Shown here piece by piece: positions 1-64,000 of a stretch of 64,000 bases of DNA. The stretch is taken from positions 108,631 through 172,630 of the forward strand of contig CAZFUL010000002.1 of the NCBI GenBank assembly GCA_964522435.1, given 5' to 3'. The translations under genes were made by a program, and so were the position numbers. The notes under the pieces are model-generated. The model saw only the letters and a program-made list of their open reading frames with translations, did not search any database and was not told the origin of the DNA. Source of the stretch: an uncultured Gammaproteobacteria bacterium (GTDB taxonomy: Bacteria > Patescibacteriota > Patescibacteriia > Magasanikbacterales > UBA922). How positions within the stretch are numbered: the first letter of the stretch is position 1; each line of letters opens with the position of its first letter.

Positions 1-763
1 TTTTTGTGGCGATGATATTCGTTCTCCAAAAATAACAAAAGCGTATTATGATGCGCAACAAAAAGATACATTTATTAATTATTATAAAGAAGTGTATCCA
101 TTCTTTTTTACCGATGCCTACGAAAGACAAAAACAAAAAATAGCAGCAGATGCTGATATGTATGCTGATGTAATCTTTAATAGTCCCTTCGATCAGCGAG
201 GTTATATTACCAAAAAGACCTATCCTATTTTTTACATGATTCCTCTGGAAGAATATTCTTTTGATGCTCATAAACATCGTACCATGCAAAAACCTATTAT
301 TGTGCATGCGCCTAGTTCTTCTTTAACCAAAGGTACTCCTCTCGTGCGTGCAGCGATTAAACGGTTACAACAAGAAGGCTATGAATTTGAGTATATAGAG
401 ATAATGAATAAATCAAATGATGAAGTAAAGGCCTTACTGTTGAATAGTCACATTGTATTAAATCAATTTTATGCTGATGCTCCAGGATTTTTTGGTATTG
501 AGGCATTAGCAACCCATAATGCAGTTCTTATGTCCGCTGATCCGGAATATAATACCGCTGATCTTCCTGCTGACGCGAAAGGAGCCTGGATGGTGACTAA
601 TTATTGGCAAGTATATGATCATCTGAAGTATTTGTTAGAACACCCACAGGAGATATCTGTATATGCGCAAAAAGGACGATTGTTGGTGGAAACATATTTT
701 GATATTTCTGCAGCAAAAAAAAGATATTATACGGCATTAACAAAAGAGGGGATAACGGTATAA
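1..763 (+). CDS. Partial CDS (5' end outside window): probable GT-B glycosyltransferase C-terminal domain
   Basis: The frame is open from base 2 into the annotated GTG-start ORF with no in-frame stop. Motifs 'SSLTKGTPLVRAAIKRL...GYEFEYIEI' and 'GIEALATHNAVLMS' resemble the C-terminal Rossmann half of GT1/GT4 enzymes. It sits next to a flippase gene. Confidence 0.35.
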   Translation, partial: FCGDDIRSPKITKAYYDAQQKDTFINYYKEVYPFFFTDAYERQKQKIAADADMYADVIFNSPFDQRGYITKKTYPIFYMIPLEEYSFDAHKHRTMQKPIIVHAPSSSLTKGTPLVRAAIKRLQQEGYEFEYIEIMNKSNDEVKALLLNSHIVLNQFYADAPGFFGIEALATHNAVLMSADPEYNTADLPADAKGAWMVTNYWQVYDHLKYLLEHPQEISVYAQKGRLLVETYFDISAAKKRYYTALTKEGITV

Positions 764-764
764 G

Positions 765-2195
765 ATGATTAGACGAGTATTAAAAGATGGCATTATTTAT
801 ACTATACCAGTACTAGTTACCCAAGGTATTTCATTATTATTGCTTCCTATTTACACCCGTATACTATCACCAGAACAGTATGGTGCCTTAGATATCCTTT
901 TACTATCATTTATTATTGTTCATATTGTTATTGGATTGGAAATTTCACAAGGTATTGCACGCTATTATAGCGATACACAACATGAGAAAGAGAAAATTGT
1001 ATATGCCTCATCGGCTTGGTGGTTTATTGTATTTTTTTATTTGGTCTTTTTTCTTTTGGCTTTTTTCTTTGCCGCACCACTAGCAACGATGCTTTTGGGG
1101 GAATCTGGGTATACCGTTATTTTACAAATGGCAGTAGTTTGCAGTAGTATTGCTGGTCTTTTTTCTTTTGTATTGAATCAATATCGTTGGTCTTTTAAAA
1201 GTAAAGAGTATGCGGCATTAAGTATATTGGCATCGATACTTTCTTCTGTCTGCGCTCTGTTTTTTGCGGTATATAAAGATTTAGGACTTTTGGGTATATT
1301 ACTTGGGATGTCTGCAGGAACAGGGGTCGCGCTTATGATTGGTTTAATTGGATTACGTAAGACATTCCTCTTTACTTTTGATAAAGCTAAACTTGCGGAC
1401 ATGCTTGCTTTTTCTTTTCCCCTCGTGCCTGCAGGATTAGCATTTTTTGTTAGTTCTTATATTGATCGTTTGATGATTAATCATTATTTATCCTTAGAAG
1501 ACGTTGCCATATATAGTGTTGGAAATAAAATAGCCACCATTGGATTACTTGCGATGGTCGGATTTCAAGGGGCGCTTACTCCTCTTATTTATACACAGTA
1601 TCGATCACCAGAGACCGCAAAAAAAATTGGATTTTTGTTTAAATGGTTTATGATTGCTTCATTACTCTGTTATGTGTTGGTGAATATGTTTGCAAAAGAA
1701 ATTATACAAATACTTGCAACACCAAATTATTATGCAGCAAGCACGCTTCTTATCGTATTAATTCCTGCAATACTGTTTAACAAAATGTATATTTTTGCCC
1801 CAGGATTAAGTATTGCTAAAAAAACAAGTCGTATATTGCTTATTCAGATACTAGGGGCCTGTATAAATTTATTTGGTAATACCCTCTTTATTCCCTATTT
1901 TGGGTATATGGGAGCTGCCATAAGTACGCTCGTGAGTGCAGGACTTGTATTTTTCTTTTATATACACCAAAGTAAAAAATATTACACAATCGCGTATCAA
2001 GGCAGACCTTTGATTATGCTTTCTTTGGTAGCAGTATGTTGTTCTCTCTATATACAGTTTATATCGACACAAACAGGGGGAGTTCTTTGGTTAGTTCGTA
2101 TAGGAATTATAACTCTCTTTCTTTACTGTATCGTGTTATTTCGCATAACGTCTATTAAAGAAGTAACGCAGCGTATCATTCAATATAAAAAATGA
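765..2195 (+). CDS. Wzx-like oligosaccharide flippase (MOP/polysaccharide biosynthesis family)
   Basis: 476 aa and hydrophobic throughout, with about 12-14 predicted TM helices. The size and context inside a sugar-modification cluster fit a flippase. Confidence 0.5.
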   Translation: MIRRVLKDGIIYTIPVLVTQGISLLLLPIYTRILSPEQYGALDILLLSFIIVHIVIGLEISQGIARYYSDTQHEKEKIVYASSAWWFIVFFYLVFFLLAFFFAAPLATMLLGESGYTVILQMAVVCSSIAGLFSFVLNQYRWSFKSKEYAALSILASILSSVCALFFAVYKDLGLLGILLGMSAGTGVALMIGLIGLRKTFLFTFDKAKLADMLAFSFPLVPAGLAFFVSSYIDRLMINHYLSLEDVAIYSVGNKIATIGLLAMVGFQGALTPLIYTQYRSPETAKKIGFLFKWFMIASLLCYVLVNMFAKEIIQILATPNYYAASTLLIVLIPAILFNKMYIFAPGLSIAKKTSRILLIQILGACINLFGNTLFIPYFGYMGAAISTLVSAGLVFFFYIHQSKKYYTIAYQGRPLIMLSLVAVCCSLYIQFISTQTGGVLWLVRIGIITLFLYCIVLFRITSIKEVTQRIIQYKK

Positions 2196-2202
2196 TGCTT
2201 TT

Positions 2203-3315
2203 TTATATTGGCATAAGAAACTTTTGTATCATTTGAGCTGGGTACTCATGTCCACCATCGTGAATACCGCAAGTCACATGTGAGAGTTCTTTAAAAAAAG
2301 TACATGTTTTTTGTTCTATTGATTCTTCTTTGTACGTACCTACTTCTTCTTTTCCATAGGTAAATAGAAATTTTGTTTTCATTTTTGATATTCTTTTATG
2401 AATATAGTCTGCGTTTAATTTTTGGTATAAACCGGGAATAATGATTTGATCATGTCCTGACCATAAAATATCGTAATCCATAATCGAGAAACCACTTGCA
2501 ACGATGGTAGCATCTGGTTCTGATTGGAGAGAATTAATAAGCGCAGCTGCCCCACCTTGAGAAAGTCCGACAATCATTGTGTATGAGTATCGGTTTTGTA
2601 AAAATTTAGTAATAGCCAAACTGTTTGCAATGTAGTGTGCGGAATATGATCCACCAGTATTTATTTGCCAATTAATGATAAAATCTTTATTCAATTTATA
2701 TTTCTCATTATGAATCGCAAGGGGACTACCATTGGGTTTGATTAATATAAATTTTTGGTATTCTTCACCAAGGATATCAATAATATTTGACTGATAATTT
2801 GTATTCTTTCCTTCATGAATTTCAAATGATTGGTTAATACCCGAACCTGGTATAATCAAAGCTGCGGGCTTCTCTGTAGTAACGGCAGCTGGGGCATACG
2901 CATAGGCGGTGTATGTTTTGTTTCCCAGACTATAAGTGAGTGTTAAGATATTGTTGTTATCATCATTAATGAATGTATAATCAGTTATGGTGATATGTTT
3001 ATATGCATCAAAAAAATGTTCGACTGGAAGAAACATTAATTCATTCATTTTTTTAATATCATCTAAAGAGTCAATTGGTTCAAATATTTTTTCTTCTTCT
3101 ATTAAAGGATCCGTAAATGCAAGATCGATTAAATTTTTATCTTCAATCATGTGTGCCATGACGGATTGTTTTATTTTTTTTAACAAGGTGTAGGGAGGAA
3201 TATGGTATTGCATGACGGCTATTCCATAGATAAAAGACAGCAGTAGCGCTGCTATAATAGAAAAAATTGAAAATTGATGATGATATATCGTATTACTGAG
3301 ATGCTTTATATTCAT
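2203..3315 (-). CDS. alpha/beta-hydrolase fold protein (putative esterase), membrane anchored
   Basis: N-terminal TM helix and a GxSxG nucleophile elbow 'VGLSQGGAAAL'. Confidence 0.45.
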   Translation of the reverse strand: MNIKHLSNTIYHHQFSIFSIIAALLLSFIYGIAVMQYHIPPYTLLKKIKQSVMAHMIEDKNLIDLAFTDPLIEEEKIFEPIDSLDDIKKMNELMFLPVEHFFDAYKHITITDYTFINDDNNNILTLTYSLGNKTYTAYAYAPAAVTTEKPAALIIPGSGINQSFEIHEGKNTNYQSNIIDILGEEYQKFILIKPNGSPLAIHNEKYKLNKDFIINWQINTGGSYSAHYIANSLAITKFLQNRYSYTMIVGLSQGGAAALINSLQSEPDATIVASGFSIMDYDILWSGHDQIIIPGLYQKLNADYIHKRISKMKTKFLFTYGKEEVGTYKEESIEQKTCTFFKELSHVTCGIHDGGHEYPAQMIQKFLMPI

Positions 3316-3323
3316 AGATATAT

Positions 3324-4082
3324 TTATATCATATCAAATTCATCTTCTTTTTTATCTTTCCTCCATAATCGTATAAAAATCTTTTGGCCATCAACATAAA
3401 AAAAAGCAGGATAATCGTCTGGGTCGCAGGCCCGTATTTCATGGTATAGTGTTTCTAAATTTTTTTTCGGATCAATTTCTGAATCTTTTGGAGTACGTAT
3501 CTGAGTATAGCTACTTGCATCTTTTTCATTTTGTTCTATCCCTATAAGTTTTTTTTCTTTTATTTTTTGGATAACCTCATATAACACTTCTGGTTCTAAC
3601 TCTTGTGTTTTTCTCGAAAGACTTTTTGTTGTATCAAAAGGGCTAAGAGGAAATGATTTTTGCGCATAGATTACTCCTTTATCCATTTCTTCTGTTAATT
3701 GGTGAACGGTTACCCCACTATTTTGTTCGTTATTTATAATGATATAGGGTCCACTACGATATCCTCTATACTTTGGCAATAAGGTGGGATGCACATTAAT
3801 TGCATAAGGTGCTGCATCAATAACCGTTTTTTCTATAATAAATGGAAAACCACAAGAAACAAGAATATCGTAATCAAGGTTTTTTATTTGAGAAGCCAAT
3901 GATGCTTTCGTCACCGGAATAACAGGTATAGAAAATTCTAATGCCGTGGTGATAACGTCTAAAAATCGTTGATTTTTTTCTGTATAGGTTGGCGTAATAA
4001 CGGCGACCACCTGTTCTCCTTTTTCAAGTAAGTATTTTAGGGCTCGATGGCGTCTTCCACCACTGAGAAATAGTATTTTCAT
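3324..4082 (-). CDS. sugar N-formyltransferase (formyl_transferase family, Fmt/ArnA-N-like)
   Basis: 'HPTLLPKYRGYRSGPY' matches the formyltransferase HPSLLPxxRG signature. The 252-aa size and position beside a DegT aminotransferase are typical of N-formyl sugar pathways. Confidence 0.7.
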   Translation of the reverse strand: MKILFLSGGRRHRALKYLLEKGEQVVAVITPTYTEKNQRFLDVITTALEFSIPVIPVTKASLASQIKNLDYDILVSCGFPFIIEKTVIDAAPYAINVHPTLLPKYRGYRSGPYIIINNEQNSGVTVHQLTEEMDKGVIYAQKSFPLSPFDTTKSLSRKTQELEPEVLYEVIQKIKEKKLIGIEQNEKDASSYTQIRTPKDSEIDPKKNLETLYHEIRACDPDDYPAFFYVDGQKIFIRLWRKDKKEDEFDMI

Positions 4083-4100
4083 AAAAAAATTAATTATATG

Positions 4101-5096
4101 TTAATACAACGTAATGTTATTTTTTATAAATATATTACAAATACGCTCAACATCCTTTTTGCGAAGCGTTGGATAGATAGGAAGGGAAATAGTATGAGTA
4201 AAGGCATGCGTTGCATGAGGGAATTTGCTATCTGAGAGTCCTTCAGCTTGATGTAAAAGTGTATCCACACCCTTTCTAATAGCAATATTGTTTGAGGCAT
4301 ATATGTTATGTATATCATCGAATCGCTCATTGACCTGTATGGGAAAACGAAACCAGTTTCGTTCATCATACGTTTTTGGTATGTTAAGAAGTTTGGTATA
4401 TAAATTAGCCAAGGTATTTCTTTTTTCTAAAAATGTTGGAAATTGTTGTAATTGCGATAATCCAAGAGCTGCTGAAATAGCAGAAGTTCTTTGTGGGTTT
4501 TTGATTGGGGATTTACTAATAAGCATTCCTCCCTCACCTGTGGTCATGCATTTAGTTGCATGAAAAGAAAATAATGCATAATCACCAAGAAGGCCTACAT
4601 GTTCTCCCGTAGCCTGTTTTGTCCCTAGGGCATGCGCGCAATCCTCTATAATAGGAATATGATTGCCAAGAAGGGGGGAAAAATCAACGGCAATACCAAA
4701 TGTATGAACAACAATAATGGCTTTGGTATGTGGAGTGATCTTATTTTTTATTTCAGTTACATTCGTTATCCAAGAAGACGGTGCATTATCATAATATGTT
4801 GGTATGGCACCAAGCTGCCGAATAGGTGATAGGAGTTCCGGACAAACATAGCTCGGCAAAAGAATTTCATCTCCTTGCGTTATATTAAGATCTTGTAATA
4901 TTAATAGAAGAGCGTCTGTTCCGCTATTGGTAAACAATGCAAATTCTTTTGTTGAAGCATTCAAATAGTGTAAAAATGCTTGTTCAAATTGGTTTACGAT
5001 TACCCCGGATGCAATCATGCCCGTAGCAACTTGATTTTTTACTGCTCGGATATCAGCAGAGGTAATCGTTGGTTTTGAATGGGGTATAATGGCCAT
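4101..5096 (-). CDS. DegT/DnrJ/EryC1/StrS-family PLP-dependent sugar aminotransferase
   Basis: 'FSFHATKCMTTGEGGML' is the DegT-family lysine/GEGG motif. Confidence 0.8.
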   Translation of the reverse strand: MAIIPHSKPTITSADIRAVKNQVATGMIASGVIVNQFEQAFLHYLNASTKEFALFTNSGTDALLLILQDLNITQGDEILLPSYVCPELLSPIRQLGAIPTYYDNAPSSWITNVTEIKNKITPHTKAIIVVHTFGIAVDFSPLLGNHIPIIEDCAHALGTKQATGEHVGLLGDYALFSFHATKCMTTGEGGMLISKSPIKNPQRTSAISAALGLSQLQQFPTFLEKRNTLANLYTKLLNIPKTYDERNWFRFPIQVNERFDDIHNIYASNNIAIRKGVDTLLHQAEGLSDSKFPHATHAFTHTISLPIYPTLRKKDVERICNIFIKNNITLY

Positions 5097-5098
5097 AG

Positions 5099-6178
5099 CT
5101 ATTTTTTATCGTAAGGAAACACATAAAAAAACGGGTATTGCGTTTTTAATATGTCTAACGGTTGTTGTACTATATCTTCTTGATATATCTTTGTATAGTA
5201 GTGATAGATGGTGTCTGTCGTATTCCATCTTTTTTTAAAACGGTGAACACCTTCTTGATTTATGTGAGTGCCACCCCAATTCCACGTTGTATATCCCTCA
5301 TCAATGGCATCTTGCATTGCTGTATAAATAAGAAGAGAGAGGGGTTGTTGTGTACGATAGGATGCTGTAATCACAGGAGTAAAATATTCAACAGTTTTTT
5401 GATAATAAAGTAAAAGTAATCCAGCAACGGGTACATTATTATGTTTCGCTATATACAGCTGATACATGTTTTTAGGGAGTGTTGATACCAGGGCGTAAAA
5501 AAAAGTGCTCTCTTTTGCCGTTCCACCAATAGCCACCATGTTTTCTCTATGTGTGTGTATGATATAGTCAAGGTCTTCTTTTTTTTGAGATCGAGATATT
5601 GTTATGTCTGATTTTTTTGCTATTTCAATAGCATAGCGTGTTTTTTTATGAAGCATGCTTTCATCCAATCGTGATGGAGAAGAAAGAGCGGTAATTTGCC
5701 CAATGCGCGTATCTAAAAAAGTATATTTCCATTTTGTATCAAACCATTCTTTATGAGACATTTCTGGATGATCAATAATTGTCCATGCGGCACAGTTGAT
5801 TTTTTTTAGGAGGGACTCTGCGTATTCGATAAGAAGTGTTCGCGCCGTATCTTTCTCAACAGATGATAAGGTGTGTGATAAAAAAAATGAGCCATGACTA
5901 CCATAATAAGGGAGAGAATTGGCAACCGATGGGCCTTGGTTAGTAGGGGTATGTACCATGATGGGGAGAACGCCTTGTATCTGCTGCTGTGTATCTAAGA
6001 GAATAATATAATAACTAGAAACAGTAAGATATATTTCTAGGAGTTTTTTATATTCTAAAGAATAATACAGGGGAGTATTTTTTTGTTTTGATAAGAAATG
6101 CGTATAGTCGCTCTCTTGTTGTTCTGTGAGAAGTATTACCTTCATATTAATGAAAAAATATTCGGCACCACGACTCAA
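5099..6178 (-). CDS. FemAB/GNAT-like (BioF2-like acetyltransferase fold) protein
   Basis: 359 aa. The C-terminal half ('VAGLLLLYYQKTVEYF...WNWGGT') resembles the FemAB/Acetyltransf_6 fold. Such genes commonly accompany asnB-like genes in O-antigen clusters. Confidence 0.35.
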   Translation of the reverse strand: MSRGAEYFFINMKVILLTEQQESDYTHFLSKQKNTPLYYSLEYKKLLEIYLTVSSYYIILLDTQQQIQGVLPIMVHTPTNQGPSVANSLPYYGSHGSFFLSHTLSSVEKDTARTLLIEYAESLLKKINCAAWTIIDHPEMSHKEWFDTKWKYTFLDTRIGQITALSSPSRLDESMLHKKTRYAIEIAKKSDITISRSQKKEDLDYIIHTHRENMVAIGGTAKESTFFYALVSTLPKNMYQLYIAKHNNVPVAGLLLLYYQKTVEYFTPVITASYRTQQPLSLLIYTAMQDAIDEGYTTWNWGGTHINQEGVHRFKKRWNTTDTIYHYYTKIYQEDIVQQPLDILKTQYPFFYVFPYDKK

Positions 6179-8024
6179 AATTTAATAATGACCAAATTAA
6201 CAAGCGGTTATTTTGTTTTTTTTCTATATGATCAGTGACAATTTTTTTCACATAATCGTGATTGATAAAAGCGCTTGATGCCGTATTTGCATCCAACAAC
6301 ATTTCTTTTACATAGGCAGCATTTTCGCCACGATACCAGCTTTCATCAGGAGAAGAAAATCCTTGTTTTTTTCTTTGCCGCAGTTCTTCTGGCATATATT
6401 GCTCCATCGCTTGGCGAAGAACATTTTTTCCATCAGTATATTCTTGATACACAAATTTTTTTCTTTCTATATTTTCGTCAATTCTTTTTATTTCTCTTGT
6501 AAGGTTTCCTAATTTATGGCGAACAGGAATTTTTTGTGCAAAGTTGACCAGATCATTATCGAGAAAAGGGAAGCGTTCTTCAAGTGCATGCGCCATAGAT
6601 AATTTATCTCCAACCAATAAAAGGCCAGGCAGAAATGTCTTTATTTCAAAATATAATGAATTTTGTATATAATCTTCTGGGCGCGTGTATTCTAATTTAG
6701 GATTAAATAAAAAGACTCGCTCAAATAGTTTTTTTGGTTCGTCTATGTTAATTTGAGCAAAAGTTGCTGGGGTAAATAATCGCTGCTTATCTTCATCCTT
6801 TACCAAGCGTTGCCAGTATGTATAATAGTGATCAAAAAATTCTTGTTTGCTTAATGAATCAAACACTTGATAATATCGCCAAGGGTATCCACCAAACAAC
6901 TCATCCCCGCCGGTGCCTTGTAAACATACTTTTACTACTTGTGACGCAAGGCGAGCAATATAATAATTGGGATATGACATTCCCATACGGATATCCTCAA
7001 TATGGGATACGACTGATGGAAGAGATCGTTTAATATCTCCTGCCACAATCACTTGTTCATGATGCGTGGTTCCAACATGCTCTGCCATAATCCGCGCAGC
7101 CTGTCGTTCATCAGAGTTCATTTCTTTTCCCGTAACCTGTGACATGTCAAAACCACAAGTAAAGGTATGCAGTTGTGGAATCGTGCGTGCAGCAATTGCC
7201 GTAATGGAACTAGAATCTAATCCTCCAGATAAATAAGAGCCAACGGGGACATCGGCCACGAGTTGTCGTCGTACGGCTTGTTCTAACAGTCGTGCGGTTT
7301 CTTCTTTCGCTTCTTGAAAGCTCATGTGTTCATCGGGCTGAGAAAAATCATAATCCCACCAAGATTGGTGAACAATGTGTGTTGTACTGGTGGTAATGGC
7401 TATGGTGTTCGCGGGGGGAAGCATTGATATCCCATCAAACAAGGTACGGTAGGTAAAAATATTTTGAAAGGTAAAATATTCGTTTAATGCGCCATAATTC
7501 ATTTTCATCCGATATGCGGGATGTTTGAGAATAGCTTTTATTTCTGACGCAAAAACGCAGAGTCCATCTTGAAACCAATAATATAAGGGTTTTATGCCAT
7601 AGCGATCACGACTTAAATACAGCTGTTGTGTGTGTTTATCCCAAGCAGCAATAGCAAACATGCCATTGTATTGTTCAAATACGCTTGGGCCAAATGCAGA
7701 TAAGCCTTCGACAATGACTTCGGTATCACAATCAGAAATAAAGGTATGACCGCGAGAAATAAGTTCTTGACGTAATTCTTTAAAATTATAAATACAGCCA
7801 TTAAATATGATGACCCAGCGACCATCTTTGGATGTCATGGGTTGTGCGCCTTTATCACTCGTATCTAAAATAGCCAGGCGATTATGCGCAAAACTGATAT
7901 GTGCTTCTTGGTATATACCGGTGCTATCTGGTCCACGATGAGCAATTGCTTCTGACATCTGTTTCAAAAGAGAAGCATCTGTTCCTATTGGTTGTTTTGT
8001 AAATACGCCAGCAATACCACACAT
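6147..8024 (-). CDS. asnB: asparagine synthetase (glutamine-hydrolysing)-like amidotransferase (WbpS-like)
   Basis: N-terminal 'MCGIAGV' with the class-II amidotransferase Cys2 and a PP-loop 'SGGLDSS'. 625 aa. Confidence 0.85.
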   Translation of the reverse strand: MCGIAGVFTKQPIGTDASLLKQMSEAIAHRGPDSTGIYQEAHISFAHNRLAILDTSDKGAQPMTSKDGRWVIIFNGCIYNFKELRQELISRGHTFISDCDTEVIVEGLSAFGPSVFEQYNGMFAIAAWDKHTQQLYLSRDRYGIKPLYYWFQDGLCVFASEIKAILKHPAYRMKMNYGALNEYFTFQNIFTYRTLFDGISMLPPANTIAITTSTTHIVHQSWWDYDFSQPDEHMSFQEAKEETARLLEQAVRRQLVADVPVGSYLSGGLDSSSITAIAARTIPQLHTFTCGFDMSQVTGKEMNSDERQAARIMAEHVGTTHHEQVIVAGDIKRSLPSVVSHIEDIRMGMSYPNYYIARLASQVVKVCLQGTGGDELFGGYPWRYYQVFDSLSKQEFFDHYYTYWQRLVKDEDKQRLFTPATFAQINIDEPKKLFERVFLFNPKLEYTRPEDYIQNSLYFEIKTFLPGLLLVGDKLSMAHALEERFPFLDNDLVNFAQKIPVRHKLGNLTREIKRIDENIERKKFVYQEYTDGKNVLRQAMEQYMPEELRQRKKQGFSSPDESWYRGENAAYVKEMLLDANTASSAFINHDYVKKIVTDHIEKKQNNRLLIWSLLNFESWCRIFFH

Positions 8025-8030
8025 ACGTAT

Positions 8031-9140
8031 TTAGAGTAAACGAGTTATAGCGTCAACAACGGTTTGTTGTTCGGTAATAGTCATATCATGATAGAGGGGG
8101 AGGGTAAGACATTCATGATATGCAGAAAGACTTTGTGTCATTGTTCCTTCAATGCGTATAAGCGGATGATTATTGAATGCGTTGTGCATATGCAAAGAAT
8201 AGGTACCAATTTGTACTTCAATACCTTCTGCACGCAGTGTTTGCATAATACGATCACGCTCCGGAACAAATATGCAATACGATTGGTAAGAATGAATCGC
8301 ATTTTTTGTCACCGTGGGGAGCATTACACGGCTATTGTTGGTGAATAATGTATCATATTGTTTTGCGAGTGCTCTTCTTTTGCTAAGGAGCGTATCAATA
8401 GATTTCATTTGGACCACGCCAATAGCAGAAGCAAGATTAGATAATTTATAATTTGTGCCAATGATATCAAACATCATCTGCTCACGATTACTATCTCGGT
8501 TACTAATACCAAAGCGTTTGTATGAGCGCATCCATTCTGCCCAAACAGGATTATTGGTCGTGATCATACCACCTTCCCCTGTGGTAATAAATTTTCTTGG
8601 ATGTAAACTAAATACAGAAATATCTGCTTGGGTTCCGACGCGTGTATTGTTATATTCAGCACCAATGGTACAAGCGGCGTCTTCTATAAGAAACAAATTA
8701 TGTTCTTTTTTTATGGCATTCAGCGCCTCATAATCAAGTGGGTTTCCAAATAATGATACGGGAATAATGGCCTTTGTTTTTGGCGTAATAGCGTTTTTTA
8801 TCGCCGCTATGTCAATGAGCATGCTTTGTTTATCAATATCAACAATGACGCAGGTAGCTCCAACAATAGCAACAACGGCAGCTGTGGCGGGATAGGTATA
8901 ATCTGGAACAATGACTTCGTCCCCTGGGCCTATACCAAGTGCGCGTAGCGCAACTTCGAGTCCTGTCGTACAAGAGCTTATGGCAATGGCTTCTTTGCAG
9001 CCAATGTAGGTTGTAAATGCGGTTTCAAATTCTTTTGTAACTGGGCCTTCGGTAAGGTAGCCACTGTCTAACACCGCAAGAACTTTTTCTTTTATTTCAT
9101 CGGTGATAAAGGGCTTCATGAGGGGAATAGTGTGCATCAT
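8031..9140 (-). CDS. DegT-family sugar aminotransferase
   Basis: 'SVFSLHPRKFITTGEGGMITTN'. The start was moved to the internal Met pair (MMHTIPLMKPF) to avoid overlap with the upstream gene. Confidence 0.75.
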   Translation of the reverse strand: MMHTIPLMKPFITDEIKEKVLAVLDSGYLTEGPVTKEFETAFTTYIGCKEAIAISSCTTGLEVALRALGIGPGDEVIVPDYTYPATAAVVAIVGATCVIVDIDKQSMLIDIAAIKNAITPKTKAIIPVSLFGNPLDYEALNAIKKEHNLFLIEDAACTIGAEYNNTRVGTQADISVFSLHPRKFITTGEGGMITTNNPVWAEWMRSYKRFGISNRDSNREQMMFDIIGTNYKLSNLASAIGVVQMKSIDTLLSKRRALAKQYDTLFTNNSRVMLPTVTKNAIHSYQSYCIFVPERDRIMQTLRAEGIEVQIGTYSLHMHNAFNNHPLIRIEGTMTQSLSAYHECLTLPLYHDMTITEQQTVVDAITRLL

Positions 9141-9147
9141 AAAAAAA

Positions 9148-10125
9148 TTATTTGAGGGACGTACGCCATGCAATAAGTTTGCGGAGACCCTCTTCTAAAC
9201 TATACTGTGGAATAAACTGTAAGTCTTTTTGAATTTTTTCTGTTGACCCAATACGATTTTTAACAAATTGACGCGCATCATCTGCTGTATAGGGGATATA
9301 CTCAACTGATACAGTGGATTGTGTTAATCGAAGCATCGTATTACACAAATCACGAATACTTGTTTGTATGCCCGTGCCCACATTATAAAAACCATGCGTA
9401 ACAGGAGCCGTAAGGGCGGCAATATTTGCGCGTGCAACATCATCAACATACACAAAATCATAGGCTTGTGAGCCATCGCCGTTTACTTGTGGAGAACGCT
9501 GTGTATCAATACTATTTAACACATTTGGTATTACTCCCGTATAGGCTGCTTGTTGATCTTGATGTGGGCCATATACATTCATATAGCGTAATCCGATAAC
9601 CGGTAATTTGTATCGATCATTAAACGCCGTACACATCGATTCTCCTGCAATTTTTGTTGCTCCGTAAAAATTTTTATTATGAAAGGGATGTTCTTCTGTC
9701 ATGGGAGTAAAAGCCGCATCGCCATATACAGAAGCAGACGAAGAATAAATGAGTTTTTTTACTCCGTGCTTTACACAGGCTTCTAACACATTAAATGTTC
9801 CTGCGATATTTACTTCAAATGCCGTGCGAGGAAAATCTTTGCAATGGAGTAACCACATGGCTGCTAAATGAAATACATAATCAACACCTGCAAATGCGTT
9901 ATCCAATACATCAACGTCGCGAATGTCTCCGCCATAGGGAAACAGGCTGCACCGTGGATCTTGCAGACTTTCAGTAAGATATTCTTTTTTTCCACGAGTA
10001 AAATTATCGTAAATAACGACTTCTTTTACTGGGTGTTTAAGGAGTTCTTTTACCACGGCACTCCCAATAAATCCCGCACCACCAATCACGAGTACTTTTT
10101 TATTATCAAGAGGAAAATCCATCAT
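9148..10125 (-). CDS. NAD-dependent epimerase/dehydratase (extended SDR)
   Basis: 'VLVIGGAGFIGSAVV' Rossmann motif and 'YGATK' YxxxK catalytic motif. Confidence 0.8.
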   Translation of the reverse strand: MMDFPLDNKKVLVIGGAGFIGSAVVKELLKHPVKEVVIYDNFTRGKKEYLTESLQDPRCSLFPYGGDIRDVDVLDNAFAGVDYVFHLAAMWLLHCKDFPRTAFEVNIAGTFNVLEACVKHGVKKLIYSSSASVYGDAAFTPMTEEHPFHNKNFYGATKIAGESMCTAFNDRYKLPVIGLRYMNVYGPHQDQQAAYTGVIPNVLNSIDTQRSPQVNGDGSQAYDFVYVDDVARANIAALTAPVTHGFYNVGTGIQTSIRDLCNTMLRLTQSTVSVEYIPYTADDARQFVKNRIGSTEKIQKDLQFIPQYSLEEGLRKLIAWRTSLK

Positions 10126-10137
10126 ACTACGTTACGA

Positions 10138-11184
10138 TTATGTATCTAATAAAATAGGCAAACTCAACACGGTGTTACACAATTGTTCAGAAATAGGAAA
10201 GTCACCTGTTGTATACCCTAAATACGCAAAACAGGGCTGGGTATGTAAGGGTTCAGGATAATAGATCATCGTTGGTATGCCTTGTTCCTCAAATTTGTGT
10301 ATCAACGCATCGCGGTTGGGTACTTGTATGGTGTATTGATTATAACTATGCCCACTTGCCGCAGCAACAAAAGGAATCGTGATATCACTTTCTGAAGAAA
10401 ATTGTTCATCATATTTTTTTGCTTGTGCCTGTCGTGCTGCAATTTCCTTTGGTAGATAGGGAAGTTTTACTCGTAAGATTGCTGCTTGTATAGTATCTAA
10501 TCGAGAATTATGTCCTAACATTTCGTGGTGATATTTTTTTGTCTGTCCTTGTAATTTTAATAAGCGAATTTTTTCAGCAAGCGCTGCATCATTGGTGCTA
10601 ATAGCACCCCCATCACCATAGCAACCTAAATTTTTGGTTGGAAAAAAAGAGAAGGTATTAATATGACCAAATGTACCGCTTTGTTTGCCGTTCCAGGTTG
10701 CCCCAGTACTTTGCGCGCAGTCTTCAATAACAAAAAGATCATGTTCTTTTGCCAGTGTCATGACCTCGTCCATATTCGCCATTTGTCCAAATAAATGTAC
10801 GGGGATAATTGCTTTGGTTTTTGCTGTTATTTTTTTTCTTGCTTCTGCTACATCAAGAGTATATGTTTGTTGATCAACATCACAAAACACGGGTGTTGCG
10901 CCAAGGTGCGCAATAACATTTGCTGTTGCCACATAGGTAAAGGCAGGAACAATGACCTCATCGCCCTGAGTAATACCCAGTGCTTTTAATGCAAGAAAAA
11001 GCGCATCAGTCCCATTTGCACAACTGACAACATGCGGTATTCCCAGATAGTTCGCGAATTCTTGTTCAAATAATTCTACTTCTTCGCCCCCAATAAAAAC
11101 ACCTGCAGATAATACTCGTTGTACTGCGTCGAGAATTGCTTGTTTATAAGGTTTATTGTCTAGTGAGAGGTTTATGAAGTCCAT
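10138..11184 (-). CDS. DegT-family sugar aminotransferase (WbpE-like)
   Basis: 'TFSFFPTKNLGCYGDGGAISTN'. Confidence 0.8.
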   Translation of the reverse strand: MDFINLSLDNKPYKQAILDAVQRVLSAGVFIGGEEVELFEQEFANYLGIPHVVSCANGTDALFLALKALGITQGDEVIVPAFTYVATANVIAHLGATPVFCDVDQQTYTLDVAEARKKITAKTKAIIPVHLFGQMANMDEVMTLAKEHDLFVIEDCAQSTGATWNGKQSGTFGHINTFSFFPTKNLGCYGDGGAISTNDAALAEKIRLLKLQGQTKKYHHEMLGHNSRLDTIQAAILRVKLPYLPKEIAARQAQAKKYDEQFSSESDITIPFVAAASGHSYNQYTIQVPNRDALIHKFEEQGIPTMIYYPEPLHTQPCFAYLGYTTGDFPISEQLCNTVLSLPILLDT

Positions 11185-11253
11185 AGATTAAACGTGTATG
11201 TGGGGTGGTTATTAACCCCCTCCAGCCTCCCCCTTGATAAGGGGGAGAGTTAT

Positions 11254-11745
11254 TTATTTGATTATATTGCCTTCCTCATCTATTTTCCCTTGTACTTTTG
11301 CTGGATTTCCATAGACAAGGGTATAGGGGGGAACATCTTTGGTGACTACTGCGCCTGCGCCAATAAACGCATACTCACCAATGGTAACGCCAGCAACAAT
11401 GGTTGCATTTGCTCCAATGGTCGCTCCTTTTTTTACCAGTGTTTTTTTATAGATACCATGTTTGGGAAAAGCACTGCGGGGATTGCTATCATTGGTAAAG
11501 ACCACACTTGGGCCACAAAATACCTCATCTTCAAGTGTCACGCCTTTGTAGACAGAAACATTATTTTGAATTTTAACCATATTTCCAATGGTAACACCGT
11601 CCGCAACAAACACATTTTGTCCCAACACACAGCTGTGCCCGATTGTCGCGCCAGACATAATGTGAGAGAAATGCCAAATGCTGGTGTTATCGCCAATGCT
11701 GACGTTATCGTCGATAATAGAAGAGGGATGGATAGTGGGGGACAT
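11254..11745 (-). CDS. hexapeptide-repeat sugar N-acetyltransferase (WbpD/PglD-like)
   Basis: Left-handed beta-helix hexapeptide repeats (IGDN, IGHS, IGNM, IGAN, IGEY). 163 aa. Confidence 0.75.
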
Positions 11746-11748
11746 ACA

Positions 11749-12657
11749 TTATGTATTTGTTATTTGATTCACTAATGCAATCGCTGGCCGGGCGTCTGCA
11801 ATACGAAAGCCATTTCCTTTCAGTGTTTCTTCATAGACCTTGGTATGTAAATCAGTAAAGCCATCAGAAAATTCCATTTCTTCTCCATCAATGGTAATAG
11901 AACGGTAGGTACGTTGTCCTGTTTGTTGAATCTGTGTTGGTAGGTCATTGCTATCAATAGACAAAAACCAACTCACGGTCGCGTGTTCTAATTCAATAAC
12001 CCCACGCATGCGTTGTTGTTCTGAGAGCTGTACTTCTTGCTGTTGTACGCTACCAAATAACCACAGCATCATATCAAAAAAATGCACCCCAATGTTACTT
12101 GCTAATCCCCCAGATTTTTGGGGATTATTTTTCCAGGATTGTAAGTACCAATTTCCACGAGACGTGACATAGCGAATTTGTACCTGTTTTTTTGAGGCAG
12201 GCGATTGTTTTTTCCACGCCTCTATGTCTTGTTTTATTTTTTGTATCGCAGGATGTACCCGCAATTGTAAAATAGTATAGACCCGTTGTCCTGTTTCTTT
12301 TTCAATTTGTTCAAGGGCGTCTAAACTGTGGAGATCTAAGACAAGTGGTTTTTCACAAATGGCGTCTGCGCCTTGTTGTAGCGCCATGCGAATATGCGCG
12401 TCGTGCAAATAATTGGGTGAACAAATACTGACATAGTGTACGCGTTCAGTTTCACCACGGCGGCGTAAGATATCGAGGTGTTTGGCAAATTGTTCTGCTT
12501 CGGTAAAAAAAGCAGTATTGGGAAACGATTTATCTAAAAAACCCACAGAATCATGGGGATCAAGGGCGGCAACAAGGCGGTTTCCTGTTTGTTGCATGGC
12601 TTCTATATGCCGGGGAGCAATGTACCCAGCAGCGCCGATAAGAGCAAAATTTTTCAT
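11749..12657 (-). CDS. Gfo/Idh/MocA-family NAD-binding oxidoreductase (WbpB-like sugar 3-dehydrogenase)
   Basis: N-terminal Rossmann 'MKNFALIGAAGYIAPRHIEA'. It is first in the operon and followed by an acetyltransferase and an aminotransferase, matching WbpB-WbpD-WbpE logic. Confidence 0.7.
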   Translation of the reverse strand: MKNFALIGAAGYIAPRHIEAMQQTGNRLVAALDPHDSVGFLDKSFPNTAFFTEAEQFAKHLDILRRRGETERVHYVSICSPNYLHDAHIRMALQQGADAICEKPLVLDLHSLDALEQIEKETGQRVYTILQLRVHPAIQKIKQDIEAWKKQSPASKKQVQIRYVTSRGNWYLQSWKNNPQKSGGLASNIGVHFFDMMLWLFGSVQQQEVQLSEQQRMRGVIELEHATVSWFLSIDSNDLPTQIQQTGQRTYRSITIDGEEMEFSDGFTDLHTKVYEETLKGNGFRIADARPAIALVNQITNT

Positions 12658-12842
12658 AAAAAATAATAAAGAAAGGCATTCATGGAATTGCCTCTCTTAG
12701 TCTACCCCAAGCGATTCTCTTTTTCAAGCAAAAATAAAAAATCCCCCTATAGTCATCAAAAAAATATATTGATGAACATAGGGGGATGGGCGCGGGGCAA
12801 GGGTGACGAAGCCTTGCGCGCGCCGAATTGGTAATAAGGGGA

Positions 12843-15437
12843 TTAAGGCTGCAGGTGCAGCCCGCATCCCTCATGATCGTATGCGGACGGGGGGGATGCC
12901 GGGTTGAGGATATCTCGACCCCGGATCAGGTTGCCGCCGGAGTCGTAGTCGAACTCCTGCAGCAGGGTCACCTGACCGTTCCCATTCCGGATACGCAGGG
13001 TGGTGGGCAAGCGGTCGTTCACGTTGACATACGTGAACGTCCACTCAAATTCGGTCCGGCCCAGGTTGTCCTGGACCAGGATGCGGCGGAGGAGATTGGG
13101 GTTGCCCCCGTACTCCCACACCCAGGGGTTCGTGGGAACCCCTTCGCACTCGGTGTTGGCGTACTGGTTCCCACGGGTGGGTCGACCAGCGCCATCAAAG
13201 TTCGTGACCAGCACACAGGTGCCGGCCACAAAGTCGATACGGCGGCTCCAGTAGGTGCCGCCCTGCCCATCACTGACGGGCAGGAATTCTGCGACCACCT
13301 GGCCATTGACCAGGCTCCGACAGGCCATTGCCGGGGCGCGCACCGTCGATGCGGCACAGCCTTGGCACAGGCCCTCGCCGTTTTCGCCGCAGGCACCGCT
13401 GCCCGGCACCCCCAGGGCGCATTGGCCTTGGGGGGGCTGGCAGGGAGCGCCGACGTTGAAGTCTTCGTCGACGGTGCCGTCGCAGTCTTCGTCTTCGGCG
13501 TTGCAGAGCTCGGCCGGAGCCGGGCCGCATTCGCCGCAGGCGTTGACCAGGTTTTCGTCGACGGTGCCGTCGCAGTTGTCGTCGATGTTGTTGCACTGAG
13601 CCCCTTCGGGGCGGGGAGTCACCCCACCCACACAGGCGGCCCAGGCGCCGTTGACGCAGGTCTGCGTGCCTTCGCGGCACGCGCCAACATTGCTCCCGCA
13701 GTTGCGGGTGGTGTCGTTGGCGCAGGCACAGCCCTCATTGGCTGTGCCATCGCAGTCTTCGTCGAGACCTGCTTGGTCGCAGACCTCTTGGGGCACGGGG
13801 CCACAGGCGCCACAGGCGTTGAACACACCTTCGTCGATGTTGCCATTGCAGTTGTTGTCGATCCCGTCGCAGATTTCCGGCTGGGCAGGACCCGGCTGGC
13901 AATCTGCGACGAGTTGACCGTTTTGGCACACCATCTGACCAGCGCTCTCACACGCGCCGGTGCCGCACATCGTGGGACTTGCGGCGATCCCTTCGTCACT
14001 GCGGCCATCGCAGTCGTCATCTTCGTTGTTGCAGATCTCGGGGATGGGTTGCCCCGCACCCGAGCAGGCACCAAAGGTGCCATCCTCGAGACAGACCTGC
14101 ACCCCGGGGGTGCAGCGGCCGACATTCTCGCCGCAGGGGCGGCTTTCATCGGGGGTGCAGCCGCAGACCCCGTCGTCCACGCTGCCGTCACAGTCGTTGT
14201 CAAGGTCGTCGCAGACTTCCTCACCGGGGGCCCCGGCTTGGCAGGCTGCTTCGTAGGCGCCGTTGATACAGCGCCGGTTGACCTCACGTCGGCACTCGCC
14301 GACGCCACAGCTCTCCGGAATGGGAGCTGCGTTTTCGTCGCTGCGGCCATCGCAGTCGTCATCGATGTTGTTGCAGGTCGCATCAGCCGCGGCCGGTTGC
14401 CCAGCCTGGGCATTGCAGACCACGCCGTTGCCGCGGGGATCGCAGACGTTGATCCCGTTGGAGCGACAGGCGCCGACGCCGGCGTTGCAGGCCTGCCCCA
14501 GAGTGGGGAAGCTCTCGTCGATCGTGCCGTCGCAGTCATCATCCAGGCCATTGCAGGTTTCAGCCTGAACGCCCGGACTGACATTGGCGGTGCATTGCTC
14601 GCAGCCGGTCAAAACACCGGCGGCGCATATGCCAGGCAGGCTGCTGTCGCAGCCCGCCTCACCTTGGCCGGGGAACGACTCATCGCTGCGGCCGTCGCAG
14701 TCGTCGTCGAGGCTGTTGCAGGTCTCCTCCCCAGGCATGCCCGGGGTGCAGGAGCGGTTGGTGAAGCCACCTTCGCAGGTGACCGTCCCTTCCGCCCTGC
14801 AGATGCCTTCGCCGCAGAGGATTTCCTCCGGGACGAATTCATCAGGATCGCATTCGCAGTTCTCGTCGACGTCGCCGTCGCAGTCGTTGTCGCGCTCGTC
14901 GCAACCGTCGTCTTCCGACTCCGGCTCGCCAGGCGTACACTCGGGTACGCGCTGCCCATTCAGGCAGACTTGCCGTCCGTTGCGCTGGCAAACGCCTACC
15001 CCGCAGTTGCCTGCAGGAAATGGCTCAAGGTCTTCGTCGACGTTGCCATCGCAGTCGTTGTCTGCGTCATCGCAGCGCTCCGGAGCAGGTCGCTCGACCT
15101 GCTCACACACGAAGGCTCCATCCGCCAGGCAGCGGATGAGGCCAACGTGGCAGACCCCCAAGTTGGGGGTGGTGCAGGGCGCGTCGTGGACACAGGCGGG
15201 CGGCCCTTGGTCAGGGCTGCCATCGGGGCGCGGGGTCTCTGCGTCGGTTTGCGGCTCGCCCAGGTCGGGCGCCGCCCCGTCTTCTTCTACGCCGCTGTCG
15301 GAAGGAGGGGTGATCTGGGCGTCAGCAACGACGCCCGTGTCAGACCCGCCCTGAGGCGGGTCAGGAAAGTCTCCGGGGCAGCCCGTGAGGCTGCCGAGAA
15401 GCAGGGCCCAAAACAGGGCCGTCATGAGGTTCTTCAT
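12843..15437 (-). CDS. GC-rich secreted lipoprotein with about 11 DDDCDG-type cysteine-rich repeats, ending in a YD-repeat start (apparently truncated)
   Basis: ATG start with a signal peptide plus lipobox 'LLGSLTGC'. Repeats run 'CNxxDDDCDGxxDE'. The C-terminus reads '...TLLQEFDYDSGGNLIRG...' and stops exactly at the GC-content boundary. The opposite-strand 918-aa ORF is a GC shadow. Confidence 0.7.
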   Translation of the reverse strand: MKNLMTALFWALLLGSLTGCPGDFPDPPQGGSDTGVVADAQITPPSDSGVEEDGAAPDLGEPQTDAETPRPDGSPDQGPPACVHDAPCTTPNLGVCHVGLIRCLADGAFVCEQVERPAPERCDDADNDCDGNVDEDLEPFPAGNCGVGVCQRNGRQVCLNGQRVPECTPGEPESEDDGCDERDNDCDGDVDENCECDPDEFVPEEILCGEGICRAEGTVTCEGGFTNRSCTPGMPGEETCNSLDDDCDGRSDESFPGQGEAGCDSSLPGICAAGVLTGCEQCTANVSPGVQAETCNGLDDDCDGTIDESFPTLGQACNAGVGACRSNGINVCDPRGNGVVCNAQAGQPAAADATCNNIDDDCDGRSDENAAPIPESCGVGECRREVNRRCINGAYEAACQAGAPGEEVCDDLDNDCDGSVDDGVCGCTPDESRPCGENVGRCTPGVQVCLEDGTFGACSGAGQPIPEICNNEDDDCDGRSDEGIAASPTMCGTGACESAGQMVCQNGQLVADCQPGPAQPEICDGIDNNCNGNIDEGVFNACGACGPVPQEVCDQAGLDEDCDGTANEGCACANDTTRNCGSNVGACREGTQTCVNGAWAACVGGVTPRPEGAQCNNIDDNCDGTVDENLVNACGECGPAPAELCNAEDEDCDGTVDEDFNVGAPCQPPQGQCALGVPGSGACGENGEGLCQGCAASTVRAPAMACRSLVNGQVVAEFLPVSDGQGGTYWSRRIDFVAGTCVLVTNFDGAGRPTRGNQYANTECEGVPTNPWVWEYGGNPNLLRRILVQDNLGRTEFEWTFTYVNVNDRLPTTLRIRNGNGQVTLLQEFDYDSGGNLIRGRDILNPASPPSAYDHEGCGLHLQP

Positions 15438-15855
15438 GGTATGTCTCTCTTTCTCCTCGTATTCGACGAGGGTGTGTGTATGGGTTTGCGTTTACCAGGC
15501 GCTCACCCGGATTCTGTTGCAACAGGCAACAGAGAAAATATAGGGAATACCCTATGCTTTATCTGTTGCCTGTTATGTGTATAGGTATATCTCTTATTGT
15601 AGAGAGCAAGCGCTTCTTTGAGTATACTGTTTTTGTTATCGCAAAAACAGCTTTTTTGCCTAAAGAAAGCTCCTATTTATGCCATAAATAAGCGAATTTG
15701 TCAAGTGGTATAGGTACTCATGCTACAGGGAAAGTGCTTCTTTGTTCCTTCATATCGCCTGTCTGTATCCCTGTGTTTCAAGGGGGAATATATACGTTGC
15801 TCATTACGCAAAAATGCGTTACACTACCCATACTTATTTTTGATGTATATTGTGT

Positions 15856-16752
15856 ATGAACTACCTGGTTACTGGCGGTGCTGGATTTATTGGTTCTCAT
15901 ATTACAGACACCCTACTTGCTCAAGGCCATAAGGTGATTGTGGTCGATAATTTATTATTAGGAAAAAAAGAATTTGTTCAACCACAAGTCCAATTTGAAC
16001 AAGTCGATATTTGTGATTTTGATACCCTACGCTCTTTGATGAATGGGATTGATGGGGTGTTTCATGTTGCTGCAGATCCACGTTTACCTATTTCTATTGA
16101 AAATCCCCGTGCGACCCATGAGAGTAATGTAAACGGTACCCTCAACGTACTCGTTGCGGCAAAAGAAGCTGGCGTGAAAAAAGTGGTGTTTAGTTCAACC
16201 TGCGCGATGTATGAAGATAACCAGCCATTACCTTTGAACGAATTGTCCCGTGTGAATCCAGAAAGTCCCTATGGCTTGCATAAAAAAATAGGCGAGGATT
16301 ATTTGCGCCTCTTTGCAAAGTTGTATGGCTTGAAAACAATTTCTTTGCGCTATTTTAATGTCTATGGTCCAAGAAAAACTGCGGATGGCGGATACCCTAT
16401 GGTGATTCCTATTTTCTTAAAACAACGAGCACAAGGTGTCCCAATGACGATTGTTGGGGATGGAAAACAAACACGAGATTATGTCCATGTGCGTGACGTG
16501 GTACAAGCAAATATCTTAGCCATGAATAGTGACATAGGAGATGGTCGTGTCTTTAATATTGGATCTGGCAGACAAATAAGTGTAAACGAAATTGCCGAGA
16601 TGATTGGTGGAGAAAAAGTGTATTTGCCACAACGTCCCGGAGAAATGCGCTTTATTCAATGTGACGCCGCTGCGGCAAAAGCCGCTTTTGGTTGGGAATC
16701 GACCGTTGTCTTTGAAGAGGGGTTGGAAGAATTAAAAAATCAGGCATCTTAG
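15856..16752 (+). CDS. NAD-dependent epimerase/dehydratase (GalE-like)
   Basis: 'MNYLVTGGAGFIGSH' and YxxxK 'YGLHK'. Confidence 0.8.
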   Translation: MNYLVTGGAGFIGSHITDTLLAQGHKVIVVDNLLLGKKEFVQPQVQFEQVDICDFDTLRSLMNGIDGVFHVAADPRLPISIENPRATHESNVNGTLNVLVAAKEAGVKKVVFSSTCAMYEDNQPLPLNELSRVNPESPYGLHKKIGEDYLRLFAKLYGLKTISLRYFNVYGPRKTADGGYPMVIPIFLKQRAQGVPMTIVGDGKQTRDYVHVRDVVQANILAMNSDIGDGRVFNIGSGRQISVNEIAEMIGGEKVYLPQRPGEMRFIQCDAAAAKAAFGWESTVVFEEGLEELKNQAS

Positions 16753-17600
16753 CCTGATTTTTTTTGCCTCTGTTTCCCGCAGTGTAAGGTATTTAAGAGT
16801 AATCGTGCAACCGTTACTGGGCCCACACCACCAGGGGTTGGCGTAACGTATGCCGCAAGGGCAGCAACACTCTCTATATCTACATCGCCATACATGTTTC
16901 CGTTTTCATCATAATCAACCCCCGCGTCAATAATAATGGCGTCTTTTTTTACCATGCCTGCATTGATTAAGTGTTTTTTTCCTACACCACTAATAATAAT
17001 ATCTGCTTGTGTTGATATTTTTTCTGGATGATCTGTTGTGCTATCAATTACAAACACCCGTGCCCCTTGATGGCGGGCAATAAGTGCCATAGGTTTACCA
17101 ACGAGTACGCCATGACCAAAAATAGCAACGGTTTTATTTGTAAATGACATACCAAGAGCCTCTAAAATAGAGCAAATCGCTCCTGGTGTTGGGGGAAGTA
17201 AGCGCAAGTCACCCTGTGCTAATCGTTGCATCTGTATGTCAGTTAAACAATCAACATCACGGTCAGGGTCAATGGCATTGAGAATCTGTTGTGTATCAAT
17301 ATGCGCGGGAAGGGGGAGCTGTACAATAAGGCCAGAAGGCGCTTGTTGTTGAATGTTTGTTATCTCTTTGAGCAGCGCTTGCTGTGTAATGGTTTCAGGA
17401 AATTCGTATCGAGTAAAAACAATACCACATTCTTTTGCGGCTAATTCTTTTTGTTTTACATAACTGTGAGATGGTTTGTCGTTTCCCACTAATATAACCG
17501 CCAAAGAAACCACCATACCTTGAGCATGGAGTTCTTGCACTTGTTTGGCAATACTTGCGCGTAATTGTTGGGCAATGGCTTTGCCATCAATACGTATCAT
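16749..17600 (-). CDS. folD: bifunctional methylenetetrahydrofolate dehydrogenase/cyclohydrolase
   Basis: 'YVKQKELAAKECGI', 'GKPMALIARHQGARVFV' and 'PGGVGPVTVARLL'. The start is set at the ATG of MIRIDGK. Confidence 0.85.
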   Translation of the reverse strand: MIRIDGKAIAQQLRASIAKQVQELHAQGMVVSLAVILVGNDKPSHSYVKQKELAAKECGIVFTRYEFPETITQQALLKEITNIQQQAPSGLIVQLPLPAHIDTQQILNAIDPDRDVDCLTDIQMQRLAQGDLRLLPPTPGAICSILEALGMSFTNKTVAIFGHGVLVGKPMALIARHQGARVFVIDSTTDHPEKISTQADIIISGVGKKHLINAGMVKKDAIIIDAGVDYDENGNMYGDVDIESVAALAAYVTPTPGGVGPVTVARLLLNTLHCGKQRQKKSG

Positions 17601-17737
17601 AGTCGATATCATCATATCACAGTGTGGTCGAGGGTACCACGAAAAAAGAGAAAAATCAAGATGATCGGCAAAAGAATCAAAATATGTTACCATATAGATA
17701 CCTCATAACCTCGTAAACTAAGATACCATCGTAGCCT

Positions 17738-18772
17738 ATGAAATCCATATCCAATTATTTTGCCACTGCTGTCGAAATGAACGCATCGGATCTTCACTTA
17801 GTGGGGGGATCATTGCCTTATGTTCGTCAACAAGGAGAATTGATTGAATTAGATAAAAAGCCCTTGTCTTCTAAAGAATTAGAAACACAAATTTATTCGC
17901 TGTTAAGTACTGATCAAAAAAAACGTCTTATTGATGAACGGGAATTAGACATGGGCTATGAACAAAAAGGCTCTCGCTTTCGGGTGAACGTGCATTGGCA
18001 AGAAGAATCAATTGGGTTAGCGGCACGTCTCATTCCACAAACCATTCCATCAACAGAAGCCTTGCAGTTTGAAGAAGTATTACAAGAATTACCTCATTTG
18101 CTTGATGGCCTTGTGTTAGTGGTTGGGCCAACTGGGCACGGAAAATCAACCACGCTTGCCTCAATGATTGATCAAATTAATAAAACTCGCAAAGCCCATA
18201 TTGTGACGATTGAAGATCCCATTGAATTTTTATTTCAAGAAGATAAAAGTTTGATTGAACAACGAGAAGTGGGGAGTGATACGCAATCGTTTGCAAACGC
18301 GCTTAAGCATGTGTTGCGGCAAGATCCGGATGTTATTTTGGTAGGAGAAATGCGTGATCCAGAAACCATTGCTACAGTACTCACCGCGGCAGAAACCGGG
18401 CATTTGGTATTTTCTACCTTACATACTTCTTCTGCTGCGGAAGCCATTGAACGTATTGTCGATGTATTTGACGGCGCCAAGCAAAAGCAAGTATTAATTC
18501 AACTCTCTACGGTGTTGCGTGCGGTGGTTGCGCAACAATTACTTCCTGCGGTAGATGGCACACGGGTGGCTGCTCGCGAAGTATTGATTAATACCCCTGC
18601 GGTGGCGAACCTGATTCGAGAAAATAATGTCGCCCATATTCCGAGTGTGATTCAAACCAATGCCAAAGACGGCATGATTCCTATGGATACCTCGATAAAA
18701 AATTTGTTGAAACAAAATCTTATTAGTAAAGAAATTGCCGAAAAACGCATGGGACGACAACGAAAGATATGA
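17738..18772 (+). CDS. pilT: type IV pilus retraction ATPase PilT
   Basis: Walker A 'GPTGHGKSTT'. The overall PilT/PilU layout is present, ending 'ISKEIAEKRMG'. Confidence 0.85.
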   Translation: MKSISNYFATAVEMNASDLHLVGGSLPYVRQQGELIELDKKPLSSKELETQIYSLLSTDQKKRLIDERELDMGYEQKGSRFRVNVHWQEESIGLAARLIPQTIPSTEALQFEEVLQELPHLLDGLVLVVGPTGHGKSTTLASMIDQINKTRKAHIVTIEDPIEFLFQEDKSLIEQREVGSDTQSFANALKHVLRQDPDVILVGEMRDPETIATVLTAAETGHLVFSTLHTSSAAEAIERIVDVFDGAKQKQVLIQLSTVLRAVVAQQLLPAVDGTRVAAREVLINTPAVANLIRENNVAHIPSVIQTNAKDGMIPMDTSIKNLLKQNLISKEIAEKRMGRQRKI

Positions 18773-20541
18773 GTGACTTTGTCATAAAAAAATCAAGCAA
18801 TAAAGCAGGTACTGGTGACCGACGATTGCAGATCGCTGCTCTGTGTATTGCAGGGATCGCTGGTATTATTATGGTACGGCTTTTTTTTCTTATGGTCGTG
18901 AACCATTCCTTTTATGAACAACTAGCGGCAGGTGCCCATGATTTATATGCGCAATTATTTCCTAAAAGAGGGAGTGTATTTATTCAGGATACCAGAACCA
19001 AAGAAACGTTTCCTTTGGCTATGAATCGCGATGTATTTTTGTTATACGCAGATACGAGAAATATTACAACAGACGATGAAGCAGAAAAAATTGCCGAGAC
19101 GCTTGCGCCCCTTCTTGGCTATGATGATGAAAAAAAATTTGCATTGTTTACTGCGATAAATAAACGGACAGATCCCTACGAACCAATAGAGCCACAAATT
19201 GAAGAATCGGTAAAACAGCAGATTGAAGAAAAACAATTGCCTGGTATTCAGTTTGTTCGGCAGTCAAAACGCTTTTATCCAGAAGGACCCTTAGCTGCTT
19301 CTGTTATTGGATTTTTAGGAAAAAATGAAGAAGGAAAAGATATTGGTCGTTATGGTATTGAAGGGTATTGGAATGATACCCTTGCCGGTGTCCAAGGATA
19401 TGTCGCTGGATTGCGAGGAGCAGGGGGGAGTGTGATTACGTCTGCAGGAAGAGTATTTGAACCAGCGCAACATGGATCTGATGTATTGTTAACGCTTGAT
19501 AGGACCTTGCAATACCGTGCCTGTGAAATATTGCGCGAACGTATGACAGAGTATGGAGCCGATAGTGCCTCGCTTATTATGATGAATCCGCACAGCGGGG
19601 CGATTATTGCGATGTGCAGCTTGCCAGATTTTGATCCCAATATCTATTCTCAGGTGGATGATGCTGCGGTGTACAACAATGCGAGTATATTTACTCCATA
19701 TGAACCAGGATCTATTATGAAGCCCTTAGTGATGGCGGCAGCGATTAATGAAGAACTCGTGACCCCAAATAGTGTTTTTTTTGACAGTGGGTTTAAAGAA
19801 GGGTTGTGTCAAAAACCAATTCGTAATGCGAACAACAAATCATACGGTGATCAAACCATGACCGGTGTATTAGAAAATTCTATCAACACCGGGATGATTT
19901 ATATTGCTGAGTTACTAGGTAAACAACGGGAGATTGCGTATTTAGAACGCTTTGGGTTGGGCGTAAAAGAGGGAATAGAGTTGGATAAAGAGAGCAGTGG
20001 CACCCTTGAAAGTTTATCATTAAATAGTGGAGATAAGATTGATTGTTATGCCGCAACCGCGTCGTTTGGTCAGGGAATTACGGCAACACCGTTGCAAATG
20101 GTAACGGCCTTTTCTGCGATTGCAAATGGTGGGCTCTTAATGAAACCGTATATTGTGGAAGAAATTCGTCATAGTGATGGACGTGTAGAAAAAATAAAAC
20201 CAACACAAATTCGCCGCGTGATATCTGAACGCGCTGCAGGACTCGTGGGAGCAATGATGGTAAGCGTGATAGAAAAAGGGCAAACAAAAAGTGCGGTAAT
20301 TCCGGGCTATCATGTGGCGGGAAAAACAGGAACTGCGCAAATTGCTGAAAAAGGAATATATGTTGATGCCACCAATCATTCCTTTGTTGGATTTGTTCCG
20401 GTAGAGGATCCCGCGTTTGTGATGATTGTTACCTTTGAAAAACCAGATCGTGGATTTGCTGACTCAACCAGTGGTCCCACGTTTCAAAAAATTGCATCGT
20501 TTGCCTTGCAGTATTATGGGATAGCACCCAGAGGACAGTAA
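18769..20541 (+). CDS. penicillin-binding protein transpeptidase (PBP2/FtsI class B)
   Basis: N-terminal TM helix and motifs SxxK 'SIMKP', SxN 'SIN' and KTG 'AGKTGTAQ'. The start overlaps the pilT stop in an ATGA arrangement. Confidence 0.85.
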   Translation: MSDFVIKKSSNKAGTGDRRLQIAALCIAGIAGIIMVRLFFLMVVNHSFYEQLAAGAHDLYAQLFPKRGSVFIQDTRTKETFPLAMNRDVFLLYADTRNITTDDEAEKIAETLAPLLGYDDEKKFALFTAINKRTDPYEPIEPQIEESVKQQIEEKQLPGIQFVRQSKRFYPEGPLAASVIGFLGKNEEGKDIGRYGIEGYWNDTLAGVQGYVAGLRGAGGSVITSAGRVFEPAQHGSDVLLTLDRTLQYRACEILRERMTEYGADSASLIMMNPHSGAIIAMCSLPDFDPNIYSQVDDAAVYNNASIFTPYEPGSIMKPLVMAAAINEELVTPNSVFFDSGFKEGLCQKPIRNANNKSYGDQTMTGVLENSINTGMIYIAELLGKQREIAYLERFGLGVKEGIELDKESSGTLESLSLNSGDKIDCYAATASFGQGITATPLQMVTAFSAIANGGLLMKPYIVEEIRHSDGRVEKIKPTQIRRVISERAAGLVGAMMVSVIEKGQTKSAVIPGYHVAGKTGTAQIAEKGIYVDATNHSFVGFVPVEDPAFVMIVTFEKPDRGFADSTSGPTFQKIASFALQYYGIAPRGQ

Positions 20542-20585
20542 ATAAAAAAGCAATGAGTTGTTCATTGCTTGTCCTAAAATTTCGC

Positions 20586-20659
20586 GTAACAAGGGGGAGA
20601 TTCGAACTCCCGACCTGAGGGTTATGAATCCTCCGCTCTTACCAACTGAGCTACCCTGT
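20586..20659 (-). tRNA. tRNA-Met (anticodon CAT; an elongator or lysidine-Ile2 type cannot be excluded)
   Basis: Hand-folded. Acceptor GACAGGG/CCUUGUU includes two G-U pairs. D-arm is GCUC-AGUUGGUAA-GAGC, the anticodon loop is UUCAUAA, and the T-arm is GGGAG-UUCGAAU-CUCCC. No CCA is encoded. Confidence 0.7.
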
Positions 20660-20860
20660 CGTCGCCCCTAAAGGGAATTTTTGTTTCCTAGCCAGTATAC
20701 GGTATAAAAAGAAATATTTCAAGAGTCTACTATTGTTCTCCTGAACATCATCCGTATCTACGAATAAGGTATTTGGAGTGGGAAGTGCATAAATGCCCTT
20801 CCCATACCGGCAGGTGAGCCACCGCGTCAATCGCGTTGGTTGCACACTGTTTTGTGGTTG

Positions 20861-21775
20861 TTACTTCTTCACGGCGAGGAAGTAGGTGTTGGAGTCCCAC
20901 TTCTCGGGCTCTTTCTCCGAGAATGAGAAGCTCCGCCATTCGTCAAGGCTCAGGGAAGCGAAGTAGATTGTTTCGCGTCCACTGTATGTTTTAATGGCGT
21001 AGTGCCAGCCAATGGTCACGATCGGACCTTTGGCAAACATCCCTTTGCTTGCCTCGGCAAAGGAGAGAATTTCTCCCAGTAGGGCCGGTTGCAGGCCTCG
21101 CTTGGCCAATTCGTAGGACACTCCTTCGCTCGTCATCGGTTGATCGAATTTGATGATTTGGAAGGTTACATTACGGTAACCGTCGATCATCGGGAATTGG
21201 ATCTCGTCGACGGTGCCCCGTACACCCCAGGGGAACACCGTAACGTTGTCGAGTTCGGCCAGCGCGAGCATTTCCCGCAAGGTCAATCCCAGGTCAAACT
21301 TTACGTCGAAGGTATCTCCGGGCTTGATCTCGCGATAGCCTGCAGGCATGAAGCGCCAGGGATCGAAGGAGATACGCGAACCCTGGGAACATCCCAGGGT
21401 GACCTGCCAGCGGTTGATGGGGTCAGCCTTTCGTGAAAGCAGCATGTAGCTGCATTTGCACTTGCAGCGCATGGGAGTGTTGTCGTCCTCGACGTCAGTC
21501 AGGGTGCGGAGCTCCCAATCCCCGCCGCCGTTGGCGTTGAAGTGGCGCGCGATGGCCTGAAGGCGCAGGTTTTCATCTTGATCCGGCTCCGTCGCGGCGT
21601 TGGCCGCGTTCACTCGCTGCTTCACTTCTTCGGGCAGCGCGTCGAACATCTGCGCACGCCAGGAGCGTTGCGTGTCGGCCTGGCTTTCGTGCCAGGGCTT
21701 GATCGTGGGGCGGGCTGCTGTGCAGGCCGCCAAAAACCAGCTGATGATCAGCAGAGAAAGGTTTTTGAATTTCAT
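20861..21775 (-). CDS. GC-rich lipoprotein of unknown function
   Basis: ATG start, signal peptide and lipobox 'FLAACT'. 304 aa with much higher GC than its neighbours. It lies between two tRNA genes. Confidence 0.6.
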   Translation of the reverse strand: MKFKNLSLLIISWFLAACTAARPTIKPWHESQADTQRSWRAQMFDALPEEVKQRVNAANAATEPDQDENLRLQAIARHFNANGGGDWELRTLTDVEDDNTPMRCKCKCSYMLLSRKADPINRWQVTLGCSQGSRISFDPWRFMPAGYREIKPGDTFDVKFDLGLTLREMLALAELDNVTVFPWGVRGTVDEIQFPMIDGYRNVTFQIIKFDQPMTSEGVSYELAKRGLQPALLGEILSFAEASKGMFAKGPIVTIGWHYAIKTYSGRETIYFASLSLDEWRSFSFSEKEPEKWDSNTYFLAVKK

Positions 21776-21956
21776 CGAGATATCCTTTCCTCAGGTGTTG
21801 TTTCGCCCATCATATTTCACACTATGTGGCTTGGGCGCGTAGCATGTTGTTTACCAAACATTGATACACAATATGCTCTGCGTCAATTGGTTTACGAGGA
21901 AGAATAAGGCATAGAGTATATATACAAAAAAAGAGGTTTTGTCAACCTCTTTATTG

Positions 21957-22028
21957 TAGCCCCAAGGGGAATTGAACCCCTGTTACCTGGATGAGAACCG
22001 GGCGTCCTAGCCACTAGACGATGAGGCC
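21957..22028 (-). tRNA. tRNA-Glu (anticodon CTC)
   Basis: Hand-folded. Acceptor is GGCCUCA/UGGGGCU, D-arm GUCU-AGUGGCUA-GGAC, anticodon loop UUCUCAU, T-arm AGGGG-UUCAAUU-CCCCU. It resembles the E. coli tRNA-Glu architecture. Confidence 0.65.
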
Positions 22029-22043
22029 ATTGCCTAGCACCCA

Positions 22044-22403
22044 TTACACGTCCATGGTTGCGTCAGTCGTATCAACCGTTGTTGGTTCTTCTTGTAAAAG
22101 CATTTGTTTAGAAGAAAACGGTTTTTTTCCTTTTAAAGCATCTTTTAATGCTTTGCCTGCTTTAAATTTTGGTACGGTTACTGGGGGAATTTGAATTTTT
22201 TCTTGTGGATTTTGTGGATTTACCCCAATACGTCCTGCGCGAGTTTTGGCACTAAATTGTCCAAATCCGGCAATATTTACTGAATCTTTTTTAAGAAGTG
22301 TTTCAACCACAACCTCAACAAAGGCATGCACCATTTCTTCCGCTTCTTTTTTCGACATGCCAGCACGATCGGCAATTGCTTGTGCAAGGGCTGCTTTATT
22401 CAT
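22044..22403 (-). CDS. hup: HU/IHF-family nucleoid protein with Lys/Ala-rich C-terminal tail
   Basis: 'MNKAALAQAIADRAGMSKKEAEEMVHAFV...GFGQFSAKTRAGRIGVNPQNPQEKIQIP' is canonical HU, followed by a roughly 30-aa extension 'KFKAGKALKDALKGKK...'. Confidence 0.85.
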   Translation of the reverse strand: MNKAALAQAIADRAGMSKKEAEEMVHAFVEVVVETLLKKDSVNIAGFGQFSAKTRAGRIGVNPQNPQEKIQIPPVTVPKFKAGKALKDALKGKKPFSSKQMLLQEEPTTVDTTDATMDV

Positions 22404-22589
22404 AGTACGGATATGGGGATAAATATATATAACGCAGTTATTATAACGAAAGAGTTTTTTTATGTCAATGGAGCGCAATTATTCCCTCTATGTGATCTTG
22501 ACAAAATAGAAAAAGGTTTGTAGGCTGAAGTGCTTCTTTCCCATGGTGGGAGAGAAGGTGTGGTACTCAAACATGACTGGAGAAATGTC

Positions 22590-23573
22590 ATGAAGAAGAT
22601 TCTTTTGTTGTTGCTCCTCGCTGGGTTGGGCGTCCTCGTATGGAAAAACCATACCCCCAAGAACACGTTGGGAGGGGACGCGCCGCCGGTAGTGACGGTC
22701 GCACAGAAGATGACTGAGCTGCTCACTGCCTACGAGGCGCTCCATCCCCAGCCGGATCATTTCTGGTTGACGGGTGGAGATCAGCTGATGTTGATCGGTG
22801 CTCCCGCGTACAACAAGCTCCTCCAGACTTGGAAGGCGGACGCCATCGCGGGTTTGCGTCGCAACATGGAGGCGCACCCGCTCATGCACGACCTCATGAG
22901 CGAGTTTCCTGACTTCCGGATCACTGAGGTGGTTCGGCAGGGAAATAGCTACGGGTCCCGGGCGGTGTTCCCTGGAAAGATTGAGGGGAATATCGAACAG
23001 TTCATGCAAGAGCAAGGGAAGTTCCTCGAAGTCGCCCTCATCCCAGAGCAAAACTGGGATCACTCGGCGTTTCCCTCTTGCTTGTACTACAACAAGGGAT
23101 GGGGAGCCGTGATGGTGGTTGGCGTGGACATCCCTGCAACGTTTGGCACGGCGCTGTTGGCTCATGAACTTGGGCATGCGTTGCGTCATCGCCAAGGTGC
23201 CGGGTCTGCAACCGCTCACCCGAGCACGGATCTCTTCATCGGCGAAGAGGTGGAGATGCATGTTCTTGAACATGAGGTGTTGAACTTCGCGGTTCAGGGC
23301 AAGTTCAATCAGCTCTTGGATCGCATCATCGCCCGCGCGGCCAACAAGCAAGACATGAACCAGGTGATCAAGTCTGTCACTGCAGAAGACCTCAAGGCCT
23401 ACGACCAGCTCTTCGGGCTTGAGTCTGCTGGCAAAGAGATTGCCTCACTTGCCCTTGGGCAGTTCCTGTTGTCCTTGGGCTTCCGCATGATTGACGGCTA
23501 CATCACAGAGCCGCAAGCCGCACATGCAGAGAAGATTCGCTTCTATCGTTGGATCAGCAATCCGGCGAAGTAG
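22590..23573 (+). CDS. GC-rich exported protein with HExxH zinc-metallopeptidase-like motif
   Basis: Start at 'MKKILLLLLLAGLGVLVW' (signal peptide or anchor). It carries 'ALLAHELGHALRH'. The high-GC antisense ORF 22488..23351 is a shadow. Confidence 0.45.
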   Translation: MKKILLLLLLAGLGVLVWKNHTPKNTLGGDAPPVVTVAQKMTELLTAYEALHPQPDHFWLTGGDQLMLIGAPAYNKLLQTWKADAIAGLRRNMEAHPLMHDLMSEFPDFRITEVVRQGNSYGSRAVFPGKIEGNIEQFMQEQGKFLEVALIPEQNWDHSAFPSCLYYNKGWGAVMVVGVDIPATFGTALLAHELGHALRHRQGAGSATAHPSTDLFIGEEVEMHVLEHEVLNFAVQGKFNQLLDRIIARAANKQDMNQVIKSVTAEDLKAYDQLFGLESAGKEIASLALGQFLLSLGFRMIDGYITEPQAAHAEKIRFYRWISNPAK

Positions 23574-23644
23574 CTTCTTTCTCATGTGCTTCTGTCGCGC
23601 AGGGTAACAACACCATGGTTGCCCTGCCGACTTCCTTCCATATA

Positions 23645-23682
23645 TAAAAAAACAAGGTGTATCACCTTGTTTTCTTTTTTAT
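23645..23682. terminator. bidirectional rho-independent terminator between the HExxH gene and rny
   Basis: Hairpin 'acaaggtg-ta-tcaccttgt' is flanked by an A-run on one side and a T-run on the other. Confidence 0.6.
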
Positions 23683-23686
23683 CGGT

Positions 23687-25201
23687 TTATCTTGCGTATT
23701 CAATCACGCGATTTTCGCGAATTAAGTTTACTTTAATTTCACCAGGATATTGCAATTCACTTTCAATTTTTCGTGCAATATCTTTTGCAAGATTATAGGA
23801 TTGATAGTCATCTACTTCTTTTGGATTCACAAATACCCGAATCTCACGACCAGCTTGGATAGCATACACTTTATCCACGCCAGGGAAATCTTTGGCTGTT
23901 TTTTCTAAATCTTCTAAGCGGGCAACATATTGTTCATAGGTATCACGACGTGCACCCACACGAGAAGCAGAAATAGCATCTCCTGCCATACATAATTTTG
24001 TCAGTAAAAGTGGGGGATTGGTATCATGATGGGTTAACGCTACTTGCGCTGTGTCTTCATCTACATTGAATTTTTTCAAAATAGTATAGCCAATTTGCGT
24101 GTGGGTTCCTTGTGTTTCATGGTCTACTGCTTTTCCAATATCGTGGAAAAAGCCTGCTTTTCTTGCTTTTGCTGGATCCATGCCCAATTCTTCTGCCATT
24201 AAGGCAGACAAGTGACCAACTTCAATACAGTGGTTTAATACATTTTGTCCATAACTGGTACGGTATTTTAACCGACCAATAATAGAGATGAGTTTTGGAT
24301 CAAGGGCAATAATACCCATTTGATGCGCGGCTTCTTCTCCTGTTTTACTTAAGTCAATCGCTAAATCACGTTTTGCTTCTAAAATATATTCTTCAATTTT
24401 TGCTGGTTGAATACGTCCATCAGCAATCAATTTTTCAATCGCTAATTGACAGACGCGTCTGCGAATAGGGGAGAAACTAGAGACCACCAATACCTGAGGA
24501 GTTTCATCAATAATCAATTCACAGCCAGTCATTTTTTCAATGGTTTTAATATTGCGGCCTTCTTTTCCAATAATACGGCCTTTCATTTCTTCACTTGGCA
24601 AATCAATCACCGTTCCGGTGGTTTCTGCTGCATGGTTACAGGCAGTTCGTTGCATTGCCCCAACAACCACTTCTTTTGCTTTTTGTTCAATTTCGTCTCT
24701 GGTGCGTTGATCTAATTTTAATTGCAAATTGAGCAAGGTTTCTTGAGAACTTTTTTCTACCTCTTGAATTAATACTTGCTTTGCTTGATCTTGAGAAAGA
24801 GCAGACACCTTTTCAAGGCGAGTAATAACCTCTTGTTCTTTTTGAGATATTTTTACTTTAATTTCTTCTATTTCTTTTGCTTTATCTTCAATCTGACTTT
24901 TTCTATCGTCTAAATCAGCAATTTTTTTTACAAAAAGACCTTCTCGTTCTTCAAGGCGTTCTCGTGCTTTGTCTACTTCTTTTCGACGCTGTTCTTCTTC
25001 TTTTTTGGCTTCATCAATAATCTGAATGGCCTTTTCTTTTGCTTGTAAAATTACTTCTTGTTCTTTTGTCTTGGCTTCAATTAAGCGTTTTTCAGCCAAG
25101 GCTTCGACAGAGTTTGCTTTGGTTTGAGCAACGTGTTTGCGGATAACATATCCCGCTGCTCCTCCAATGCCGGCGGCAAGGAGAAAAATAAGAATATACA
25201 T
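23687..25201 (-). CDS. rny: ribonuclease Y
   Basis: N-terminal TM helix, a long coiled-coil, a KH domain 'GRIIGKEGRNIKTIE' and an HD domain (FHDIGK, HHD). Confidence 0.9.
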   Translation of the reverse strand: MYILIFLLAAGIGGAAGYVIRKHVAQTKANSVEALAEKRLIEAKTKEQEVILQAKEKAIQIIDEAKKEEEQRRKEVDKARERLEEREGLFVKKIADLDDRKSQIEDKAKEIEEIKVKISQKEQEVITRLEKVSALSQDQAKQVLIQEVEKSSQETLLNLQLKLDQRTRDEIEQKAKEVVVGAMQRTACNHAAETTGTVIDLPSEEMKGRIIGKEGRNIKTIEKMTGCELIIDETPQVLVVSSFSPIRRRVCQLAIEKLIADGRIQPAKIEEYILEAKRDLAIDLSKTGEEAAHQMGIIALDPKLISIIGRLKYRTSYGQNVLNHCIEVGHLSALMAEELGMDPAKARKAGFFHDIGKAVDHETQGTHTQIGYTILKKFNVDEDTAQVALTHHDTNPPLLLTKLCMAGDAISASRVGARRDTYEQYVARLEDLEKTAKDFPGVDKVYAIQAGREIRVFVNPKEVDDYQSYNLAKDIARKIESELQYPGEIKVNLIRENRVIEYAR

Positions 25202-25531
25202 AAAAACCTATATTACAAAGGATATAGGCATAGTGAGTTGCTGTATTCTCTCAGGAGAGAGAATGAACAAAAATAGACATGAAGCACTTAGGACTTCATG
25301 AGGAAGAAAAACGAAGGGAGAGACAAGGTTCGGTTCGTATGCATAGTCTGAATAACGGTCTTTTCTTATTTCTGGTTAACAACTCAATATGAGGCATCCT
25401 TTCATAAATTATATACTGTGATAAAGATAGCATGAAGAAGGGGGATTGTCAACCAATCTTTTTATCACCCTATAATTGCATATCCGCTCTAAGTATCGTA
25501 CAATAAGCACATCTTTTATGATGTTTCTTCT

Positions 25532-26959
25532 ATGCGGATTACCCAAAATGCCAGCTACATGACCATTGCTTCTATTGCCCAAAAAGTAGTGGCATTTGTG
25601 TATTTTACCCTTATTGCAAGAACCTTGGGTCCTGAACAGCAGGGCATATATAGTACCGCCTTAACCTTTACCACGATTATGGTGGTATTTATTGACCTTG
25701 GCTTAACCAATGTGCTTATTCGCGAGGTGGCAAAAGCAAAGGATAAGGCACAAACCTATTTATCCACCGTTGTTGCTATTAAAATAGTATTGGGGATACT
25801 TACCTATCTGGCAACCGTACTTATTGTAAATGTTGTTCCGTATGATCCGCTGTTAAAACAGTTGATTTATGTGTCTGCTATTACCATGCTGTTTGATTCT
25901 TTTCACACCACCATGTATGGGGTGTTGCGTGGTTTAGGTGATTTGCGCTACGAATCTATTATGGTATTTGGGAGCCAGTTATGTACCCTCGCGCTCGGAT
26001 CAATTTTTTTATTTTATGGCCTTCCCATAGTCTTTTTGATTCTCGCGTTTACCATTGCGAGTGCGGTAAATTTTTTGTTTGCCTTTGTCATGATGAAAAA
26101 ACACTACGCGGTTCGGCTTATTCCTTCATTTGATCCGGAAATTGCTCGTTTGCTTATTCGTATTGCTATTCCCTTTGCCTTAGCGGGATTGTTTGCGCGG
26201 GTGTACTCGTATGTAGATAGTTTATTATTAGAACGGTTCCTCGATGTGCGTGCTGTTGGTTGGTATTCTGTTGCCTATAAAATTACTTATGCCTTTCAAT
26301 TTATTCCGCTTGCGCTTGTGGCCGCTTTGTATCCTCAACTCAGTAAATATTATAAAGAAAACAAAGAACGCTTGGCCTATATATTTGAGCGTGGCTTGGT
26401 GTATTTGGCGCTGGCCGCGTTTCCTATTGCCTTTGGTATTGCGGTATTGGCAAGGGATATTATTTTGTCTATTTTTACCGTGGCTTATGAACCATCAATT
26501 ATGCCCTTACAAATATTGGTAATCAGTTTAATATTTTCGTTTATTGGCTTTCCTATTGGGGCCTGTTTAAATGCCTGTGATCGTCAAGCAACCCAAACAA
26601 AAATAGTGGGAGCTGTGATGGTAGTAAATGTTCTATTAAATATACTCTTTATTCCAATCTGGGGGCCAAGTGGGGCAGCGGTTGCCGCACTTATTGGAAA
26701 CATTCTTCTTACCGTTATTGGGTATTTGTATATTCCCTCTATTGCTGCCATTTCACACCGATATATTTTTAAGAATATTGGTCTTATTGCTCTTAGTGCC
26801 GCAGTGATGGCAGCGGTTGTGTTTGCCGTGCATAGCTCTGTATCCTACAGTATCTCAATTATTATTGGGGCCTTTGTTTATGCCGCTATGGTTATAGCCA
26901 CAAAAGTGCTGCGCCCAAGCCAACTGGTTGAATTGCGGTTATTGTTGCAAAAAAAATAA
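25532..26959 (+). CDS. Wzx-like polysaccharide flippase (MOP superfamily)
   Basis: 475 aa with 12 or more TM helices. The N-terminus 'IASIAQKVVAFVYFTLIARTLGPEQQGIY' is typical of Polysacc_synt proteins. Confidence 0.55.
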   Translation: MRITQNASYMTIASIAQKVVAFVYFTLIARTLGPEQQGIYSTALTFTTIMVVFIDLGLTNVLIREVAKAKDKAQTYLSTVVAIKIVLGILTYLATVLIVNVVPYDPLLKQLIYVSAITMLFDSFHTTMYGVLRGLGDLRYESIMVFGSQLCTLALGSIFLFYGLPIVFLILAFTIASAVNFLFAFVMMKKHYAVRLIPSFDPEIARLLIRIAIPFALAGLFARVYSYVDSLLLERFLDVRAVGWYSVAYKITYAFQFIPLALVAALYPQLSKYYKENKERLAYIFERGLVYLALAAFPIAFGIAVLARDIILSIFTVAYEPSIMPLQILVISLIFSFIGFPIGACLNACDRQATQTKIVGAVMVVNVLLNILFIPIWGPSGAAVAALIGNILLTVIGYLYIPSIAAISHRYIFKNIGLIALSAAVMAAVVFAVHSSVSYSISIIIGAFVYAAMVIATKVLRPSQLVELRLLLQKK

Positions 26960-26968
26960 TCTCTTTTT

Positions 26969-28114
26969 ATGAAAAAAATATTGATTATTACCTTAGAATA
27001 TCCTCCCATTATTGGCGGCATTGCTACCTATGTCGAACAATTTGCTCGCTCCTTGCCCTCTGGGAGTGTCGTTGTTCTTGCCCCCTCAGATACGGGCGCA
27101 CAAGAACATGATGCTATATCAGGAGTTACCATTGTTCGTCATCCACTTTTGTTTCCACGGTTTCTGTGGCCGCGCTGGTTGCGTATGTTTGGGGTGGTAA
27201 GACGTATTGTGAAACAAGAACAGATACAAGCAATCCATGTGCACCATATATTACCGGTTGGCTATATTGCGTGGATAATGAAAAAACTATTTGGCATACC
27301 CTATCTTATTTTTTCTCATGGGACAGATATTGCCGCAGCAGCGTCATATCGATTTAAGCGTCGTACCGCAATGCTGGTTGCGAAGGGAGCTGAACAAATT
27401 ATTGTGAATAGTCAGCATTTAGCAGAGCGTTTATGGGCGGCTTTTCCTCTCTTACAAGAAAAAACAACCGTGTTGTATCCCTGTCCTGATGCAACATTTT
27501 TTACCGCACCAGCGCAAAGTGACATTGACGCGCTCAGATCTCAATATGCGTTGGAAGGAAAAAAAGTATTATTAACGATTGCCCGTTTTGACGAAGGAAA
27601 AGGCTTTCCGCATCTTATTCGAGTTATGCCGCGTATCTTACAACAGTATCCGCAAGTAGTATGGTTAATTATTGGCGATGGTACGAATGAGAAACGAGAA
27701 GAAATTATTCAGGCAATACAAAAAGAACAACTGCAAAACATTGTTCGTTTTGTGGGAAAAATTCCTCATGACAAATTAAAGGCCTATTATTATCTCGCGG
27801 ATATGTTTGTATTATTAACTCATCCCGATGCGCGAGGAAAAGAAGAAGGGCTTGGCTTAGTGTTTTTAGAAGCCGCTACGGCTGGTTTGCCGGTTGTTGC
27901 CGGTAAAAGTGGGGGGGTAGAAGAAGCCGTGATTCATGGACAAACCGGCATTGTGGTTGACGTACTTGCTCCGGGAACACAAATTGAAGAGAGCATTGTG
28001 TTGTTACTGCAACAACCCGCATATGCCAAAAAACTCGGTCTTGCGGGTCAAGAACGCATGCAGCGTGAATTTCGTTGGGAACATCAAGTGACCCGTATTC
28101 AACAGTGGTTGTAA
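26969..28114 (+). CDS. glycosyltransferase family 4 (GT-B)
   Basis: 'EGLGLVFLEAATAGLPVVAGKSGGVEEAV' carries the E-x7-E motif. Confidence 0.85.
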   Translation: MKKILIITLEYPPIIGGIATYVEQFARSLPSGSVVVLAPSDTGAQEHDAISGVTIVRHPLLFPRFLWPRWLRMFGVVRRIVKQEQIQAIHVHHILPVGYIAWIMKKLFGIPYLIFSHGTDIAAAASYRFKRRTAMLVAKGAEQIIVNSQHLAERLWAAFPLLQEKTTVLYPCPDATFFTAPAQSDIDALRSQYALEGKKVLLTIARFDEGKGFPHLIRVMPRILQQYPQVVWLIIGDGTNEKREEIIQAIQKEQLQNIVRFVGKIPHDKLKAYYYLADMFVLLTHPDARGKEEGLGLVFLEAATAGLPVVAGKSGGVEEAVIHGQTGIVVDVLAPGTQIEESIVLLLQQPAYAKKLGLAGQERMQREFRWEHQVTRIQQWL

Positions 28115-28121
28115 CCATCAT

Positions 28122-28880
28122 ATGGAAATGCCCCTCATCTCTATCATCATTCCCGTATATAATCATGCGGATATACTAGTACGCTCACTAAAAACGCTTG
28201 TTGCCCAGACCTATCGTCCGCTTGAGGTAATTATTGTTGATGATGGGAGTGTGTCACCAATCGCTATGTATCGTGAAGATATTTTTGCATTGGGATTTTG
28301 TGACAGAAGCGATACACCTCAAACCAGCGGATCCATTCCCATATTGCTGCTTCGCCAAGAAAATAAGGGAGCCCCAGCAGCAAGAAATTTGGGGACAAAA
28401 CATGCGCGAGGAGAGTATTATCTGTATTGGGATGCGGATATTTTTGCGACAACAGAGATGATTACCCGTTTATTTGCTGCGCTTGAATCCACGAAAACAG
28501 CAGCATTTGCGTATGGCAATCTCTCTATTGGTGCAAAAAAAATGCCAGCAAGAGCGTATGATATTGCGGCACTACAAAAACAAAATTTTATTGCGATTGC
28601 GGCACTCATTCGTCGTTCTGCTGCGGTGCCGTTTGATGAGACACTCACACGATTTCAAGATTGGGATATGTGGCTTACCATGGCAGAACAGGGTAAGACT
28701 GGTGTTTGGGTGGATAAATATCTGTATCGTGTGGAAACACGGGGCAGTACCATGAGTGCGTGGTTGCCGTCGTTTGCCTATCGTGTTCCGTGGAAGTATT
28801 GTCCATGGTGGTACCATACCGTCCGGCGCTATGAGAAGGCAAAAAAGATCGTAGAAAAAAAACACCACAAATGTATATAA
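28122..28880 (+). CDS. glycosyltransferase family 2
   Basis: 'ISIIIPVYNHADIL...VIIVDDGS' and a 'DADI' DxD motif. Confidence 0.85.
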   Translation: MEMPLISIIIPVYNHADILVRSLKTLVAQTYRPLEVIIVDDGSVSPIAMYREDIFALGFCDRSDTPQTSGSIPILLLRQENKGAPAARNLGTKHARGEYYLYWDADIFATTEMITRLFAALESTKTAAFAYGNLSIGAKKMPARAYDIAALQKQNFIAIAALIRRSAAVPFDETLTRFQDWDMWLTMAEQGKTGVWVDKYLYRVETRGSTMSAWLPSFAYRVPWKYCPWWYHTVRRYEKAKKIVEKKHHKCI

Positions 28881-28948
28881 TAACCGTATTTTGACAAATA
28901 CGTTCCTACATCGTTATACTGTAGCTATTATTCAATTATTTTTTCTCT

Positions 28949-29602
28949 ATGGAAAATCGTGCCGTTCCTATTGGTGAATCCATTCGCGTTGGATGGAGTG
29001 CAACCAAAGAACATATTGCCTTCTTTATTTTACTCTTCGTGGTGTATCTTGCGGTATCGTTTGGTTTGAGTATGGTCTTAGGTTTTTTTGTAGATTATAC
29101 GCTTGTATATATTATTCTTAATATCGCTATATACGTAGTTGATGTCTTACTGTCGTTTGGGCTTATTGCGATTTCGTTAGCGGTCCTTGATAAAAAAGAA
29201 CTATCTATTGGACAATTATTTAGCCAAACACACATATTAGGAAAAGGTATTCTTCTCTATGTTGCCTATTATGCGATTGTATTACTCGGGCTCATTCTTT
29301 TTATTATCCCAGGTATTATTTTCGGAATAAAATATAGTCAGTCATTTTATTTGTTACTTGATAAAAATCTTTCTGTAAAAGAGTCATTAAAGCAAAGTGC
29401 TGCAATGGTGAAAGGATTAAAGCTAGAATTATTTTTATTTGCTATTGCCCTTGGGTTTATTAATTTGCTCGGGTTGATTGCCTTGCTCGTTGGGTTATTT
29501 GCTACCGTGCCTCTTACGATGATTGCCTCTGCCTATGTGTACCGGGTGATGCTTAAGTCTATGCCTGCCGCCAATACAGAGACGGTTACTGTACAAGCAT
29601 AA
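28949..29602 (+). CDS. integral membrane protein, unknown function
   Basis: 217 aa with about 5 TM helices and no recognisable motif. Confidence 0.4.
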   Translation: MENRAVPIGESIRVGWSATKEHIAFFILLFVVYLAVSFGLSMVLGFFVDYTLVYIILNIAIYVVDVLLSFGLIAISLAVLDKKELSIGQLFSQTHILGKGILLYVAYYAIVLLGLILFIIPGIIFGIKYSQSFYLLLDKNLSVKESLKQSAAMVKGLKLELFLFAIALGFINLLGLIALLVGLFATVPLTMIASAYVYRVMLKSMPAANTETVTVQA

Positions 29603-29638
29603 AAAGATACAATACTGTAAAAAAAGAAACAGGGTGCG

Positions 29639-31129
29639 TTACCCTGTTTTTTGTTTTATCTGCAAGAGCGTGATCGTTGCAACCAACAGCACCACCCCAA
29701 ATACATGCATAAACACGGGGGCAAATATGGTAATAATCATGTAGGCTCCGGTGCTTGCGAGAATGCCAACAAAAAAAAGCTCCTGTTCTTTTTGCTCTTG
29801 TATCTGTTTTAACAACTCTTTACTTATGCGAAGCAACAGATAGAGTATAAGAATAAGTCCTGCAATGCCTAATTTTACCCAGAGTTCTAAATAGCCCCAA
29901 TCAAATTGGGTTGTCTGTATTTGCGTATGGGAGAGGGGGTGCATAAAGGTAAGCGTGGTCCCGAGTCCCTGACCAAGAAGGGGGGAAGAAGAAATATGCG
30001 AATATATTGGCGGCAGTAAACTCATGCGGGTGTAGGTACTTTCTTCTATCTGTGGTTGAATAATACTTTGGGTACGGATACCAAGCAATGACAGTCCCCA
30101 AGATTGTCCGCCACTTCCATACAAATGCAGAGAAAAAAAGATACTCAAAAATAAGACCGTATTTATAAGACCAATACCTAGCCATTGTTTCCATGATTGT
30201 TTGTATAATAAGATAAAAAAAGAAACAAACAAGGCAAGCAGATATGCCCGAGACAAGTTAATTGCCATAATAGATAATGACGCAGCAAGAAGGAGTATTT
30301 GGAGCCATAGTCTCTTCGCTTGTTGGGTATAGGTTGCAGAGAGGACTAAGACCGCAGCAGGAATAAAGAGATGTTCCGGAAATACCACACGGAAAAATCC
30401 GGTTTGCATATTGGTAATTTTTCCAGCAGCAACATCCCGAATCCAGTTATAAAAAGGTTGATGAATTTGCTCCGTACCCGTAACAAAGAGAATAAATAGA
30501 CTCATGCCCCAAATGGCGGAACCAATAATGCTCGCGGCAAGTAATTGTTTGATATAGCGCGTTGGTATGCTCGTTTGTTCTTTCACATACAAATGGTAGC
30601 TGGGGATCAACAGGAGAAAAAAGGCAAATGGAAGCGCATCTCTGACCACGTTCATAAAGGGATAGTGGAGTATGCCCTGTACAAAGGCAATGCCAATAAC
30701 AAAAAACAGAACACAGATACTATAAAATAATCGTTGGGGTACCCACAAGGTTTCTTTTTTATGGGTATAGAGTGAATGAATCGCCCATAAGAGTAAAAAG
30801 GTAGCCAAATACAGCGTGCGTAAGGAGAGACCGCCGAATTGTAAAAATTGTCCTGCGCCCCCTAAGAGTAATTCACTATACACGAGTAATAGTGCCCAGC
30901 CGGGGTGTTTATAGTAGAGCAGCCCCAACAACAGAAGTAAGGCAAATACCAGACTGCCTTCAATAATATCGTGTTGAATAAATGCCCAAGAACTCAGCCG
31001 AATAGCAAAAAAACTACACAAAAAAATATAAAAAGGAGCAAAGCGACTAATACCAGCACGCAGTGTGTGTGTCATAGACATAGTCCTAATCAAGAATGCT
31101 TTGATGAATACGTGGACCGTATCCGGCAA
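29639..31129 (-). CDS. polytopic membrane protein, possible O-antigen ligase/polymerase (Wzy/WaaL-like)
   Basis: 496 aa with 10 or more TM helices. It is placed only by its context in a GT-rich glycan cluster. Confidence 0.3.
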   Translation of the reverse strand: MPDTVHVFIKAFLIRTMSMTHTLRAGISRFAPFYIFLCSFFAIRLSSWAFIQHDIIEGSLVFALLLLLGLLYYKHPGWALLLVYSELLLGGAGQFLQFGGLSLRTLYLATFLLLWAIHSLYTHKKETLWVPQRLFYSICVLFFVIGIAFVQGILHYPFMNVVRDALPFAFFLLLIPSYHLYVKEQTSIPTRYIKQLLAASIIGSAIWGMSLFILFVTGTEQIHQPFYNWIRDVAAGKITNMQTGFFRVVFPEHLFIPAAVLVLSATYTQQAKRLWLQILLLAASLSIMAINLSRAYLLALFVSFFILLYKQSWKQWLGIGLINTVLFLSIFFSLHLYGSGGQSWGLSLLGIRTQSIIQPQIEESTYTRMSLLPPIYSHISSSPLLGQGLGTTLTFMHPLSHTQIQTTQFDWGYLELWVKLGIAGLILILYLLLRISKELLKQIQEQKEQELFFVGILASTGAYMIITIFAPVFMHVFGVVLLVATITLLQIKQKTG

Positions 31130-32018
31130 TAAATGCTGCGGCAGTAACCGCTGCTTTTCCCTCTTTTTGAAGGCTTGTTATTTCAAGAGGGCTGGTGGCT
31201 GTCCCAATATAGAGCTGTTTGTTATTTACGTATACTTCACCTGGTTGAAGAGAAACAGTAATATCTGATGCTGGGTGGAGATCAAGCAATTTGAGTCGTT
31301 GACCCTCACTTGTTGTCCAAACACCCGGCCAAGGGTTGTAGGCACGCCATTGATTGTATATTTCTGTTGCGCTTTGTTGCCAATTAATTTTTCCACTATC
31401 TCGACTGAGTTCATAACAGTGTGTTGCCTGCGTTTCGTCTTGTGGTATAGGAAGAAGGGTTCCTGCAACATAGGCGGGAATGGCTTCTTTGAGTGCATCA
31501 ATACTTACTGTCGCTAAACGCGTTTCGAGTGTTGCATAGGTATCGTTATCTGCAATAGCAATGTCTTTTTGCAATATGATTGGGCCAGTGTCTAAGCCTG
31601 CATCCATTTTCATAATGGTGACGCCGCTTATGGTATCTCCGTGTAAGAGTGCGGCTTGAATAGGAGAGGCCCCGCGATATTTGGGTAATAAGGAGGTATG
31701 CGTATTTACTACCCCATAGCGTGGGGCGTCAAGCATTGAAGAAGGAATAAGACGGCCATACTGCGCAACAATAATAATCTCTGGCGGCAAGGTAAGAGGA
31801 TAGCCTTTGAGTGTTTCTGGTTGATCAACAAGAATACCTAATTCTTGTGCAACAAGTTTTACCGGCGGGGGAGTGAGGATGCCTTTTCTTCCTACTGGTT
31901 TATCTGGTTGGGTGATAACTTTTTGAATAGTTAAAAATTCCCAAGCGTGAATGCCTTGCAGTACTGTTGCGGCAAATGCATGGGTGCCAATAAAGCAAGT
32001 GGAGAGGGGAGAAGACAT
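31086..32018 (-). CDS. fmt: methionyl-tRNA formyltransferase
   Basis: 'NTHTSLLPKYRGASPIQAALLHGDTISGVTIMKMDAGLDTGPII'. The start is set at the internal Met (MSSPLSTCFIGT) to remove overlap with the upstream gene. Confidence 0.85.
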   Translation of the reverse strand: MSSPLSTCFIGTHAFAATVLQGIHAWEFLTIQKVITQPDKPVGRKGILTPPPVKLVAQELGILVDQPETLKGYPLTLPPEIIIVAQYGRLIPSSMLDAPRYGVVNTHTSLLPKYRGASPIQAALLHGDTISGVTIMKMDAGLDTGPIILQKDIAIADNDTYATLETRLATVSIDALKEAIPAYVAGTLLPIPQDETQATHCYELSRDSGKINWQQSATEIYNQWRAYNPWPGVWTTSEGQRLKLLDLHPASDITVSLQPGEVYVNNKQLYIGTATSPLEITSLQKEGKAAVTAAAFIAGYGPRIHQSILD

Positions 32019-32019
32019 A

Positions 32020-32943
32020 TTATTGTTGAAGATCGGATGGAAAAACAGGTTGCAGATTTTGTATATTAATTGATGGTTGTTCCACTGTAGGGGTAATGGT
32101 GTTTTTGACACTATCAAACACAAATACTTGCTTTTGTTCTTTGTAATCCAGGGTAAAAAATACTTGATCAAATAGTTCGTTGATACCGATAAATCTAATT
32201 CCTGCTGGATTATCAACAACACAGCTGCCATCGAAAACTCCAGGCTCGCCACAAATACCTACAATATTGTTGAGTTCATATAGCGCTGTATTATTTACTT
32301 GAATGGCTTGATATGTTTTTTCTGTCCCGGTATAACAGATCGTTTCGTAATCAAAATCTTTATAATCTGTACAGGCAGTAGATTTAATATCAATATATAA
32401 TTCTTGTTCAGGAGTATGTATCCGTATAGATGATTCATCGGGATATGATGCACTGCTTACTATCTTCACGCCTTCTTTTCTTTCTGTATCGATGGCAAAC
32501 CATATCTCTGCTACGCCAGGTCCATCACCCCAGTGCGCCTTAAGAAGAAAGATATTTGGGAATGGGGTACTATATATCACTTTATCAGAATATTCGTGAA
32601 TCAGACGATCAAGAGTTCCTGGAATGGCATATTGACTGCCATCAGTTGTTTCTAAAAATAATTCGAATAGAGGAGGCCCATTTTCAGATGCCTTTGATGT
32701 AAAAGATACTTTTTGTCCAGTCGGGAGGATATAGCTATCTTTCCCTGATGAAGAGTGAGATGTGTCGTTATGTAGCTCTACAGACGTTGTTGTGTTGGTT
32801 TGTACTAGTGTTGATTGAGGTGTTGAATCCATTGCTGGTTTAGGTAAATAATAGAGAATACCACCTGTGATAATGAGTAGTACGACAAACATCACTGCAA
32901 TACAAATAGCAATAAAAGAGAGTGTTGATTCTTTTTTGATCAT
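32020..32943 (-). CDS. membrane-anchored hypothetical protein
   Basis: N-terminal TM helix and no recognisable motifs. It sits between def and fmt. Confidence 0.4.
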   Translation of the reverse strand: MIKKESTLSFIAICIAVMFVVLLIITGGILYYLPKPAMDSTPQSTLVQTNTTTSVELHNDTSHSSSGKDSYILPTGQKVSFTSKASENGPPLFELFLETTDGSQYAIPGTLDRLIHEYSDKVIYSTPFPNIFLLKAHWGDGPGVAEIWFAIDTERKEGVKIVSSASYPDESSIRIHTPEQELYIDIKSTACTDYKDFDYETICYTGTEKTYQAIQVNNTALYELNNIVGICGEPGVFDGSCVVDNPAGIRFIGINELFDQVFFTLDYKEQKQVFVFDSVKNTITPTVEQPSINIQNLQPVFPSDLQQ

Positions 32944-32970
32944 AATAAAAAAGAGAGATAAAACAAACGA

Positions 32971-33507
32971 CTACAGTCGCTTGCGATAATTTGAATGATG
33001 AATATTTTTTGCTTTATCAATAAACAATATCCCATTGATATGATCTGTTTCGTGCTGAATCACGCGTGCTAAAAAGTTATGTGCTTCACAGCGAAAGGGT
33101 TTACCAAAACGGTCGTAGCCAGAAACCATAATATCTCTATATCGTTTTACATCACCAAGCATATCAGGAACAGATAAACAGCCTTCTGTTTCCCAAATGG
33201 TTTTGCGGGAAATTTTTTCCCAGGTCGGATTAATTACAGCAATATCCGTACGTTTTTTAAGATTCCCCTCAATCATGGTCAAATCATCGGTTACGGCATC
33301 TTTGCCAATAACAAACAAACGAATATTTTTTCCAATTTGTGGGGCAGCTAATCCAATGCCATCATCGTCATACATCGTTGCGATCATGTCATCAATAAGT
33401 GTTTGATATTCTTTTGTCTGTAGAAGAGACATATCAAGATTAACAGACATGCGACGCAGTTGTGTTTCTTGCTGTGGAATTTGGCTAATCGGTAATATCA
33501 TATGCAA
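32971..33507 (-). CDS. def: peptide deformylase
   Basis: Motifs 'GIGLAAPQIG', 'EGCLSVP' and 'HETDHINGILF'. Confidence 0.85.
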   Translation of the reverse strand: MHMILPISQIPQQETQLRRMSVNLDMSLLQTKEYQTLIDDMIATMYDDDGIGLAAPQIGKNIRLFVIGKDAVTDDLTMIEGNLKKRTDIAVINPTWEKISRKTIWETEGCLSVPDMLGDVKRYRDIMVSGYDRFGKPFRCEAHNFLARVIQHETDHINGILFIDKAKNIHHSNYRKRL

Positions 33508-33513
33508 ATAACT

Positions 33514-35379
33514 CTAGGGAGATAGGAGAGAAAATGGGTGCGGATCAATACGCCACTCTTGTCCAAAACAGGTATTTATTAGCGGGAGCTCTTCTTGCCA
33601 GGTATCTGGTGAAAGCCGTACTAGTATAGCATACCAGTATTTTCCTCTCATATACTGCGGATGGGTGTCGTAGGGACTGGTCACCATAATATCTTTTTTT
33701 GTTTTTGTCAATATAGTGTTTATCACGCTATGGGCCTGTTTCGCCACGGTCTCTGCTTTTGTTTGTGAGGGTAATCCAATTAAATAGCGAACAAGATAGC
33801 GCTGCGGTGGGTAATGGAGGAGCGTGGCACTTTTTGCAAGTGAACTATAAAATTGTTCAGGGTTGGTGAGTTGTTGGAATATGGCATGTTCTGGATTCAT
33901 GGTTTGAATAAAAAATTTCGTATGATCCTGAATCGAGTACATAATGGTATGAATAAATTGCCAAATACTTTCACTTGCGCGATATTCCGGAATGGCGAGT
34001 TGTTGATCAAGAGAACTTAAGACCACCAAATCAGTCCGCTCCCAGCGAATAAAAGAGAGCGCTTTTTGGGTGCCAATAATAATACGAGGCCGTTCACTCT
34101 CTAAAGACAGTTGTTCTATATCTACATCTGCATCAATGCGAATAATATCATGGCTGGTTTGTTTGCCCAGTTCTTCTCTCACATATTGCTCAACCAGTTG
34201 TGTTCCTGCTCCGCGTAAACGAACGAGGGGAGATTGGCAGCTAAGACAAACTAATGAGACTGCTGCTTGCTCATGACAGTAGTGACAACGCAATTTTTTT
34301 TGTGTTTCATGGTATACCATGGGCAGCTCACAACGCTCACAGCGTTTAGACCAGCCACATTGTTGGCAACTCAGGGCTGCAGCATAGCCACGACGATTTA
34401 AAAAAATAAATACATCGTTTTCTACTGCATGTAATTCTTTTTTTGTTCGTTCTGATAATAAGGAAAATGTTGATTGGGCGCGTTCGCTGCGCATATCAAT
34501 AATACGAGGGAGCGTTTCTTCGCGTGGGGGCTCGAGGTTGGTACTTCCTTGACTATATATGGTAAAGGAAGGAATAGCACTCATATATGCAAGAGCAACG
34601 CCATAGTGTTGTTGCCATAGTGCCAATACATCTTGTACATGAAAGCGTGGTTGTTGTTCTGCTTGTTTATATTGTTCGTCTGCTTCATGCGTCACGACGA
34701 CCTGTGTTAAGGAAAAAAAAGGAAGCCATACCGCGCTGCGTGTTCCTACAATAATATGGCACTCGCCATTACGAATACGGAGCCATGCGTCAAATTGTTC
34801 TTTGGTCGTTAATTGACTGTGCCATACCACCACATCTGCTTGTGTATTTTTTTTCAGGTGATCCGTAAGTTCTCGTAATCGGGAGTGATCTGGCACAAGG
34901 ATTAATAGCTGACCATTCGTATGGTTGTGTGTGATACGATCTATTTCGCTAAAGTACGCTGCTTTGTTTGCTGTTCTGCTATACGTTGTTTTTGCGGGTG
35001 TTGATACGTCGACTGTGTGTTCTGAATAAGGCTGCAAGGTCATGCGGGATAATTTTCTTTTTTGCATGGGTAAGAGTATTTGTTTGAGGATAGTGGCAAC
35101 AGACATACCGTACCAGCTTGCGAGTGTCATATACAGCTGCAGGTGTTTTTCTGAGATAAGCGGTACGGGCTGAATACTATCAATGAGTTCTTTTGTTGCC
35201 ACGTGTTCTTTATCTTTTTGCTGTATGGAAAAAACAATCCCCTGGGTGGGGGAGTGTTTTAACGGAATCGTAACCAGTTGCCCAACAGTAAGCGTTGCTT
35301 CAAGAGATTCAGGAATCGTGTAGTCAAATACGCTCAACTGTTTGGGTAACCGTTGAATGGGAATAATTTGAGCAATCAC
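33514..35379 (-). CDS. priA: primosomal protein N' (PriA)-like, with degenerate ATPase motifs
   Basis: PriA-type Cys4-Cys4 zinc region 'CQQCGWSKRCERCELPM...CHYCHEQAAVSLVCLSCQS'. No GxGK[ST] Walker A is visible in the translation. Confidence 0.65.
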   Translation of the reverse strand: MIAQIIPIQRLPKQLSVFDYTIPESLEATLTVGQLVTIPLKHSPTQGIVFSIQQKDKEHVATKELIDSIQPVPLISEKHLQLYMTLASWYGMSVATILKQILLPMQKRKLSRMTLQPYSEHTVDVSTPAKTTYSRTANKAAYFSEIDRITHNHTNGQLLILVPDHSRLRELTDHLKKNTQADVVVWHSQLTTKEQFDAWLRIRNGECHIIVGTRSAVWLPFFSLTQVVVTHEADEQYKQAEQQPRFHVQDVLALWQQHYGVALAYMSAIPSFTIYSQGSTNLEPPREETLPRIIDMRSERAQSTFSLLSERTKKELHAVENDVFIFLNRRGYAAALSCQQCGWSKRCERCELPMVYHETQKKLRCHYCHEQAAVSLVCLSCQSPLVRLRGAGTQLVEQYVREELGKQTSHDIIRIDADVDIEQLSLESERPRIIIGTQKALSFIRWERTDLVVLSSLDQQLAIPEYRASESIWQFIHTIMYSIQDHTKFFIQTMNPEHAIFQQLTNPEQFYSSLAKSATLLHYPPQRYLVRYLIGLPSQTKAETVAKQAHSVINTILTKTKKDIMVTSPYDTHPQYMRGKYWYAILVRLSPDTWQEELPLINTCFGQEWRIDPHPFSLLSP

Positions 35380-35381
35380 AA

Positions 35382-36173
35382 TTAAAATACAAAATTACCA
35401 ACAAGGTACCCAACACCAAAGGGATATTCATATGAATAGGTTTTGAATTCATAATCCATCTCTTTAATCATACCAAGTAACAGTAACAAAGAACGATACC
35501 CACATTCTTGTGCAGCAGAAATGATCAAGGGATTAAACTGAATAATGCCTGCCGTGTTTCTGGTTTCAAGTAAGGTAATTAATTCTTTATCAAATAAGGC
35601 GCCTGTTTCATCGTATCCTGCGGGAGCATCGTTTGTTAAGGTGTGAGACAAGTCCCCAGACGCAATAATAGCGACTCGTTTATTGTGATCCATGATCACT
35701 TCCTTTAATACTTCTCCAAATTCAATGTGTTTTTTTGGTTCTAAATTACTAAATCCAATCGGTAATACGCGAACCGTATCCATGTGCATGGTGAGAAAAT
35801 GCAAGGGGATACTGGCACCATGGCTCAGGGTTTCTTCACTAATTAAGCGAGTGGGAATATTTTTCATATTACTCACATGGCTAATTTTTGCGGCTAAATC
35901 GGTTGCCCCTGCCCATTCTTCTTTAGTAATAACATCACCAAATTCAGTATAAGAGGAATGAAATTGGGTATGGGCATTTACGACAAAGGTATCTTCATAC
36001 AATCCTTCATGAGGAGAAATAATAAGAATGATATCTGGTTTGGACAAATACAGGTCTTGCTCTAATTTTTCTAATGCCTGTTGTGTTTGTACTAATATAC
36101 CTACTTTTTCTTTGCCAATAGAGGGCATAAGCAAGGGAGGGTGCGGCACCATGGCTGCAAAAACGAGTGACAT
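35382..36173 (-). CDS. MEMO1/LigB-family (class III extradiol dioxygenase fold) protein
   Basis: 263 aa. Its 'AAMVPHPPLLMP...IILIISPHE' resembles the AmmeMemoRadiSam protein B/MEMO1 fold. Confidence 0.4.
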   Translation of the reverse strand: MSLVFAAMVPHPPLLMPSIGKEKVGILVQTQQALEKLEQDLYLSKPDIILIISPHEGLYEDTFVVNAHTQFHSSYTEFGDVITKEEWAGATDLAAKISHVSNMKNIPTRLISEETLSHGASIPLHFLTMHMDTVRVLPIGFSNLEPKKHIEFGEVLKEVIMDHNKRVAIIASGDLSHTLTNDAPAGYDETGALFDKELITLLETRNTAGIIQFNPLIISAAQECGYRSLLLLLGMIKEMDYEFKTYSYEYPFGVGYLVGNFVF

Positions 36174-36195
36174 AGGCGTATAACTAAACTAAAAA

Positions 36196-38493
36196 TTAGA
36201 GATTATTCATAACAAATTCACTCAAACGTTTTGGTTCGCGAAAGGGTTGTTTATAATCAACATTACCTAATGTAATAATAAGAAATTCTTTATTATCATT
36301 ATGGCGACGAACAAGCATCGCAAGATTTGCTCCAGATTCATATAAGTATCCTGTTTTACTTGCGATAATGCGAAAGCCGAGGTCTTTTTCTGTCATGAGT
36401 TCATTGGTGTGAGTATCAAAATGGTTTGGTTTACCATCAATATCTAACAGTTCTGCATAGCTATAGGATTGTTTTCCCATATATGCACGAACGGTATCGT
36501 TTCTGATTGCTTCTAAAAAGAGGGTGGCATATTCTTTTGCCGTACTTACCGTATCTTCTTTTTCACCAGTGACACTCGTAAATAAGGTTTTTTCTAATCC
36601 AAGCGCACGTGCTTTGGTATTGAGCGCGGCAATAAACACAGATTCTTGTTCTTGTATGCCGTCAACGAGCATACGCGTTGGGGTATTGAGTGATGATACG
36701 AGGACTGCATCGAGTAAGTCGCTATAGCGTACTTGTTCTCCATCAACAATACGAAAACGATGATAGATGGCTTTGTGATCTGCCGCATCGTAGGTGCTAA
36801 GCGCCGTAAGATCAAGTCCTTTCTCTAGGACGGTAGATGCGGTAACGACTTTGGTAAGGGAAGCAATAGGGCGAACGCTATTGATATTTTTTCCTAGGAT
36901 AATCTCTTCTGTTTCCATATCCATAACCAAATAGCTATCCATATCTGTTACAAATGGAGCTCCAATAAAAGTTGTTGCGCTTTTTGGCGTGCGAACCATT
37001 TGGGCTGCAATTTGTTCAAAGGTACTGTCGGTACTCGGACTTGTTTCTTTGCTTGTTGTCTCTGGTGATTGTTCGGCTACGGTTGTTTCTTGTGCTGTTT
37101 GTGGGGCTGTTGAACGTAAATAGACGGGTTGTCCTGTCGGGTGCAACATCCCAGTTAAGATATCGGTTCTTATGATTTGGTCCCAGCGATAGCCAAGACC
37201 CAAAAAGACTTCTTCAGAAACAATATGTCGTTTTTTTCCATCTTCAATCACGTACACATGGTTAGAGCCAGGGATCAGGATTAAGGTTCCATTGCTAAAC
37301 AATACGGACGCGCCAAGTTCTGGATTAGGGAGGGTAGCCGTATCAATTTCTTTTGGTTTGATCTGAGGAAAATTAACCGTAGCAATTTGCGGGTCACTAA
37401 TAGGGAAGAGGGTATTTTCTTTATAATAATACAGGGTGGTACTGCCTTTTTTCTTAATCACTTCACCAATAACTGATGGCGTATCACTATAAATAGTTTT
37501 GCCAATCGTAAAGCCATTGATATCTTCTGCTGTTACAGAAATAATTTCATCGGGATTATACCCAAGGGCGCGTACCGTATTCGCGCTATCAAACGGACGG
37601 AGTGTTGTGCCATCAAGTAAATAGTAGCTCGTACCTTGTTGTAATAACGAGTAATTAGGTAATGAAATAGCCGCACCCAGTTCGTAGCGGTTGAGCTCAG
37701 AAGCCGGAATGGTAATAATACGTTTCGGATCAAAACGAGTGGTGAGCGCAACCATACTTCCAAAAGGAAAGCGTTTCCCTTCTTGAATCAAATACACGGT
37801 TGGATCGGTTGCAACTTTTACTAAGGTGCCGTTTGGATATACTTGATCAAACCATTGTTGCCAGAGTTTCCAAAAATTCGCGTTTCCTTCTAAATGGGGC
37901 GTGTAGGTATATAAAAAGGCGGTGGCATTACTGGCAGGACGGATGGTGGTATTGTTTATGGTGTAGGTTTCTCCTGCCCGTTTGATCCAGCTCTGGCTGT
38001 CCATGTTGTCATAATACCAGCGCATAATGCCTGCGGCGCTGTCTACTTGTTTGCCAAATCCTTTATTGCGTTCATACATGTCACAAGTCCAGCCACAGCC
38101 GTCAGTAATACCATAGCCGGTAGCCCCGTTTAATTGTTTTTCGGTGGGAGTTGGATCGGTAATGAGACTTTGTTCTTTTTGTAATTTAACCAGTAAATAT
38201 TTAGGATTAATACGGTGTTCAACCGCGGCACGGTGAATAATGTCTGCTGCGGTGCGGGTACTCCCATCTTTATCTTCTGTGATAAGTGTGTGTAATGTTC
38301 CTGGTTGCTCTTTTAAAAATGCCTGAATGTCGGAGCGATCCATGGCAGTATATTGTTGGAGCTCTTCATCAGAAATAAGGAAGTTTGGGTTAAAACCCGG
38401 AATTTCCGAAATAGTAAATACTGGAGAGAGGGGAGCTGTGATCATCCCTACGCTCATCATAAAAATGATCAATTGTTTTATTGATACATGCAT
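36196..38493 (-). CDS. D-alanyl-D-alanine carboxypeptidase (S11, PBP5-like) with roughly 480-aa N-terminal extension
   Basis: The C-terminal half carries SxxK 'ASLTK', SxN 'SLNT' and KTG 'SKTGY'. There is a signal peptide, and the annotated ORF begins with TTG. Confidence 0.65.
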   Translation of the reverse strand: MHVSIKQLIIFMMSVGMITAPLSPVFTISEIPGFNPNFLISDEELQQYTAMDRSDIQAFLKEQPGTLHTLITEDKDGSTRTAADIIHRAAVEHRINPKYLLVKLQKEQSLITDPTPTEKQLNGATGYGITDGCGWTCDMYERNKGFGKQVDSAAGIMRWYYDNMDSQSWIKRAGETYTINNTTIRPASNATAFLYTYTPHLEGNANFWKLWQQWFDQVYPNGTLVKVATDPTVYLIQEGKRFPFGSMVALTTRFDPKRIITIPASELNRYELGAAISLPNYSLLQQGTSYYLLDGTTLRPFDSANTVRALGYNPDEIISVTAEDINGFTIGKTIYSDTPSVIGEVIKKKGSTTLYYYKENTLFPISDPQIATVNFPQIKPKEIDTATLPNPELGASVLFSNGTLILIPGSNHVYVIEDGKKRHIVSEEVFLGLGYRWDQIIRTDILTGMLHPTGQPVYLRSTAPQTAQETTVAEQSPETTSKETSPSTDSTFEQIAAQMVRTPKSATTFIGAPFVTDMDSYLVMDMETEEIILGKNINSVRPIASLTKVVTASTVLEKGLDLTALSTYDAADHKAIYHRFRIVDGEQVRYSDLLDAVLVSSLNTPTRMLVDGIQEQESVFIAALNTKARALGLEKTLFTSVTGEKEDTVSTAKEYATLFLEAIRNDTVRAYMGKQSYSYAELLDIDGKPNHFDTHTNELMTEKDLGFRIIASKTGYLYESGANLAMLVRRHNDNKEFLIITLGNVDYKQPFREPKRLSEFVMNNL

Positions 38494-38512
38494 ATAGAAA
38501 AAGTATAGCATT

Positions 38513-38622
38513 ACAATGAACAATGAGCAATGAACAATTAACAGGTATCTATAAATAATAAAACCCTCTAACGAGGGGGATAAATTTGTTAATTGCTAAT
38601 TGTTAAATGTTCATTGTTATTG
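38513..38622. repeat. CAATGA(G/A)CAAT-type imperfect palindromic intergenic element (copy 1)
   Basis: Left arm 'caatgaacaatgagcaatgaacaattaaca' and an inverted right arm 'tgttaattgctaattgttaaatgttcattgttattg' flank a small 'ccctc-taac-gaggg' hairpin. Confidence 0.55.
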
Positions 38623-39067
38623 TGAAGGTCGGCCAACCCACTATGTGTGGGTTGGCCGTACCTATTGCTCCTTGTCAGTCCTCCACCTGATACTGGCTCG
38701 GGGGGTTGGTGCGCACCTCAACTGATGCGGCAATCGACGCGTCTTGCGACGCTTTGATCCGTTGCCGTTCAGTGGGCTTTCCTCGTTGGCTGCTCCAATG
38801 GTACAAAAAGGCCAACACTGCCAATACGAGACACAAAGCACCAAAAGATTCCACGGCGGCTTCCTTACCTGTCCTCTGTCAGGGGTAATACGCATCAAGG
38901 CCAACTCCCTTTGGCCAGGGCATAAAAAAAGAGGACAACCGAGGCTAGCAGGTTTGCTGGATTTTGTCAATACGGAAGGGCAGACAGCTTTTTTGTTCCT
39001 GTATGCCTCAATCGAATGAATCCGTTTTGGCCTTTTCTTATCGCATGGTTTCTGCTATACTCGCTCT

Positions 39068-39775
39068 ATGAATACTATGGCAGAATCACTGTTGGGTACC
39101 CTCTTTGTGGTGGCTACCCCGATTGGCAATTTATCTGATATGACCCCGCGCGCGATTCATATACTCCGCTCGGTTTCTTTTATTTTATGTGAAGATACTC
39201 GCGTTACCAAAAAATTACTCCATCATTTTTCTATCGATACTCCCGTCATGACCTATCATCATCATTCTGACGAAAAAACCATGAAAGAGGTCGTACATAA
39301 ATTACAACAAGGGCTTTCTCTTGCTTTAGTTTCTGATGCTGGAACACCAGCTATTTCTGACCCGGGTGGATTATTGGTTGAATATCTTCAACGAAATGAA
39401 CCTACTATCCGGATAGAAGCCATTGCTGGGGTATCTGCTGTGACAGCTGCGCTGTCTATTTCTGGATTTGCAGCGGAACGCTTTGTCTTTTTAGGCTTCC
39501 CACCACACAAACAAAAACGGAAGCAATTTTTTGAAGAAGTCGCACAGAGTCCCTATACCGTGGTGTTTTATGAATCACCCTATCGTATAAAAAAGGCAAT
39601 CGACCAATTGACGGCTTTGTGTGCGCCCAATCGTCATATCACTATCTGTCGAGAATTGACCAAAAAATTTGAAAGCAGATATAGTGGCACGATAGAAGAA
39701 ATACAACAGATGACGATTCCTGAAAAAGGCGAGTTTGTGGTTGTTGTTGAAGGAAATAAGAATAAACCAGCATAA
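39068..39775 (+). CDS. rsmI: 16S rRNA (cytidine1402-2'-O)-methyltransferase
   Basis: 'LFVVATPIGNLSDMTPRAIHILRSVSFILCEDTRVTKKLL'. 235 aa. Confidence 0.85.
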   Translation: MNTMAESLLGTLFVVATPIGNLSDMTPRAIHILRSVSFILCEDTRVTKKLLHHFSIDTPVMTYHHHSDEKTMKEVVHKLQQGLSLALVSDAGTPAISDPGGLLVEYLQRNEPTIRIEAIAGVSAVTAALSISGFAAERFVFLGFPPHKQKRKQFFEEVAQSPYTVVFYESPYRIKKAIDQLTALCAPNRHITICRELTKKFESRYSGTIEEIQQMTIPEKGEFVVVVEGNKNKPA

Positions 39776-39778
39776 ACT

Positions 39779-41302
39779 ATGTTATCGGATTATCAACGCT
39801 ATCGACTCTATGAAATTCTTCCCGGGTTAAGTATTTGGGTTACGCTCATACTTGCCGTTGTGCTGTCATTTATCCAACCACTCTGGATGATTTATGCGGT
39901 TATTGTGTTTGATATTTACTGGGTCTTACGCGTACTTAATTTTTCTTTTTATTTGGTACTGTCGTGGTTACGCTATTCAAAAGTAAAACAAATCGATTGG
40001 CAAGATCGTCTTATTCATGACATTGCTGATTGGGAACAAAAAAAACATGTTGTTTTTTTAACCTTATATAAAGAAGAATGGGATGTGGTGCACACCGCCA
40101 TAGAAAGTGTTGCTCGCGCAGCAGGCTATGCGCCGAAAACAATTACCGTCGTTATAGCAGGAGAAGAACGGGCCCGTGAGGTATTTGACGATATTTTGGC
40201 GCAGGTACAAAAAAATTATGGCGCGGTGTTTGCGGATATTGTTGGGGTGTGCCACCCGATGGATTTGCCAGATGAAATTTCTGGAAAAGGCTCTAATTTG
40301 CATTATGCAGAACAGCACATGAAAGAGTACATTGATGCAAAAAAATGGAAAGAAGAAGATGTGATTGCCACCGTGTTTGATATTGATACGGTTTGTCATC
40401 CACAATATTTTGCCTACTTAACGTATTTATATTGTACAGATCCAGATCCAACAAAAACTTCATTTCAGCCTATTGCCTTGTTTAATAACAACATGTGGGA
40501 TTCTCCTGCGGTACTCAGAATTATGTCCTTTGGGACTACCTTTTGGATTCTTACCGCCCTTGCGCGCCAAGATGCGTTGGTAACCTTTTCTTCACACTCC
40601 ATGAGTTGGAAAACAATTGTTGCGGTAGGCTTTCATGATAAACGTATTGTGAGTGAAGACTCTCGTATTTTTTATCAAAGTTTATTGCACTATAATGGAA
40701 ATTACAAAGTAACCCCCATGTATCTCCCAGTATCTATGGACACGGTGCGTGATGATTCCTGGATAAAAAGCATGGTGAATTTATATAAACAACAACGTCG
40801 TTGGGCATGGGGAGTAGAGCATGTGCCGTATTTGTTGTGGGAATTTAAGAAAAAAGGAAACAGTATCCCTTGGTATATAAAATTAAAATGGGTATTTATT
40901 GAATGGGAAGGAAAGTGGTCTTGGTGTGTGGTAGCGATTTTAATTACGGTCCTTGGTCGCTTGCCTTTGTGGGTTGCCCCAGAAACGGTGCGTCAAAGTG
41001 CATTGTTTTTCAATACGCCACATGTGTTAGCCGATTTAATGACTATTTCTATGGTCGGTTTATTACTCACCGCATTGTTTAGTTTTCCTTTACTTCCCAA
41101 ACGTCCAGATACGCATCCAAAGCATCGCTATATATTATTTTTGTTGCAATGGATATTAGTTCCTGTTACGATGATTTTTATGAGTGCGATTCCGGCAATT
41201 GATGCCGTAACACATTTAATGAGAGGAAAATATCTTGGTTTCAATGTGTCTCAGAAAAAAAGAAAGCAGGGGACTACCTTGCATCCAGATGTTGTTAAAT
41301 AA
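39779..41302 (+). CDS. membrane-embedded processive GT2 glycosyltransferase (cellulose/chitin-synthase-like)
   Basis: N- and C-terminal TM helices, 'FDIDTVCH' (DxD-like) and the QxxRW signature 'YKQQRRWAWG'. Confidence 0.6.
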   Translation: MLSDYQRYRLYEILPGLSIWVTLILAVVLSFIQPLWMIYAVIVFDIYWVLRVLNFSFYLVLSWLRYSKVKQIDWQDRLIHDIADWEQKKHVVFLTLYKEEWDVVHTAIESVARAAGYAPKTITVVIAGEERAREVFDDILAQVQKNYGAVFADIVGVCHPMDLPDEISGKGSNLHYAEQHMKEYIDAKKWKEEDVIATVFDIDTVCHPQYFAYLTYLYCTDPDPTKTSFQPIALFNNNMWDSPAVLRIMSFGTTFWILTALARQDALVTFSSHSMSWKTIVAVGFHDKRIVSEDSRIFYQSLLHYNGNYKVTPMYLPVSMDTVRDDSWIKSMVNLYKQQRRWAWGVEHVPYLLWEFKKKGNSIPWYIKLKWVFIEWEGKWSWCVVAILITVLGRLPLWVAPETVRQSALFFNTPHVLADLMTISMVGLLLTALFSFPLLPKRPDTHPKHRYILFLLQWILVPVTMIFMSAIPAIDAVTHLMRGKYLGFNVSQKKRKQGTTLHPDVVK

Positions 41303-41305
41303 TGT

Positions 41306-42790
41306 ATGAATGATACTACCCAACTCAAAAAATCTCGTCGCTGGCCCTATGTCCTGCTTATTATTTTCGCAGTTGTTGTTGGCAGTATTGGGTATATTAT
41401 CTATACCATTAAGCAATTGACACCGGAAAGTATTGTACAAAGTAGCTTTGTTCAACAACAAATTATTAATAGTGTGGGTGAAGAATATCGTGATGTTATT
41501 GAGCATGCACCCGTGTTATTGGGATTTGAAGAACCAAAAACGTATTTGATTCTCTTTTTAAATAATACAGAAATGCGTCCAGGAGGGGGATTTATTGGGA
41601 GTTATGCCACAGTGCGGATGACAAAAGGACATCCCGAGGTATTGGTACTCGAGGGAACAGAAGTACTTGATGGGGGAGCACCAAAAGACTGGCGTGTAGA
41701 ACCGCCTGCTATTCTTACAAAAGAATTAGGAGTAGATCGTTGGTATTTTAGGGATAGTAATTGGGATCCAGATTTTGCGAGTAACGCAACACGATTATTG
41801 AATTTTTATTCAGCCGAACAAGGGGTAGCAGCAGAAGATATAGACATGGTGATAGCGGTAACACCAACAGTATTAGAAGCCGTAATGAAAAGAGTGGGGA
41901 ATGTAGAATTACAAGGTCTTACTTTTACGCCAGAAAATGTGGTAGAAGTATTAGAATATGATGTGGAATACGGCTATGAAAAACGAGGGATTTCTTTTGC
42001 AGATCGCAAGCAAATTATGCAGCCTTTTTTTCATGTACTCGTAGAACATTTGCAACAGGATGTATTGTTACATCCAAAAGAATATTTGGCATTGGTGCGT
42101 GGCCTTATTGACCAAAAACATATCATGGCATACAGTACAGATGCTGCAATTACGTCTATTATTGATGAGATGCATGCTGCAGGTAAGGTAGCCCAAACAG
42201 AAAAAACAGCAGATTATCTCCTTTGGGTGGATGCGAACTTAGCTGCCTTAAAAACAGATCATGCCATGACCCGTGTCTTGAGCTACACGATTGTGCCACA
42301 AGAAACAGGATTGTTATTGGCGACAGCAAACATGACCTATACCAACAACGGGGTGTTTGATTGGCGCACAACGCGCTATAGAACATTTGCACGCGTCTAT
42401 GTTCCCGAAGGTGCTGTCCTAAAGCATGCCATACTCACCGATGCACAAGGACGAGAGCGTATGATATTGGCAGAAGATATAGAACAAGGACGACAGTTTG
42501 AAAAACAGTGGTTTGGCTATTTTACGGTTATTGAACCTGGTGATACAGAAGCACTTGCCTTTGTGTACGAATTACCGTCAGCTATTACCACGCAGATCGC
42601 AACAGGGAGCTATCACCTCACGCTTCAAAAACAATTGGGCTTGCCGACCATGGGTTTTATAATGAATGCTCAATTTACCAAACCCGTGCAACGAGCCACT
42701 CCTGCAGAAGAACAACAGCACTGGGGAGATAATACGTATACATTCACCAAAGAACTGACAGAAGATGTGTCTTTTGATATAGGCTTATAA
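41306..42790 (+). CDS. membrane-anchored extracytoplasmic protein (possibly DUF4012-like partner of the GT2 synthase)
   Basis: N-terminal TM helix and 'MRPGGGFIGSYA'. Translationally coupled to the GT2 gene. Confidence 0.35.
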   Translation: MNDTTQLKKSRRWPYVLLIIFAVVVGSIGYIIYTIKQLTPESIVQSSFVQQQIINSVGEEYRDVIEHAPVLLGFEEPKTYLILFLNNTEMRPGGGFIGSYATVRMTKGHPEVLVLEGTEVLDGGAPKDWRVEPPAILTKELGVDRWYFRDSNWDPDFASNATRLLNFYSAEQGVAAEDIDMVIAVTPTVLEAVMKRVGNVELQGLTFTPENVVEVLEYDVEYGYEKRGISFADRKQIMQPFFHVLVEHLQQDVLLHPKEYLALVRGLIDQKHIMAYSTDAAITSIIDEMHAAGKVAQTEKTADYLLWVDANLAALKTDHAMTRVLSYTIVPQETGLLLATANMTYTNNGVFDWRTTRYRTFARVYVPEGAVLKHAILTDAQGRERMILAEDIEQGRQFEKQWFGYFTVIEPGDTEALAFVYELPSAITTQIATGSYHLTLQKQLGLPTMGFIMNAQFTKPVQRATPAEEQQHWGDNTYTFTKELTEDVSFDIGL

Positions 42791-42799
42791 GGATAGTAT

Positions 42800-43807
42800 A
42801 TGATGATTAAAAAAGTAGCGATTGATTTAGGAACAACCAATGTGCTGGTGCATGTACCAAAGCGCGGTATTGTGATTAACGAACCCTCTGTCGTTGCCGT
42901 ATCAAAAGAAGATAACCGTGTATTGGCGGTAGGGATTGAAGCAAAAGAAATGATTGGACGTACTCCCGACAGTATTGTGGCAGAACGACCACTCAAAGAC
43001 GGCGTGATTGCCAATTATCGGACAACAGAAGCCATGCTTCGCTATTTTATTAATAAAGCCATTGGGGGAGTACGCTTATTTCGGCCAGAAGTTATGGTAG
43101 CGGTTCCGGCTGGGATTACCTCAACAGAACGTCGTGCTGTAATTGATGCGACCATGGCAGCAGGGGCACGCGCTGCCTACATTATTAAAGAACCAATCGT
43201 TGCGGCGATTGGCGCAGACATTCCTATTGGTAGTGCCTCTGGGCATATGATTATTGATATTGGCGGAGGAACCAGTGAAATTGCGGTCATTTCTTTGGGC
43301 GGTATTGTTTCCTGTGGATCCGTGCGTATTGGCGGAACCCGCTTTGATGCCTCTATTGCCGAACATATTCGCCGCAAATACGGTTTGGCTATTGGAGATA
43401 GATCTTCTGAAGAAGTAAAAATTCGCGTAGGCTCTGCCATGTTTATGGATAAACCATTAGTTATGGATGTGAAGGGACGAGATATGATTAGCGGCTTGCC
43501 ACGTACTATTCCTGTTACTTCTGATGATACGACCGAAGCCTTACAACATGATTTAGAAGGCTTAATTGATGCCGTGAAACAAGTACTGCATGATACCCCA
43601 CCAGAATTATCCGCTGACGTGATGAACAAAGGCATTATTATGTCTGGCGGATCCAGTCAATTACGGAATTTAGATGAATTAATTGCGCAAGCAACAGGTG
43701 TTGCCTGTTATGTGGCAGACGAACCATTATTATGTGTTGCCAAAGGAACGGGTATTGCCTTAGAAAATTTGGAAAATTACAAACGATCGATTATGGCGAC
43801 ACGATAG
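42800..43807 (+). CDS. mreB: rod-shape-determining protein MreB
   Basis: 'VAIDLGTTNVLVHV', 'IDIGGGTSEIAVIS' and 'GIIMSGGSSQL' actin-fold motifs. Confidence 0.9.
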   Translation: MMIKKVAIDLGTTNVLVHVPKRGIVINEPSVVAVSKEDNRVLAVGIEAKEMIGRTPDSIVAERPLKDGVIANYRTTEAMLRYFINKAIGGVRLFRPEVMVAVPAGITSTERRAVIDATMAAGARAAYIIKEPIVAAIGADIPIGSASGHMIIDIGGGTSEIAVISLGGIVSCGSVRIGGTRFDASIAEHIRRKYGLAIGDRSSEEVKIRVGSAMFMDKPLVMDVKGRDMISGLPRTIPVTSDDTTEALQHDLEGLIDAVKQVLHDTPPELSADVMNKGIIMSGGSSQLRNLDELIAQATGVACYVADEPLLCVAKGTGIALENLENYKRSIMATR

Positions 43808-43837
43808 TTTGCTGAGTTGTCTAAATTTTTTTACCCC

Positions 43838-43947
43838 GTCACCCCGAGCGAAGCCCATAGGGCGTAGTCGAGGGGGTAAGGATCTTTATATCATCGGTGC
43901 TAATATCCTAAACTCCTCGACTCACTTCGTTCGCTCGGAGTGAAAGG
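43838..43947. repeat. 110-bp long-armed imperfect inverted repeat (about 45-nt arms)
   Basis: The left arm is 'ccccgtcaccccgagcgaagcccatagggcgtagtcgagggggtaaggat'. Its reverse complement closely matches the right arm 'atcctaaactcctcgactcacttcgttcgctcggagtgaaagg'. Confidence 0.6.
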
Positions 43948-43978
43948 ATACTAAATGTAGAAAATTATTTTAAAAAAT

Positions 43979-44012
43979 AACCCTGCAATATTGTATTACA
44001 GGGTTATTTCTT
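43979..44012. terminator. rho-independent terminator (hairpin aaccctg...cagggtt plus T-rich tail)
   Basis: Perfect 7-bp stem followed by 'atttctttcctcctttcttttttct'. Confidence 0.55.
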
Positions 44013-44054
44013 TCCTCCTTTCTTTTTTCTCCTTGGTTTGGGGTGATTGTCGCG

Positions 44055-44222
44055 TCAGCTCTTGGGCTGGGCGGGAATACGGCGAAGCACCTCGAGCGTT
44101 TCTCGATGGAGCTTGCACAGGAGAGCAATCTGCTGTGCGTTCAACGTTCCGGTCCCGCCATAGACCCGTTCGTACAGATCAGGGTCAAGGCAGCAGGGGC
44201 ATTTCTTATACAGAAGTGGCAT
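44055..44222 (-). CDS. small GC-rich Cys/His protein, paralog 3 (CPCC...LCKLH)
   Basis: 'MPLLYKKCPCCLDPDLYERVYGGTGTLNAQQIALLCKLH'. It shares the motif C-x(1-2)-C ... Q-Q-I-A-x-L-C-x2-H with the gene upstream. Confidence 0.35.
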   Translation of the reverse strand: MPLLYKKCPCCLDPDLYERVYGGTGTLNAQQIALLCKLHRETLEVLRRIPAQPKS

Positions 44223-44236
44223 CGTTCTTCTCCTTG

Positions 44237-44419
44237 TTAGCGGCGCTGGGCGCTGCTGGGTTTGGGATTTTCTTGCTCTGCTTGCCACGCTGCCTTATGC
44301 TGTGAGCACAGGTCAGCGATCTGTTGCTTGTCCAGATTCAAAAAGGGCGAGCGTCCGGTGTTGTTCCGTGGATAGCTGCACAAATGGCAGTGCCGGTTGA
44401 ACTTAAAGAACGCAGGCAT
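44237..44419 (-). CDS. small GC-rich Cys/His protein, paralog 2 (CHLC...LCSQH)
   Basis: 'MPAFFKFNRHCHLCSYPRNNTGRSPFLNLDKQQIADLCSQH'. Confidence 0.35.
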   Translation of the reverse strand: MPAFFKFNRHCHLCSYPRNNTGRSPFLNLDKQQIADLCSQHKAAWQAEQENPKPSSAQRR

Positions 44420-44435
44420 GGTTTTTCTCCCTTCC

Positions 44436-44669
44436 TCAGTGATTGTCGCCATAGTCGTTGAACTGCTTCGTCAACGCATCGAAGATCACCTGGGCTTCCT
44501 TGTAGTTCATTTCTCGTCGGCGGCTCACCATACGAACATGCGGTTCGCACAGGTGGTGGGGTTCTTTCTCCACGACATGCGCTCCGAGCTCGAAGAGCTT
44601 AAGCAACATCGGTTTGCTGGTGCAGAGCACACAGGCCGAATCGTGGGGAATTGGCTCGATTTCTACCAT
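44436..44669 (-). CDS. small GC-rich Cys/His protein, paralog 1 (CVLC...HHLCEPH)
   Basis: 'MVEIEPIPHDSACVLCTSKPMLLKLFELGAHVVEKEPHHLCEPH'. First of three same-strand tandem genes. Confidence 0.3.
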   Translation of the reverse strand: MVEIEPIPHDSACVLCTSKPMLLKLFELGAHVVEKEPHHLCEPHVRMVSRRREMNYKEAQVIFDALTKQFNDYGDNH

Positions 44670-44807
44670 CCTCGTTCTCCTTTGACCTGAGGGTGTTTCA
44701 TAGGAAGCCATATTTTTTTCTTTTTGTCAATGCCCAAGGCAAGGAGCTTGTATTTTTATGCTCATCCCGTATACTAGGGGTCAAGACAACCTTGTGTAAC
44801 GCAGTAT

Positions 44808-45899
44808 ATGATCATCGGCATTGACGCTTCTCGAGCAAACAAACACCAAAAAACCGGCGTAGAATGGTATGCCTTTTTTGTGATTGAAGAAATGAAACAA
44901 TTACTTACAGATAGGGTGTCTGTCGTCCTCTATTCGGATACTCCCTTGCAAGGGGAGTTGGCAAATCTTCCTCCTGGCTGGTCATCAAAAGTATTGCCTT
45001 GGCCACCCAAACGTTTTTGGACACAAGTTCGGTTGAGTATTGAAATGCTTTTCCACGGACCAGATGTATTATTTGTTCCTGCGCATGTCGCACCCCTGAT
45101 TCATCCCAAAAAAACAGTGGTAACCATTCATGATATTGCGCCGTGGCGCTTTCCAAAAAGCTATTCTTGGTTTGAACGTTGGTATTGTTTATGGAGTACC
45201 CGCTATGCCGCAAAACGGGTATCACATATTATTGTCCCGAGTGAATTTACGAAACAAGAGATACATGATTATATAAAAAAAATCACGGCACATATCCACG
45301 TCATTCATCATGGGATAGATACGCGCTTTATAACAGCAGATCCTGGTAGCTCTCTTTCTAAAGATATACGAAAGCCCTACATACTGTCTGTTGGCCGTAT
45401 TGAAGAAAAAAAGAATACCCGTCGACTCATTGAGGCATTTACGCTTCTTCGATCGCAGTCCGCGACTGCCTATCAACTCGTGTTAATTGGTAAACCAGGT
45501 TTTGGCTATGACGCTGTGCGTGCAGCATACAACGCCAGTCCATATAAAGAGGATATTCTTTTTTTGGGATGGACAGAGCAAGAGCAATTACCTACCTTGT
45601 ATAAAGAAGCAAGCCTGTTTGCTTTCCCGAGTTTGTATGAAGGGTTTGGTATTCCCGTAGTAGAGGCCTTTGCTGCAGGTGTTCCGGTCTTGACGGCACA
45701 AGGCAGTTGTTTGTCAGAAATTGCAGCAGATGCGGCCTTGTTTGTTGATCCCTTATCCGCAGCAAGCATCCATGTGGGGCTTGAAACAGTACTCAATGAT
45801 GAATCGCTTCGTAAAGAGTTGATTGAAAAAGGAAAAAAACGAGCACGAACTTTTTCTTGGGAAAAAACCGCAAAAGAAACAACACATATTCTTATATGA
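44808..45899 (+). CDS. glycosyltransferase family 4/1 (GT-B)
   Basis: 'FAFPSLYEGFGIPVVEAFAAGVPVLT'. Confidence 0.8.
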   Translation: MIIGIDASRANKHQKTGVEWYAFFVIEEMKQLLTDRVSVVLYSDTPLQGELANLPPGWSSKVLPWPPKRFWTQVRLSIEMLFHGPDVLFVPAHVAPLIHPKKTVVTIHDIAPWRFPKSYSWFERWYCLWSTRYAAKRVSHIIVPSEFTKQEIHDYIKKITAHIHVIHHGIDTRFITADPGSSLSKDIRKPYILSVGRIEEKKNTRRLIEAFTLLRSQSATAYQLVLIGKPGFGYDAVRAAYNASPYKEDILFLGWTEQEQLPTLYKEASLFAFPSLYEGFGIPVVEAFAAGVPVLTAQGSCLSEIAADAALFVDPLSAASIHVGLETVLNDESLRKELIEKGKKRARTFSWEKTAKETTHILI

Positions 45900-46825
45900 G
45901 CGTGTTTGGCCATCAACAACTGCAACAATTTTTTGCTACTGCGCTGCAGGAGGGTCGCTTAGGGCAGGCCTATTGTTTGGTGGGTGAAGAACATATTGGA
46001 AAAAAATATTTAGCAGAAACAATTGCTAAACAACTTTTGCAGACGGATGTCCTGAAAACGCATCCAGATTATGTATTTATTGAACGAGAAATAAACCCCA
46101 AAACAGGCACACTCAAAAAACATATTGATGTCTCGCAAATTGCCAGGGTTCGCGCATTTTTTTCTCGCTTTGCGGCGGTAGAGAATGGTTACCGTGTGGT
46201 GATTATTGATAATGCGCATGAGATGAATGAACAAGCAACCAATGCCTTGCTCAAAACCCTGGAAGAACTTCCGCCACGCAGTCTGCTGTTTTTTATTACG
46301 TCGCAAGAAGACCGCATTGCCAAAACAATATATTCTCGTTTAGCCCGCTGTTATGCGACTGCGTTATCCGTAGCAGAGATGACGGCATTTTCACAAACCT
46401 TGGGCGGTTCGGTATCACCAGACATGATTCGCGATGCCAGAGGAAAACCAGGATTACTCTATCGGTTCGTGACAGAACACGGTTGTTATGAAGAATATCA
46501 ACAAGATAGAGAGCGATTTATTGCGCTCTGGGGAAAACCGTTTCATGAAAAAACAGCGCAAGTTGATGCCTTATTTTCTTCTAAAGATGACCACATGCTT
46601 GCCCGAGCACGCGTTCTTCGCTTGCTTGATACCTGGATGGTATTACTCAGAGACTATTATATAGGGAATGATGATGCGATGAGGCAAGAATTGCCCGCGA
46701 TGACTACTCTTTCTCAAACAAATATGGTACTATTGCTGCAACAGATTGCCCGTGCAAAACAGCTGATAGCACAGCAAGTGCATCCGCGTCTGGTTGTTGA
46801 ACATATCTTACTTTCTATTCCATAA
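45896..46825 (+). CDS. holB: DNA polymerase III delta-prime subunit
   Basis: 'FGHQQLQQFFATALQEGRLGQAYCLVGEEHIGKKYLAETIAKQLL'. The start overlaps the GT4 stop in an ATGA arrangement. Confidence 0.7.
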   Translation: MSVFGHQQLQQFFATALQEGRLGQAYCLVGEEHIGKKYLAETIAKQLLQTDVLKTHPDYVFIEREINPKTGTLKKHIDVSQIARVRAFFSRFAAVENGYRVVIIDNAHEMNEQATNALLKTLEELPPRSLLFFITSQEDRIAKTIYSRLARCYATALSVAEMTAFSQTLGGSVSPDMIRDARGKPGLLYRFVTEHGCYEEYQQDRERFIALWGKPFHEKTAQVDALFSSKDDHMLARARVLRLLDTWMVLLRDYYIGNDDAMRQELPAMTTLSQTNMVLLLQQIARAKQLIAQQVHPRLVVEHILLSIP

Positions 46826-46838
46826 TAGTATATTTTTT

Positions 46839-47921
46839 ATGAAAAAACATTTTTTTCATACGCTAAGTCTTGCTGCAATTCTTTTATTCATGGGGCAAGG
46901 TTGTGTGTCTATTAGAAATAATGATGCGGCGGGTAATGGTCCTGCAGGGGTATTTGTTTCTACGGATAGGGGAGAATCTTGGCAAGGTATTTCTTCATAT
47001 CCCACAACAGAAGGGGTAAAAGATATTTCTGCGGCAAGTGTCTATCGCTTGGTGCAAGATCCTCAAGATGTTCATGGGCTGTATTGGGCAACTCGCGCAC
47101 AAGGATTTTTTTATAGCTACGACGATGGAAAAACCTGGCAACGTCCAGGAGAAAGTGTCAATACCGGATTTATTTATTCTATTGCCGTGCACCCAGCTGA
47201 CAAATGTACTATTTATGCCTCAACAGGAAATATGGTTTATCGATCGACAGATTGTAACCGCACCTGGGCACAAGTGTATCAAGAAAATGAAAACGATACC
47301 TTACGTTCTGTGGTCATTAATCCATTTTCTCCTCACCAAATTTTTATCATGAAGCAACGGGGAGATATTCTTATGAGTAGTGATGCTGGTATTAGCTGGG
47401 AATTGGTAACTTATTTTCAAGATGGGGGATTATCTGATATGTTTGCTGACCCTCTGGTACAAGGACGCTATTATGTTGCTACCCAAGAAGAAGGCATGTT
47501 TAGAAGTACGAATTTTGGAAAAACTTGGGAATCGTTAGAAGAAGGATTATCCGGATTCTCTGGGGGACTTGAATATCGTCGCTTTTTAGTGTATCCTTCT
47601 CGCAAAGATTTATTGTACTATGTATCCACCTACGGGATTCACCGGTCAGAAGATGGAGGAACTACCTGGGAAGCATTAGAGTTAATTCATCCACCAGGGA
47701 GTGCACGGATTTACGGTTTTGATGTAAATCCACAAAATGAAAAAGAATTATACTACACCGCAACCATTAATGATCGTTCTACCTTTTATAAAAGTATTGA
47801 TGGAGGACAAAGTTGGATAACCAAAAAATTGCCCACAGATCAAATTCCAACGGCCTTACAAATTCATCCAAAAGAACAAAGTTGGGTCTATCTCGGCTTT
47901 ACCATTCCGCCATCTCAATAA
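46839..47921 (+). CDS. BNR/Asp-box repeat lipoprotein (beta-propeller, Ycf48/sialidase-like fold)
   Basis: Lipobox 'FMGQGC' and seven SxDxGxTW-type boxes: STDRGESW, YDDGKTW, STDCNRTW, SSDAGISW, STNFGKTW, SEDGGTTW and SIDGGQSW. Confidence 0.65.
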   Translation: MKKHFFHTLSLAAILLFMGQGCVSIRNNDAAGNGPAGVFVSTDRGESWQGISSYPTTEGVKDISAASVYRLVQDPQDVHGLYWATRAQGFFYSYDDGKTWQRPGESVNTGFIYSIAVHPADKCTIYASTGNMVYRSTDCNRTWAQVYQENENDTLRSVVINPFSPHQIFIMKQRGDILMSSDAGISWELVTYFQDGGLSDMFADPLVQGRYYVATQEEGMFRSTNFGKTWESLEEGLSGFSGGLEYRRFLVYPSRKDLLYYVSTYGIHRSEDGGTTWEALELIHPPGSARIYGFDVNPQNEKELYYTATINDRSTFYKSIDGGQSWITKKLPTDQIPTALQIHPKEQSWVYLGFTIPPSQ

Positions 47922-47965
47922 ATTATTTATTCTATTCTTGCCTGTGAGTATCACTGTAATATTGT

Positions 47966-48517
47966 ATGAGTATTATTGATTCGTATAAAGAACAATTTAG
48001 TAAAACCATTGAGTTTTTAAAACAAGATATTTCTGGTCTTCGTACCGGAAGAGCGAGTGCTTCTATTGTTGAAGATGTGATGGTAGAGGCATATGGATCG
48101 TTTCAACCCCTTAAAGCCGTGGCATCAATTAGTATTGCCGACGCAAAGACCATTAATGTTGAACCCTGGGATAAATCGCTTATGCAAGCGGTGGAAACAG
48201 GGATTCGCAATTCTGATGTTGGTATTAACCCGGTGAATGATGGCAAGCTCATCCGCTTACCTTTACCAGATTTAACCGCAGAGCGTCGTCAAGAATTGAT
48301 AAAAGTATTGCATAAAAAATTAGAAGAAGCGCGTATCGCCATTCGTAAAATTCGTGAAGAAGTGCGCCAATCAATTGATAAAGCAGAAAAAGCAAAAGAA
48401 ATGGGTGAAGATGAAAAATTTAGTTTGCAAGAAAAATTAGAAGAAATCGTGAAAGACTATAATGAACAAGTAAAAGATATTGGAGAGAAAAAAGAAAAAG
48501 AGATTGCGACGATTTAA
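47966..48517 (+). CDS. frr: ribosome recycling factor
   Basis: 'VEDVMVEAYGSFQPLKAVASISIADAKTINVEPWDK'. 183 aa. Confidence 0.9.
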   Translation: MSIIDSYKEQFSKTIEFLKQDISGLRTGRASASIVEDVMVEAYGSFQPLKAVASISIADAKTINVEPWDKSLMQAVETGIRNSDVGINPVNDGKLIRLPLPDLTAERRQELIKVLHKKLEEARIAIRKIREEVRQSIDKAEKAKEMGEDEKFSLQEKLEEIVKDYNEQVKDIGEKKEKEIATI

Positions 48518-48536
48518 TACATCATAAAATCATACG

Positions 48537-48568
48537 AACAGGGTGCTATGCACTCTGTTTTATATATA
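48537..48568 (+). terminator. rho-independent terminator after frr
   Basis: Hairpin 'aacagggtgc-tat-gcactctgtt' followed by 'ttatatat'. Confidence 0.5.
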
Positions 48569-48588
48569 AAACAGTCGAGTCTTTTTTA

Positions 48589-48617
48589 TTGACATTTTTC
48601 ACTATGTATAGTATATA
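48589..48617 (+). promoter_or_regulatory. near-consensus sigma70-type promoter (TTGACA-N17-TATATA)
   Basis: -35 element ttgaca at 48589-48594, a 17-nt spacer, and a -10 element tatata at 48612-48617. It lies about 45 nt upstream of the 48660 ORF. Confidence 0.6.
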
Positions 48618-48659
48618 AATCCTACTGCCAAAATCACAAACTACCGGCAGGAAAAGGGG

Positions 48660-49250
48660 GATACAATGATGCGTGGCCTATTTGTTCCTACCGCAGAGCA
48701 GTACTTCCAACTTCTGATGGTGGGACTGTGGTATCAGATTCCTCTGCAGGTCGGAGAAAACGGCCTGATCACCACGTTTGATTTCCGAAGCACGAGCACC
48801 TGTCATCATGTTATGCTGGGAATCTTGCAGGTTCTCGGATATGACATTGATGCGGCAAAACGACTGATCAAAAAAGCGAGCAAGGATAGGACCCTCCATG
48901 CGCAGCTTCGCCGCTACGCCGTGGCGTTTGATGCGAACGGAAGTCGAGAAGAACAGATTAATCAAATCCAAACAACACCTGCGTCGTTGTTGCACAAAAC
49001 AGCACTCACCGAGGACACAAACTGGGTCAAGGTGTTGTTGGATACAAAATTGTTCATTACCGTGGCAGGGGCAAAGCGTGCTGCTCAGTTTGAGGGGCGA
49101 TTTACTGGCCTTACCTATGAAAAGTATTATCGGGTAAAAGAAGAGCACGCTGCACGGGTTGCGGCTATGTCAGAAGCCGCTCGATCTGCAATGATGCTTC
49201 AACACCGCCGAAGCATGTCGGCATTCGCTGATGATCATTCTTCTGACTGA
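48660..49250 (+). CDS. hypothetical protein in GC-elevated cassette
   Basis: 194 aa with higher GC than its neighbours. It has its own promoter and two downstream hairpins, and no recognisable motif. Confidence 0.45.
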   Translation, partial: DTMMRGLFVPTAEQYFQLLMVGLWYQIPLQVGENGLITTFDFRSTSTCHHVMLGILQVLGYDIDAAKRLIKKASKDRTLHAQLRRYAVAFDANGSREEQINQIQTTPASLLHKTALTEDTNWVKVLLDTKLFITVAGAKRAAQFEGRFTGLTYEKYYRVKEEHAARVAAMSEAARSAMMLQHRRSMSAFADDHSSD

Positions 49251-49372
49251 AAGCGATTGTTCTACATGAGGAGATTCCCCGAGTTCATCGTGAAACACGA
49301 ACATCGGGGGACATAAAAAACAATTCATCGCTGGATTGTTTTTTTGTATGCTATACTATACGCTATAAGTAT

Positions 49373-49816
49373 ATGAAAATACTCCTCCAAAAAGTTACCC
49401 AAGCGCAGGTGCGTATTAACGAAAAAATCGTAGCCCAAATTGGCCATGGCTTTTTATTGTTAGTTGGCATTACTCATAACGACACACAAACTCAGGCGGA
49501 TAAATTGATCGACAAAATACTCAAGTTGCGTTTATTTTCCGATCCGGGAAGCACGACGTTTATGGAAAAAAATATCATTGAAGCATCTGGATCAGTTCTT
49601 GCCGTTTCTCAATTTACCCTCTATGGTGATTGTCGCAAAGGCACTCGACCCAGTTTTACGGAAGCTGCGCGGCCAGAAGTTGCCAAACCACTGTATGACT
49701 ATGTTGTGACCACCTTACAACAAAAAGGCCTCCCAGTACAAAGCGGTGTCTTTGGAGAACATATGCAGGTCTCATTAACAAATGATGGCCCCATTACTTT
49801 AGTGTTGGAAGTATAG
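49373..49816 (+). CDS. dtd: D-aminoacyl-tRNA deacylase
   Basis: 'SQFTLYGD' and 'NDGPITL' motifs. 147 aa. Confidence 0.85.
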   Translation: MKILLQKVTQAQVRINEKIVAQIGHGFLLLVGITHNDTQTQADKLIDKILKLRLFSDPGSTTFMEKNIIEASGSVLAVSQFTLYGDCRKGTRPSFTEAARPEVAKPLYDYVVTTLQQKGLPVQSGVFGEHMQVSLTNDGPITLVLEV

Positions 49817-49834
49817 TCTGATATAACCTCTTGC

Positions 49835-50060
49835 GTCATTACCCTAGCATTGCTTGACGAATACGGTATTTATTTTTATACTAGACATATCCTTGCAATG
49901 AACAAGCTTGGCAGCTTGGGAGTAGGGAAGACAATAGAGTAAAGTGAAATGATTGGGTGGAACCGCCGCTGGTAACTGTCAACAAGTACCCTCTGGCCCC
50001 AATATATTATTCCGGAAATACCATTGTTCTTGAGTAATGTATTGGGGTTTTTTATTAGTT
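49835..50060 (+). promoter_or_regulatory. T-box riboswitch leader (glycine specifier) upstream of glyS
   Basis: T-box core 'gggtggaaccgccg' at 49955-49968, with UGGA complementary to tRNA-Gly UCCA. A 'ttGGCAgc' sequence is the candidate specifier. The terminator is 'ccccaata...tattgggg' followed by tttttt. Confidence 0.55.
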
Positions 50061-50077
50061 ATCTTAATGTTATATAT

Positions 50078-51433
50078 ATGGATATCATGGATAAAGTCGT
50101 CTCGTTATGTAAACGTCGTGGGTTTATTTTTCCTGGTTCAGAAATTTATGGGGGCCTTGCCAATAGTTGGGACTATGGTCCACTTGGCGCACAATTAAAA
50201 ATGAATATAAAAAATGATTGGTGGACAAAAGTACTGCAAGAACGCAGTGATATGGTGGGGCTAGACGGAGCAATTATGATGAATCCTAATGTGTGGATCG
50301 CGAGCGGCCATGTGAGTAATTTTAATGATCCCCTAGTCGAAGACGTGGTAACCCGTAAACGCTATCGTGCGGATCACTTGGTAGAAGAAGCAACTGGCTT
50401 AGACGTGGATGGAAAATCTTTAGCAGAATTAGCGCTCTTGATAAAAGAACACAACATCAAAAGTCCAGAAGGAAATGCGGTAACCGAACCAAAACAATTT
50501 AATCTCATGTTCCAAACAGAAATTGGAACAACCGAAGGGGATAAACAAATTGTGTACTTGCGTCCAGAAACGGCGCAAGCCATTTTTGTTAATTTTAAAA
50601 ATGTGCTCGATACCACCAGAAAAAAATTGCCTTTTGGTATTGCGCAAATTGGTAAAGCGTTTCGTAACGAAATTACGCCAGGAAATTTTACCTTTCGTAC
50701 GTTAGAATTTGAACAAATGGAAATAGAATATTTTTGTAAAGAAGAAGATTGGTCAACACATTTTGATGCCTGGGAACAGTGGCGTATGCAATGGGCAAAA
50801 GATATCGGATTAGACATGGACAAAGTTCATTTTGAAGACATTCCTGCCGAAAAATTATCTCATTACTCTAAAAAAACAGTTGATGTGATGTTTGATTTTC
50901 CTTTTGGAAAAAAAGAATTGTGGGGTATGGCCTATCGTACGGATTTTGATTTGAATCAACATCAAGAACATTCAAAACAAAAGCTTTTGTATAGCGATCC
51001 AGATGATAACCGTATAAAGTTTATCCCGCATGTTATTGAACCATCATTTGGTGTTGATCGAACATTATTAGCGTTGTTGGTAAGTGCCTACCATGAAGAA
51101 GTTGTTGCAGAAGGGGATACGCGTATTGTGATGAAATTCAAACCGCATATGGCTCCCGTGCAAGTGGCGATTTTACCACTCATGAAAAAAGATGGACTTG
51201 CAGAAAAAGCACAAGAAATTCAACAAACATTACGGAAACAATTTCGGGTAGATTATGACGATGCAGGGAGTATTGGAAAACGCTATCGTCGTCAAGATGA
51301 AATTGGAACGCCAGTGTGTATCACCATTGACCACACGACCTTAGAAGATAATACCGTTACCCTTCGCGATAGAGACACTATGGCTCAAGAACGGGTGAAT
51401 ATTAATACATTAGCCCAATTGTTTACTAAATAA
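50078..51433 (+). CDS. glyS: glycine--tRNA ligase, alpha2 homodimeric type
   Basis: 'MDKVVSLCKRRGFIFPGSEIYGGLANSWDYGPLG' matches class II GlyRS of the eukaryote/Gram-positive type. The start is set at MDIMDKVV. Confidence 0.9.
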   Translation: MDIMDKVVSLCKRRGFIFPGSEIYGGLANSWDYGPLGAQLKMNIKNDWWTKVLQERSDMVGLDGAIMMNPNVWIASGHVSNFNDPLVEDVVTRKRYRADHLVEEATGLDVDGKSLAELALLIKEHNIKSPEGNAVTEPKQFNLMFQTEIGTTEGDKQIVYLRPETAQAIFVNFKNVLDTTRKKLPFGIAQIGKAFRNEITPGNFTFRTLEFEQMEIEYFCKEEDWSTHFDAWEQWRMQWAKDIGLDMDKVHFEDIPAEKLSHYSKKTVDVMFDFPFGKKELWGMAYRTDFDLNQHQEHSKQKLLYSDPDDNRIKFIPHVIEPSFGVDRTLLALLVSAYHEEVVAEGDTRIVMKFKPHMAPVQVAILPLMKKDGLAEKAQEIQQTLRKQFRVDYDDAGSIGKRYRRQDEIGTPVCITIDHTTLEDNTVTLRDRDTMAQERVNINTLAQLFTK

Positions 51434-51439
51434 GTGTGT

Positions 51440-52702
51440 ATGGTTCAACAATACAAATTAAAAAACAATCTTTCTGTTATTCTTGTTCCACAAAAAGATA
51501 CCCAGTCTACTACCACCCTTGTTATGTATCCGGTAGGCTCTCGCTATGAACCAGAAAAACTTGCTGGGGTATCTCATTATATTGAACACCTCATGTTTAA
51601 AGGAACAAAAAAACGAAAGTCCGCGCAATTATTAACCAGAGAAATTGATCGTCTTGGTGCAGAATATAATGCGTTTACGAGTAAAGAATATACTGGCTAT
51701 TACATAAAAGCAGGGGCAGAATATTTGGATATTTCTTTAGATATTTTATCCGACATGTTGTTTCAATCGGTGTTTGATCCCAAAGAAATGGAGCGGGAAA
51801 AAGGTCCTATTATTGAAGAGTTACGCATGTATGCGGATAATCCCATCATGAACATTGATACGATATTTGAAAATCTATTATATGCGGGTTGTCCATTAGG
51901 CAGAGATATTGGTGGAACCGTTAAGCATGTTCAGTCCTATCAACGAGATGATGTCCTTGCGTATCGAGACAAATATTATGTCCCAAGTAATATGACGATT
52001 GTTGTAGCGGGAAATTTACCCGTGGGTATTGAATCACGTATTGAGCAATTTTTTGGACAAGAACCAAATACTAAAAAACCCTCTCGTGTATTTAAACCTG
52101 GCGTCTTTGCGTCTGCAAAAAAACAAGATCGTATTGTTGTAGAAAAAAAACAAACAGATCAAGCCCAACTCATGCTTGGCTTTCCTGGGTTTGAAATTGA
52201 TGACATGCACCGGGCTATTGTGGGAAAAGTATTGACGACGATTCTTGGTGGCTCTATGAGTTCTCGGTTGTTTACGCAAATTCGTGAACGCCGCGGTCTT
52301 GCCTATACCGTTCGTGCAGGGAGAGAAGCCTATAGAGATACTGGCTATTATTACGTGCGTGCAGGCTTAGAACCAAAAAATATTAACAAAGCCATTGAGG
52401 TGATTAGTGCCGAGATAGAAAAATTATGTAGTAAAGGCGTTACGGGAAGAGAATTGCGTGATGCAAAAACACATATCACTGGCGGGCAAGTGTTATCATT
52501 AGAAGACTCAAGCGTGCAAGCAAATTGGTATGCCCAATATGCGCTCTTTCATAGTCGTATTTGGACCCCCCAACAAATTCGTGATGCGGTAAATACGGTG
52601 ACTCAAGCAGAAGTACAACAGTTGGCACAAGAGATATTTGCTCTTAATCAAATGCGTGTGGGTATTATTGGTAGTGTTGAACAAGCAGATGTGGTATTTT
52701 AG
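51440..52702 (+). CDS. M16-family (pitrilysin/insulinase-like) zinc peptidase
   Basis: Inverted zinc motif HxxEH 'SHYIEHLMFKGT'. Confidence 0.75.
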   Translation: MVQQYKLKNNLSVILVPQKDTQSTTTLVMYPVGSRYEPEKLAGVSHYIEHLMFKGTKKRKSAQLLTREIDRLGAEYNAFTSKEYTGYYIKAGAEYLDISLDILSDMLFQSVFDPKEMEREKGPIIEELRMYADNPIMNIDTIFENLLYAGCPLGRDIGGTVKHVQSYQRDDVLAYRDKYYVPSNMTIVVAGNLPVGIESRIEQFFGQEPNTKKPSRVFKPGVFASAKKQDRIVVEKKQTDQAQLMLGFPGFEIDDMHRAIVGKVLTTILGGSMSSRLFTQIRERRGLAYTVRAGREAYRDTGYYYVRAGLEPKNINKAIEVISAEIEKLCSKGVTGRELRDAKTHITGGQVLSLEDSSVQANWYAQYALFHSRIWTPQQIRDAVNTVTQAEVQQLAQEIFALNQMRVGIIGSVEQADVVF

Positions 52703-52738
52703 TAGTACGCGCGTCTGTTCTATTTTTAACTCCTTTGT

Positions 52739-53485
52739 ATGACCTATCTCTTTGCTAATTGGAAAATGTATTTGCATCATCAAGAGGCGCTTGCATTAGC
52801 ACAGCAACTGGCACATACCACGAGCTCTGCTGATACGACGATTACTATATTCCCAACGGCGCTCAGTTTTTTGTCTGTACAAGAGGCGCTTGCAACAACG
52901 AATATTTCTTGTGGTGTACAAAACATTTCTTGGACTCCGCAGGGGGCCTATACAGGAGCGCTTTCTGCTCATCTAGCCAAAGATGTGGGTGCTCGCTATG
53001 CCTTGGTTGGCCATTCAGAACGACGCTATATTTTTGGTGAAAGCGATAGCGATGTACGAAAGAAAATAGACGCAGCCCTAGAATCTGGAATGATCCCTGT
53101 CGTATGTATCGGAGAAACACAAGAGGATGTTGAGGCTGGCAAAACCGCGTATCGATTAAAAAAACAGCTTATGATGGCGTTTGAAGGGCTTATGCTGAGT
53201 GATAATCAATTGATTGTTGCCTATGAACCGGTATGGGCTATATCTCAATCTGGCAAGGGGATTGCCTGTGATCCGCTACAGGCAGAAGAGCAACATGCCT
53301 TTATTGCAGAAGAAATAAAACGCTATACCACGGCACAAGTACCGCTTATCTATGGTGGTAGCGTTACAGCAGATAATGTGCTATCATATATCTCATGTCA
53401 CCATATTGACGGGGTGCTTGTTGGAAGTGCCTCAACACGTTTAGAAAGTATGTCCGCACTGATTCAAGCGGTGACCAGTAAGTAA
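52739..53485 (+). CDS. tpiA: triosephosphate isomerase
   Basis: 'ANWKMY', 'LVGHSERR', 'AYEPVWAI' and 'YGGSV'. Confidence 0.9.
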   Translation: MTYLFANWKMYLHHQEALALAQQLAHTTSSADTTITIFPTALSFLSVQEALATTNISCGVQNISWTPQGAYTGALSAHLAKDVGARYALVGHSERRYIFGESDSDVRKKIDAALESGMIPVVCIGETQEDVEAGKTAYRLKKQLMMAFEGLMLSDNQLIVAYEPVWAISQSGKGIACDPLQAEEQHAFIAEEIKRYTTAQVPLIYGGSVTADNVLSYISCHHIDGVLVGSASTRLESMSALIQAVTSK

Positions 53486-53502
53486 TTGTCGTATTTTTCC
53501 TT

Positions 53503-54411
53503 ATGTATCAGGTGGTTCCGTTTCTTCTTATTATCATCTCGTTATCCGTGATTATTGTTATTATTATTCGTAAGTTTCCACAACTTACGTTATTAGATGT
53601 GGATAGTTTACCAGAGGTAAAAGAAGAAAAACAAAAAGATGCGTTTTTAAAAAAACGGGTAGAAAAGATTCATGAGACCAAGAAAAAACAACATACGGAA
53701 AAAGTACAAAAAATGGGAAAATCATTTAGTAATGTACAAAAATTATTCCGTCAATATGTGACGGATGTATACCATAAAATAGAGAAAAAAAGTGGTTCAG
53801 AAACACTCCCCTCAGAAGAAACACCCCGCGTCTTTGTAAAAAAAGAAGCAGGAAATAAAGTGATGGCGATGGTGGAACGCGCACGTCAATCATTTCAAGA
53901 AAATAAATTAGATTTAGCAGAGAATCAATTTATTGCTGCTATTCGGTTAGATAAAAAAAATATGGATGCCTACCGTGGCTTGGTAGATGTCTATATAAAG
54001 CAAGAACAAATAACCGAAGCAAAAGAAACGATTCAATTTTTATTACAATTATACCCGCAAGATGATTGGGCACATATGCGTTTTGTTGATATTGCTCTTG
54101 AAACAGGGGATACGCATGTGGGAATTGAACATTTGCGTCAAGCGATACGTATTAATGACGCACTTGCCGAACGCCACTTTTTATTATCAGATTTTTTGCG
54201 AAAAGAACAGGATATTCCTTCGGCACTTGCGGCTGCACAAAAAGCGGTAGACCGAGAATCAGAAAATCCTCGTTATCTTGACAATATTATTGAGCTTGCT
54301 ATAATGAGCTCCAATAAAAAGCTCGCAGAAGAAATGTTTCAACAACTGCGATTAGTGAATCCAGAAAATCAAAAGTTAGAGGTATTTCGGCAAAAAATTG
54401 CCTCTTTGTAA
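53503..54411 (+). CDS. membrane-anchored hypothetical protein, probably TPR-like helical repeats
   Basis: N-terminal TM helix and a Lys/Glu-rich, alpha-helical repeat character. Confidence 0.35.
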   Translation: MYQVVPFLLIIISLSVIIVIIIRKFPQLTLLDVDSLPEVKEEKQKDAFLKKRVEKIHETKKKQHTEKVQKMGKSFSNVQKLFRQYVTDVYHKIEKKSGSETLPSEETPRVFVKKEAGNKVMAMVERARQSFQENKLDLAENQFIAAIRLDKKNMDAYRGLVDVYIKQEQITEAKETIQFLLQLYPQDDWAHMRFVDIALETGDTHVGIEHLRQAIRINDALAERHFLLSDFLRKEQDIPSALAAAQKAVDRESENPRYLDNIIELAIMSSNKKLAEEMFQQLRLVNPENQKLEVFRQKIASL

Positions 54412-54422
54412 TGAGTATATAC

Positions 54423-54495
54423 GCCATCTTAGCTCAGCTGGTAGAGCAACGGTTTTGTAAACCGTGGGTCGCGAGTTCGAATCTCGCAGATGGCT
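54423..54495 (+). tRNA. tRNA-Thr (anticodon TGT)
   Basis: Acceptor GCCAUCU/AGAUGGC is fully paired. D-arm is GCUC-AGCUGGUA-GAGC, the anticodon stem is ACGGU/ACCGU with loop UUUGUAA, and the T-arm is GCGAG-UUCGAAU-CUCGC. Confidence 0.8.
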
Positions 54496-54502
54496 CAGAT
54501 AC

Positions 54503-54569
54503 AATGAGCAATTAACAATGAACAATAAACAAAGCTGAAAAGATTTGTTCATTGCTAGTTGCTCATTGT
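54503..54569. repeat. CAATGAGCAAT-type palindromic intergenic element (copy 2) in the tRNA-Thr/tRNA-Tyr spacer
   Basis: The left arm 'caatgagcaattaacaatgaacaa' is nearly complementary to the right arm 'ttgttcattgctagttgctcattg'. Confidence 0.55.
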
Positions 54570-54580
54570 TAATTGAACTT

Positions 54581-54665
54581 GGGTCGGTTCCAGAGCGGTC
54601 AAATGGAGCAGACTGTAAATCTGCTGGCCCTGCCTTCGGGGGTTCGAATCCCTCCCGGCCCACCA
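54581..54665 (+). tRNA. tRNA-Tyr (anticodon GTA), CCA encoded
   Basis: Acceptor GGGUCGG/CCGGCCC, anticodon loop CUGUAAA, a long variable arm, T-arm GGGGG-UUCGAAU-CCCUC, and a 3' CCA. Confidence 0.8.
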
Positions 54666-54668
54666 ATA

Positions 54669-54702
54669 CAAAAACCCCGATGTAATCGGGGTTTTTGTTT
54701 TT
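54669..54702. terminator. bidirectional rho-independent terminator
   Basis: Hairpin 'aaaaaccccgat-gtaa-tcggggttttt' followed by tgtttttt. It lies between the tRNA-Tyr gene and the convergent bcp gene. Confidence 0.6.
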
Positions 54703-55163
54703 TAACCAGCTATGTCTTTGAGTACCTCATCCACATGCGTCTCAGGTTTCACTTTTACATAGTGCTTTACCATATTGCCTTTTTCATCAATGAGGAAAGA
54801 GTCTCGTTGAATCCCCATATATTTTTTTCCAAACATTGATTTTTCTCCCCATACACCATAGGCGGTGACCACCGTTTTTTCTTCATCTGCGAGTAGGGGA
54901 AAGTTTAAAGAAAATTTTGTGGCAAATTTTTTGTGCGAAGCAACACTATCAACACTAACCCCAAGCACCTGCAGTCCATGTGTTGCTAATTCATTTAAGC
55001 GATCTCGAAAATTGCAGGCTTCTTTTGTACAGCCGGGTGTGTCATCTTTTGGGTAAAAATATAATAATACTTTTTTCCCAAGATAATCTGACAAGGCATG
55101 GTTTATTCCATCTTGATCTGGTAATGAAAATAGGGGAGCGGAGCTTCCTAAAGTGAGGGCCAT
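54702..55163 (-). CDS. bcp: thiol peroxidase Bcp/PrxQ (AhpC/TSA family)
   Basis: 'LLYFYPKDDTPGCTKEACNFRD'. Confidence 0.85.
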   Translation of the reverse strand: MALTLGSSAPLFSLPDQDGINHALSDYLGKKVLLYFYPKDDTPGCTKEACNFRDRLNELATHGLQVLGVSVDSVASHKKFATKFSLNFPLLADEEKTVVTAYGVWGEKSMFGKKYMGIQRDSFLIDEKGNMVKHYVKVKPETHVDEVLKDIAG

Positions 55164-55281
55164 AGGGGTAATTAATTATAAACGCTATTGCTAGTATACA
55201 GGCAAATACCCGTATCGGCTAGTATGATAAAAAAAATATTGTGAGAATTATTGAAAATAAGGTATACTATACAAATTCCTA

Positions 55282-56574
55282 TTGTTTGCTTCTATGGTGA
55301 AATCAAAAGTATATACTATTATTGTATGCAGCATCAGTGTTTGCCTATTATTTTTTTCACAACAAAGCGTGTTTAGTCATGAAGGAGAACATGAAGAAGT
55401 AGAGGCATTTTCTGGTGGAAATCAATCAGAAATAGATGAGTTAAATGAAAAAATTCAACAAAAAAAAGATCGGGTTGCTGAATTAGAAAAAAGTATTGCC
55501 GCCTATAAAGAAAAAATTACTCAAAAACAACTCGAAGCACGATCATTAACAAACCAAGTTGTTCTTTTTGATAATTATCTTGCTCGAACGCAATTAGAAA
55601 TTAATGAAACAGAAGAAAAAATTGACACCCTTGAGTTAGAAATTCAATCTCTGGCATTGGCGATAGAGGATAAAGAACAAACCATTATGCGCCAGCAAGA
55701 CATGATGGGAGAATTATTGCGCACGATTCATATTCAAGATAATAAAGATTATATTGAAATTGCTGCCAATTACGATAACTTTTCTGAATTTTATAATCAA
55801 AAACAATATGTAAAAACAGTCGAGTCTCAGCTTGGAAATAATGCAAGAGCCTTACGGTTATTAAAAGAAGAGTTAGAAAAAAAACAAGAGCAGCAAGAAG
55901 AACGACAACAGAGTTATGAAGATCTTAAAAAAAATTTAGAACAACAACAAAAAGATCTGCAAGAACAAGCGTTTGCTAAAGAACAGCTGTTAGTACAAAC
56001 ACGATCAGAAGAGATGGTATTCCAAACATTAATTGCTCAACAAAAAAAACAATATCAACAAATAGAAAATGAAATTAGTGGCATTGAAAAAGAAATCCGT
56101 CGCCAATTAGAGCAGCAAGATAAATTGGATGATCTGGAATCAAGCTCAGGAGATTTGGTCTTAAGTTGGCCAACACAAAGTCGCTATATTACGGCACGCT
56201 TCCGTGATCCAGACTATCCGTATCGTCATGTATTTGAACACAGTGCAATTGATATTCGTGCGGCGCAAGGAACACCGTTAAAAGCCGCCGCCTCTGGCTA
56301 TGTTGCGCGAGCACGGTATTGTAAAGAAGCATCTTGTTATGCCTATGTGTTGTTAATTCACTCAGGAGGAATATCAACACTCTACGGGCATATGAGTAGT
56401 ATTACGGTGCAAGAAGGTCAATTTGTTGCAAGAGGGGATGTTATTGGGGCAAGTGGGGCACAACCTGGTACGGTCGGGGCAGGACCGTTCACTACCGGGC
56501 CTCATTTACATTTTGAAGTACGTAAAAATGGCATTCCTGTTAATCCACTGTTATTTTTAATAAAAGATTATTAA
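55282..56574 (+). CDS. M23-family metallopeptidase with N-terminal coiled-coil (EnvC/murein-hydrolase-activator-like)
   Basis: Signal or TM segment, a long Gln/Glu/Lys-rich coiled coil, and a C-terminal 'HSAIDIRAAQGTPL...GPHLHFEVRKNG'. Confidence 0.8.
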   Translation: MFASMVKSKVYTIIVCSISVCLLFFSQQSVFSHEGEHEEVEAFSGGNQSEIDELNEKIQQKKDRVAELEKSIAAYKEKITQKQLEARSLTNQVVLFDNYLARTQLEINETEEKIDTLELEIQSLALAIEDKEQTIMRQQDMMGELLRTIHIQDNKDYIEIAANYDNFSEFYNQKQYVKTVESQLGNNARALRLLKEELEKKQEQQEERQQSYEDLKKNLEQQQKDLQEQAFAKEQLLVQTRSEEMVFQTLIAQQKKQYQQIENEISGIEKEIRRQLEQQDKLDDLESSSGDLVLSWPTQSRYITARFRDPDYPYRHVFEHSAIDIRAAQGTPLKAAASGYVARARYCKEASCYAYVLLIHSGGISTLYGHMSSITVQEGQFVARGDVIGASGAQPGTVGAGPFTTGPHLHFEVRKNGIPVNPLLFLIKDY

Positions 56575-56653
56575 CATTTTGTACAAAAGAATAATCTATG
56601 GTAATATAATCGCATTATCTTAATTCTTTCTATCGTTAATTATTAATCTCTAT

Positions 56654-57412
56654 ATGTCTATGATGGATAAAAAAAGAGGATTGCTTGATGGCATGAGCCC
56701 AATGCAAGTATTTACCTTTGGTATTATCGAAGGAGTCTTAGTACTCTGTACTATTGGATTTTTTATTATGCTTGGTGTGTATTTTGGCGATGGGAGTAGT
56801 GGAGGAAGAACAGTAAAAACACCAACCACCCCAACGGTTGCGGTAAATCCAACGGCAAACCCTGCTGCTGCCGTTGAAGTAGTCCCTGTAGATCCAGAAA
56901 ATGATCATATTCGTGGAGAAAAAAATGCACCGCTTACCATTATTGAATACTCTGATCTTGAATGTCCTTATTGTGAATCATTCCACAATACCATGAAACA
57001 AATTGTGGCAGAGTACGGTGGTGAGGTAAATTGGGTATACCGTCATTTCCCATTAGAAAGTATTCATCCAAATGCACGTACCGCAGCTATTGCTTCTGAG
57101 TGTGCGGCAGAACAAGGAAAATTTTGGGAATTTGCCGATGAGGTGTTTGAGGCACAAGCAGGTGGTTTAAGTACCACCGTGTTAAAAGACATTGCTGCAG
57201 GCTTATCGTTAAATACCGTAACCTTTAGTAATTGTTTAGACACTAAAAAATACGATGCTGTGGTCACCGCTGATATCCAAGAAGCTGCACGCGCGGGTGC
57301 TCGTGGAACCCCATACAGTATCTTGGTAGGGGAGAATGGTGAGCAACAAGTAATTTCTGGGGCACAACCATACGCTGCTGTAGAAGCTGCAGTCCAAGCA
57401 ATGCTTAAGTAG
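56654..57412 (+). CDS. DsbA-like thiol:disulfide oxidoreductase (thioredoxin fold)
   Basis: TM anchor and the CxxC active site 'LECPYCESFH'. Confidence 0.75.
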   Translation: MSMMDKKRGLLDGMSPMQVFTFGIIEGVLVLCTIGFFIMLGVYFGDGSSGGRTVKTPTTPTVAVNPTANPAAAVEVVPVDPENDHIRGEKNAPLTIIEYSDLECPYCESFHNTMKQIVAEYGGEVNWVYRHFPLESIHPNARTAAIASECAAEQGKFWEFADEVFEAQAGGLSTTVLKDIAAGLSLNTVTFSNCLDTKKYDAVVTADIQEAARAGARGTPYSILVGENGEQQVISGAQPYAAVEAAVQAMLK

Positions 57413-57432
57413 TTCGTAAGTACAACAACATA

Positions 57433-57466
57433 AAAACTCCTGGTAAGATAATCAGGAGTTTTTTAT
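57433..57466 (+). terminator. rho-independent terminator after the dsbA-like gene
   Basis: Hairpin 'actcctg-gtaagataat-caggagt' followed by tttttt. Confidence 0.6.
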
Positions 57467-58154
57467 TTTAAAAATAGTTCAATTGTGTCGCACAATATAT
57501 AAGAATAGGTAGCCTTGCTTAACATGGAGGTTGCAATGAACATGCCTAGTCAAAAACTGTTCCGCTATCATAACGAGGATGGAGCGTTGGTACTTTTTTC
57601 GTATAGGTATGCCGGTATATCAACTATCCTTGTTTATCTATAGTCGTTTAAAATCAGGCTAGTAATTTTTTTATAAAAGAGTGGTATGCAATTACCTACC
57701 CAAAATAAAGCACTAATTTGTAGTGTCGCAAAATGAACTACTTACCAAGATAATAGGGGAGCAGGGGAAGTATGAGAGGGCTTTTTCAGTATAGCTACGA
57801 CTACATGAGGGATAACATGCTTTTTATAATAGATAGTATAATACACTGCGAACCGTTGGTTGTATCTATTATAGAATAACATTTTTTATTTAATATATTT
57901 TATTATACGAAATATAGTCAGAGTTTGTCGGTAGCATTTTTGGGATAATCAGATAAACAGTTGGTTGTGTATATCGGCAGCGCCCCGTGTACTAAGCTAG
58001 ATTTGCTATACCATGTCGCATAACAAACATTGTGCGACGTTGTATTTATTTAAAAAATACTCTATTGTTCCACGCGATTATAGAGAGGGCCTGATGTATC
58101 TGTAATGAGTAACAAGGCCCCCCGCCTACCGACTACAATAGCCATCATGGTTGA

Positions 58155-59171
58155 TTACTTCCAATATACCCGTTGTGGAAAACGAATATCAATATATTCC
58201 ATATTGCGGGTGTCTATTTCTTGGGTAAGCGTATGTTGTAATACACGGGCTTGTATTTCTGGATCTTCTTGAATATTGATTAACACTGCCCAGCCTTCTT
58301 TGGTATACAGGGTTGCATGATAGGGGCTCTCCCCTATTTGTGCATAGCCAAAGGGAATATTGAGGAGCTGTTCAAATAATGCATACCATTCAATAATGTG
58401 TGAAACAATTGTGGGGTTGACGATTGACTCCCCTTCTTTTGACGAAGAGGGATTGGTAGTATAGATTATTGGATAATTACCATATTGTGCTGTGATAGCG
58501 TCTACTGCCGGCGTATGGGTACGCGAAATAATATTTTCTTGTTGTGTGAGTGAATCCGTGCTGCTTGTTGTTGTCGCGATAACCACTTCTGTAATAATAT
58601 CCCATTCATCCTCCCCTACTAAACGAATCTTTTCTACGACATTGCCGCGTAAATCAACATAACTATATTCTTGTCCATTATCATAAATAACCGTAGAAAT
58701 TTTTTCTTCAATAGAAATAGATACGTTATGTGGAAACACTTTTTTTACCACAATGTGTTCAATTGGAAAACGTTCTTTTAAAATATCTTTTAATTCTTGT
58801 ACATCAATAATAAAATAATTGTTTCCGGGAAAAATAAACAAGCGATTATAATCCAGAATGCCATAGACCGCTTCTTGCATTTCTTGCTCTGATATTCGTT
58901 GTAGGCCCGTAATAGAAAGCGCTGAAATAGCAAAAAAAGGATGGTATAATCCTAATCCTATAGTAGAAATAAAAGCGACGATACCCGTAATAATAACAAT
59001 ACGCTGACGGTTTTTTTGGTGTACCTGTTCTCGTCGAAAAGGATTTGTTCGTTGTTTGGGTGCAACAAAATCTTGCCGAGAACGAACATGCCGGCGCTGC
59101 ATGTGTTTTTTGCGCTCAAAACGATCAGATAAGCGCTGTTGAACACTTTCATATTTGTACCTCCGAAGCAT
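58155..59171 (-). CDS. FtsQ/DivIB-like cell-division protein (TM plus POTRA)
   Basis: A basic N-terminus, one TM helix, then 'ISALSITGLQRISEQEMQEAV...LKERFPIEHIVVKKVFPHNVSISIEEK', which looks like a POTRA domain. Confidence 0.5.
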   Translation of the reverse strand: MLRRYKYESVQQRLSDRFERKKHMQRRHVRSRQDFVAPKQRTNPFRREQVHQKNRQRIVIITGIVAFISTIGLGLYHPFFAISALSITGLQRISEQEMQEAVYGILDYNRLFIFPGNNYFIIDVQELKDILKERFPIEHIVVKKVFPHNVSISIEEKISTVIYDNGQEYSYVDLRGNVVEKIRLVGEDEWDIITEVVIATTTSSTDSLTQQENIISRTHTPAVDAITAQYGNYPIIYTTNPSSSKEGESIVNPTIVSHIIEWYALFEQLLNIPFGYAQIGESPYHATLYTKEGWAVLINIQEDPEIQARVLQHTLTQEIDTRNMEYIDIRFPQRVYWK

Positions 59172-59183
59172 AAAAATAGTACG

Positions 59184-60215
59184 TTAAAATCCTCGTTTAA
59201 TGCGGCGAAGACTTTCTATAAGCCAGGTAATATAATAGCGCTTTGATATGGCGACATCATGCGCAGGTAACAAATCTTTTTGTTCTCCTCCAAATCCTTT
59301 TTTAAAATGCGTGATGCCAGCAAAGGGATGGTCTGTGGAAGCGCCTTCTGGTGCAATACCCCAAAAATTATACCATACTTTGCCTCGTTTCTTTGCTTCT
59401 TGAATCGCTTCCCATTGAATAAGATAGGAACTGGGTAATCGTTTATCTTTGTTGAGTGAGGCACTATGACGGTATGCTGCCATGGAACCAAAAAAATAAA
59501 TAATGGCAGAGGCATCTACTTCTCCATTTGGAAGGGTGGCTTCAAAAATAACTACATTTCCTTTTCCCGTTAATGCTATAAATTCTTTTTCAATAAATGT
59601 TTTTGAAAATCGCGCAAAATCATGACGCTTCGCGACGACGTCATGCATGGCGTTTAAGCGATTGAGGGCCGCAATATCTTGGTATTTGGTAACAACGACT
59701 CCCTCTCGTTGACAACGGCTAATCAAATTACGATGATTTTTTTTCATGCGGGATAATAATTCTTTTTCCGATGCAGATATGTCTAAAAGCCAGGTATGCT
59801 CTGCTAAAATATGAATCGGTGAAGGTCGATACCCCTGCAAATGAAATATCTCACGGTGGCGAGCTGTGTCGTCGATAAACGGACTGACTCGAATAAAATG
59901 GTACCCTTCTTGTTTTGCAAATTTTTTTATGAAAGTAAAAAAACGATCAATATACGCTGGATTGTAATAGTCGGCAAATACCGGCCCATAGGGTAATAAT
60001 AAAAAGTTTCCTCTTTTTGCATGTACCGTGGTAATGAGTGAACCACCGACGAGTGTATCATTATCATAAACCCCAAAAATCCAATATGATTCTCCCATTG
60101 ATTCATAAAATAAGCCATTTGCTCCTGATTGGGTGAATAAGGTAAATGATTGGTTGAGCAAGAATGAATGCCACTCCTCTTCTTGTTGTTTATGTATTTG
60201 TCTTATTTCTATCAT
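59184..60215 (-). CDS. FemAB-family peptidoglycan interpeptide aminoacyltransferase
   Basis: 'LLLPYGPV', 'NFWGIAP' and 'GITHFKKGFGG' are typical of FemX/FemAB. The start is set at MIEIRQ. Confidence 0.7.
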   Translation of the reverse strand: MIEIRQIHKQQEEEWHSFLLNQSFTLFTQSGANGLFYESMGESYWIFGVYDNDTLVGGSLITTVHAKRGNFLLLPYGPVFADYYNPAYIDRFFTFIKKFAKQEGYHFIRVSPFIDDTARHREIFHLQGYRPSPIHILAEHTWLLDISASEKELLSRMKKNHRNLISRCQREGVVVTKYQDIAALNRLNAMHDVVAKRHDFARFSKTFIEKEFIALTGKGNVVIFEATLPNGEVDASAIIYFFGSMAAYRHSASLNKDKRLPSSYLIQWEAIQEAKKRGKVWYNFWGIAPEGASTDHPFAGITHFKKGFGGEQKDLLPAHDVAISKRYYITWLIESLRRIKRGF

Positions 60216-61455
60216 ATATGTGATGCATGACGGTAACAATTTTTTCGGCATCTTTTTGTGAAATACCTTCATGCGTTGGTAAGTTAATGGATTGTGCTGC
60301 CAACATTTCTGCGTTAGGGCAGCTCCCGTTCTTATAGCCGGTGCTACTCATATCACTATCGCGAGGAGCAATAACCGTATCATACCAATTTCCTAATAAG
60401 ATGTGCTGTGTTTTGGCATAGCTGTGATATTGTTTTGGATCTTGTACGAGTAATGGATAACGCAAAAAAATACTGTTGGGATGATTCGCTATGGGAGATG
60501 CTATCTGCAATGTTTTTGCGTAATACGCCGCGATATGTCTTCTATGGGTATTGATTTTATCAATACGAGAGAGTTGGTCAATAAGAAGAAGCGCAAGGGC
60601 ATTAGGAAACTGCGCTGGGTACGGAAGAGCCATCTGTCCTTTTTTTTCTTCTTTATAGATAATTTTATTTATAATAGATGTCTGTTGTGCGATATATAAT
60701 AGCCACTTCCCCACCCCCCAAGAATACAAGCGTTTCCCAATGGCCATAATAGGAAAATGCAATAAATGTTGTGCAATACGTTTGGCGGTGGTTTGTGGTA
60801 AGGATTGTTGATAGCTTCGTAAACGAAGGGCATAGGTCTCTGATGCGGTTACGGCTGCGCCACCACGGGCACAAGAAATAACTTTATCTGATCCAAAACT
60901 AAAAATACCGATATCGGCGACGGTTCCTGTTTGTTTGCCATTGCTGTATCGTGCACCTAATGAGTGGGCGGCATCTTCAATAGTAAATAGGTTATGCTTC
61001 TTTGCAACAGCGATAAGATCTGCGATGTTTGCTGGTGTCCCAAAGCTATGTTGAATAATAAGGGCTTTTGTTTTTGAACTGATGCGTTGTGCAACTTGCG
61101 CAGGATCAATAGTAAAATCAGGGAGTATATCAAGATATACGGGTGTTGCCCCGGTCCATCGAATAGCATTAATGACCACCATACAGGTGTAGGCTTGCAC
61201 GAGTACTTCATCTCCCGGTTGAATATCTCCCGCGAGGAGTGCTGCGTACAAAGCGGTTCGGCCACTATCAACACTTACCACATGAGGAACTTGCAGATAG
61301 TCTGACAAGAGACGTTCTGCGGTTTGGGTATAGTTCCCTTTTTTCCAATGTGACCATTTCCAAGGAAGTACTAATAATGCAAGCGCATTCCACACTTGGC
61401 TGGATTGTATATTTGGCGCCATGCCAGTAAAAATTGTTTTTGGTATAGAGATCAT
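60190..61455 (-). CDS. DegT-family PLP-dependent aminotransferase (fourth paralog in the window)
   Basis: 'IGIFSFGSDKVISCARGGAAV'. Co-operonic with femAB and a MurF-like gene. Confidence 0.6.
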   Translation of the reverse strand: MISIPKTIFTGMAPNIQSSQVWNALALLVLPWKWSHWKKGNYTQTAERLLSDYLQVPHVVSVDSGRTALYAALLAGDIQPGDEVLVQAYTCMVVINAIRWTGATPVYLDILPDFTIDPAQVAQRISSKTKALIIQHSFGTPANIADLIAVAKKHNLFTIEDAAHSLGARYSNGKQTGTVADIGIFSFGSDKVISCARGGAAVTASETYALRLRSYQQSLPQTTAKRIAQHLLHFPIMAIGKRLYSWGVGKWLLYIAQQTSIINKIIYKEEKKGQMALPYPAQFPNALALLLIDQLSRIDKINTHRRHIAAYYAKTLQIASPIANHPNSIFLRYPLLVQDPKQYHSYAKTQHILLGNWYDTVIAPRDSDMSSTGYKNGSCPNAEMLAAQSINLPTHEGISQKDAEKIVTVMHHIYDRNKTNT

Positions 61456-63089
61456 TCTCGTTGTGGTTTATATGCAGATAGTTCACACACAATATTTGAC
61501 GGTATTCTATTTTCTAATAAGATAATCACCTCTTCTTCTTTTTGTGCCGTAACATACAGAAATAGATCACGGGGGTCTGTTTTTAGCTGCACGGAGGTAT
61601 GATATTTTTTACCGACACCTTTTTTAAGGGATTCATAGGGATCGCGACTAATAACAATAAGCTCGTCAGCCACAAAAGCAATTTCTCCTCCTAAGCGTTC
61701 ATGAATCTCTTCACTTTCTTCCCCTAATTCCAACATGCCACGAGTAATAACAATACGTTTTTTTTCTGAAGAAAATTTCCCCATGATTTCTAAGGCAGAG
61801 ACAAATCCTCTGGGATTGGCATTATAACTATCATCAATAATAGTTGCTTTACCATATTGATATATATTAATTGATCCATGACTCTGGGTTGGGAGGGTTT
61901 TGGCACGCTCAATACTGGTCGCAAGAGGAATGCTAAGAAATTCTGCTACCAAGAATGCTGCGGTAATGTTATAGGCATGATGTGCCCCGATCACTGGCGT
62001 TATCACATGCTGCTTACCTTGTGTTTTATGAAGAATATCAAAGGTATTTCCTTGTAATCCGGAATCAATATTGGTAATTAAAATATCAACAACATCTTGT
62101 TGGTCATCATCTGCACTAAAGAGGACTTGTTGTTTACAGGCTAATTCTGAGAGAAATTCTGTACAATAGCTATTTTCTGCATTGGTAATTACCAGACCTG
62201 TTTCAGGAATGGCACGCAACAATTCGTATTTTGCTTGTTGTGTTTTTTTAATTGATCCAAATAATGAGAGGTGTTGTTCATTAATTGCTGTTAATACTCC
62301 AATCGTAGGCCGTACCATGCGGCAAATTTTTTGAATTTCCCCTATTTTGTAGGCGCCCATCTCACAGACAAATACATCATAATTACTAAAATCATGTTGT
62401 AAAATAAACTTGGCAACACCAATTTCTGTATTAATATTTCTTGGAGTTTTTATAACGCGATACCGTGTACCGAGTATGTGGCTCGTAAATTCTTTGACCG
62501 ATGATTTACCATAACTTCCTGTTATCCCAATAGTAATGATATGTGAAAATGATTTCATTTTTTTTGTTGCCAAAAAAATATATATTTGTTTAATAATATA
62601 CGTTGGTAATTGCAGCAGTTGTACCAATGTTGCATGAACAAAATATCTACTCACAAAGAATAATAGCATGAGTTTTACGGGATAAAACACAATGCTACAG
62701 AGCAGTTCTATCAAAAGAGATATACCAATAATAATAATTGCTTTTGGGGTAAATGTAGGACGTTTAATAAATGACTTTTTATAACTATAGATATTATATC
62801 CTAGATCTGTGATGCCAAGGATAAGCGCAAATAGCTGGATAGAAAGCGTGTCTCCAGCAAAGGTGTATACAAATAATAACACCAGTGGTCGAATAAAAAT
62901 GCGGTAACTTCGGCTAAATTCTTTTCCTTTTTCGCTTTGTAAATAATCTTTAAAACGATCAAAACGATATTCTTTTAATTGCCACAAATAGGTAAAGTGC
63001 AGATAATCGGCAAGTGCACTTAAAAACCATAGAAAAAATAATATGGGATAAATTTCAGTACTAGTGGCAAAGGTATTCATAACAATCAA
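61452..63089 (-). CDS. Mur ligase (MurF-like) with N-terminal roughly 180-aa polytopic membrane domain
   Basis: P-loop 'IGITGSYGKSS' and 'IDDSYNANPRGF', the MurF signature. The first 180 aa form 4-5 hydrophobic helices in place of the usual N-terminal domain. Confidence 0.65.
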   Translation of the reverse strand: MIVMNTFATSTEIYPILFFLWFLSALADYLHFTYLWQLKEYRFDRFKDYLQSEKGKEFSRSYRIFIRPLVLLFVYTFAGDTLSIQLFALILGITDLGYNIYSYKKSFIKRPTFTPKAIIIIGISLLIELLCSIVFYPVKLMLLFFVSRYFVHATLVQLLQLPTYIIKQIYIFLATKKMKSFSHIITIGITGSYGKSSVKEFTSHILGTRYRVIKTPRNINTEIGVAKFILQHDFSNYDVFVCEMGAYKIGEIQKICRMVRPTIGVLTAINEQHLSLFGSIKKTQQAKYELLRAIPETGLVITNAENSYCTEFLSELACKQQVLFSADDDQQDVVDILITNIDSGLQGNTFDILHKTQGKQHVITPVIGAHHAYNITAAFLVAEFLSIPLATSIERAKTLPTQSHGSINIYQYGKATIIDDSYNANPRGFVSALEIMGKFSSEKKRIVITRGMLELGEESEEIHERLGGEIAFVADELIVISRDPYESLKKGVGKKYHTSVQLKTDPRDLFLYVTAQKEEEVIILLENRIPSNIVCELSAYKPQRE

Positions 63090-63090
63090 G

Positions 63091-63825
63091 TTAGGAGGTT
63101 TCTATAATTGTTTGTATAATCTCGGCAAATTCACTGGGTTTATGGATGTGTAGTCCATGACTCCCCTTTTTAATAATATAGGCTGTTGAGAGCGGAACCG
63201 CATGCTGTATTTTTTTTACAAATGCCAGTGGTGTATACCGATCATGTTCTCCCCATACCAGTGCTGTTGGGCAAGAAATCTTTGATAGCACGTGGCTTGT
63301 ATCTTGACGGATTACTTTCTTAAAGATTTCTCGTTGTATGTCTTTTGTTTTTTCATAATCAGGAGAATCAGCAACTTTATAGAGCATGCGTTTTACTCTC
63401 TGTTCCTGAGAACGTAACAGAGGAAGAGAAAAAAACGCTTTTCCTGTTTTTGCAAGCGCCCAAAAGATTGCGCGTTTGATACTTTTTTTCGGTCTGTACA
63501 GTGCAGCCCCACTTAAAATAAGTATATCACAAATAGATGGTTCTGTAGCAGCAAGGTAGGCGGCTATTTGACCGCCAAACGAATGTCCTAATAAAACAGT
63601 TTTTTTGCTCGAGTCCGTGGGTATTTGTGCTATGGTCTTTTTTACAAAGCCAGCATACTCTTCTACTCCCCATACTTCTTTGGGACAAGGTTCATTTCCA
63701 AAACAGGGTAAATCAATAACCGTAACCGAGCTAAAGAGTGGTTCTATCCTTGTTATAAAGGCTGCCCATGTTTTTTGGGATCCACCCCAACCAGGGAGAA
63801 TAATAAGTTTATACTTGTTTGTCAT
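63091..63825 (-). CDS. alpha/beta hydrolase
   Basis: 'LLGHSFGGQIA' nucleophile elbow. 244 aa. Confidence 0.65.
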   Translation of the reverse strand: MTNKYKLIILPGWGGSQKTWAAFITRIEPLFSSVTVIDLPCFGNEPCPKEVWGVEEYAGFVKKTIAQIPTDSSKKTVLLGHSFGGQIAAYLAATEPSICDILILSGAALYRPKKSIKRAIFWALAKTGKAFFSLPLLRSQEQRVKRMLYKVADSPDYEKTKDIQREIFKKVIRQDTSHVLSKISCPTALVWGEHDRYTPLAFVKKIQHAVPLSTAYIIKKGSHGLHIHKPSEFAEIIQTIIETS

Positions 63826-64000
63826 ATCCGAGCGTGTGAATTATCTGATCAAGTGCGGTAATAAGGGGAAGCTGTAATGCGTCTTGACCAGTTACCCATA
63901 CAAATTCGGTATGAGCGTTTGGATCAATCTGTATATCGACTGGTGTATCTATATCACAGCGGTATCCAATAAAATCGCCACTGCCACCTGGACCATTAAA
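63809..64000 (-). CDS. partial CDS (3' end only; gene continues past window edge), unknown product
   Basis: Open minus-strand frame from the window edge ('...GPGGSGDFIGY...LGYDKQV*') that overlaps the start of the next gene. Confidence 0.25.
   Translation of the reverse strand, partial: FNGPGGSGDFIGYRCDIDTPVDIQIDPNAHTEFVWVTGQDALQLPLITALDQIIHTLGYDKQV

What the first reader, a model, noticed from the sequence alone, without database searches (positions are those of the whole stretch)
12786..15450. GC-rich island A: myxobacteria-style cysteine-rich-repeat lipoprotein that stops mid YD-repeat exactly at a GC cliff
About 2.6 kb at roughly 68% GC (by eye) lies inside a roughly 38% GC genome. The minus-strand gene has a clean ATG, an RBS-like GAGGAG, a signal peptide with lipobox, and about 11 'CNxxDDDCDGxxDE' repeats of the kind seen in large secreted myxobacterial proteins. 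A YD/RHS-like segment ('EFDYDSGGNLIRG') then begins and is cut by a stop codon that coincides with the composition boundary. A GC-rich hairpin (cgcggggcaagg...ccttgcgcgcg) follows inside AT-rich DNA. The island sits between the start of the amino-sugar operon and galE. The pattern points to a foreign fragment, either horizontal transfer of a truncated toxin-like surface protein or a chimeric join.
Basis: seen in the sequence. Interest (0 to 1): 0.75.

Follow-up and report, generated by a model that had tools for sequence, protein, structure and literature searches.

The report
Foreign GC-rich surface-lipoprotein gene islet
A 2.7-kb GC-rich stretch in a low-GC Magasanikbacteria (candidate phyla radiation) genome is a complete, foreign-looking gene for a cysteine-rich surface lipoprotein, probably acquired by horizontal transfer and not a truncated toxin or an assembly error; that is an ordinary kind of event, although this genome shows it three times within 11 kb.

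Summary
The composition anomaly is real. Window 12786-15450 has 65.7% GC against about 40% elsewhere. The minus-strand gene 12843-15437 (864 aa) has GC3 0.77; the host median is 0.33.

The protein has four parts:
- a lipoprotein signal peptide (lipobox LTGC);
- an acidic, proline-rich tether;
- 11 MopE-type cysteine-rich modules (Pfam PF11617, E 2e-36);
- a 160-aa orphan C-terminal domain with 4-5 degenerate YD-like hairpins.

It is not cut at the GC cliff. The last clear YD core is complete, 20 residues follow it, and 56 nt of 3' sequence with a GC-rich hairpin lie before the cliff at 12787/12788. No RHS core, toxin domain or immunity gene is present.

The host is Candidatus Magasanikbacteria. 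A Tara Oceans relative carries a MopE-repeat lipoprotein in the same slot next to galE.

Two more GC-rich single-gene islets lie in the same 11 kb, and relatives have empty sites there. One islet recurs, still GC-rich, in an independent sample.

All three islet genes carry Shine-Dalgarno motifs, which host genes lack. A second assembler's contig crosses the 3' junction.

Verdict: a real, probably horizontally acquired surface adhesin-like gene. The donor is unresolved. It is a new member of a known kind and of modest interest.

The parts
12728..12787 (-). Host-composition intrinsic terminator. It is an 18-bp AT-rich hairpin (arms 12741-12759 and 12769-12787) followed on the minus strand by UUUUUUAUUUUU (12740-12728). 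The -35/-10-like promoter of the sugar operon (12727-12699) lies just beyond it.
   Evidence: Inverted repeat I5. RNA fold of 12700-12850 on the minus strand: -53.3 kcal/mol, z -4.98. Promoter-like site.
12788..12824 (-). GC-rich hairpin in the 3' untranslated part of the islet. It starts 18 nt after the stop codon. Its outer edge is the composition cliff (12787/12788).
   Evidence: Sequence, fold and 40-nt GC scan.
12843..15437 (-). Complete coding sequence of the 864-aa lipoprotein (ATG 15435-15437, TAA 12843-12845). GC by codon position is 0.68/0.53/0.77.
15378..15437 (-). Signal peptide with lipobox (residues 1-20, MKNLMTALFWALLLGSLTG|C).
   Evidence: Read from the translation. It fits the lipobox rule [LVI][ASTVI][GAS]C, which I quote from established knowledge.
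15195..15377 (-). Acidic, Pro/Gly/Asp-rich linker (residues 21-81) with no cysteines. Its role as a tether is inferred.
   Evidence: Translation and cysteine positions.
13323..15194 (-). Cysteine-rich stalk (residues 82-705) with 11 MopE-type modules of the form CNxxDDDCDGxxDE. Units of 54 and 60 aa alternate (a 342-nt super-repeat), and there are two short 30-aa units.
   Evidence: Pfam PF11617 at 124 bits, 10 stretches. DNA repeat families D1 and D6. Invariant Cys/Asp/Gly columns in alignment A1. AlphaFold model of residues 230-468 with pLDDT 77.9, showing small beta-hairpin modules.
12846..13322 (-). Orphan C-terminal domain (residues 706-864) with 4-5 degenerate YD-like beta-hairpins and a 20-residue tail.
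   Evidence: Word-based search found no homologues. Full HMMER against 1.84 billion proteins gave 6 hits, best E 5e-8, all RHS_repeat proteins matched as repeats. Pfam RHS_repeat is sub-threshold. The AlphaFold model is all-beta but has pLDDT 39.
15438..15520 (-). 5' leader at about 50% GC carrying the Shine-Dalgarno-like GAGGAG (15453-15458). It probably came in with the gene.
15521..15574 (.). Long inverted repeat at the 5' edge of the islet. It has perfect 13-nt arms (AACAGGCAACAGA) enclosing a second palindrome. Its role is unknown; it could be an operator or an insulator.
   Evidence: RNA fold -34 kcal/mol, z -5.5.

Best explanation
Window 12788 to about 15520 is a real single-gene islet of foreign DNA in the chromosome of a Candidatus Magasanikbacteria bacterium (Patescibacteria/CPR). 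It arrived by horizontal transfer as a whole transcription unit: leader with a Shine-Dalgarno site, complete ORF and 3' hairpin. It sits between the galE-like gene and the amino-sugar operon, and it now ends at a host-type terminator.

The product is a surface lipoprotein. I infer that it is anchored by its N-terminal lipid, held off the membrane by a 60-residue acidic tether, and extended by a disulfide-rich stalk of 11 MopE-type modules that probably bind calcium or another metal. A small YD-like beta-domain sits at the tip and most likely serves as the binding end of an adhesin.

A related genome has a MopE-repeat lipoprotein with a different tip in the same slot. The islet is therefore best read as a foreign replacement or variant of a surface protein typical of this lineage, not as a toxin fragment.

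Shown: composition, gene integrity, family membership, synteny and one junction. Inferred: transfer direction, adhesin function, metal binding and replacement.
For: Composition and signals:
- GC is 0.657 against 0.40.
- GC3 is 0.77 against a host median of 0.33, z = 8.
- RSCU correlation with host genes is -0.29, while host genes correlate at a median of 0.83 with each other. Tetranucleotide correlation is -0.38, against at least 0.88 for host chunks.
- Shine-Dalgarno motifs occur in 3 of 3 GC-rich islet genes but only 5 of 35 host genes (p = 0.007). Part of the Parcubacteria lack the anti-SD motif (PMC9297842).
- GC-rich non-coding sequence flanks the ORF on both sides.

Gene and protein:
- The ORF is complete and has a lipobox.
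- PF11617 scores 124 bits.

Host and synteny:
- RNase Y is 75-88% identical to Magasanikbacteria proteins.
- The Tara scaffold L011 has RNaseY-HU-tRNAs-PBP-PilT-FolD-GalE-(UGDH x2)-MopE lipoprotein in the same order and relative orientation. That protein, P0069, has the lipobox LVSGC and 12 MopE stretches.

Reality of the islets:
- The Logan contig L001 equals window 11560-12879 exactly and crosses the cliff.
- Islets B and C interrupt tRNA-Glu/tRNA-Met and RNaseY/HU, which are adjacent in 3 and 5 relatives respectively.
- A homologue of islet C (54% aa) that is also GC-rich lies at the same place in the independent run SRR26268931.

Precedent: horizontal transfer into Patescibacteria, mostly from other Patescibacteria, is documented (PMC12455944).
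Against: - No donor or close homologue was found. The best hits are 30-39% identical and reflect only the repeat scaffold. Different segments have different best hits.
- The 5' junction (15437-15527) has no independent confirmation. Both Logan contigs stop near the islet edges, at 12879 and 15527.
- There is no integrase, tRNA or flanking direct repeat at islet A.
- A relative has a MopE lipoprotein in the same slot with mildly raised GC3 (0.41 against 0.23-0.28). Vertical descent with a gene-specific GC bias is therefore not excluded.
- The stop codon is TAA, the host's preferred stop (37 of 50) and, from general knowledge, rare in GC-rich genomes.
- The exact protein is not in the protein collection, although its neighbours are.
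- The function is inferred from architecture only. No solved structure matches by sequence or by fold.
Confidence: 0.7

Rival explanations
1. The gene is vertically inherited. It is the orthologue of the slot-mate MopE lipoprotein seen in the Tara relative, and some gene-specific force keeps it GC-rich or made it so. Candidates are selection on codons or mRNA, GC-biased conversion among repeats, or continual recombination with GC-rich alleles circulating in the population.
For: - The relative has the same slot, orientation, lipobox and repeat architecture.
- Its copy also has raised GC3, 0.41 against 0.23-0.28.
- Islet C stays GC-rich (GC3 0.69 and 0.89) in two lineages whose synonymous sites are saturated (RNase Y dS 1.1, third-position identity 0.39). 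This does not fit simple decay toward host composition after a single transfer.
Against: - GC-richness extends into non-coding flanks, namely the 3' hairpin and the 5' leader.
- The gene has a Shine-Dalgarno site that host genes lack.
- The C-terminal domains of the two slot-mates are unrelated.
- P0069 is no closer to the islet protein than Myxococcota proteins are. It ranks 69th overall and between 2nd and 96th by segment.
- GC3 is uniformly high in the non-repeat parts too.
- I know of no mechanism that gives GC3 0.77 in a genome at 0.33.
Confidence: 0.13
2. It is an assembly chimera. A fragment of a GC-rich organism from the same metagenome was spliced into the Magasanikbacteria contig.
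For: - The source is a metagenome-type contig whose proteins are all singletons.
- Logan contigs from the same run end at 12879 and begin at 15527, close to both edges.
- The exact 864-aa product is absent from the collection.
Against: - The Logan contig passes through the cliff at 12787/12788 and continues for 92 nt of GC-rich DNA without a break.
- The insert is exactly one complete gene with its leader and hairpin, lying in an intergenic space.
- Both flanks have host composition, and the galE-side flank continues the gene order of a relative.
- The same pattern occurs three times in 11 kb, and the junctions are not inside the conserved tRNA genes.
- The homologue of islet C is GC-rich at the same position in a different sequencing run.
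Confidence: 0.06
3. It is a remnant of a larger YD/RHS-type polymorphic toxin or shell protein whose distal part was lost at or after transfer.
For: - The C-terminal 110 residues match RHS_repeat proteins as repeats (E 5e-8 to 7e-4).
- A possible fifth YD core (AYDHEGCGL) lies 4 residues from the end.
- The frame stays open for 28 codons past the TAA.
- TAA is the host-preferred stop, so a late nonsense mutation is conceivable.
Against: - Only 4-5 degenerate repeats are present, and they fall below Pfam's threshold.
- There is no RHS core, no DPxGL motif and no toxin domain.
- Nothing downstream resembles an immunity gene.
- A hairpin follows the stop within the GC-rich DNA.
- At most 19 further codons could lie inside the islet.
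- None of the 120 best MopE homologues has PF05593, so no longer parent architecture is known.
Confidence: 0.07

Closest known systems
MopE-related / 'putative metal-binding motif' (Pfam PF11617) repeat proteins of Myxococcota and other bacteria, for example the Sandaracinus amylolyticus MopE-related proteins
   Same: Tandem CNxxDDDCDGxxDE modules with conserved Cys/Asp/Gly columns. The proteins are large and secreted or surface-located. The best database hits are of this kind.
   Different: - The islet protein is only 30-39% identical to any of them.
- At 864 aa it is shorter than most of them, which run from about 900 to 1500 aa.
- It sits in a 40% GC CPR genome.
- It ends in an orphan YD-like domain that none of the 120 best hits carries.
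- It has no detectable similarity to the solved MopE structure or to any PDB chain.
The slot-mate MopE-repeat lipoprotein of a Tara Oceans Magasanikbacteria scaffold (P0069, 1409 aa) and MopE lipoproteins of other CPR (P0045 Uhrbacteria, P0081 Patescibacteria)
   Same: Lipobox, MopE stalk and a distinct C-terminal tip. The genomic slot beside galE/UGDH and the orientation match.
   Different: - P0069 has near-host composition (GC3 0.41) and a weak FGE-sulfatase/lectin-like tip.
- The islet gene has GC3 0.77 and a YD-like tip.
- Identity is 38%, confined to the repeats.
Rhs/YD-repeat polymorphic toxins and teneurins
   Same: YD-type beta-hairpin repeats. In teneurins a MopE-like cysteine-rich motif also precedes the YD region (PMC3278476).
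   Different: There is no long YD shell, no NHL domain, no RHS core, no C-terminal toxin and no immunity gene.
Horizontally transferred genes and genomic islands described in Patescibacteria (PMC12455944)
   Same: A compositionally deviant, individually transferred gene in a streamlined CPR genome.
   Different: Here three single-gene islets with GC3 0.70-0.77 and Shine-Dalgarno sites lie within 11 kb. There are no mobility genes, and at least one islet is conserved and still GC-rich in a diverged relative.

Membership tests
PF11617 MopE-type repeat proteins | Several copies of the motif that together score above Pfam's gathering threshold. | tested here: met
   124 bits against a cutoff of 27, with 10 stretches. 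An 11th degenerate copy is visible by eye.
PF11617 MopE-type repeat proteins | A conserved Cys/Asp/Gly scaffold shared with family members. | tested here: met
   Alignment A1 has 24 invariant columns, nearly all Cys, Asp or Gly.
PF11617 MopE-type repeat proteins | Metal (Cu or Ca) binding by the motif. | not testable with these tools
   This can only be inferred from the family name and the acidic DxDxDG-like loops. No PDB match by sequence or fold.
Rhs/YD-repeat polymorphic toxins | A YD/RHS repeat array recognised by PF05593 above threshold. | tested here: not met
   19.4 bits against a cutoff of 22, E 1.5e-3, 2 stretches. Only 4-5 degenerate cores are present.
Rhs/YD-repeat polymorphic toxins | An RHS-associated core with the PxxxxDPxGL motif, followed by a toxin domain. 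| tested here: not met
   No Pfam or NCBIfam hit. The motif search found nothing.
Rhs/YD-repeat polymorphic toxins | A cognate immunity gene immediately downstream. | tested here: not met
   Tandem hairpins, a promoter and the GFO/WbpB-like sugar operon lie downstream.
Bacterial lipoproteins (Lgt/LspA substrates) | A signal peptide ending in a lipobox with an invariant Cys. | tested here: met
   MKNLMTALFWALLLGSLTG|C, with Cys at residue 20. This was judged by eye against the consensus; no predictor was available.
Bacterial lipoproteins (Lgt/LspA substrates) | Actual lipidation and surface display in this host. | not testable with these tools
   Native-composition CPR homologues also carry lipoboxes, which suggests that the pathway exists.
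Horizontally acquired genomic islet | Composition and codon usage that deviate from the host. | tested here: met
Horizontally acquired genomic islet | An empty site in related genomes. | tested here: inconclusive
   For islet A, the only syntenic relative has another MopE lipoprotein in the slot. For islets B and C, relatives do have empty sites.
Horizontally acquired genomic islet | Mobility hallmarks: an integrase, a tRNA target or flanking direct repeats. | tested here: not met
   None at islet A. The flanking hairpin motifs do not recur in the window.
Horizontally acquired genomic islet | An identifiable donor lineage. | tested here: inconclusive
   No homologue exceeds 39% identity. Best hits by segment are inconsistent. 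GC-rich CPR such as Uhrbacteria (a 55-60% GC contig) are as plausible as Myxococcota.

The most novel reading that the evidence does not exclude
This Magasanikbacteria lineage may keep a set of fixed genomic slots: beside galE, between tRNA-Glu and tRNA-Met, and between RNase Y and HU. In these slots, surface or secreted protein genes would be replaced again and again by GC-rich foreign alleles, or would be actively held GC-rich.

The source could be a GC-rich partner organism, possibly the cell the episymbiont lives on, or a GC-rich CPR. On this reading the islets are not one-off accidents. They would be a standing, non-ameliorating 'foreign-looking' surface-gene compartment in an otherwise Shine-Dalgarno-less, AT-rich genome.
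Probability: 0.2. Interest if true: 0.65.

Novelty: new member of a known kind. Interest (0 to 1): 0.35.

Why it matters
Taken alone, this is one more horizontally acquired surface-protein gene in a CPR bacterium, which is useful mainly for annotation. It should be named a MopE-repeat lipoprotein, not a toxin fragment, and should not be removed as contamination.

The context is more interesting. There are three GC-rich, Shine-Dalgarno-bearing, single-gene islets for exported proteins in 11 kb of a genome that otherwise lacks Shine-Dalgarno sites. One slot is shared with a relative, and one islet persists at GC3 0.69-0.89 across saturated synonymous divergence.

If that pattern holds genome-wide, it offers a handle on two questions: who these uncultured episymbionts exchange DNA with, and which surface proteins mediate attachment.

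Tried and rejected
- **Truncated Rhs toxin.** Rejected: there is no core, toxin or immunity gene, and the repeats are below threshold.
- **Integron cassette or attC.** The 3' hairpin has no GTTRRRY/RYYYAAC core sites by eye, and there is no integrase in the window. Rejected without a formal attC model.
- **Repeated palindromic element at the borders.** Neither hairpin motif recurs in the window.
- **Plasmid or phage origin.** Against plasmids there is only a 76-nt motif-level match to a Sandaracinus MopE gene. Viral contigs give 30-43% repeat-level matches and none to the N- or C-terminal parts.
- **Donor search.** The whole protein, the C-terminal domain by word index, the same domain by full HMMER and segment-wise ranking gave no consistent nearest relative.
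- **Synteny through the GFO gene in reference genomes.** Only 54-60% relatives from other phyla turned up.
- **Synteny through galE in metagenomes.** Of 74 loci, none has a MopE neighbour and none is syntenic.
- **Structure of the C-terminal domain.** pLDDT was 39, which is unusable, so no fold search was run.
- **Structure of four MopE modules.** pLDDT was 77.9, but Foldseek against the PDB gave nothing below E = 2.
- **PDB sequence search.** No match.
- **Sample metadata.** The run accession was not found in the paper library.
- **Exact-protein look-ups for the 864- and 860-aa forms.** Neither is on record.
Full report
**Observation.** Sliding-window composition shows a sharp plateau of 62-70% GC from about 12,790 to 15,440, inside sequence of 38-42% GC. 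The plateau is filled by one minus-strand ORF, 12843-15437, with an ATG start and 864 codons. The long plus-strand ORFs over the same DNA are the usual stop-free antisense frames of GC-rich sequence. Only the minus-strand product matches a protein family: Pfam PF11617, 'Cu-binding_MopE, putative metal-binding motif', E 2.4e-36, 124 bits, ten stretches. Codon-position GC is 0.68/0.53/0.77 and is uniform along the gene. Among 53 ORFs of the window the median GC3 is 0.33, and this gene lies 8 robust SD above that.

**Anatomy of the protein.**
- Residues 1-20 (MKNLMTALFWALLLGSLTG|C) form a lipoprotein signal peptide with a lipobox.
- Residues 21-81 are an acidic Pro/Gly/Asp-rich stretch without cysteine.
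- Residues 82-705 hold 78 of the 79 cysteines. At the DNA level the units alternate between 162 and 180 nt, which gives a 342-nt super-repeat.
- I aligned residues 230-468 with 22 homologous segments and two other segments of the same protein. This gave 24 invariant columns, nearly all Cys, Asp or Gly.
- The AlphaFold model from that alignment has mean pLDDT 77.9 and shows strings of small beta-hairpin modules. It matched no solved structure (best Foldseek E 2.3). The sequence matched no PDB chain either.

**The C-terminal part and the truncation claim.** The last roughly 160 residues have no homologue by word-indexed search. A full HMMER scan of 1.84 billion representative proteins gave six weak hits (E 5e-8 to 7e-4).
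- All six hits are RHS_repeat proteins. They match as shifted repeats of the type xYxYDxxGNLxR.
- Pfam's own RHS_repeat model scores 19.4 bits, below its cutoff of 22.
- Four cores can be read: FDGAGRP, WEYGGNPNLL, FTYVNVNDRLP and FDYDSGGNLI. A possible fifth is AYDHEGCGL, near the end.
- So a YD-like segment exists, but it is a short, degenerate array and not the start of an Rhs shell.
- There is no RHS core, no DPxGL motif and no toxin domain. No candidate immunity gene lies downstream.
- A single-sequence AlphaFold model of this part is all-beta but has pLDDT 39, so I did not use it.
- Truncation of a somewhat longer ancestor cannot be excluded. The frame stays open for 28 codons past the stop, and TAA is the host's preferred stop (37 of 50). 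Against that, at most 19 more codons could lie inside the GC-rich DNA, and that space is occupied by a hairpin.

**Boundaries and signals.**
- The stop codon is at 12843-12845. The GC cliff is at 12787/12788.
- Between them lies a GC-rich hairpin (12788-12824). Directly after it comes an AT-rich 18-bp hairpin followed by UUUUUUAUUUUU on the minus strand, a textbook intrinsic terminator in host composition.
- The two hairpins fold together at -53.3 kcal/mol, z -5.
- The promoter-like site of the sugar operon follows at 12727-12699.
- On the 5' side, about 85 nt of roughly 50% GC leader carry GAGGAG 15 nt before the ATG. Then comes a long inverted repeat, 15521-15574, with perfect 13-nt arms (-34 kcal/mol, z -5.5).
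- Host genes in the window almost never have a Shine-Dalgarno motif (5 weak cases in 35). All three GC-rich genes of the window do (one-sided Fisher p = 0.007).
- A published survey found the anti-SD motif in only 48% of Parcubacteria (PMC9297842).
- The foreign character therefore extends beyond the codons, to the start signal and the 3' end.

**Host and neighbourhood.** The window's RNase Y is 75-88% identical to proteins named Candidatus Magasanikbacteria. Its proteins come from one NCBI contig of 185,058 bp and are singletons at 90% identity.
- On the left of the islet is a GFO/MocA oxidoreductase, hexapeptide acetyltransferase, DegT aminotransferase and epimerase operon.
- On the right are a galE-like epimerase, FolD, PilT and a PBP.
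- A Tara Oceans scaffold (L011, with a second assembly L012), whose RNase Y is 76% identical, has the string RNaseY-HU-tRNAGlu-tRNAMet-PBP-PilT-FolD-GalE-UGDH-UGDH. A 1409-aa MopE-repeat protein follows, divergent from galE exactly as in the window.
- That protein (P0069) also has a lipobox (LVSGC) and 12 MopE stretches, but a different C-terminal end that is weakly FGE-sulfatase/lectin-like.
- Its GC3 is 0.41, against 0.23-0.28 for its neighbours.
- The slot beside galE therefore holds a MopE-stalk lipoprotein with a variable tip in at least two diverged members of the lineage.
- The two proteins share 38% identity in the repeats only. That is no more than the islet protein shares with Myxococcota proteins.

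**The islet is not alone.** Two more genes have the same signature:
- Islet B is 20861-21775 (304 aa, lipobox LAAC, GC3 0.73).
- Islet C is 22590-23573 (327 aa, N-terminal hydrophobic anchor, HELGH motif, GC3 0.70).
- Codon usage of islet A correlates at 0.84 with B and 0.53 with C, and at -0.29 with the host.
- Islet B separates tRNA-Glu(ctc) from tRNA-Met(cat), which are 4-146 nt apart in L011, L089 and L091.
- Islet C separates RNase Y from HU, which are adjacent in L011, L087, L088, L089 and L091.
- The closest relative found is L090, a Logan contig from a different run (SRR26268931). Its RNase Y is 88% identical in protein and 81% in DNA. Right after RNase Y, in the same orientation, it has a 63-66% GC gene whose product is 54% identical to islet C over 158 residues.
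- Such islets are therefore real features of this lineage.
- Oddly, the L090 copy has GC3 0.89, although synonymous sites between the two genomes are saturated (RNase Y dS about 1.1; third-position identity between the islet copies 0.39). I cannot explain this by one ancient insertion followed by neutral decay toward host composition.

**Chimera test.**
- The Logan contig L001 was built from run SRR12762285 by a different assembler. It matches window 11560-12879 exactly, so it runs from the sugar operon through the terminator, the cliff, the GC hairpin and the stop codon into the coding sequence.
- A second Logan contig (L010) equals 15527-16825 and stops 90 nt short of the ATG. The 5' junction is therefore unconfirmed.
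- The Logan contigs do end near both edges of the islet. The cliff at 12787/12788 itself, however, lies inside an unbroken contig.
- The insert is exactly one complete gene in an intergenic space.
- Host composition resumes on both sides, and the galE-side gene order matches the Tara relative.
- Taken together with the independent-sample evidence for islet C, I put the chimera reading at about 6%.

**Donor.** The donor is unresolved.
- The best whole-protein hits are mostly Myxococcota MAG proteins at 33-39% identity. CPR proteins (Uhrbacteria, an unclassified Patescibacteria bacterium) and a Woesearchaeota protein also appear.
- Ranking by segment gives a different best hit for each segment.
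- The Uhrbacteria MopE gene lies in a 55-60% GC contig, again beside UGDH and an epimerase. A GC-rich CPR is therefore as plausible a source as a myxobacterium.
- This fits the report that most transfers into Patescibacteria come from other Patescibacteria (PMC12455944).
- Plasmid and viral collections gave only motif-level matches.

**How it most likely works (inference).** After export and lipidation at Cys20, the protein would be anchored in the membrane of a cell that, as far as is known for CPR bacteria, has no outer membrane. The 60-residue acidic tether and a stalk of 11 disulfide-locked modules would project the C-terminal beta-domain outward. The acidic DDDCDGxxDE loops resemble calcium-binding loops of other cysteine-rich extracellular modules; that comparison is from my own knowledge and was not tested here. 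The relative's slot-mate has the same stalk with another tip. This supports a 'stalk plus exchangeable binding head' adhesin or receptor, which would suit an organism thought to live attached to other cells. Expression in this host is untested.

**Comparison and novelty.** By Pfam membership the protein is a MopE-related repeat protein. It is not an Rhs toxin, because the defining features were tested and not met. The combination of a MopE-like cysteine-rich motif followed by YD repeats recalls teneurins (PMC3278476), but only superficially. The event, transfer of a single surface-protein gene into a Patescibacteria genome, is of a known kind. Three things go beyond the routine: the cluster of three islets that carry Shine-Dalgarno sites, the shared slot, and the failure of at least one islet to lose its GC-richness. 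None of these can be settled with the data at hand.

Noticed in passing
window 20861-21775 (with tRNA-Met 20586-20660 and tRNA-Glu 21956-22028): Islet B is a 304-aa lipoprotein gene (lipobox LAAC) with no Pfam family, GC3 0.73 and an SD-like GAGGAAAGGA. It is inserted between two tRNA genes that are 4-146 nt apart in three relatives. Its codon usage correlates at 0.84 with islet A.
   Followed up: partly
window 22590-23573; L090 3449-3923: Islet C is a 327-aa exported protein with an HELGH (HExxH) motif and GC3 0.70, inserted between RNase Y and HU. A 54%-identical homologue with GC3 0.89 sits at the same place in an independent run (SRR26268931), although synonymous sites are saturated between the two genomes. 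Five other relatives have no gene there. The lack of decay toward host composition is unexplained.
   Followed up: partly
whole window, 30 nt upstream of 38 starts: Host genes almost never have a Shine-Dalgarno motif (5 weak cases in 35), whereas all three GC-rich islet genes do. The host may belong to the Parcubacteria that lack the anti-SD motif. The window contains no 16S gene, so this could not be checked.
   Followed up: partly
window 44000-44700: A 700-nt stretch of 52-55% GC has no ORF over 104 aa and no Rfam family above threshold (only a sub-threshold Thr_leader hit at its edge). It may be a decayed GC-rich islet.
   Followed up: partly
window 48666-49250: A 194-aa ORF has intermediate GC3 (0.51), an SD-like motif and no Pfam family. 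It may be an older, partly ameliorated acquisition.
   Followed up: no
window 15521-15574: A nested inverted repeat with perfect 13-nt arms (AACAGGCAACAGA) lies between islet A and galE. It is unique in the window. The Logan contig L010 starts inside it. Its function is unknown.
   Followed up: partly
window 9148-12657; L002-L008: The closest reference-genome matches of the GFO, hexapeptide-transferase and DegT trio left of the islet are in Balneolales, Planctomycetota and Bacteroidota (54-60%), not in CPR. The sugar operon may itself be an old import that now has host composition.
   Followed up: no
L011 10001-14230 (P0069): The slot-mate MopE lipoprotein of the Tara relative ends in a weak FGE-sulfatase/C-type-lectin-like stretch (E 0.04). 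Diversity-generating retroelements usually target that fold class. I did not search for such an element.
   Followed up: no
L092 7145-8752: In the Uhrbacteria contig (55-60% GC), a 40% GC stretch encoding a serine recombinase lies just upstream of the MopE gene. This is the mirror image of the situation in the window.
   Followed up: no

Follow-up and report, generated by a model that had tools for sequence, protein, structure and literature searches.

The DNA analysed here, a stretch of 64 kb referred to as the window, is chromosomal DNA of about 41% GC from a Candidatus Magasanikbacteria (Patescibacteria/CPR) host, and its closest relatives by the PBP2 gene are Magasanikbacteria genomes. By Pfam scan, the ORFs of the window comprise only housekeeping and cell-envelope genes, and a PilT-like ATPase is encoded in it. 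At least six compact islets, here named A to F, lie between intact native genes. The flanking genes encode a GFO/IDH/MocA oxidoreductase, an epimerase, a PBP transpeptidase, HU, RNase Y, MreB, GT4, RRF and D-Tyr-tRNA deacylase, as named in a preliminary description of this DNA, and tRNA-Met and tRNA-Glu are further native flanks. The islets measure 0.3-2.7 kb each and make up about 10% of the window, with three strong ones within 11 kb and all six within 64 kb. All six are displaced to higher GC, and most of the proteins they encode have no known family.

The presence of GC-rich foreign segments was confirmed by a GC scan, by segmentation, by GC3 and by codon usage. In 200-bp windows, the median GC is 0.405 with a robust standard deviation (sd) of 0.052, and a long GC-rich run was defined by windows above +2 sd. 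The only such runs correspond to A (12701-15550, GC 0.64, maximum z 6.1), B (20901-21850, 0.56), C (22551-23650, 0.55), F (38601-38950, 0.53) and D (44001-44700, 0.54), while the region of E (48751-49250) has only three marginal windows. Maximum-likelihood segmentation delimited A at 12781-15421 (GC 0.660 versus 0.408), B at 20795-21731 (0.582 versus 0.429), C at 22613-23639 (0.571 versus 0.379) and D at 44040-44695 (0.549 versus 0.419), and the sharp-edged GC jumps at the islets amount to 0.13-0.25. At E, the segmentation chose an AT-rich spacer instead, so the bulk GC shift there is weak. The five islands of elevated GC described previously therefore hold for A to D, while E is only marginally GC-rich and islet F was missing from that list. 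GC3 is 0.77 in A, 0.73 in B, 0.72 in C, 0.51 in E and 0.5-0.65 in the ORFs of D, compared with 0.23-0.42 in native genes, and the order GC3 > GC1 > GC2 indicates that the islets contain genuine coding frames. Synonymous-codon likelihood z-scores, computed against 47 native genes, are -5.8 for A, -6.7 for B, -6.6 for C, -5.0 to -5.7 for the three ORFs of D, -4.0 for E and -4.6 for F, while the lowest value among native genes is about -2.1. Codon usage is thus foreign in all six islets, and E is an outlier despite its weak bulk GC.

Islet A, on the reverse strand, is a foreign segment of GC 0.66 whose extent was given by the segmentation and a 100-bp GC profile; its 5' UTR and ribosome-binding site reach about 15500. 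Gene A (12843-15437, reverse strand) encodes an 864-residue lipoprotein whose signal peptide carries the lipobox LTGC. The protein has 79 cysteines and about 11 CDG-type MopE/PF11617 repeats, which fall into repeat families D1/D2. It matches PF11617 at 2.4e-36, with six or more significant repeats. PF11617 is a "putative metal-binding motif", and MopE-related repeat proteins are abundant in Myxococcota. There are 4447 homologues, the best of which are 35-39% identical, and those with names are mostly from Myxococcota and some from Patescibacteria; Myxococcota-like organisms or CPR are possible donors. The C-terminal domain (about 165 residues) is unmatched among 120 listed homologue matches. 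Directly 3' of the gene and within the foreign segment is a GC-rich hairpin lacking a U tract (12789-12824, reverse strand; -19.8 kcal/mol, z -4.6), and the left edge of the islet adjoins an AT-rich hairpin with a U tract, of the native terminator type (inverted repeat I7, 12741-12787, reverse strand; -26.2 kcal/mol, z -6.4).

Islet B, on the reverse strand, is located between two native tRNA genes on the same strand, both found by ARAGORN and Rfam: tRNA-Met (CAT, 20586-20660) on its left and tRNA-Glu (CTC, 21956-22028) on its right. The spacer between them (20661-21955) is 1295 bp long; in the closest genome, L001, it is 4 bp, so the islet splits the pair here. The GC-rich core of the islet, as segmented, has a GC of 0.58. 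Gene B (20861-21775, reverse strand) encodes a 304-residue lipoprotein (MKFKNLSLLIISWFLAAC), which in a word search of 5.8 billion proteins matched only itself. It has no match in Pfam, PHROGs, NCBIfam or PADLOC, nor in phages or plasmids, and its AF2 model, with a pLDDT of 36, is unusable. Two hairpins follow the gene (20775-20849, reverse strand; -31.8 kcal/mol, z -2.9).

Islet C, on the forward strand, has a GC-rich core of GC 0.57 that sits between the hup promoter and the common terminator on the hup/rny side. Gene C (22590-23573, forward strand) encodes 327 residues with an N-terminal signal or anchor. Judging from its conserved motifs, HELGH...EEVEMHE, it looks like a distant zincin-type metallopeptidase, and its best matches are 35-40% identical. 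Downstream of it is a GC-rich hairpin without a U tract (23594-23631, forward strand; -23.5 kcal/mol, z -5.0). The right edge of the islet, at the rny end, adjoins a native AT-rich bidirectional terminator (23649-23673, terminator scan; fold z -4.5).

Islet D (44040-44695, reverse strand, GC 0.55) has three tandem ORFs, D1 (44055-44222), D2 (44237-44419) and D3 (44436-44669), each with an AAGGAG-type ribosome-binding site. They encode small paralogues that have the motif CxxC...LCxxH in common, and the earlier reading of single-gene cassettes does not extend to this mini-operon. Islet E consists of a gene for 194 residues (48666-49250, forward strand; GC 0.50), with no signal peptide and no family, followed by a hairpin (about 49275-49311; z -2.1). 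Its protein is a singleton cluster in the protein collection, and no homologues were found. Islet F (38630-38950, reverse strand, GC 0.53) has one ORF for a hydrophobic peptide of 59 residues (38675-38854) and a very stable GC-rich hairpin without a U tract (38626-38663; -30.5 kcal/mol, z -7.5).

Each islet resembles a single transcription unit that ends in a hairpin and adjoins a native terminator, with AT-rich promoter-like sequence upstream of the ORFs. Stable GC-rich hairpins that lack a U tract stand just 3' of A, C and F, and those of B and E are weaker; at A and C, the GC-rich hairpin is followed by a distinct terminator that is AT-rich and has a U tract.

Comparison with relatives showed that conserved synteny is interrupted, as had been proposed: in the nearest relatives available, the sites that correspond to B, C, D, E and F carry no insert, and the same genes are not found at the same loci. 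L001 (76% identity in RNase Y, 78% in HU and 62% in PBP) conserves the order galE-folD-pilT-pbp-tRNAs-hup-rny and has a hup-rny spacer of only 127 bp. In about 40 of 56 related loci, fewer than 200 bp separate mreB from GT4 at the site of D; frr and dtd, which flank E, are adjacent and 56-62 bp apart in two loci (L053 and L060); and the spacer orthologous to the site of F measures 151 bp in another (L057). Upstream of galE, the gene arrangement of L001 differs and an A-like MopE gene lies about 5 kb away. Homologues of B, D, E and F are absent from 1.5 Mb of related loci. These relatives are distant and bound the date of insertion only loosely. Across 89 related loci (1.53 Mb), 18 ORFs are GC3-high outliers and 8 are GC3-low, the latter including AT-rich genes in L107 and L108, two GC-rich CPR loci. 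Composition shifts thus occur in both directions; strong GC3 outliers appear about once per 110 kb.

No integrase, transposase, reverse transcriptase or recombinase was found by Pfam scans of essentially all ORFs in the 64-kb window. The islets have no flanking direct or inverted repeats (no direct repeat of at least 14 nt), their edges have no terminal inverted repeats and share no motifs, and no attC-like RYYYAAC...GTTRRRY core pairs occur downstream of islet genes. PHROGs and PADLOC gave no match, and no phage, plasmid or IMG/VR relatives were found. The earlier statement that integrases, transposases and direct repeats are lacking is therefore borne out and extends to common end motifs.

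We consider it likely that the six segments are horizontally acquired islets in a Magasanikbacteria chromosome, with free-DNA uptake as the putative route. Each islet would be a fragment of DNA from GC-rich organisms, comprising one gene (three in D) and its own GC-rich 3' hairpin, lodged in an intergenic spacer with a native promoter on one side and a native terminator on the other, so that resident genes are undamaged. The DNA may have entered as free DNA through a type IV pilus/competence system, of which the PilT-like ATPase could be a part, and illegitimate or microhomology recombination may have joined it to the chromosome; selection would then have trimmed the insert to the minimal functional unit. 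The products of four of the six islets are predicted to be envelope-associated or exported (lipoproteins in A and B, a signal-anchored protein in C and a small membrane peptide in F), which suggests that the islets are kept because they alter the surface of a host whose way of life probably requires contact with other cells. As to donors, neither B nor E has a homologue, and the best matches of A and C reach only 35-40% identity. The argument that differing GC points to several donors is weak, since GC3 is almost equal in A, B and C. The gap in bulk GC between A (0.66) and B and C (0.57) stems from amino-acid composition (GC1 and GC2), and the three correlate with one another at 0.72-0.89 in their synonymous codon fractions. 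A to C are compatible with a single GC-rich donor as well as with several similar ones, and only D, E and F differ.

Family C is not predicted by a simple donor-to-recipient picture. The nearest relatives of gene C are other GC-rich islet copies in low-GC contigs, not genes of GC-rich genomes. In six of nine independent contexts the family, which counts 304 representatives, is strongly GC-richer than its flanks, and moderately so in one more; it occupies a different locus in every genome examined, the GC-rich copies being in low-GC genomes, and none of the nine contexts is a donor-like GC-rich one. The most economical guess for the donor of C is a higher-GC member of the Patescibacteria. These observations would also fit a pool of GC-rich genes circulating among low-GC CPR by an unrecognised route, with the islets as a class of mobile cassette, moved as reverse-transcribed monocistronic transcripts, by hairpin- or terminator-directed insertion, or by ongoing flow from one GC-rich host lineage. 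MopE-like genes are likewise outliers of high GC in L076 and, to a lesser degree, in L001; eight of ten GC-rich outlier genes of relatives have no Pfam family; and the islets repeat one layout, a single transcription unit with a hairpin end beside a native terminator. However, the window has no common end motifs, reverse transcriptase or recombinase, and the nine contexts were chosen as best matches to an islet copy, with the ascertainment bias this entails. The GC of the family is native-like in L136 and nearly so in L131, the AT-rich islets that also occur in CPR loci of high GC are what generic transfer predicts, and in compact genomes selection alone explains a position beside a terminator. 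We regard such a pool as unlikely.

Movement of the cassettes in trans by a known system, site-specific or transpositional, whose enzyme is encoded outside the window is less probable still and would be surprising. An integron integrase, a tyrosine integrase that targets tRNAs, IS/MITE mobilisation and phage transduction are the candidates. The window is 64 kb of a 185-kb contig, islet B is directly 3' of tRNA-Glu, and tRNA genes are classic integrase targets. The 3' hairpin of each islet is superficially attC-like, and in relatives insertions recur at the mreB/GT4 junction, a hotspot that in L070 holds a single gene for a secreted protein (GC 0.67, GC3 0.90). Against this, the far border of B carries no second copy of the tRNA 3' end, and the absence of integrase or transposase in 64 kb, of repeats, core pairs and common edge sequences, and of viral or plasmid relatives all count.

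An artefact of metagenome assembly or binning, in which GC-rich reads of another organism were joined into a CPR contig, is highly improbable. The contig does come from a metagenome-type record, its proteins are all singletons in the protein collection, and the product of gene A is missing there while its neighbours are present. Yet all six inserts have native, syntenic DNA on either side, their ORFs are complete, have ribosome-binding sites and are exactly intergenic with no truncated gene, and the junctions have no repeats able to mislead an assembler; similar islets with the same protein family recur in independent assemblies of different samples and pipelines (L129 from ENA; L130, L132 and L137 from Logan; L070 from JGI). 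Vertical inheritance with high GC held by selection on amino-acid composition or on mRNA structure or stability is hardly credible, because, although the Cys/Gly/Asp/Pro-rich repeats of A raise GC1 and GC2 and the A-like gene of L001 is GC-richer than its genome in a similar neighbourhood (0.47 versus 0.38; GC3 0.41 versus 0.26), the largest shift is at synonymous third positions, five sites are empty in relatives, family C changes locus in every genome, and B, D, E and F lack homologues in related loci.

Among known systems, tRNA-associated genomic islands of the tyrosine-integrase type resemble islet B in its foreign composition and its position immediately 3' of a tRNA, but B has no integrase, no att repeat and no duplication of the tRNA 3' end, and is a one-gene segment of about 1 kb between two tRNAs of a former pair. 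Integron gene cassettes are likewise compact and mostly single-ORF, with an imperfect hairpin after each and cargo of varied origin and unassigned function; the islets, in contrast, are dispersed rather than arrayed, have neither IntI nor attC core sites, and have hairpins with no common sequence and AT-rich promoter-like DNA upstream of their ORFs. The closest counterparts of the zincin-like gene C include zincin (HExxH) metallopeptidases such as deuterolysin (M35) and the clostridial neurotoxin light chains (M27). Gene A resembles MopE-related proteins in its PF11617 repeats, its lipoprotein signal and its mostly myxococcal named homologues; it differs in that its identity to them is low and repeat-driven, in its unmatched C-terminus, and in being encoded by CPR, with related genes in other CPR (L001, L076 and Uhrbacteria). 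The islets fit known horizontal gene transfer, already reported for Patescibacteria, whose MAGs contain hundreds of genomic islands as well as genes transferred one by one, exchanged mostly among Patescibacteria, with pili and competence proposed as the route (PMC12455944, mSystems 2025). What had been called the main unexplained structure of the window is thus of a documented kind in all but its vector. The two cases agree in host phylum, atypical composition, absence from relatives, transfer without obvious mobility genes and share of sequence (about 10% here, up to 13% there). The islets of the window differ in their unusually high density, their uniform shift to higher GC and the lack of a family for most products, and the feature that goes beyond known transfer is the recurrence of family C as a GC-rich islet at different loci.

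The genomes nearest to the PBP2 gene of the window are Candidatus Magasanikbacteria/Magasanikiibacteriota MAGs (54-62% identity), and the host is therefore a CPR/Patescibacteria bacterium. CPR bacteria, with their tiny genomes, are thought to live attached to other cells, and host range is therefore decided by the surface proteins that form the interface. The preliminary description listed five GC-rich islets, A to E, among the genes of this host; all five are present, but a sixth, islet F, also exists. The genes flanking the islets, which Pfam and tRNA identification showed to have been correctly named, encode a GFO/IDH/MocA oxidoreductase, an epimerase, a PBP, HU, RNase Y, MreB, a GT4 glycosyltransferase, RRF and D-Tyr-tRNA deacylase, together with tRNA-Met and tRNA-Glu. 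Pfam scans of essentially all ORFs assigned the others to sugar modification, cell wall, translation and replication, and a PilT-type ATPase is encoded as well. The segment [1-6500] is AT-richer than the remainder of the window (GC 0.30-0.36). It contains polysaccharide and sugar modification genes (flippase, formyltransferase, DegT aminotransferase, FemAB/GNAT-like) and may be a compositionally distinct surface-glycan cluster.

The median GC of the window is 0.405, with a robust sd of 0.052, in 200-bp windows. Runs more than 2 sd above this value cover the regions of islet A [12701-15550] (GC 0.64), islet B [20901-21850] (GC 0.56), islet C [22551-23650] (GC 0.55), islet D [44001-44700] (GC 0.54) and islet F [38601-38950] (GC 0.53). 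Maximum-likelihood segmentation placed islet A at [12781-15421], B at [20795-21731], C at [22613-23639] and D at [44040-44695], with GC inside and outside the segment of 0.660 and 0.408, 0.582 and 0.429, 0.571 and 0.379, and 0.549 and 0.419, respectively. The shift in composition is greatest at third codon positions, where GC (GC3) is 0.77 in gene A, 0.73 in gene B, 0.72 in gene C, 0.5-0.65 in the ORFs of islet D and 0.51 in islet E, compared with 0.23-0.42 in native genes. Since GC3 > GC1 > GC2, the islet ORFs are real frames from a GC-richer background and not GC-rich non-coding DNA. In a synonymous-codon likelihood test with 47 native genes as reference, every islet ORF scores below the native mean, at z -4.0 to -6.7, and the lowest value among native genes is about -2.1. 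Segmentation, GC3 and codon usage thus confirm that GC is not uniform and that the islets, as previously proposed, are foreign in composition; composition and codon usage unlike those of the resident genome are the mark of horizontal acquisition. For islet E, the description as GC-rich holds in part: just three marginal 200-bp windows reach the 2 sd threshold, but its GC3 and codon usage are those of an outlier. The islets make up about 10% of the 64-kb window and are spread over 36 kb among housekeeping genes.

The closest genome, L001 (PBBY01000006), shares the order galE-folD-pilT-pbp-tRNAs-hup-rny and the genes beyond. In this genome tRNA-Met and tRNA-Glu are 4 bp apart, compared with 1295 bp in the window, and the former tRNA pair therefore holds islet B. 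The hup-rny spacer of L001 is 127 bp long and has just a promoter and a terminator; islet C of the window falls exactly between these two elements. The sites of islets D, E and F were compared with 80 metagenomic relatives fetched via MreB. The mreB-GT4 gap, which holds islet D, is shorter than 200 bp in about 40 of 56 informative loci, the frr-dtd gap, which holds islet E, is 56-62 bp in L053 and L060, and the spacer of islet F is 151 bp in L057. The sites of B, C, D, E and F are therefore empty in relatives while synteny is kept. This comparison shows the insertion of B to F, and the relatives, with 62-90% protein identity, are too distant to show its recency. At the site of islet A, L001 has two different genes upstream of galE. 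About 5 kb upstream of galE, on the minus strand [1-4134], it also encodes an A-like MopE lipoprotein longer than 1350 aa. The L001 gene is 38% identical to gene A; its GC is 0.47 and its GC3 0.41, where the background GC3 is 0.23-0.28. It may have been acquired earlier and partly ameliorated since, or be the positional counterpart of A.

Each islet resembles one donor transcription unit, composed of a 5' leader, one or more ORFs and a GC-rich hairpin, with an AT-rich, native-looking promoter region on one side and a native terminator on the other. Stable GC-rich hairpins devoid of a U tract lie directly 3' of A (folding z -4.6), C (z -5.0) and F (z -7.5), and the one of islet F [38626-38663] is very stable at -30.5 kcal/mol. 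In A and C, the GC-rich hairpin is followed by a separate, native-looking AT-rich hairpin with a U tract. That the islets have hairpins of their own was thus rightly noted, those 3' of B and E being weaker. The islet hairpins have no sequence in common.

Gene A [12843-15437] encodes an 864-aa lipoprotein with 79 Cys and about 11 MopE-type repeats (CDG cores). It matches PF11617 in 6 stretches with an E-value of 2.4e-36 and 124 bits, for a cut-off of 27; these multiple Cys-rich repeats above the Pfam gathering score make it a member of the MopE-related proteins. Its homologues number in the thousands, are repeat-driven and reach at best 35-39% identity; those that are named belong mostly to Myxococcota, with some from Patescibacteria and Uhrbacteria. 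The C-terminal 165 aa had no match among the homologues listed. The AT-rich region upstream of gene A contains a 25-nt inverted repeat [15521-15574], 88% complementary with a 4-nt loop, which could be an operator or a terminator. The gene A product is missing from a collection of 15 billion proteins in which B, C, E and RNase Y of the same contig (185,058 bp) are present; the source record may lack an annotation for it or treat it as a pseudogene. Gene B encodes a 304-aa lipoprotein that found only itself in a word-indexed homology search and has no family in Pfam, PHROGs, NCBIfam or PADLOC and no phage or plasmid homologue in the searches made. Its single-sequence AF2 model has a pLDDT of 36 and is unusable.

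The product of gene C [22590-23573] has 327 aa and an N-terminal anchor. A word-indexed search again returned the protein itself only; an exhaustive HMMER search found 304 representative relatives, the best of them 39-40% identical. The motifs HELGH and EEVEMHE are kept throughout this family, hereafter family C: conservation reaches at least 90% at residues H192, E193 and H196, and E219, E220 and H224 are invariant or nearly so. The family thus has the conserved HExxH motif and the third zinc ligand of zincins. The AlphaFold model of gene C is confident (pLDDT 93) and has no Foldseek match in the PDB, and family C has no Pfam or NCBIfam model. We read gene C as encoding a distant, uncharacterised zincin-like exported protein, putatively a zinc-dependent peptidase, and its 304 representatives as a new candidate family of zincin-like proteins, for the most part restricted to CPR-like contigs.

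Islet D, previously described as a single gene, is composed of three tandem minus-strand ORFs of 55-77 aa, each of which has an AAGGAG-type ribosome-binding site and a CxxC...LCxxH motif common to all three. Islet E, at about [48620-49330], encodes a product of 194 aa that has no signal peptide. Islet F [38630-38950] (GC 0.53) contains a 59-aa hydrophobic ORF on the minus strand [38675-38854]. Islets B to F matched no profile in Pfam, PHROGs, NCBIfam or PADLOC; the exhaustive HMMER search was made with gene C, whereas B, D, E and F, for which no homologues were found, were covered by less sensitive searches. The composition of islets D, E and F is less shifted; they may have entered earlier or have come from elsewhere.

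Pfam scans of essentially all ORFs in the window found no integrase, transposase, recombinase or reverse transcriptase. The islet flanks have neither direct or inverted repeats nor att sites or a duplicated tRNA 3' end. Searches for shared end motifs, terminal inverted repeats, target duplications and attC cores gave chance-level matches only, and no edge motif is common to the six islets or to the family-C islet edges in different genomes. The description of the islets as compact, mobility-free inserts between intact native genes is right in its essentials, the sites of B to F being empty in relatives and recombinases and repeats lacking in the window. They are not classical mobile genomic islands, for which both an integrase or recombinase in or beside the island and flanking direct repeats are missing. 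Nor are they integron gene cassettes: they are dispersed and not in a tandem array, the window has no IntI, and a core-pair motif scan (RYYYAAC...GTTRRRY), which is not a dedicated covariance model, found 0 attC core pairs downstream of the six islets. A prophage remnant or phage moron was rejected for want of phage-protein homology or viral-contig occurrence in the databases searched: PHROGs gave no match, INPHARED (tblastn) none for B and C, and IMG/VR none either for B, C and E or for motifs of family C. No plasmid or defence (PADLOC) relatives of the islets were found, and the reading as a defence system was rejected, since the parts that define one are missing. Compared with all fetched loci, islet DNA gave repeat-motif matches only.

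No donor lineage was found: the best matches are 35-40% identical for A and C, and B had none. The codon usage of the islets correlates about equally (r 0.8-0.9) with that of any GC-rich locus, whether CPR or Chloroflexota, and donor inference from codon usage failed because GC-rich loci of all kinds fit alike. GARP/FYMINK, an amino-acid proxy for the gene GC of other family-C members, gave no discrimination. The islets had been ascribed to several donors on the ground that their GC differs. The gap in bulk GC between A (0.66) and B and C (0.57) is due to the amino acids encoded; the three hardly differ in GC3 or in synonymous codon usage, which fits any GC-rich genome about equally, so several donors do not follow for A to C.

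Genes of deviating composition also occur in relatives. In 89 related loci (1.53 Mb), 18 ORFs have a GC3 more than 0.25 above the locus median and 8 have one as far below it. Among the latter are AT-rich genes (GC 0.39-0.44) within GC-rich (0.56) CPR loci, at [4086-6887] in L107 and [12331-13104] in L108. Outliers thus occur in both directions, as expected of ordinary horizontal transfer between organisms that differ in GC. Three strong outliers lie in the 64 kb of the window, compared with roughly one per 110 kb elsewhere, a rate that leaves out the loci fetched because of gene C. MopE-like genes are GC-rich outliers in L076 and, more mildly, in L001, and of 10 genes in relatives that are GC-rich outliers, 8 belong to no Pfam family.

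Family C recurs in this form. It is strongly GC-richer than its flanks in six of nine independent DNA contexts, a biased sample since these were chosen as best matches to an islet copy. The six are the window and the single-gene islets of L130 [10001-11014], L132 [6001-6987], L129 [436-1527], L137 [314-1432] and L138 [1463-2290]; gene GC is 0.53-0.59 and GC3 0.64-0.81, with flanks at 0.34-0.41. The latter five lie in low-GC CPR-like contigs from independent samples, and their family-C genes are 31-40% identical to gene C. In L137, a second GC-rich secreted-protein gene [1744-2550] adjoins the family-C gene. In L133 the excess of GC over the flanks is moderate, and in L131 and L136 the gene is not GC-richer. 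Its locus differs in each of the nine contexts, none of which is a uniformly GC-rich, donor-like contig; family C is absent from 1.5 Mb of related loci, and the closest relatives of gene C are the islet copies themselves. This recurrence could reflect an undersampled, diverse, GC-rich donor clade together with the biased sample. We consider it improbable that the islets represent a pool of GC-rich, recombinase-free, single-transcript cassettes circulating among low-GC CPR genomes with their composition kept, or else a continual flow from one GC-rich host lineage into episymbionts. If a pool existed, family C would be its first traceable member and the cassettes would imply a new insertion route, for instance transcript-derived or terminator-directed; if a host lineage were the source, the hosts of Magasanikbacteria might be traced from the composition of the islets and the families in them. 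An assembly artefact, in which GC-rich pieces were wrongly joined into a CPR contig, is unlikely, given that all six inserts are intergenic, clean on both sides and carry complete genes, and that independent assemblies show this pattern too.

The mreB/GT4 junction, which spans [43808-44807] in the window, is an insertion hotspot for cargo across relatives, found also in L050, L052, L053, L057, L058, L060-L062, L070, L073 and L084. In the closest clade it holds ribBA-ribD at native GC, with or without a HAD hydrolase; L060, L061/62, L073 and L084 have other, unrelated cargos, which in L073 are Zn-ribbon ORFs and a lipoprotein. In L070, whose genome GC is 0.54, it holds a single secreted-protein gene [11106-11978] with a GC of 0.67 and a GC3 of 0.90. 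In the window, an imperfect palindrome of about 110 nt [43836-43945] lies between the mreB stop, which it directly follows, and the mreB terminator hairpin. Folded as RNA, it has an energy of -59.8 kcal/mol (z -4.9). It belongs to no Rfam family, occurs once in the window and has no copy in any of the fetched loci. As additional material at the islet D insertion site, it may be a structured RNA or a palindromic element.

Acquired genes, most of them for exported proteins, make up about 10% of these 64 kb of core genome and are placed cleanly between essential genes. The most economical route would be the uptake of free DNA by the cell and its integration by illegitimate recombination; in so compact a genome, selection would tolerate only inserts that spare promoters and terminators, and useless flanks would be trimmed. 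The window would then be a compact, well-delimited example of CPR innovation by DNA uptake, and the recurrent family C and the mreB/GT4 hotspot could yield the identity of donor or host, or a new insertion mechanism. The islets belong to a known kind, the horizontally acquired islets of Patescibacteria. A survey of Patescibacteria MAGs reported hundreds of islands and transfers of individual genes, for the most part between members of the phylum, and proposed pili and competence as a route (PMC12455944). The proposed uptake and recombination would agree with that survey, alongside which the PilT-type ATPase of the window may be cited. Set beside it, our finding mainly confirms and illustrates a known process, in a dense example enriched in surface proteins.

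What the first reader, a model, noticed from the sequence alone, without database searches (positions are those of the whole stretch)
20586..22028. Island B: GC-rich orphan lipoprotein bracketed by tRNA-Met and tRNA-Glu with no integrase
tRNA genes are classic integration hot spots. A 304-aa GC-rich lipoprotein (lipobox LAAC, odd 'RCKCKCS' segment) sits exactly between a tRNA-Met(CAT) and a tRNA-Glu(CTC) on the same strand. A GC-rich hairpin (gggaag...cttccc) lies downstream, and no recombinase is present. This may be a remnant of an integrative element or a cargo gene without its mobility machinery.
Basis: partly seen in the sequence, partly recalled or inferred. Interest (0 to 1): 0.55.

Follow-up and report, generated by a model that had tools for sequence, protein, structure and literature searches.

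The report
Foreign lipoprotein gene splitting a tRNA pair
A 1.3-kb piece of foreign, GC-rich DNA carrying one surface-lipoprotein gene has been inserted at a tRNA-Glu gene of an uncultured Magasanikbacteria (CPR) genome, leaving a decayed second copy of that tRNA as a scar; this is an ordinary kind of event, but a clean example in a poorly known group of bacteria.

Summary
tRNA-Met(CAT) lies at 20586-20660, tRNA-Glu(CTC) at 21956-22028 and a 304-aa lipobox ORF at 20861-21775, all on the minus strand. ORF GC3 is 0.73, against 0.23-0.38 in neighbouring genes.

The genome belongs to Candidatus Magasanikbacteria (CPR). In ten related loci tRNA-Glu and tRNA-Met lie 4-317 nt apart next to the same PBP2 gene, so the 1.3-kb interruption is derived.

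A 41-nt decayed copy of tRNA-Glu (20661-20701) abuts tRNA-Met. The island is therefore bracketed by direct tRNA-Glu repeats, as after single-crossover integration into the tRNA gene. No integrase, transposase or reverse transcriptase is encoded in the 64 kb.

The protein is not a true orphan. It has three full-length lipoprotein homologues. One of them, also GC-rich, again lies downstream of a tRNA-Glu 3' end.

Its C-terminal ~150 aa belongs to a domain family with a weak C-type-lectin-like fold. That family includes a verified DGR (diversity-generating retroelement) variable protein, but no template repeat exists here.

Verdict: this is a decayed tRNA-targeted islet carrying a probable surface adhesin. 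It is one of three GC-rich single-gene inserts nearby. It is a new member of a known kind and of moderate interest.

The parts
20586..20660 (-). tRNA-Met(CAT). It is the ancestral downstream partner of tRNA-Glu and is now cut off from it.
   Evidence: ARAGORN. Rfam tRNA model, 64.8 bits. It aligns with the tRNA-Met next to PBP2 in relatives.
20661..20701 (-). Decayed copy of tRNA-Glu (pseudo-tRNA, distal repeat). It matches tRNA positions 8-24, 45-48 and 54-73 and lacks the anticodon arm. Its 3' end directly abuts the 5' end of tRNA-Met, where relatives have the intact tRNA-Glu.
   Evidence: the repeat finder families D6 and D8. Gapped alignment score 27.4, with 34 of 41 bases matching. None of 5000 dinucleotide shuffles reach that score. 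No other 80-nt window of the 64 kb, on either strand, reaches it apart from the real tRNA-Glu.
20694..20722 (-). Sigma-70-like promoter (TTGAAA-17-TATACT), partly built from the tRNA-Glu remnant. It lies 33 nt upstream of tRNA-Met and probably drives the now separated tRNA-Met.
   Evidence: Consensus scan, 10 of 12 matches. Function is inferred.
20779..20804 (-). GC-rich hairpin 57 nt downstream of the stop codon, with no T-tract. It is a probable transcript-end or stabilising structure brought in with the cargo.
   Evidence: the repeat finder I3. RNA fold -22.6 kcal/mol, z = -4.1.
20861..21775 (-). 304-aa lipoprotein gene, the cargo. It has a signal peptide with lipobox LAAC (Cys18) and an N-terminal domain of unknown fold. 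That domain carries a C-x-C-x-Y motif invariant in all four members, extended to C-x-C-x-C-x-Y in three. The C-terminal ~150 aa is a C-type-lectin-like domain.
   Evidence: ORF. GC3 0.731. Homologues P0002-P0004 conserve the lipobox and the Cys motif. AF2 model pLDDT 84.7. All top 50 Foldseek hits of the domain model are C-type lectin-like domains, but weakly (E 0.12-0.8, TM 0.29-0.47).
21917..21945 (-). Promoter-like TTGACA-17-TATATA for the lipoprotein gene, overlapping the terminator loop. A 5' UTR (21776-21916) follows, with an AGGAAAGGA Shine-Dalgarno sequence.
   Evidence: Read from the sequence. A similar TTGACAAAA..TTTTT.TGTATA promoter precedes the homologues in L049 and L051, and a UTR segment resembles L050 (2-5 of 1000 shuffles reach each score).
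21930..21952 (-). Intrinsic terminator immediately after tRNA-Glu (9-bp stem plus T7).
   Evidence: Terminator scan. RNA fold -14.2 kcal/mol, z = -5.9. It is absent in L001, where tRNA-Met follows tRNA-Glu after 4 nt.
21956..22028 (-). Intact tRNA-Glu(CTC), the proximal repeat. Its 5' flank is the native HU gene.
   Evidence: ARAGORN. Rfam, 54.2 bits. It aligns with the tRNA-Glu of relatives.

Best explanation
Island B is the decayed remnant of a DNA element that integrated by a single crossover within the tRNA-Glu(CTC) gene of a Candidatus Magasanikbacteria (CPR/Patescibacteria) chromosome.

What is shown:
- The ancestral arrangement was PBP2 - tRNA-Met - tRNA-Glu - HU, with the two tRNAs a few bases apart and co-transcribed Glu to Met.
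- The present arrangement, read on the minus strand, is HU - intact tRNA-Glu - terminator - promoter - GC-rich lipoprotein gene - hairpin - decayed tRNA-Glu copy - tRNA-Met.
- The native 5' flank therefore adjoins one tRNA-Glu copy and the native 3' flank adjoins the other. This is the topology of Campbell-type integration.

What is inferred:
- The incoming DNA was circular and carried a tRNA-Glu-like attachment segment.
- The recombinase, or the rest of the element, has since been lost.
- The redundant distal tRNA copy decayed and was partly recycled into a promoter for tRNA-Met.
- The GC3 of 0.73 points to a donor of roughly 55-60% GC, possibly a GC-richer CPR lineage.

The cargo is a surface-anchored lipoprotein. 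Its C-terminal domain belongs to a family with a C-type-lectin-like fold that diversity-generating retroelements hypermutate in at least one CPR-like genome. Here it has no template repeat or reverse transcriptase nearby, and its C-terminus is conserved among homologues. It most likely acts as a fixed-specificity ligand- or host-binding adhesin on the cell surface of an episymbiotic bacterium.
For: Insertion is derived:
- In L001 the tRNAs are 4 nt apart, and in L056 107 nt. In L003, L004, L006, L061, L067, L080, L081 and L086 the gap is 8-317 nt. All lie next to PBP2.

Repeat scar:
- A tRNA-Glu remnant lies at 20661-20701. None of 5000 shuffles reach its score, and it is the unique best match in 64 kb.

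Hot spot:
- The spacers of L067 and L006 hold 3'-half copies of tRNA-Glu. The L006 copy resembles another lineage's tRNA-Glu.
- The spacers of L081 and L086 hold partial tRNA-Met copies.

Foreign composition:
- GC3 is 0.73 against 0.23-0.38 in backbone genes.

Recurrence:
- Homologue P0003 in L051 (GC3 0.90, flanks GC 0.40-0.47) lies 460 nt downstream of a 28-nt tRNA-Glu 3' end plus terminator, in the same orientation.

Rewired signals:
- A terminator follows tRNA-Glu, and promoter-like sites precede the cargo and tRNA-Met.

Cargo:
- The lipobox and the Cys motif are conserved in P0002-P0004.
- The C-terminal domain family was defined.
- Family member P0024 is a genuine DGR target. Its VR and TR show 20 of 20 mismatches at TR adenines, with RVT_1 and bAvd adjacent.
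- AF2 gives pLDDT 84.7 for the full protein and 86.5 for the domain.
- Fold hits are uniformly C-type lectin-like, though weak.
Against: - No integrase is present anywhere in the 64 kb, so integrase-mediated integration is inferred, not seen.
- The remnant includes a D-arm block as well as the 3' end. That is more than a classical attR fragment, and it fits homologous recombination or a prior tandem duplication equally well.
- No donor lineage was identified. All four family members sit in AT-richer flanks, and none was found in an evidently GC-rich genome.
- No relative closer than 63% PBP2 identity was available, so the event cannot be dated.
- The fold assignment rests on Foldseek E-values of 0.04-0.8.
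- The adhesin function is an inference from fold, lipobox and family context only.
Confidence: 0.65

Rival explanations
1. The gene entered without any integrative element. Foreign DNA, for example taken up by natural transformation, was captured by illegitimate or homology-facilitated recombination between two pre-existing tandem copies of tRNA-Glu, or a local duplication arose during repair.
For: Relatives show partial tRNA-Glu duplications in the same spacer without any cargo (L067 and L006). The remnant spans the D-arm to the 3' end, which is more than a typical att core. No integrase is present in 64 kb. Two other GC-rich single-gene inserts nearby have no tRNA or repeat signature. A PilT competence/pilus gene is adjacent.
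Against: A homologous cargo again lies downstream of a tRNA-Glu 3' end in the independent contig L051. That argues for site specificity rather than random capture. The flank topology is exactly that of single-crossover integration.
Confidence: 0.2
2. The gene is an old, vertically inherited resident of this locus that was lost in the sampled relatives. Its GC-richness reflects something other than recent transfer.
For: A 33-35% identical homologue lies in a similar position, downstream of a tRNA-Glu 3' end, in L051. The MopE-repeat protein of Island A has a GC-elevated homologue in relative L001. That shows GC-elevated secreted-protein genes can persist in this clade.
Against: GC3 is 0.73 here and 0.90 in L051, against host GC3 of about 0.3. 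That is incompatible with long residence under the host's mutational bias. All ten relatives with the tRNA pair lack the gene. The duplicated tRNA-Glu marks an insertion event. The domain family exists in host-like AT-rich form elsewhere (L055, GC 0.35), so high GC is not intrinsic to it.
Confidence: 0.08
3. The gene is an active remote target of a diversity-generating retroelement encoded elsewhere in the genome. The downstream hairpin would be the cruciform that assists retrohoming.
For: The C-terminal domain is homologous to that of a proven DGR target. A stable GC-rich hairpin lies downstream of the gene. Only 64 kb of a contig of at least 185 kb was examined.
Against: No RT, Avd or TR-like repeat of the gene's 3' end exists in the window. 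The VR-equivalent segment is conserved among P0001-P0003 (...SLSLDEWRSFSFSEKEPEKWDSNTYFLAV versus ...SLTLSEWRTFSFTEQEPSKWDENVYFLAI), unlike a hypervariable region. The hairpin lies 57 nt beyond the stop codon rather than abutting the coding end.
Confidence: 0.07
4. The island is a metagenome assembly chimera: a GC-rich fragment from another organism spliced into the contig.
For: There is a sharp compositional step. The genome is a MAG-type assembly. The protein is seen on a single contig only.
Against: The insert is a complete ORF with signal peptide, Shine-Dalgarno sequence, promoter and terminator, sitting exactly in an intergenic spacer. Its AT-rich flanks run continuously into both tRNAs. 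A decayed tRNA-Glu duplicate marks a biological event. Two other GC-rich inserts in the window are equally gene-exact. Homologues show the same pattern of a GC-rich ORF behind an AT-rich promoter on independent contigs.
Confidence: 0.03

Closest known systems
tRNA-gene-associated genomic islands / degenerate integrative elements (tDNA islets bounded by a tRNA gene and a direct repeat of part of it)
   Same: The insertion lies immediately 3' of a tRNA gene. A direct repeat of tRNA sequence marks the distal end. Base composition is atypical. The island is absent from relatives. The cargo encodes a surface protein.
   Different: It is only 1.3 kb with a single gene, and there is no integrase. The distal repeat is a near-full-length but internally deleted tRNA copy rather than a short 3' att core. 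It sits between two formerly co-transcribed tRNAs in a CPR genome.
DGR variable lipoproteins LdtA (Legionella) and TvpA (Treponema), listed as references 4 and 5 of PMC8144416
   Same: Both are lipoproteins with a signal peptide and lipobox, displaying a C-terminal C-type-lectin-fold ligand-binding domain. The domain family here contains a verified DGR target (L053).
   Different: There is no sequence similarity to solved structures. No RT, Avd or TR lies near the window gene. The C-terminal segment is conserved among homologues instead of hypervariable. The N-terminal C-x-C(-x-C)-x-Y domain has no counterpart that I could identify.
CPR-restricted DGRs (DGR clade 2 of Roux et al. 2021, PMC8144416)
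   Same: The related solo-domain protein P0024 sits in a DGR cassette (RVT_1 + bAvd + TR) on a contig with a CPR-typical DUF4012 gene. The same domain family recurs in Paceibacterota (P0028).
   Different: The window protein belongs to a rare two-domain lipoprotein subfamily (4 known members) that is not associated with a DGR in any of its four contexts.

Membership tests
tRNA-associated genomic island / integrative-element remnant | Inserted directly downstream of the 3' end of a tRNA gene | tested here: met
   The island starts 0 nt after the tRNA-Glu 3' end at 21956.
tRNA-associated genomic island / integrative-element remnant | Direct repeat of tRNA sequence at the distal boundary (attL/attR-like) | tested here: met
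   A 41-nt degenerate tRNA-Glu copy lies at 20661-20701. None of 5000 shuffles reach its score, and it is the unique best match in 64 kb. It is longer and more decayed than a classical att core.
tRNA-associated genomic island / integrative-element remnant | Absent from the same site in related genomes | tested here: met
   Ten related loci have tRNA-Glu and tRNA-Met 4-317 nt apart with no ORF of this family.
tRNA-associated genomic island / integrative-element remnant | Atypical base composition or codon usage | tested here: met
   GC is 0.569 and GC3 0.731, against backbone GC 0.38-0.42 and GC3 0.23-0.38.
tRNA-associated genomic island / integrative-element remnant | Encodes an integrase or recombinase | tested here: not met
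   No integrase, transposase or RT Pfam domain was found in the real ORFs of 150 aa or more in the 64 kb. I therefore file it as a remnant or islet, not as an intact element.
Bacterial lipoprotein (signal peptidase II substrate) | N-terminal signal peptide ending in a lipobox [LVI][ASTVI][GAS]C | tested here: met
   The protein starts MKFKNLSLLIISWFLAAC, with Cys18. The equivalent Cys is invariant in P0002-P0004.
Bacterial lipoprotein (signal peptidase II substrate) | Actual lipidation and surface localisation | not testable with these tools
   This needs experiment.
DGR variable (target) protein | Domain homologous to that of a verified DGR target | tested here: met
   Residues ~141-304 match the ~140-aa domain of P0005-P0029. 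P0024 of this family has a VR/TR pair with 20 of 20 mismatches at TR adenines, next to RVT_1 and bAvd.
DGR variable (target) protein | C-type lectin (CLec) fold carrying the variable region | tested here: inconclusive
   The AF2 domain model has pLDDT 86.5. All top 50 PDB Foldseek hits are C-type lectin-like domains, but with E 0.12-0.8 and TM 0.29-0.47. There is no PDB sequence hit.
DGR variable (target) protein | Cognate template repeat with adenine-specific mismatches | tested here: not met
   blastn (word size 7) of the gene against the 64 kb finds no second copy of its 3' end. The rest of the genome was not available.
DGR variable (target) protein | Reverse transcriptase and accessory (Avd) gene nearby | tested here: not met
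   tblastn with the L053 RT and Avd against the window gives only noise. No RVT Pfam hit was found in window ORFs.

The most novel reading that the evidence does not exclude
The tRNA-Glu gene of Magasanikbacteria-like CPR bacteria may be the dedicated landing site of a family of minimal, integrase-less islets. These would shuttle divergent, GC-rich versions of one C-type-lectin-like surface lipoprotein between lineages. The lipoprotein would be a de-coupled descendant of DGR variable proteins. CPR episymbionts would then swap host-binding adhesins by gene replacement at a fixed tRNA site, instead of, or in addition to, DGR hypermutation. Three observations are compatible with this. Two of the four known family members lie downstream of a tRNA-Glu or its 3' end, with very different GC3 (0.73 and 0.90). 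Relatives carry tRNA-Glu scars. Two further GC-rich exported-protein inserts lie nearby.
Probability: 0.15. Interest if true: 0.65.

Novelty: new member of a known kind. Interest (0 to 1): 0.42.

Why it matters
CPR/Patescibacteria have tiny genomes and live attached to other cells, so their surface proteins are thought to determine host range. How they acquire such proteins is poorly documented.

This locus gives a clean, datable example of gene gain. The ancestral state is known from ten relatives, and the scar is preserved. The gain is a foreign adhesin-like lipoprotein inserted at a tRNA gene.

The locus also links a rare lipoprotein family to the domain that CPR diversity-generating retroelements hypermutate. 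In addition, it shows how a split tRNA operon was rewired, with a new terminator and a promoter recycled from the dead tRNA copy.

The event type itself, a tRNA-targeted island remnant, is textbook. The value is therefore as a well-resolved case and a lead, not as a new principle.

Tried and rejected
Searches that found nothing:
- The word-indexed protein search with the single protein and with the family profile found only the protein itself and P0004.
- Pfam, NCBIfam and PDB sequence searches found nothing for the 304-aa protein, its homologues or the domain profile.
- IMG/VR and JGI metagenome scans with the family profile found no relatives. The domain profile was too variable to scan.
- The Rfam tRNA model does not detect the remnant, as expected with the anticodon arm deleted. 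I tested it by gapped alignment against shuffles and against all genomic windows instead.

Tests with negative or limited results:
- The second metagenome scan, with PBP2, was meant to find closer relatives that might hold an intact element. The best was 63% identity, no closer than before.
- I looked for sequence motifs shared among the flanks of the three GC-rich islands. I found only a 12-mer (GAAGTGCTTCTT) shared by the Island A and Island C flanks, E about 0.006-0.02, which is not convincing.
- The 350-aa neighbour of homologue P0004 in L049 is not related to the window's Island C protein, so the two islands were not once adjacent genes in a donor.
- A DGR in the window is rejected.
- The N-terminal domain gave only low-probability PAS/dCache-like fold hits (probability up to 0.11), which I do not accept.

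Full report
**1. Observation**

ARAGORN finds tRNA-Met(cat) at 20586-20660 and tRNA-Glu(ctc) at 21956-22028, both on the minus strand. Rfam's tRNA model confirms both, at 64.8 and 54.2 bits.

Between them lies one long ORF, 20861-21775 (-), of 304 aa. It begins MKFKNLSLLIISWFLAAC, which is a lipobox, and it contains RCKCKCS.

The ORF has GC 0.569 and GC3 0.731. Eight surrounding genes have GC 0.38-0.42 and GC3 0.23-0.38.

The hairpin reported downstream exists at 20779-20804. It folds at -22.6 kcal/mol with z = -4.1. All elements of the observation are confirmed.

**2. Whose genome, and what was there before**

The neighbours are PilT, a class B penicillin-binding protein (PBP2), HU and RNase Y.

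Searching GTDB representative genomes and JGI metagenomes with PBP2 returned Candidatus Magasanikbacteria and other Patescibacteria. The best matches were 62-63% identical.

The two nearest relatives are L001 and L056. Both have the gene order PilT - PBP2 - tRNA-Met - tRNA-Glu - HU - RNase Y - flippase. Their two tRNAs are 4 nt and 107 nt apart.

Eight further loci keep the Glu-to-Met pair next to PBP2, with spacers of 8-317 nt and no gene of this family. The 1295-bp interruption in the window is therefore a derived insertion into a conserved, formerly co-transcribed tRNA pair.

**3. The scar**

Immediately 5' of tRNA-Met, at 20661-20701 on the minus strand, lies a degenerate copy of tRNA-Glu. 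It aligns to tRNA positions 8-24 (D arm), 45-48 and 54-73 (T arm and acceptor 3' strand). In total 34 of 41 bases match, and the anticodon arm is deleted.

Its 3' end abuts tRNA-Met exactly where relatives have the intact tRNA-Glu. The gapped alignment score is 27.4. None of 5000 dinucleotide shuffles reach it. Among 6392 windows of 80 nt on both strands of the 64 kb, only the true tRNA-Glu and this segment reach it (first seen as repeats D6 and D8).

The island is thus bracketed by direct tRNA-Glu repeats. The intact copy keeps the native 5' flank (HU). The decayed copy keeps the native 3' flank (tRNA-Met). This is the product expected from single-crossover (Campbell-type) integration of a circular DNA into the tRNA gene.

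The tools cannot say which of these applied:
- a site-specific integrase whose attP carried a long tRNA copy;
- RecA-dependent recombination with an element-borne tRNA-Glu;
- capture between pre-existing duplicates.

**4. A recurrent hot spot**

The Glu-to-Met spacers of relatives contain similar debris:
- L067 holds a ~40-nt copy of the 3' half of tRNA-Glu, 17 nt after the gene.
- L006 holds two such fragments. The longer one resembles the tRNA-Glu of a different lineage (L005-type) rather than its own.
- L086 holds a nearly complete pseudo-tRNA-Met.
- L081 holds tandem repeats that include the tRNA-Met 5' end.

Recombination with tRNA-bearing foreign DNA has therefore happened repeatedly at this site.

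**5. Rewiring**

An intrinsic terminator now follows tRNA-Glu at 21930-21952. It has a 9-bp stem plus T7 and folds at -14.2 kcal/mol with z = -5.9.

A TTGACA-17-TATATA promoter-like site lies at 21917-21945, followed by a Shine-Dalgarno sequence ahead of the cargo gene.

A TTGAAA-17-TATACT site lies at 20694-20722. Its -10 element lies inside the dead tRNA copy, 33 nt upstream of tRNA-Met. These signals are consensus matches, and their function is inferred.

**6. No mobility genes**

All genes from PilT to the flippase are syntenic housekeeping genes.

Pfam scans of the real ORFs of 150 aa or more in the window found polysaccharide and cell-wall synthesis, translation and similar functions. 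They found no integrase, transposase or reverse transcriptase.

**7. The protein**

The word-indexed search saw only the protein itself. The exhaustive HMMER search of 1.84 billion representatives found three full-length homologues:
- P0002, 38% identity
- P0003, 35% identity
- P0004, 30% identity

All are lipoproteins of about 300 aa. All have the invariant lipobox Cys and the C-x-C-x-Y motif (C106, C108, Y110). Three of the four extend it to C-x-C-x-C-x-Y.

The C-terminal ~150 residues are one copy of a ~140-aa domain. That domain occurs alone or in two to three tandem copies in other proteins, with the motif RGLRPAT.ELLAFG...IVALGS...RFLAVRK. One example is annotated as Candidatus Paceibacterota.

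No Pfam, NCBIfam or PDB sequence match exists.

**8. Link to diversity-generating retroelements (DGRs)**

One domain-family member, P0024, lies on assembly GCA_000404945.1 (locus L053). It lies next to an RVT_1 reverse transcriptase and a bAvd gene.

Nucleotides 465-582 of its gene have a 118-nt, 83% identical repeat beside the Avd gene. All 20 mismatches are adenines in that repeat. This is the defining DGR template/variable-repeat signature, so the domain family includes a genuine DGR variable protein.

AlphaFold models are confident: pLDDT 84.7 and pTM 0.75 for the whole protein, and pLDDT 86.5 and pTM 0.83 for the domain.

Foldseek hits are weak (E 0.04-0.8, TM 0.29-0.47). Even so, all 50 top PDB hits of the domain model are C-type lectin-like domains, which is the fold known for DGR variable proteins.

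The window gene itself shows no sign of DGR targeting:
- It has no RT, Avd or template repeat within 64 kb.
- The segment equivalent to the variable region is conserved among P0001-P0003.

I therefore read it as a non-diversified, fixed-specificity relative. It is a surface lipoprotein with a lectin-like binding domain, plausibly an adhesin of an episymbiont. This function is inferred, not shown.

**9. Recurrence at tRNA-Glu**

Contig L051 carries P0003. That gene has GC 0.63 and GC3 0.90, in flanks of GC 0.40-0.47.

The contig begins with the last 28 nt of a tRNA-Glu. This fragment matches Magasanikbacteria-type tRNA-Glu end to end at 25-26 of 28 positions (26 of 28 to the window's own). It does not match other tRNA species end to end. 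A terminator follows it.

The lipoprotein gene lies 460 nt downstream in the same orientation. Two of the four known family members therefore sit downstream of a tRNA-Glu or its 3' end.

Both are far more GC-rich than their flanks, to different degrees, and the nearest relatives of the window genome lack the gene. I favour independent acquisitions at the same site over vertical inheritance.

All four members are GC-rich ORFs behind AT-rich promoters of the form TTGACAAAA..TTTTT.TGTATA. The window and L050 also share a 5' UTR segment. In shuffle controls, 2-5 of 1000 shuffles reached each observed score, so this similarity is modest.

**10. Context**

Island B is one of three GC-rich single-gene inserts within 11 kb, and all three encode exported proteins.

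Island A (12843-15437) encodes a MopE-motif Cys-rich lipoprotein with GC 0.66.

Island C (22590-23573) encodes a signal-anchored HExxH protein with GC 0.565. It lies between HU and RNase Y, which are adjacent in L001 and L056.

The donor of the GC-rich DNA remains unidentified. The domain family also exists at host-like GC 0.35 (L055), so high GC is not intrinsic to the family.

**11. Verdict**

The feature is a decayed tRNA-targeted islet, a new member of a known kind. Three points add interest:
- the CPR host;
- the relationship of the cargo to a DGR target domain;
- the apparent recurrence at tRNA-Glu.

Confidence in the main explanation is about 0.65, and interest is 0.42.

Noticed in passing
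window 22590-23573 (+): 'Island C' is a second GC-rich insert (GC 0.565, GC3 0.72). It encodes a 327-aa protein with an N-terminal signal/anchor (MKKILLLLLLAGLGVLVW) and an HELGH zinc-protease-like motif. It lies between HU and RNase Y, which are adjacent in relatives L001 and L056. It has no Pfam, NCBIfam or PDB sequence match. L067 has a different 201-aa ORF (GC 0.47 against 0.36) in the same spacer.
   Followed up: partly
window 12843-15437 (-): 'Island A' is an 864-aa lipoprotein (LTGC lipobox) with GC 0.66. It is made of repeated Cys-rich putative metal-binding motifs (Pfam PF11617 Cu-binding_MopE, E 2.4e-36). A 38% identical homologue lies in relative L001 at about 346-3621, also GC-elevated (0.45-0.52 against 0.37). 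This one may therefore be older than Islands B and C.
   Followed up: partly
L053 8001-10257 (GCA_000404945.1, ASOA01000008.1): This is a complete DGR cassette. It comprises the target gene P0024 (VR = gene nt 465-582), an RVT_1 reverse transcriptase, bAvd, and a TR at 10102-10219. All 20 of 20 TR/VR mismatches are at TR adenines. The target gene has GC 0.61 and the RT gene about 0.39.
   Followed up: yes
L067 9248-9413; L006 12132-12339; L081 7887-8203; L086 995-1261: The Glu-to-Met spacers of related Magasanikbacteria-like contigs contain partial tRNA copies. L067 and L006 hold 3' halves of tRNA-Glu. L086 holds a pseudo-tRNA-Met. L081 holds about three tandem repeats of ~108 nt that include the tRNA-Met 5' end. 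These are recombination scars at the same hot spot.
   Followed up: partly
L049 284-3985: Homologue P0004 heads a cluster of four consecutive lipoprotein genes, each with a lipobox Cys. GC falls from 0.57 to 0.47 along the cluster. The contig ends flanking it are AT-rich (0.37-0.39), so this looks like a multi-gene version of the same kind of island.
   Followed up: no
window 21776-21955 (-) versus L050 1-289, L051 368-395, L049 129-156: The upstream regions of the four family members share a similar strong promoter (TTGACAAAA..TTTTT.TGTATA). The window and L050 also share a 5' UTR segment (TGGTA.A.A..ATGCTA..CGCCCAAGC) that can form a hairpin. In shuffle controls, 2-5 of 1000 shuffles reached each observed score. 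This could be a co-transferred regulatory leader.
   Followed up: partly
window 43808-44807: A 1-kb stretch between an MreB/actin-like gene and a glycosyltransferase gene has no ORF longer than about 100 aa. Its GC is about 0.50, against 0.40 in the backbone, and it has no Rfam hit. It could be a decayed island or an unknown RNA.
   Followed up: no
window 15732-15743 and 22528-22539: A 12-mer (GAAGTGCTTCTT) is shared by the flanks of Island A and Island C. Related GTGCTTCT strings occur at the start of the Island C right flank. E is about 0.006-0.02, so this is probably chance.
   Followed up: no
L067 9490-9801: A 103-aa ORF that I recognise as GIY-YIG nuclease-like from its sequence (not Pfam-tested) lies immediately after tRNA-Met in relative L067. 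It is another sign of mobile DNA traffic at this tRNA pair.
   Followed up: no
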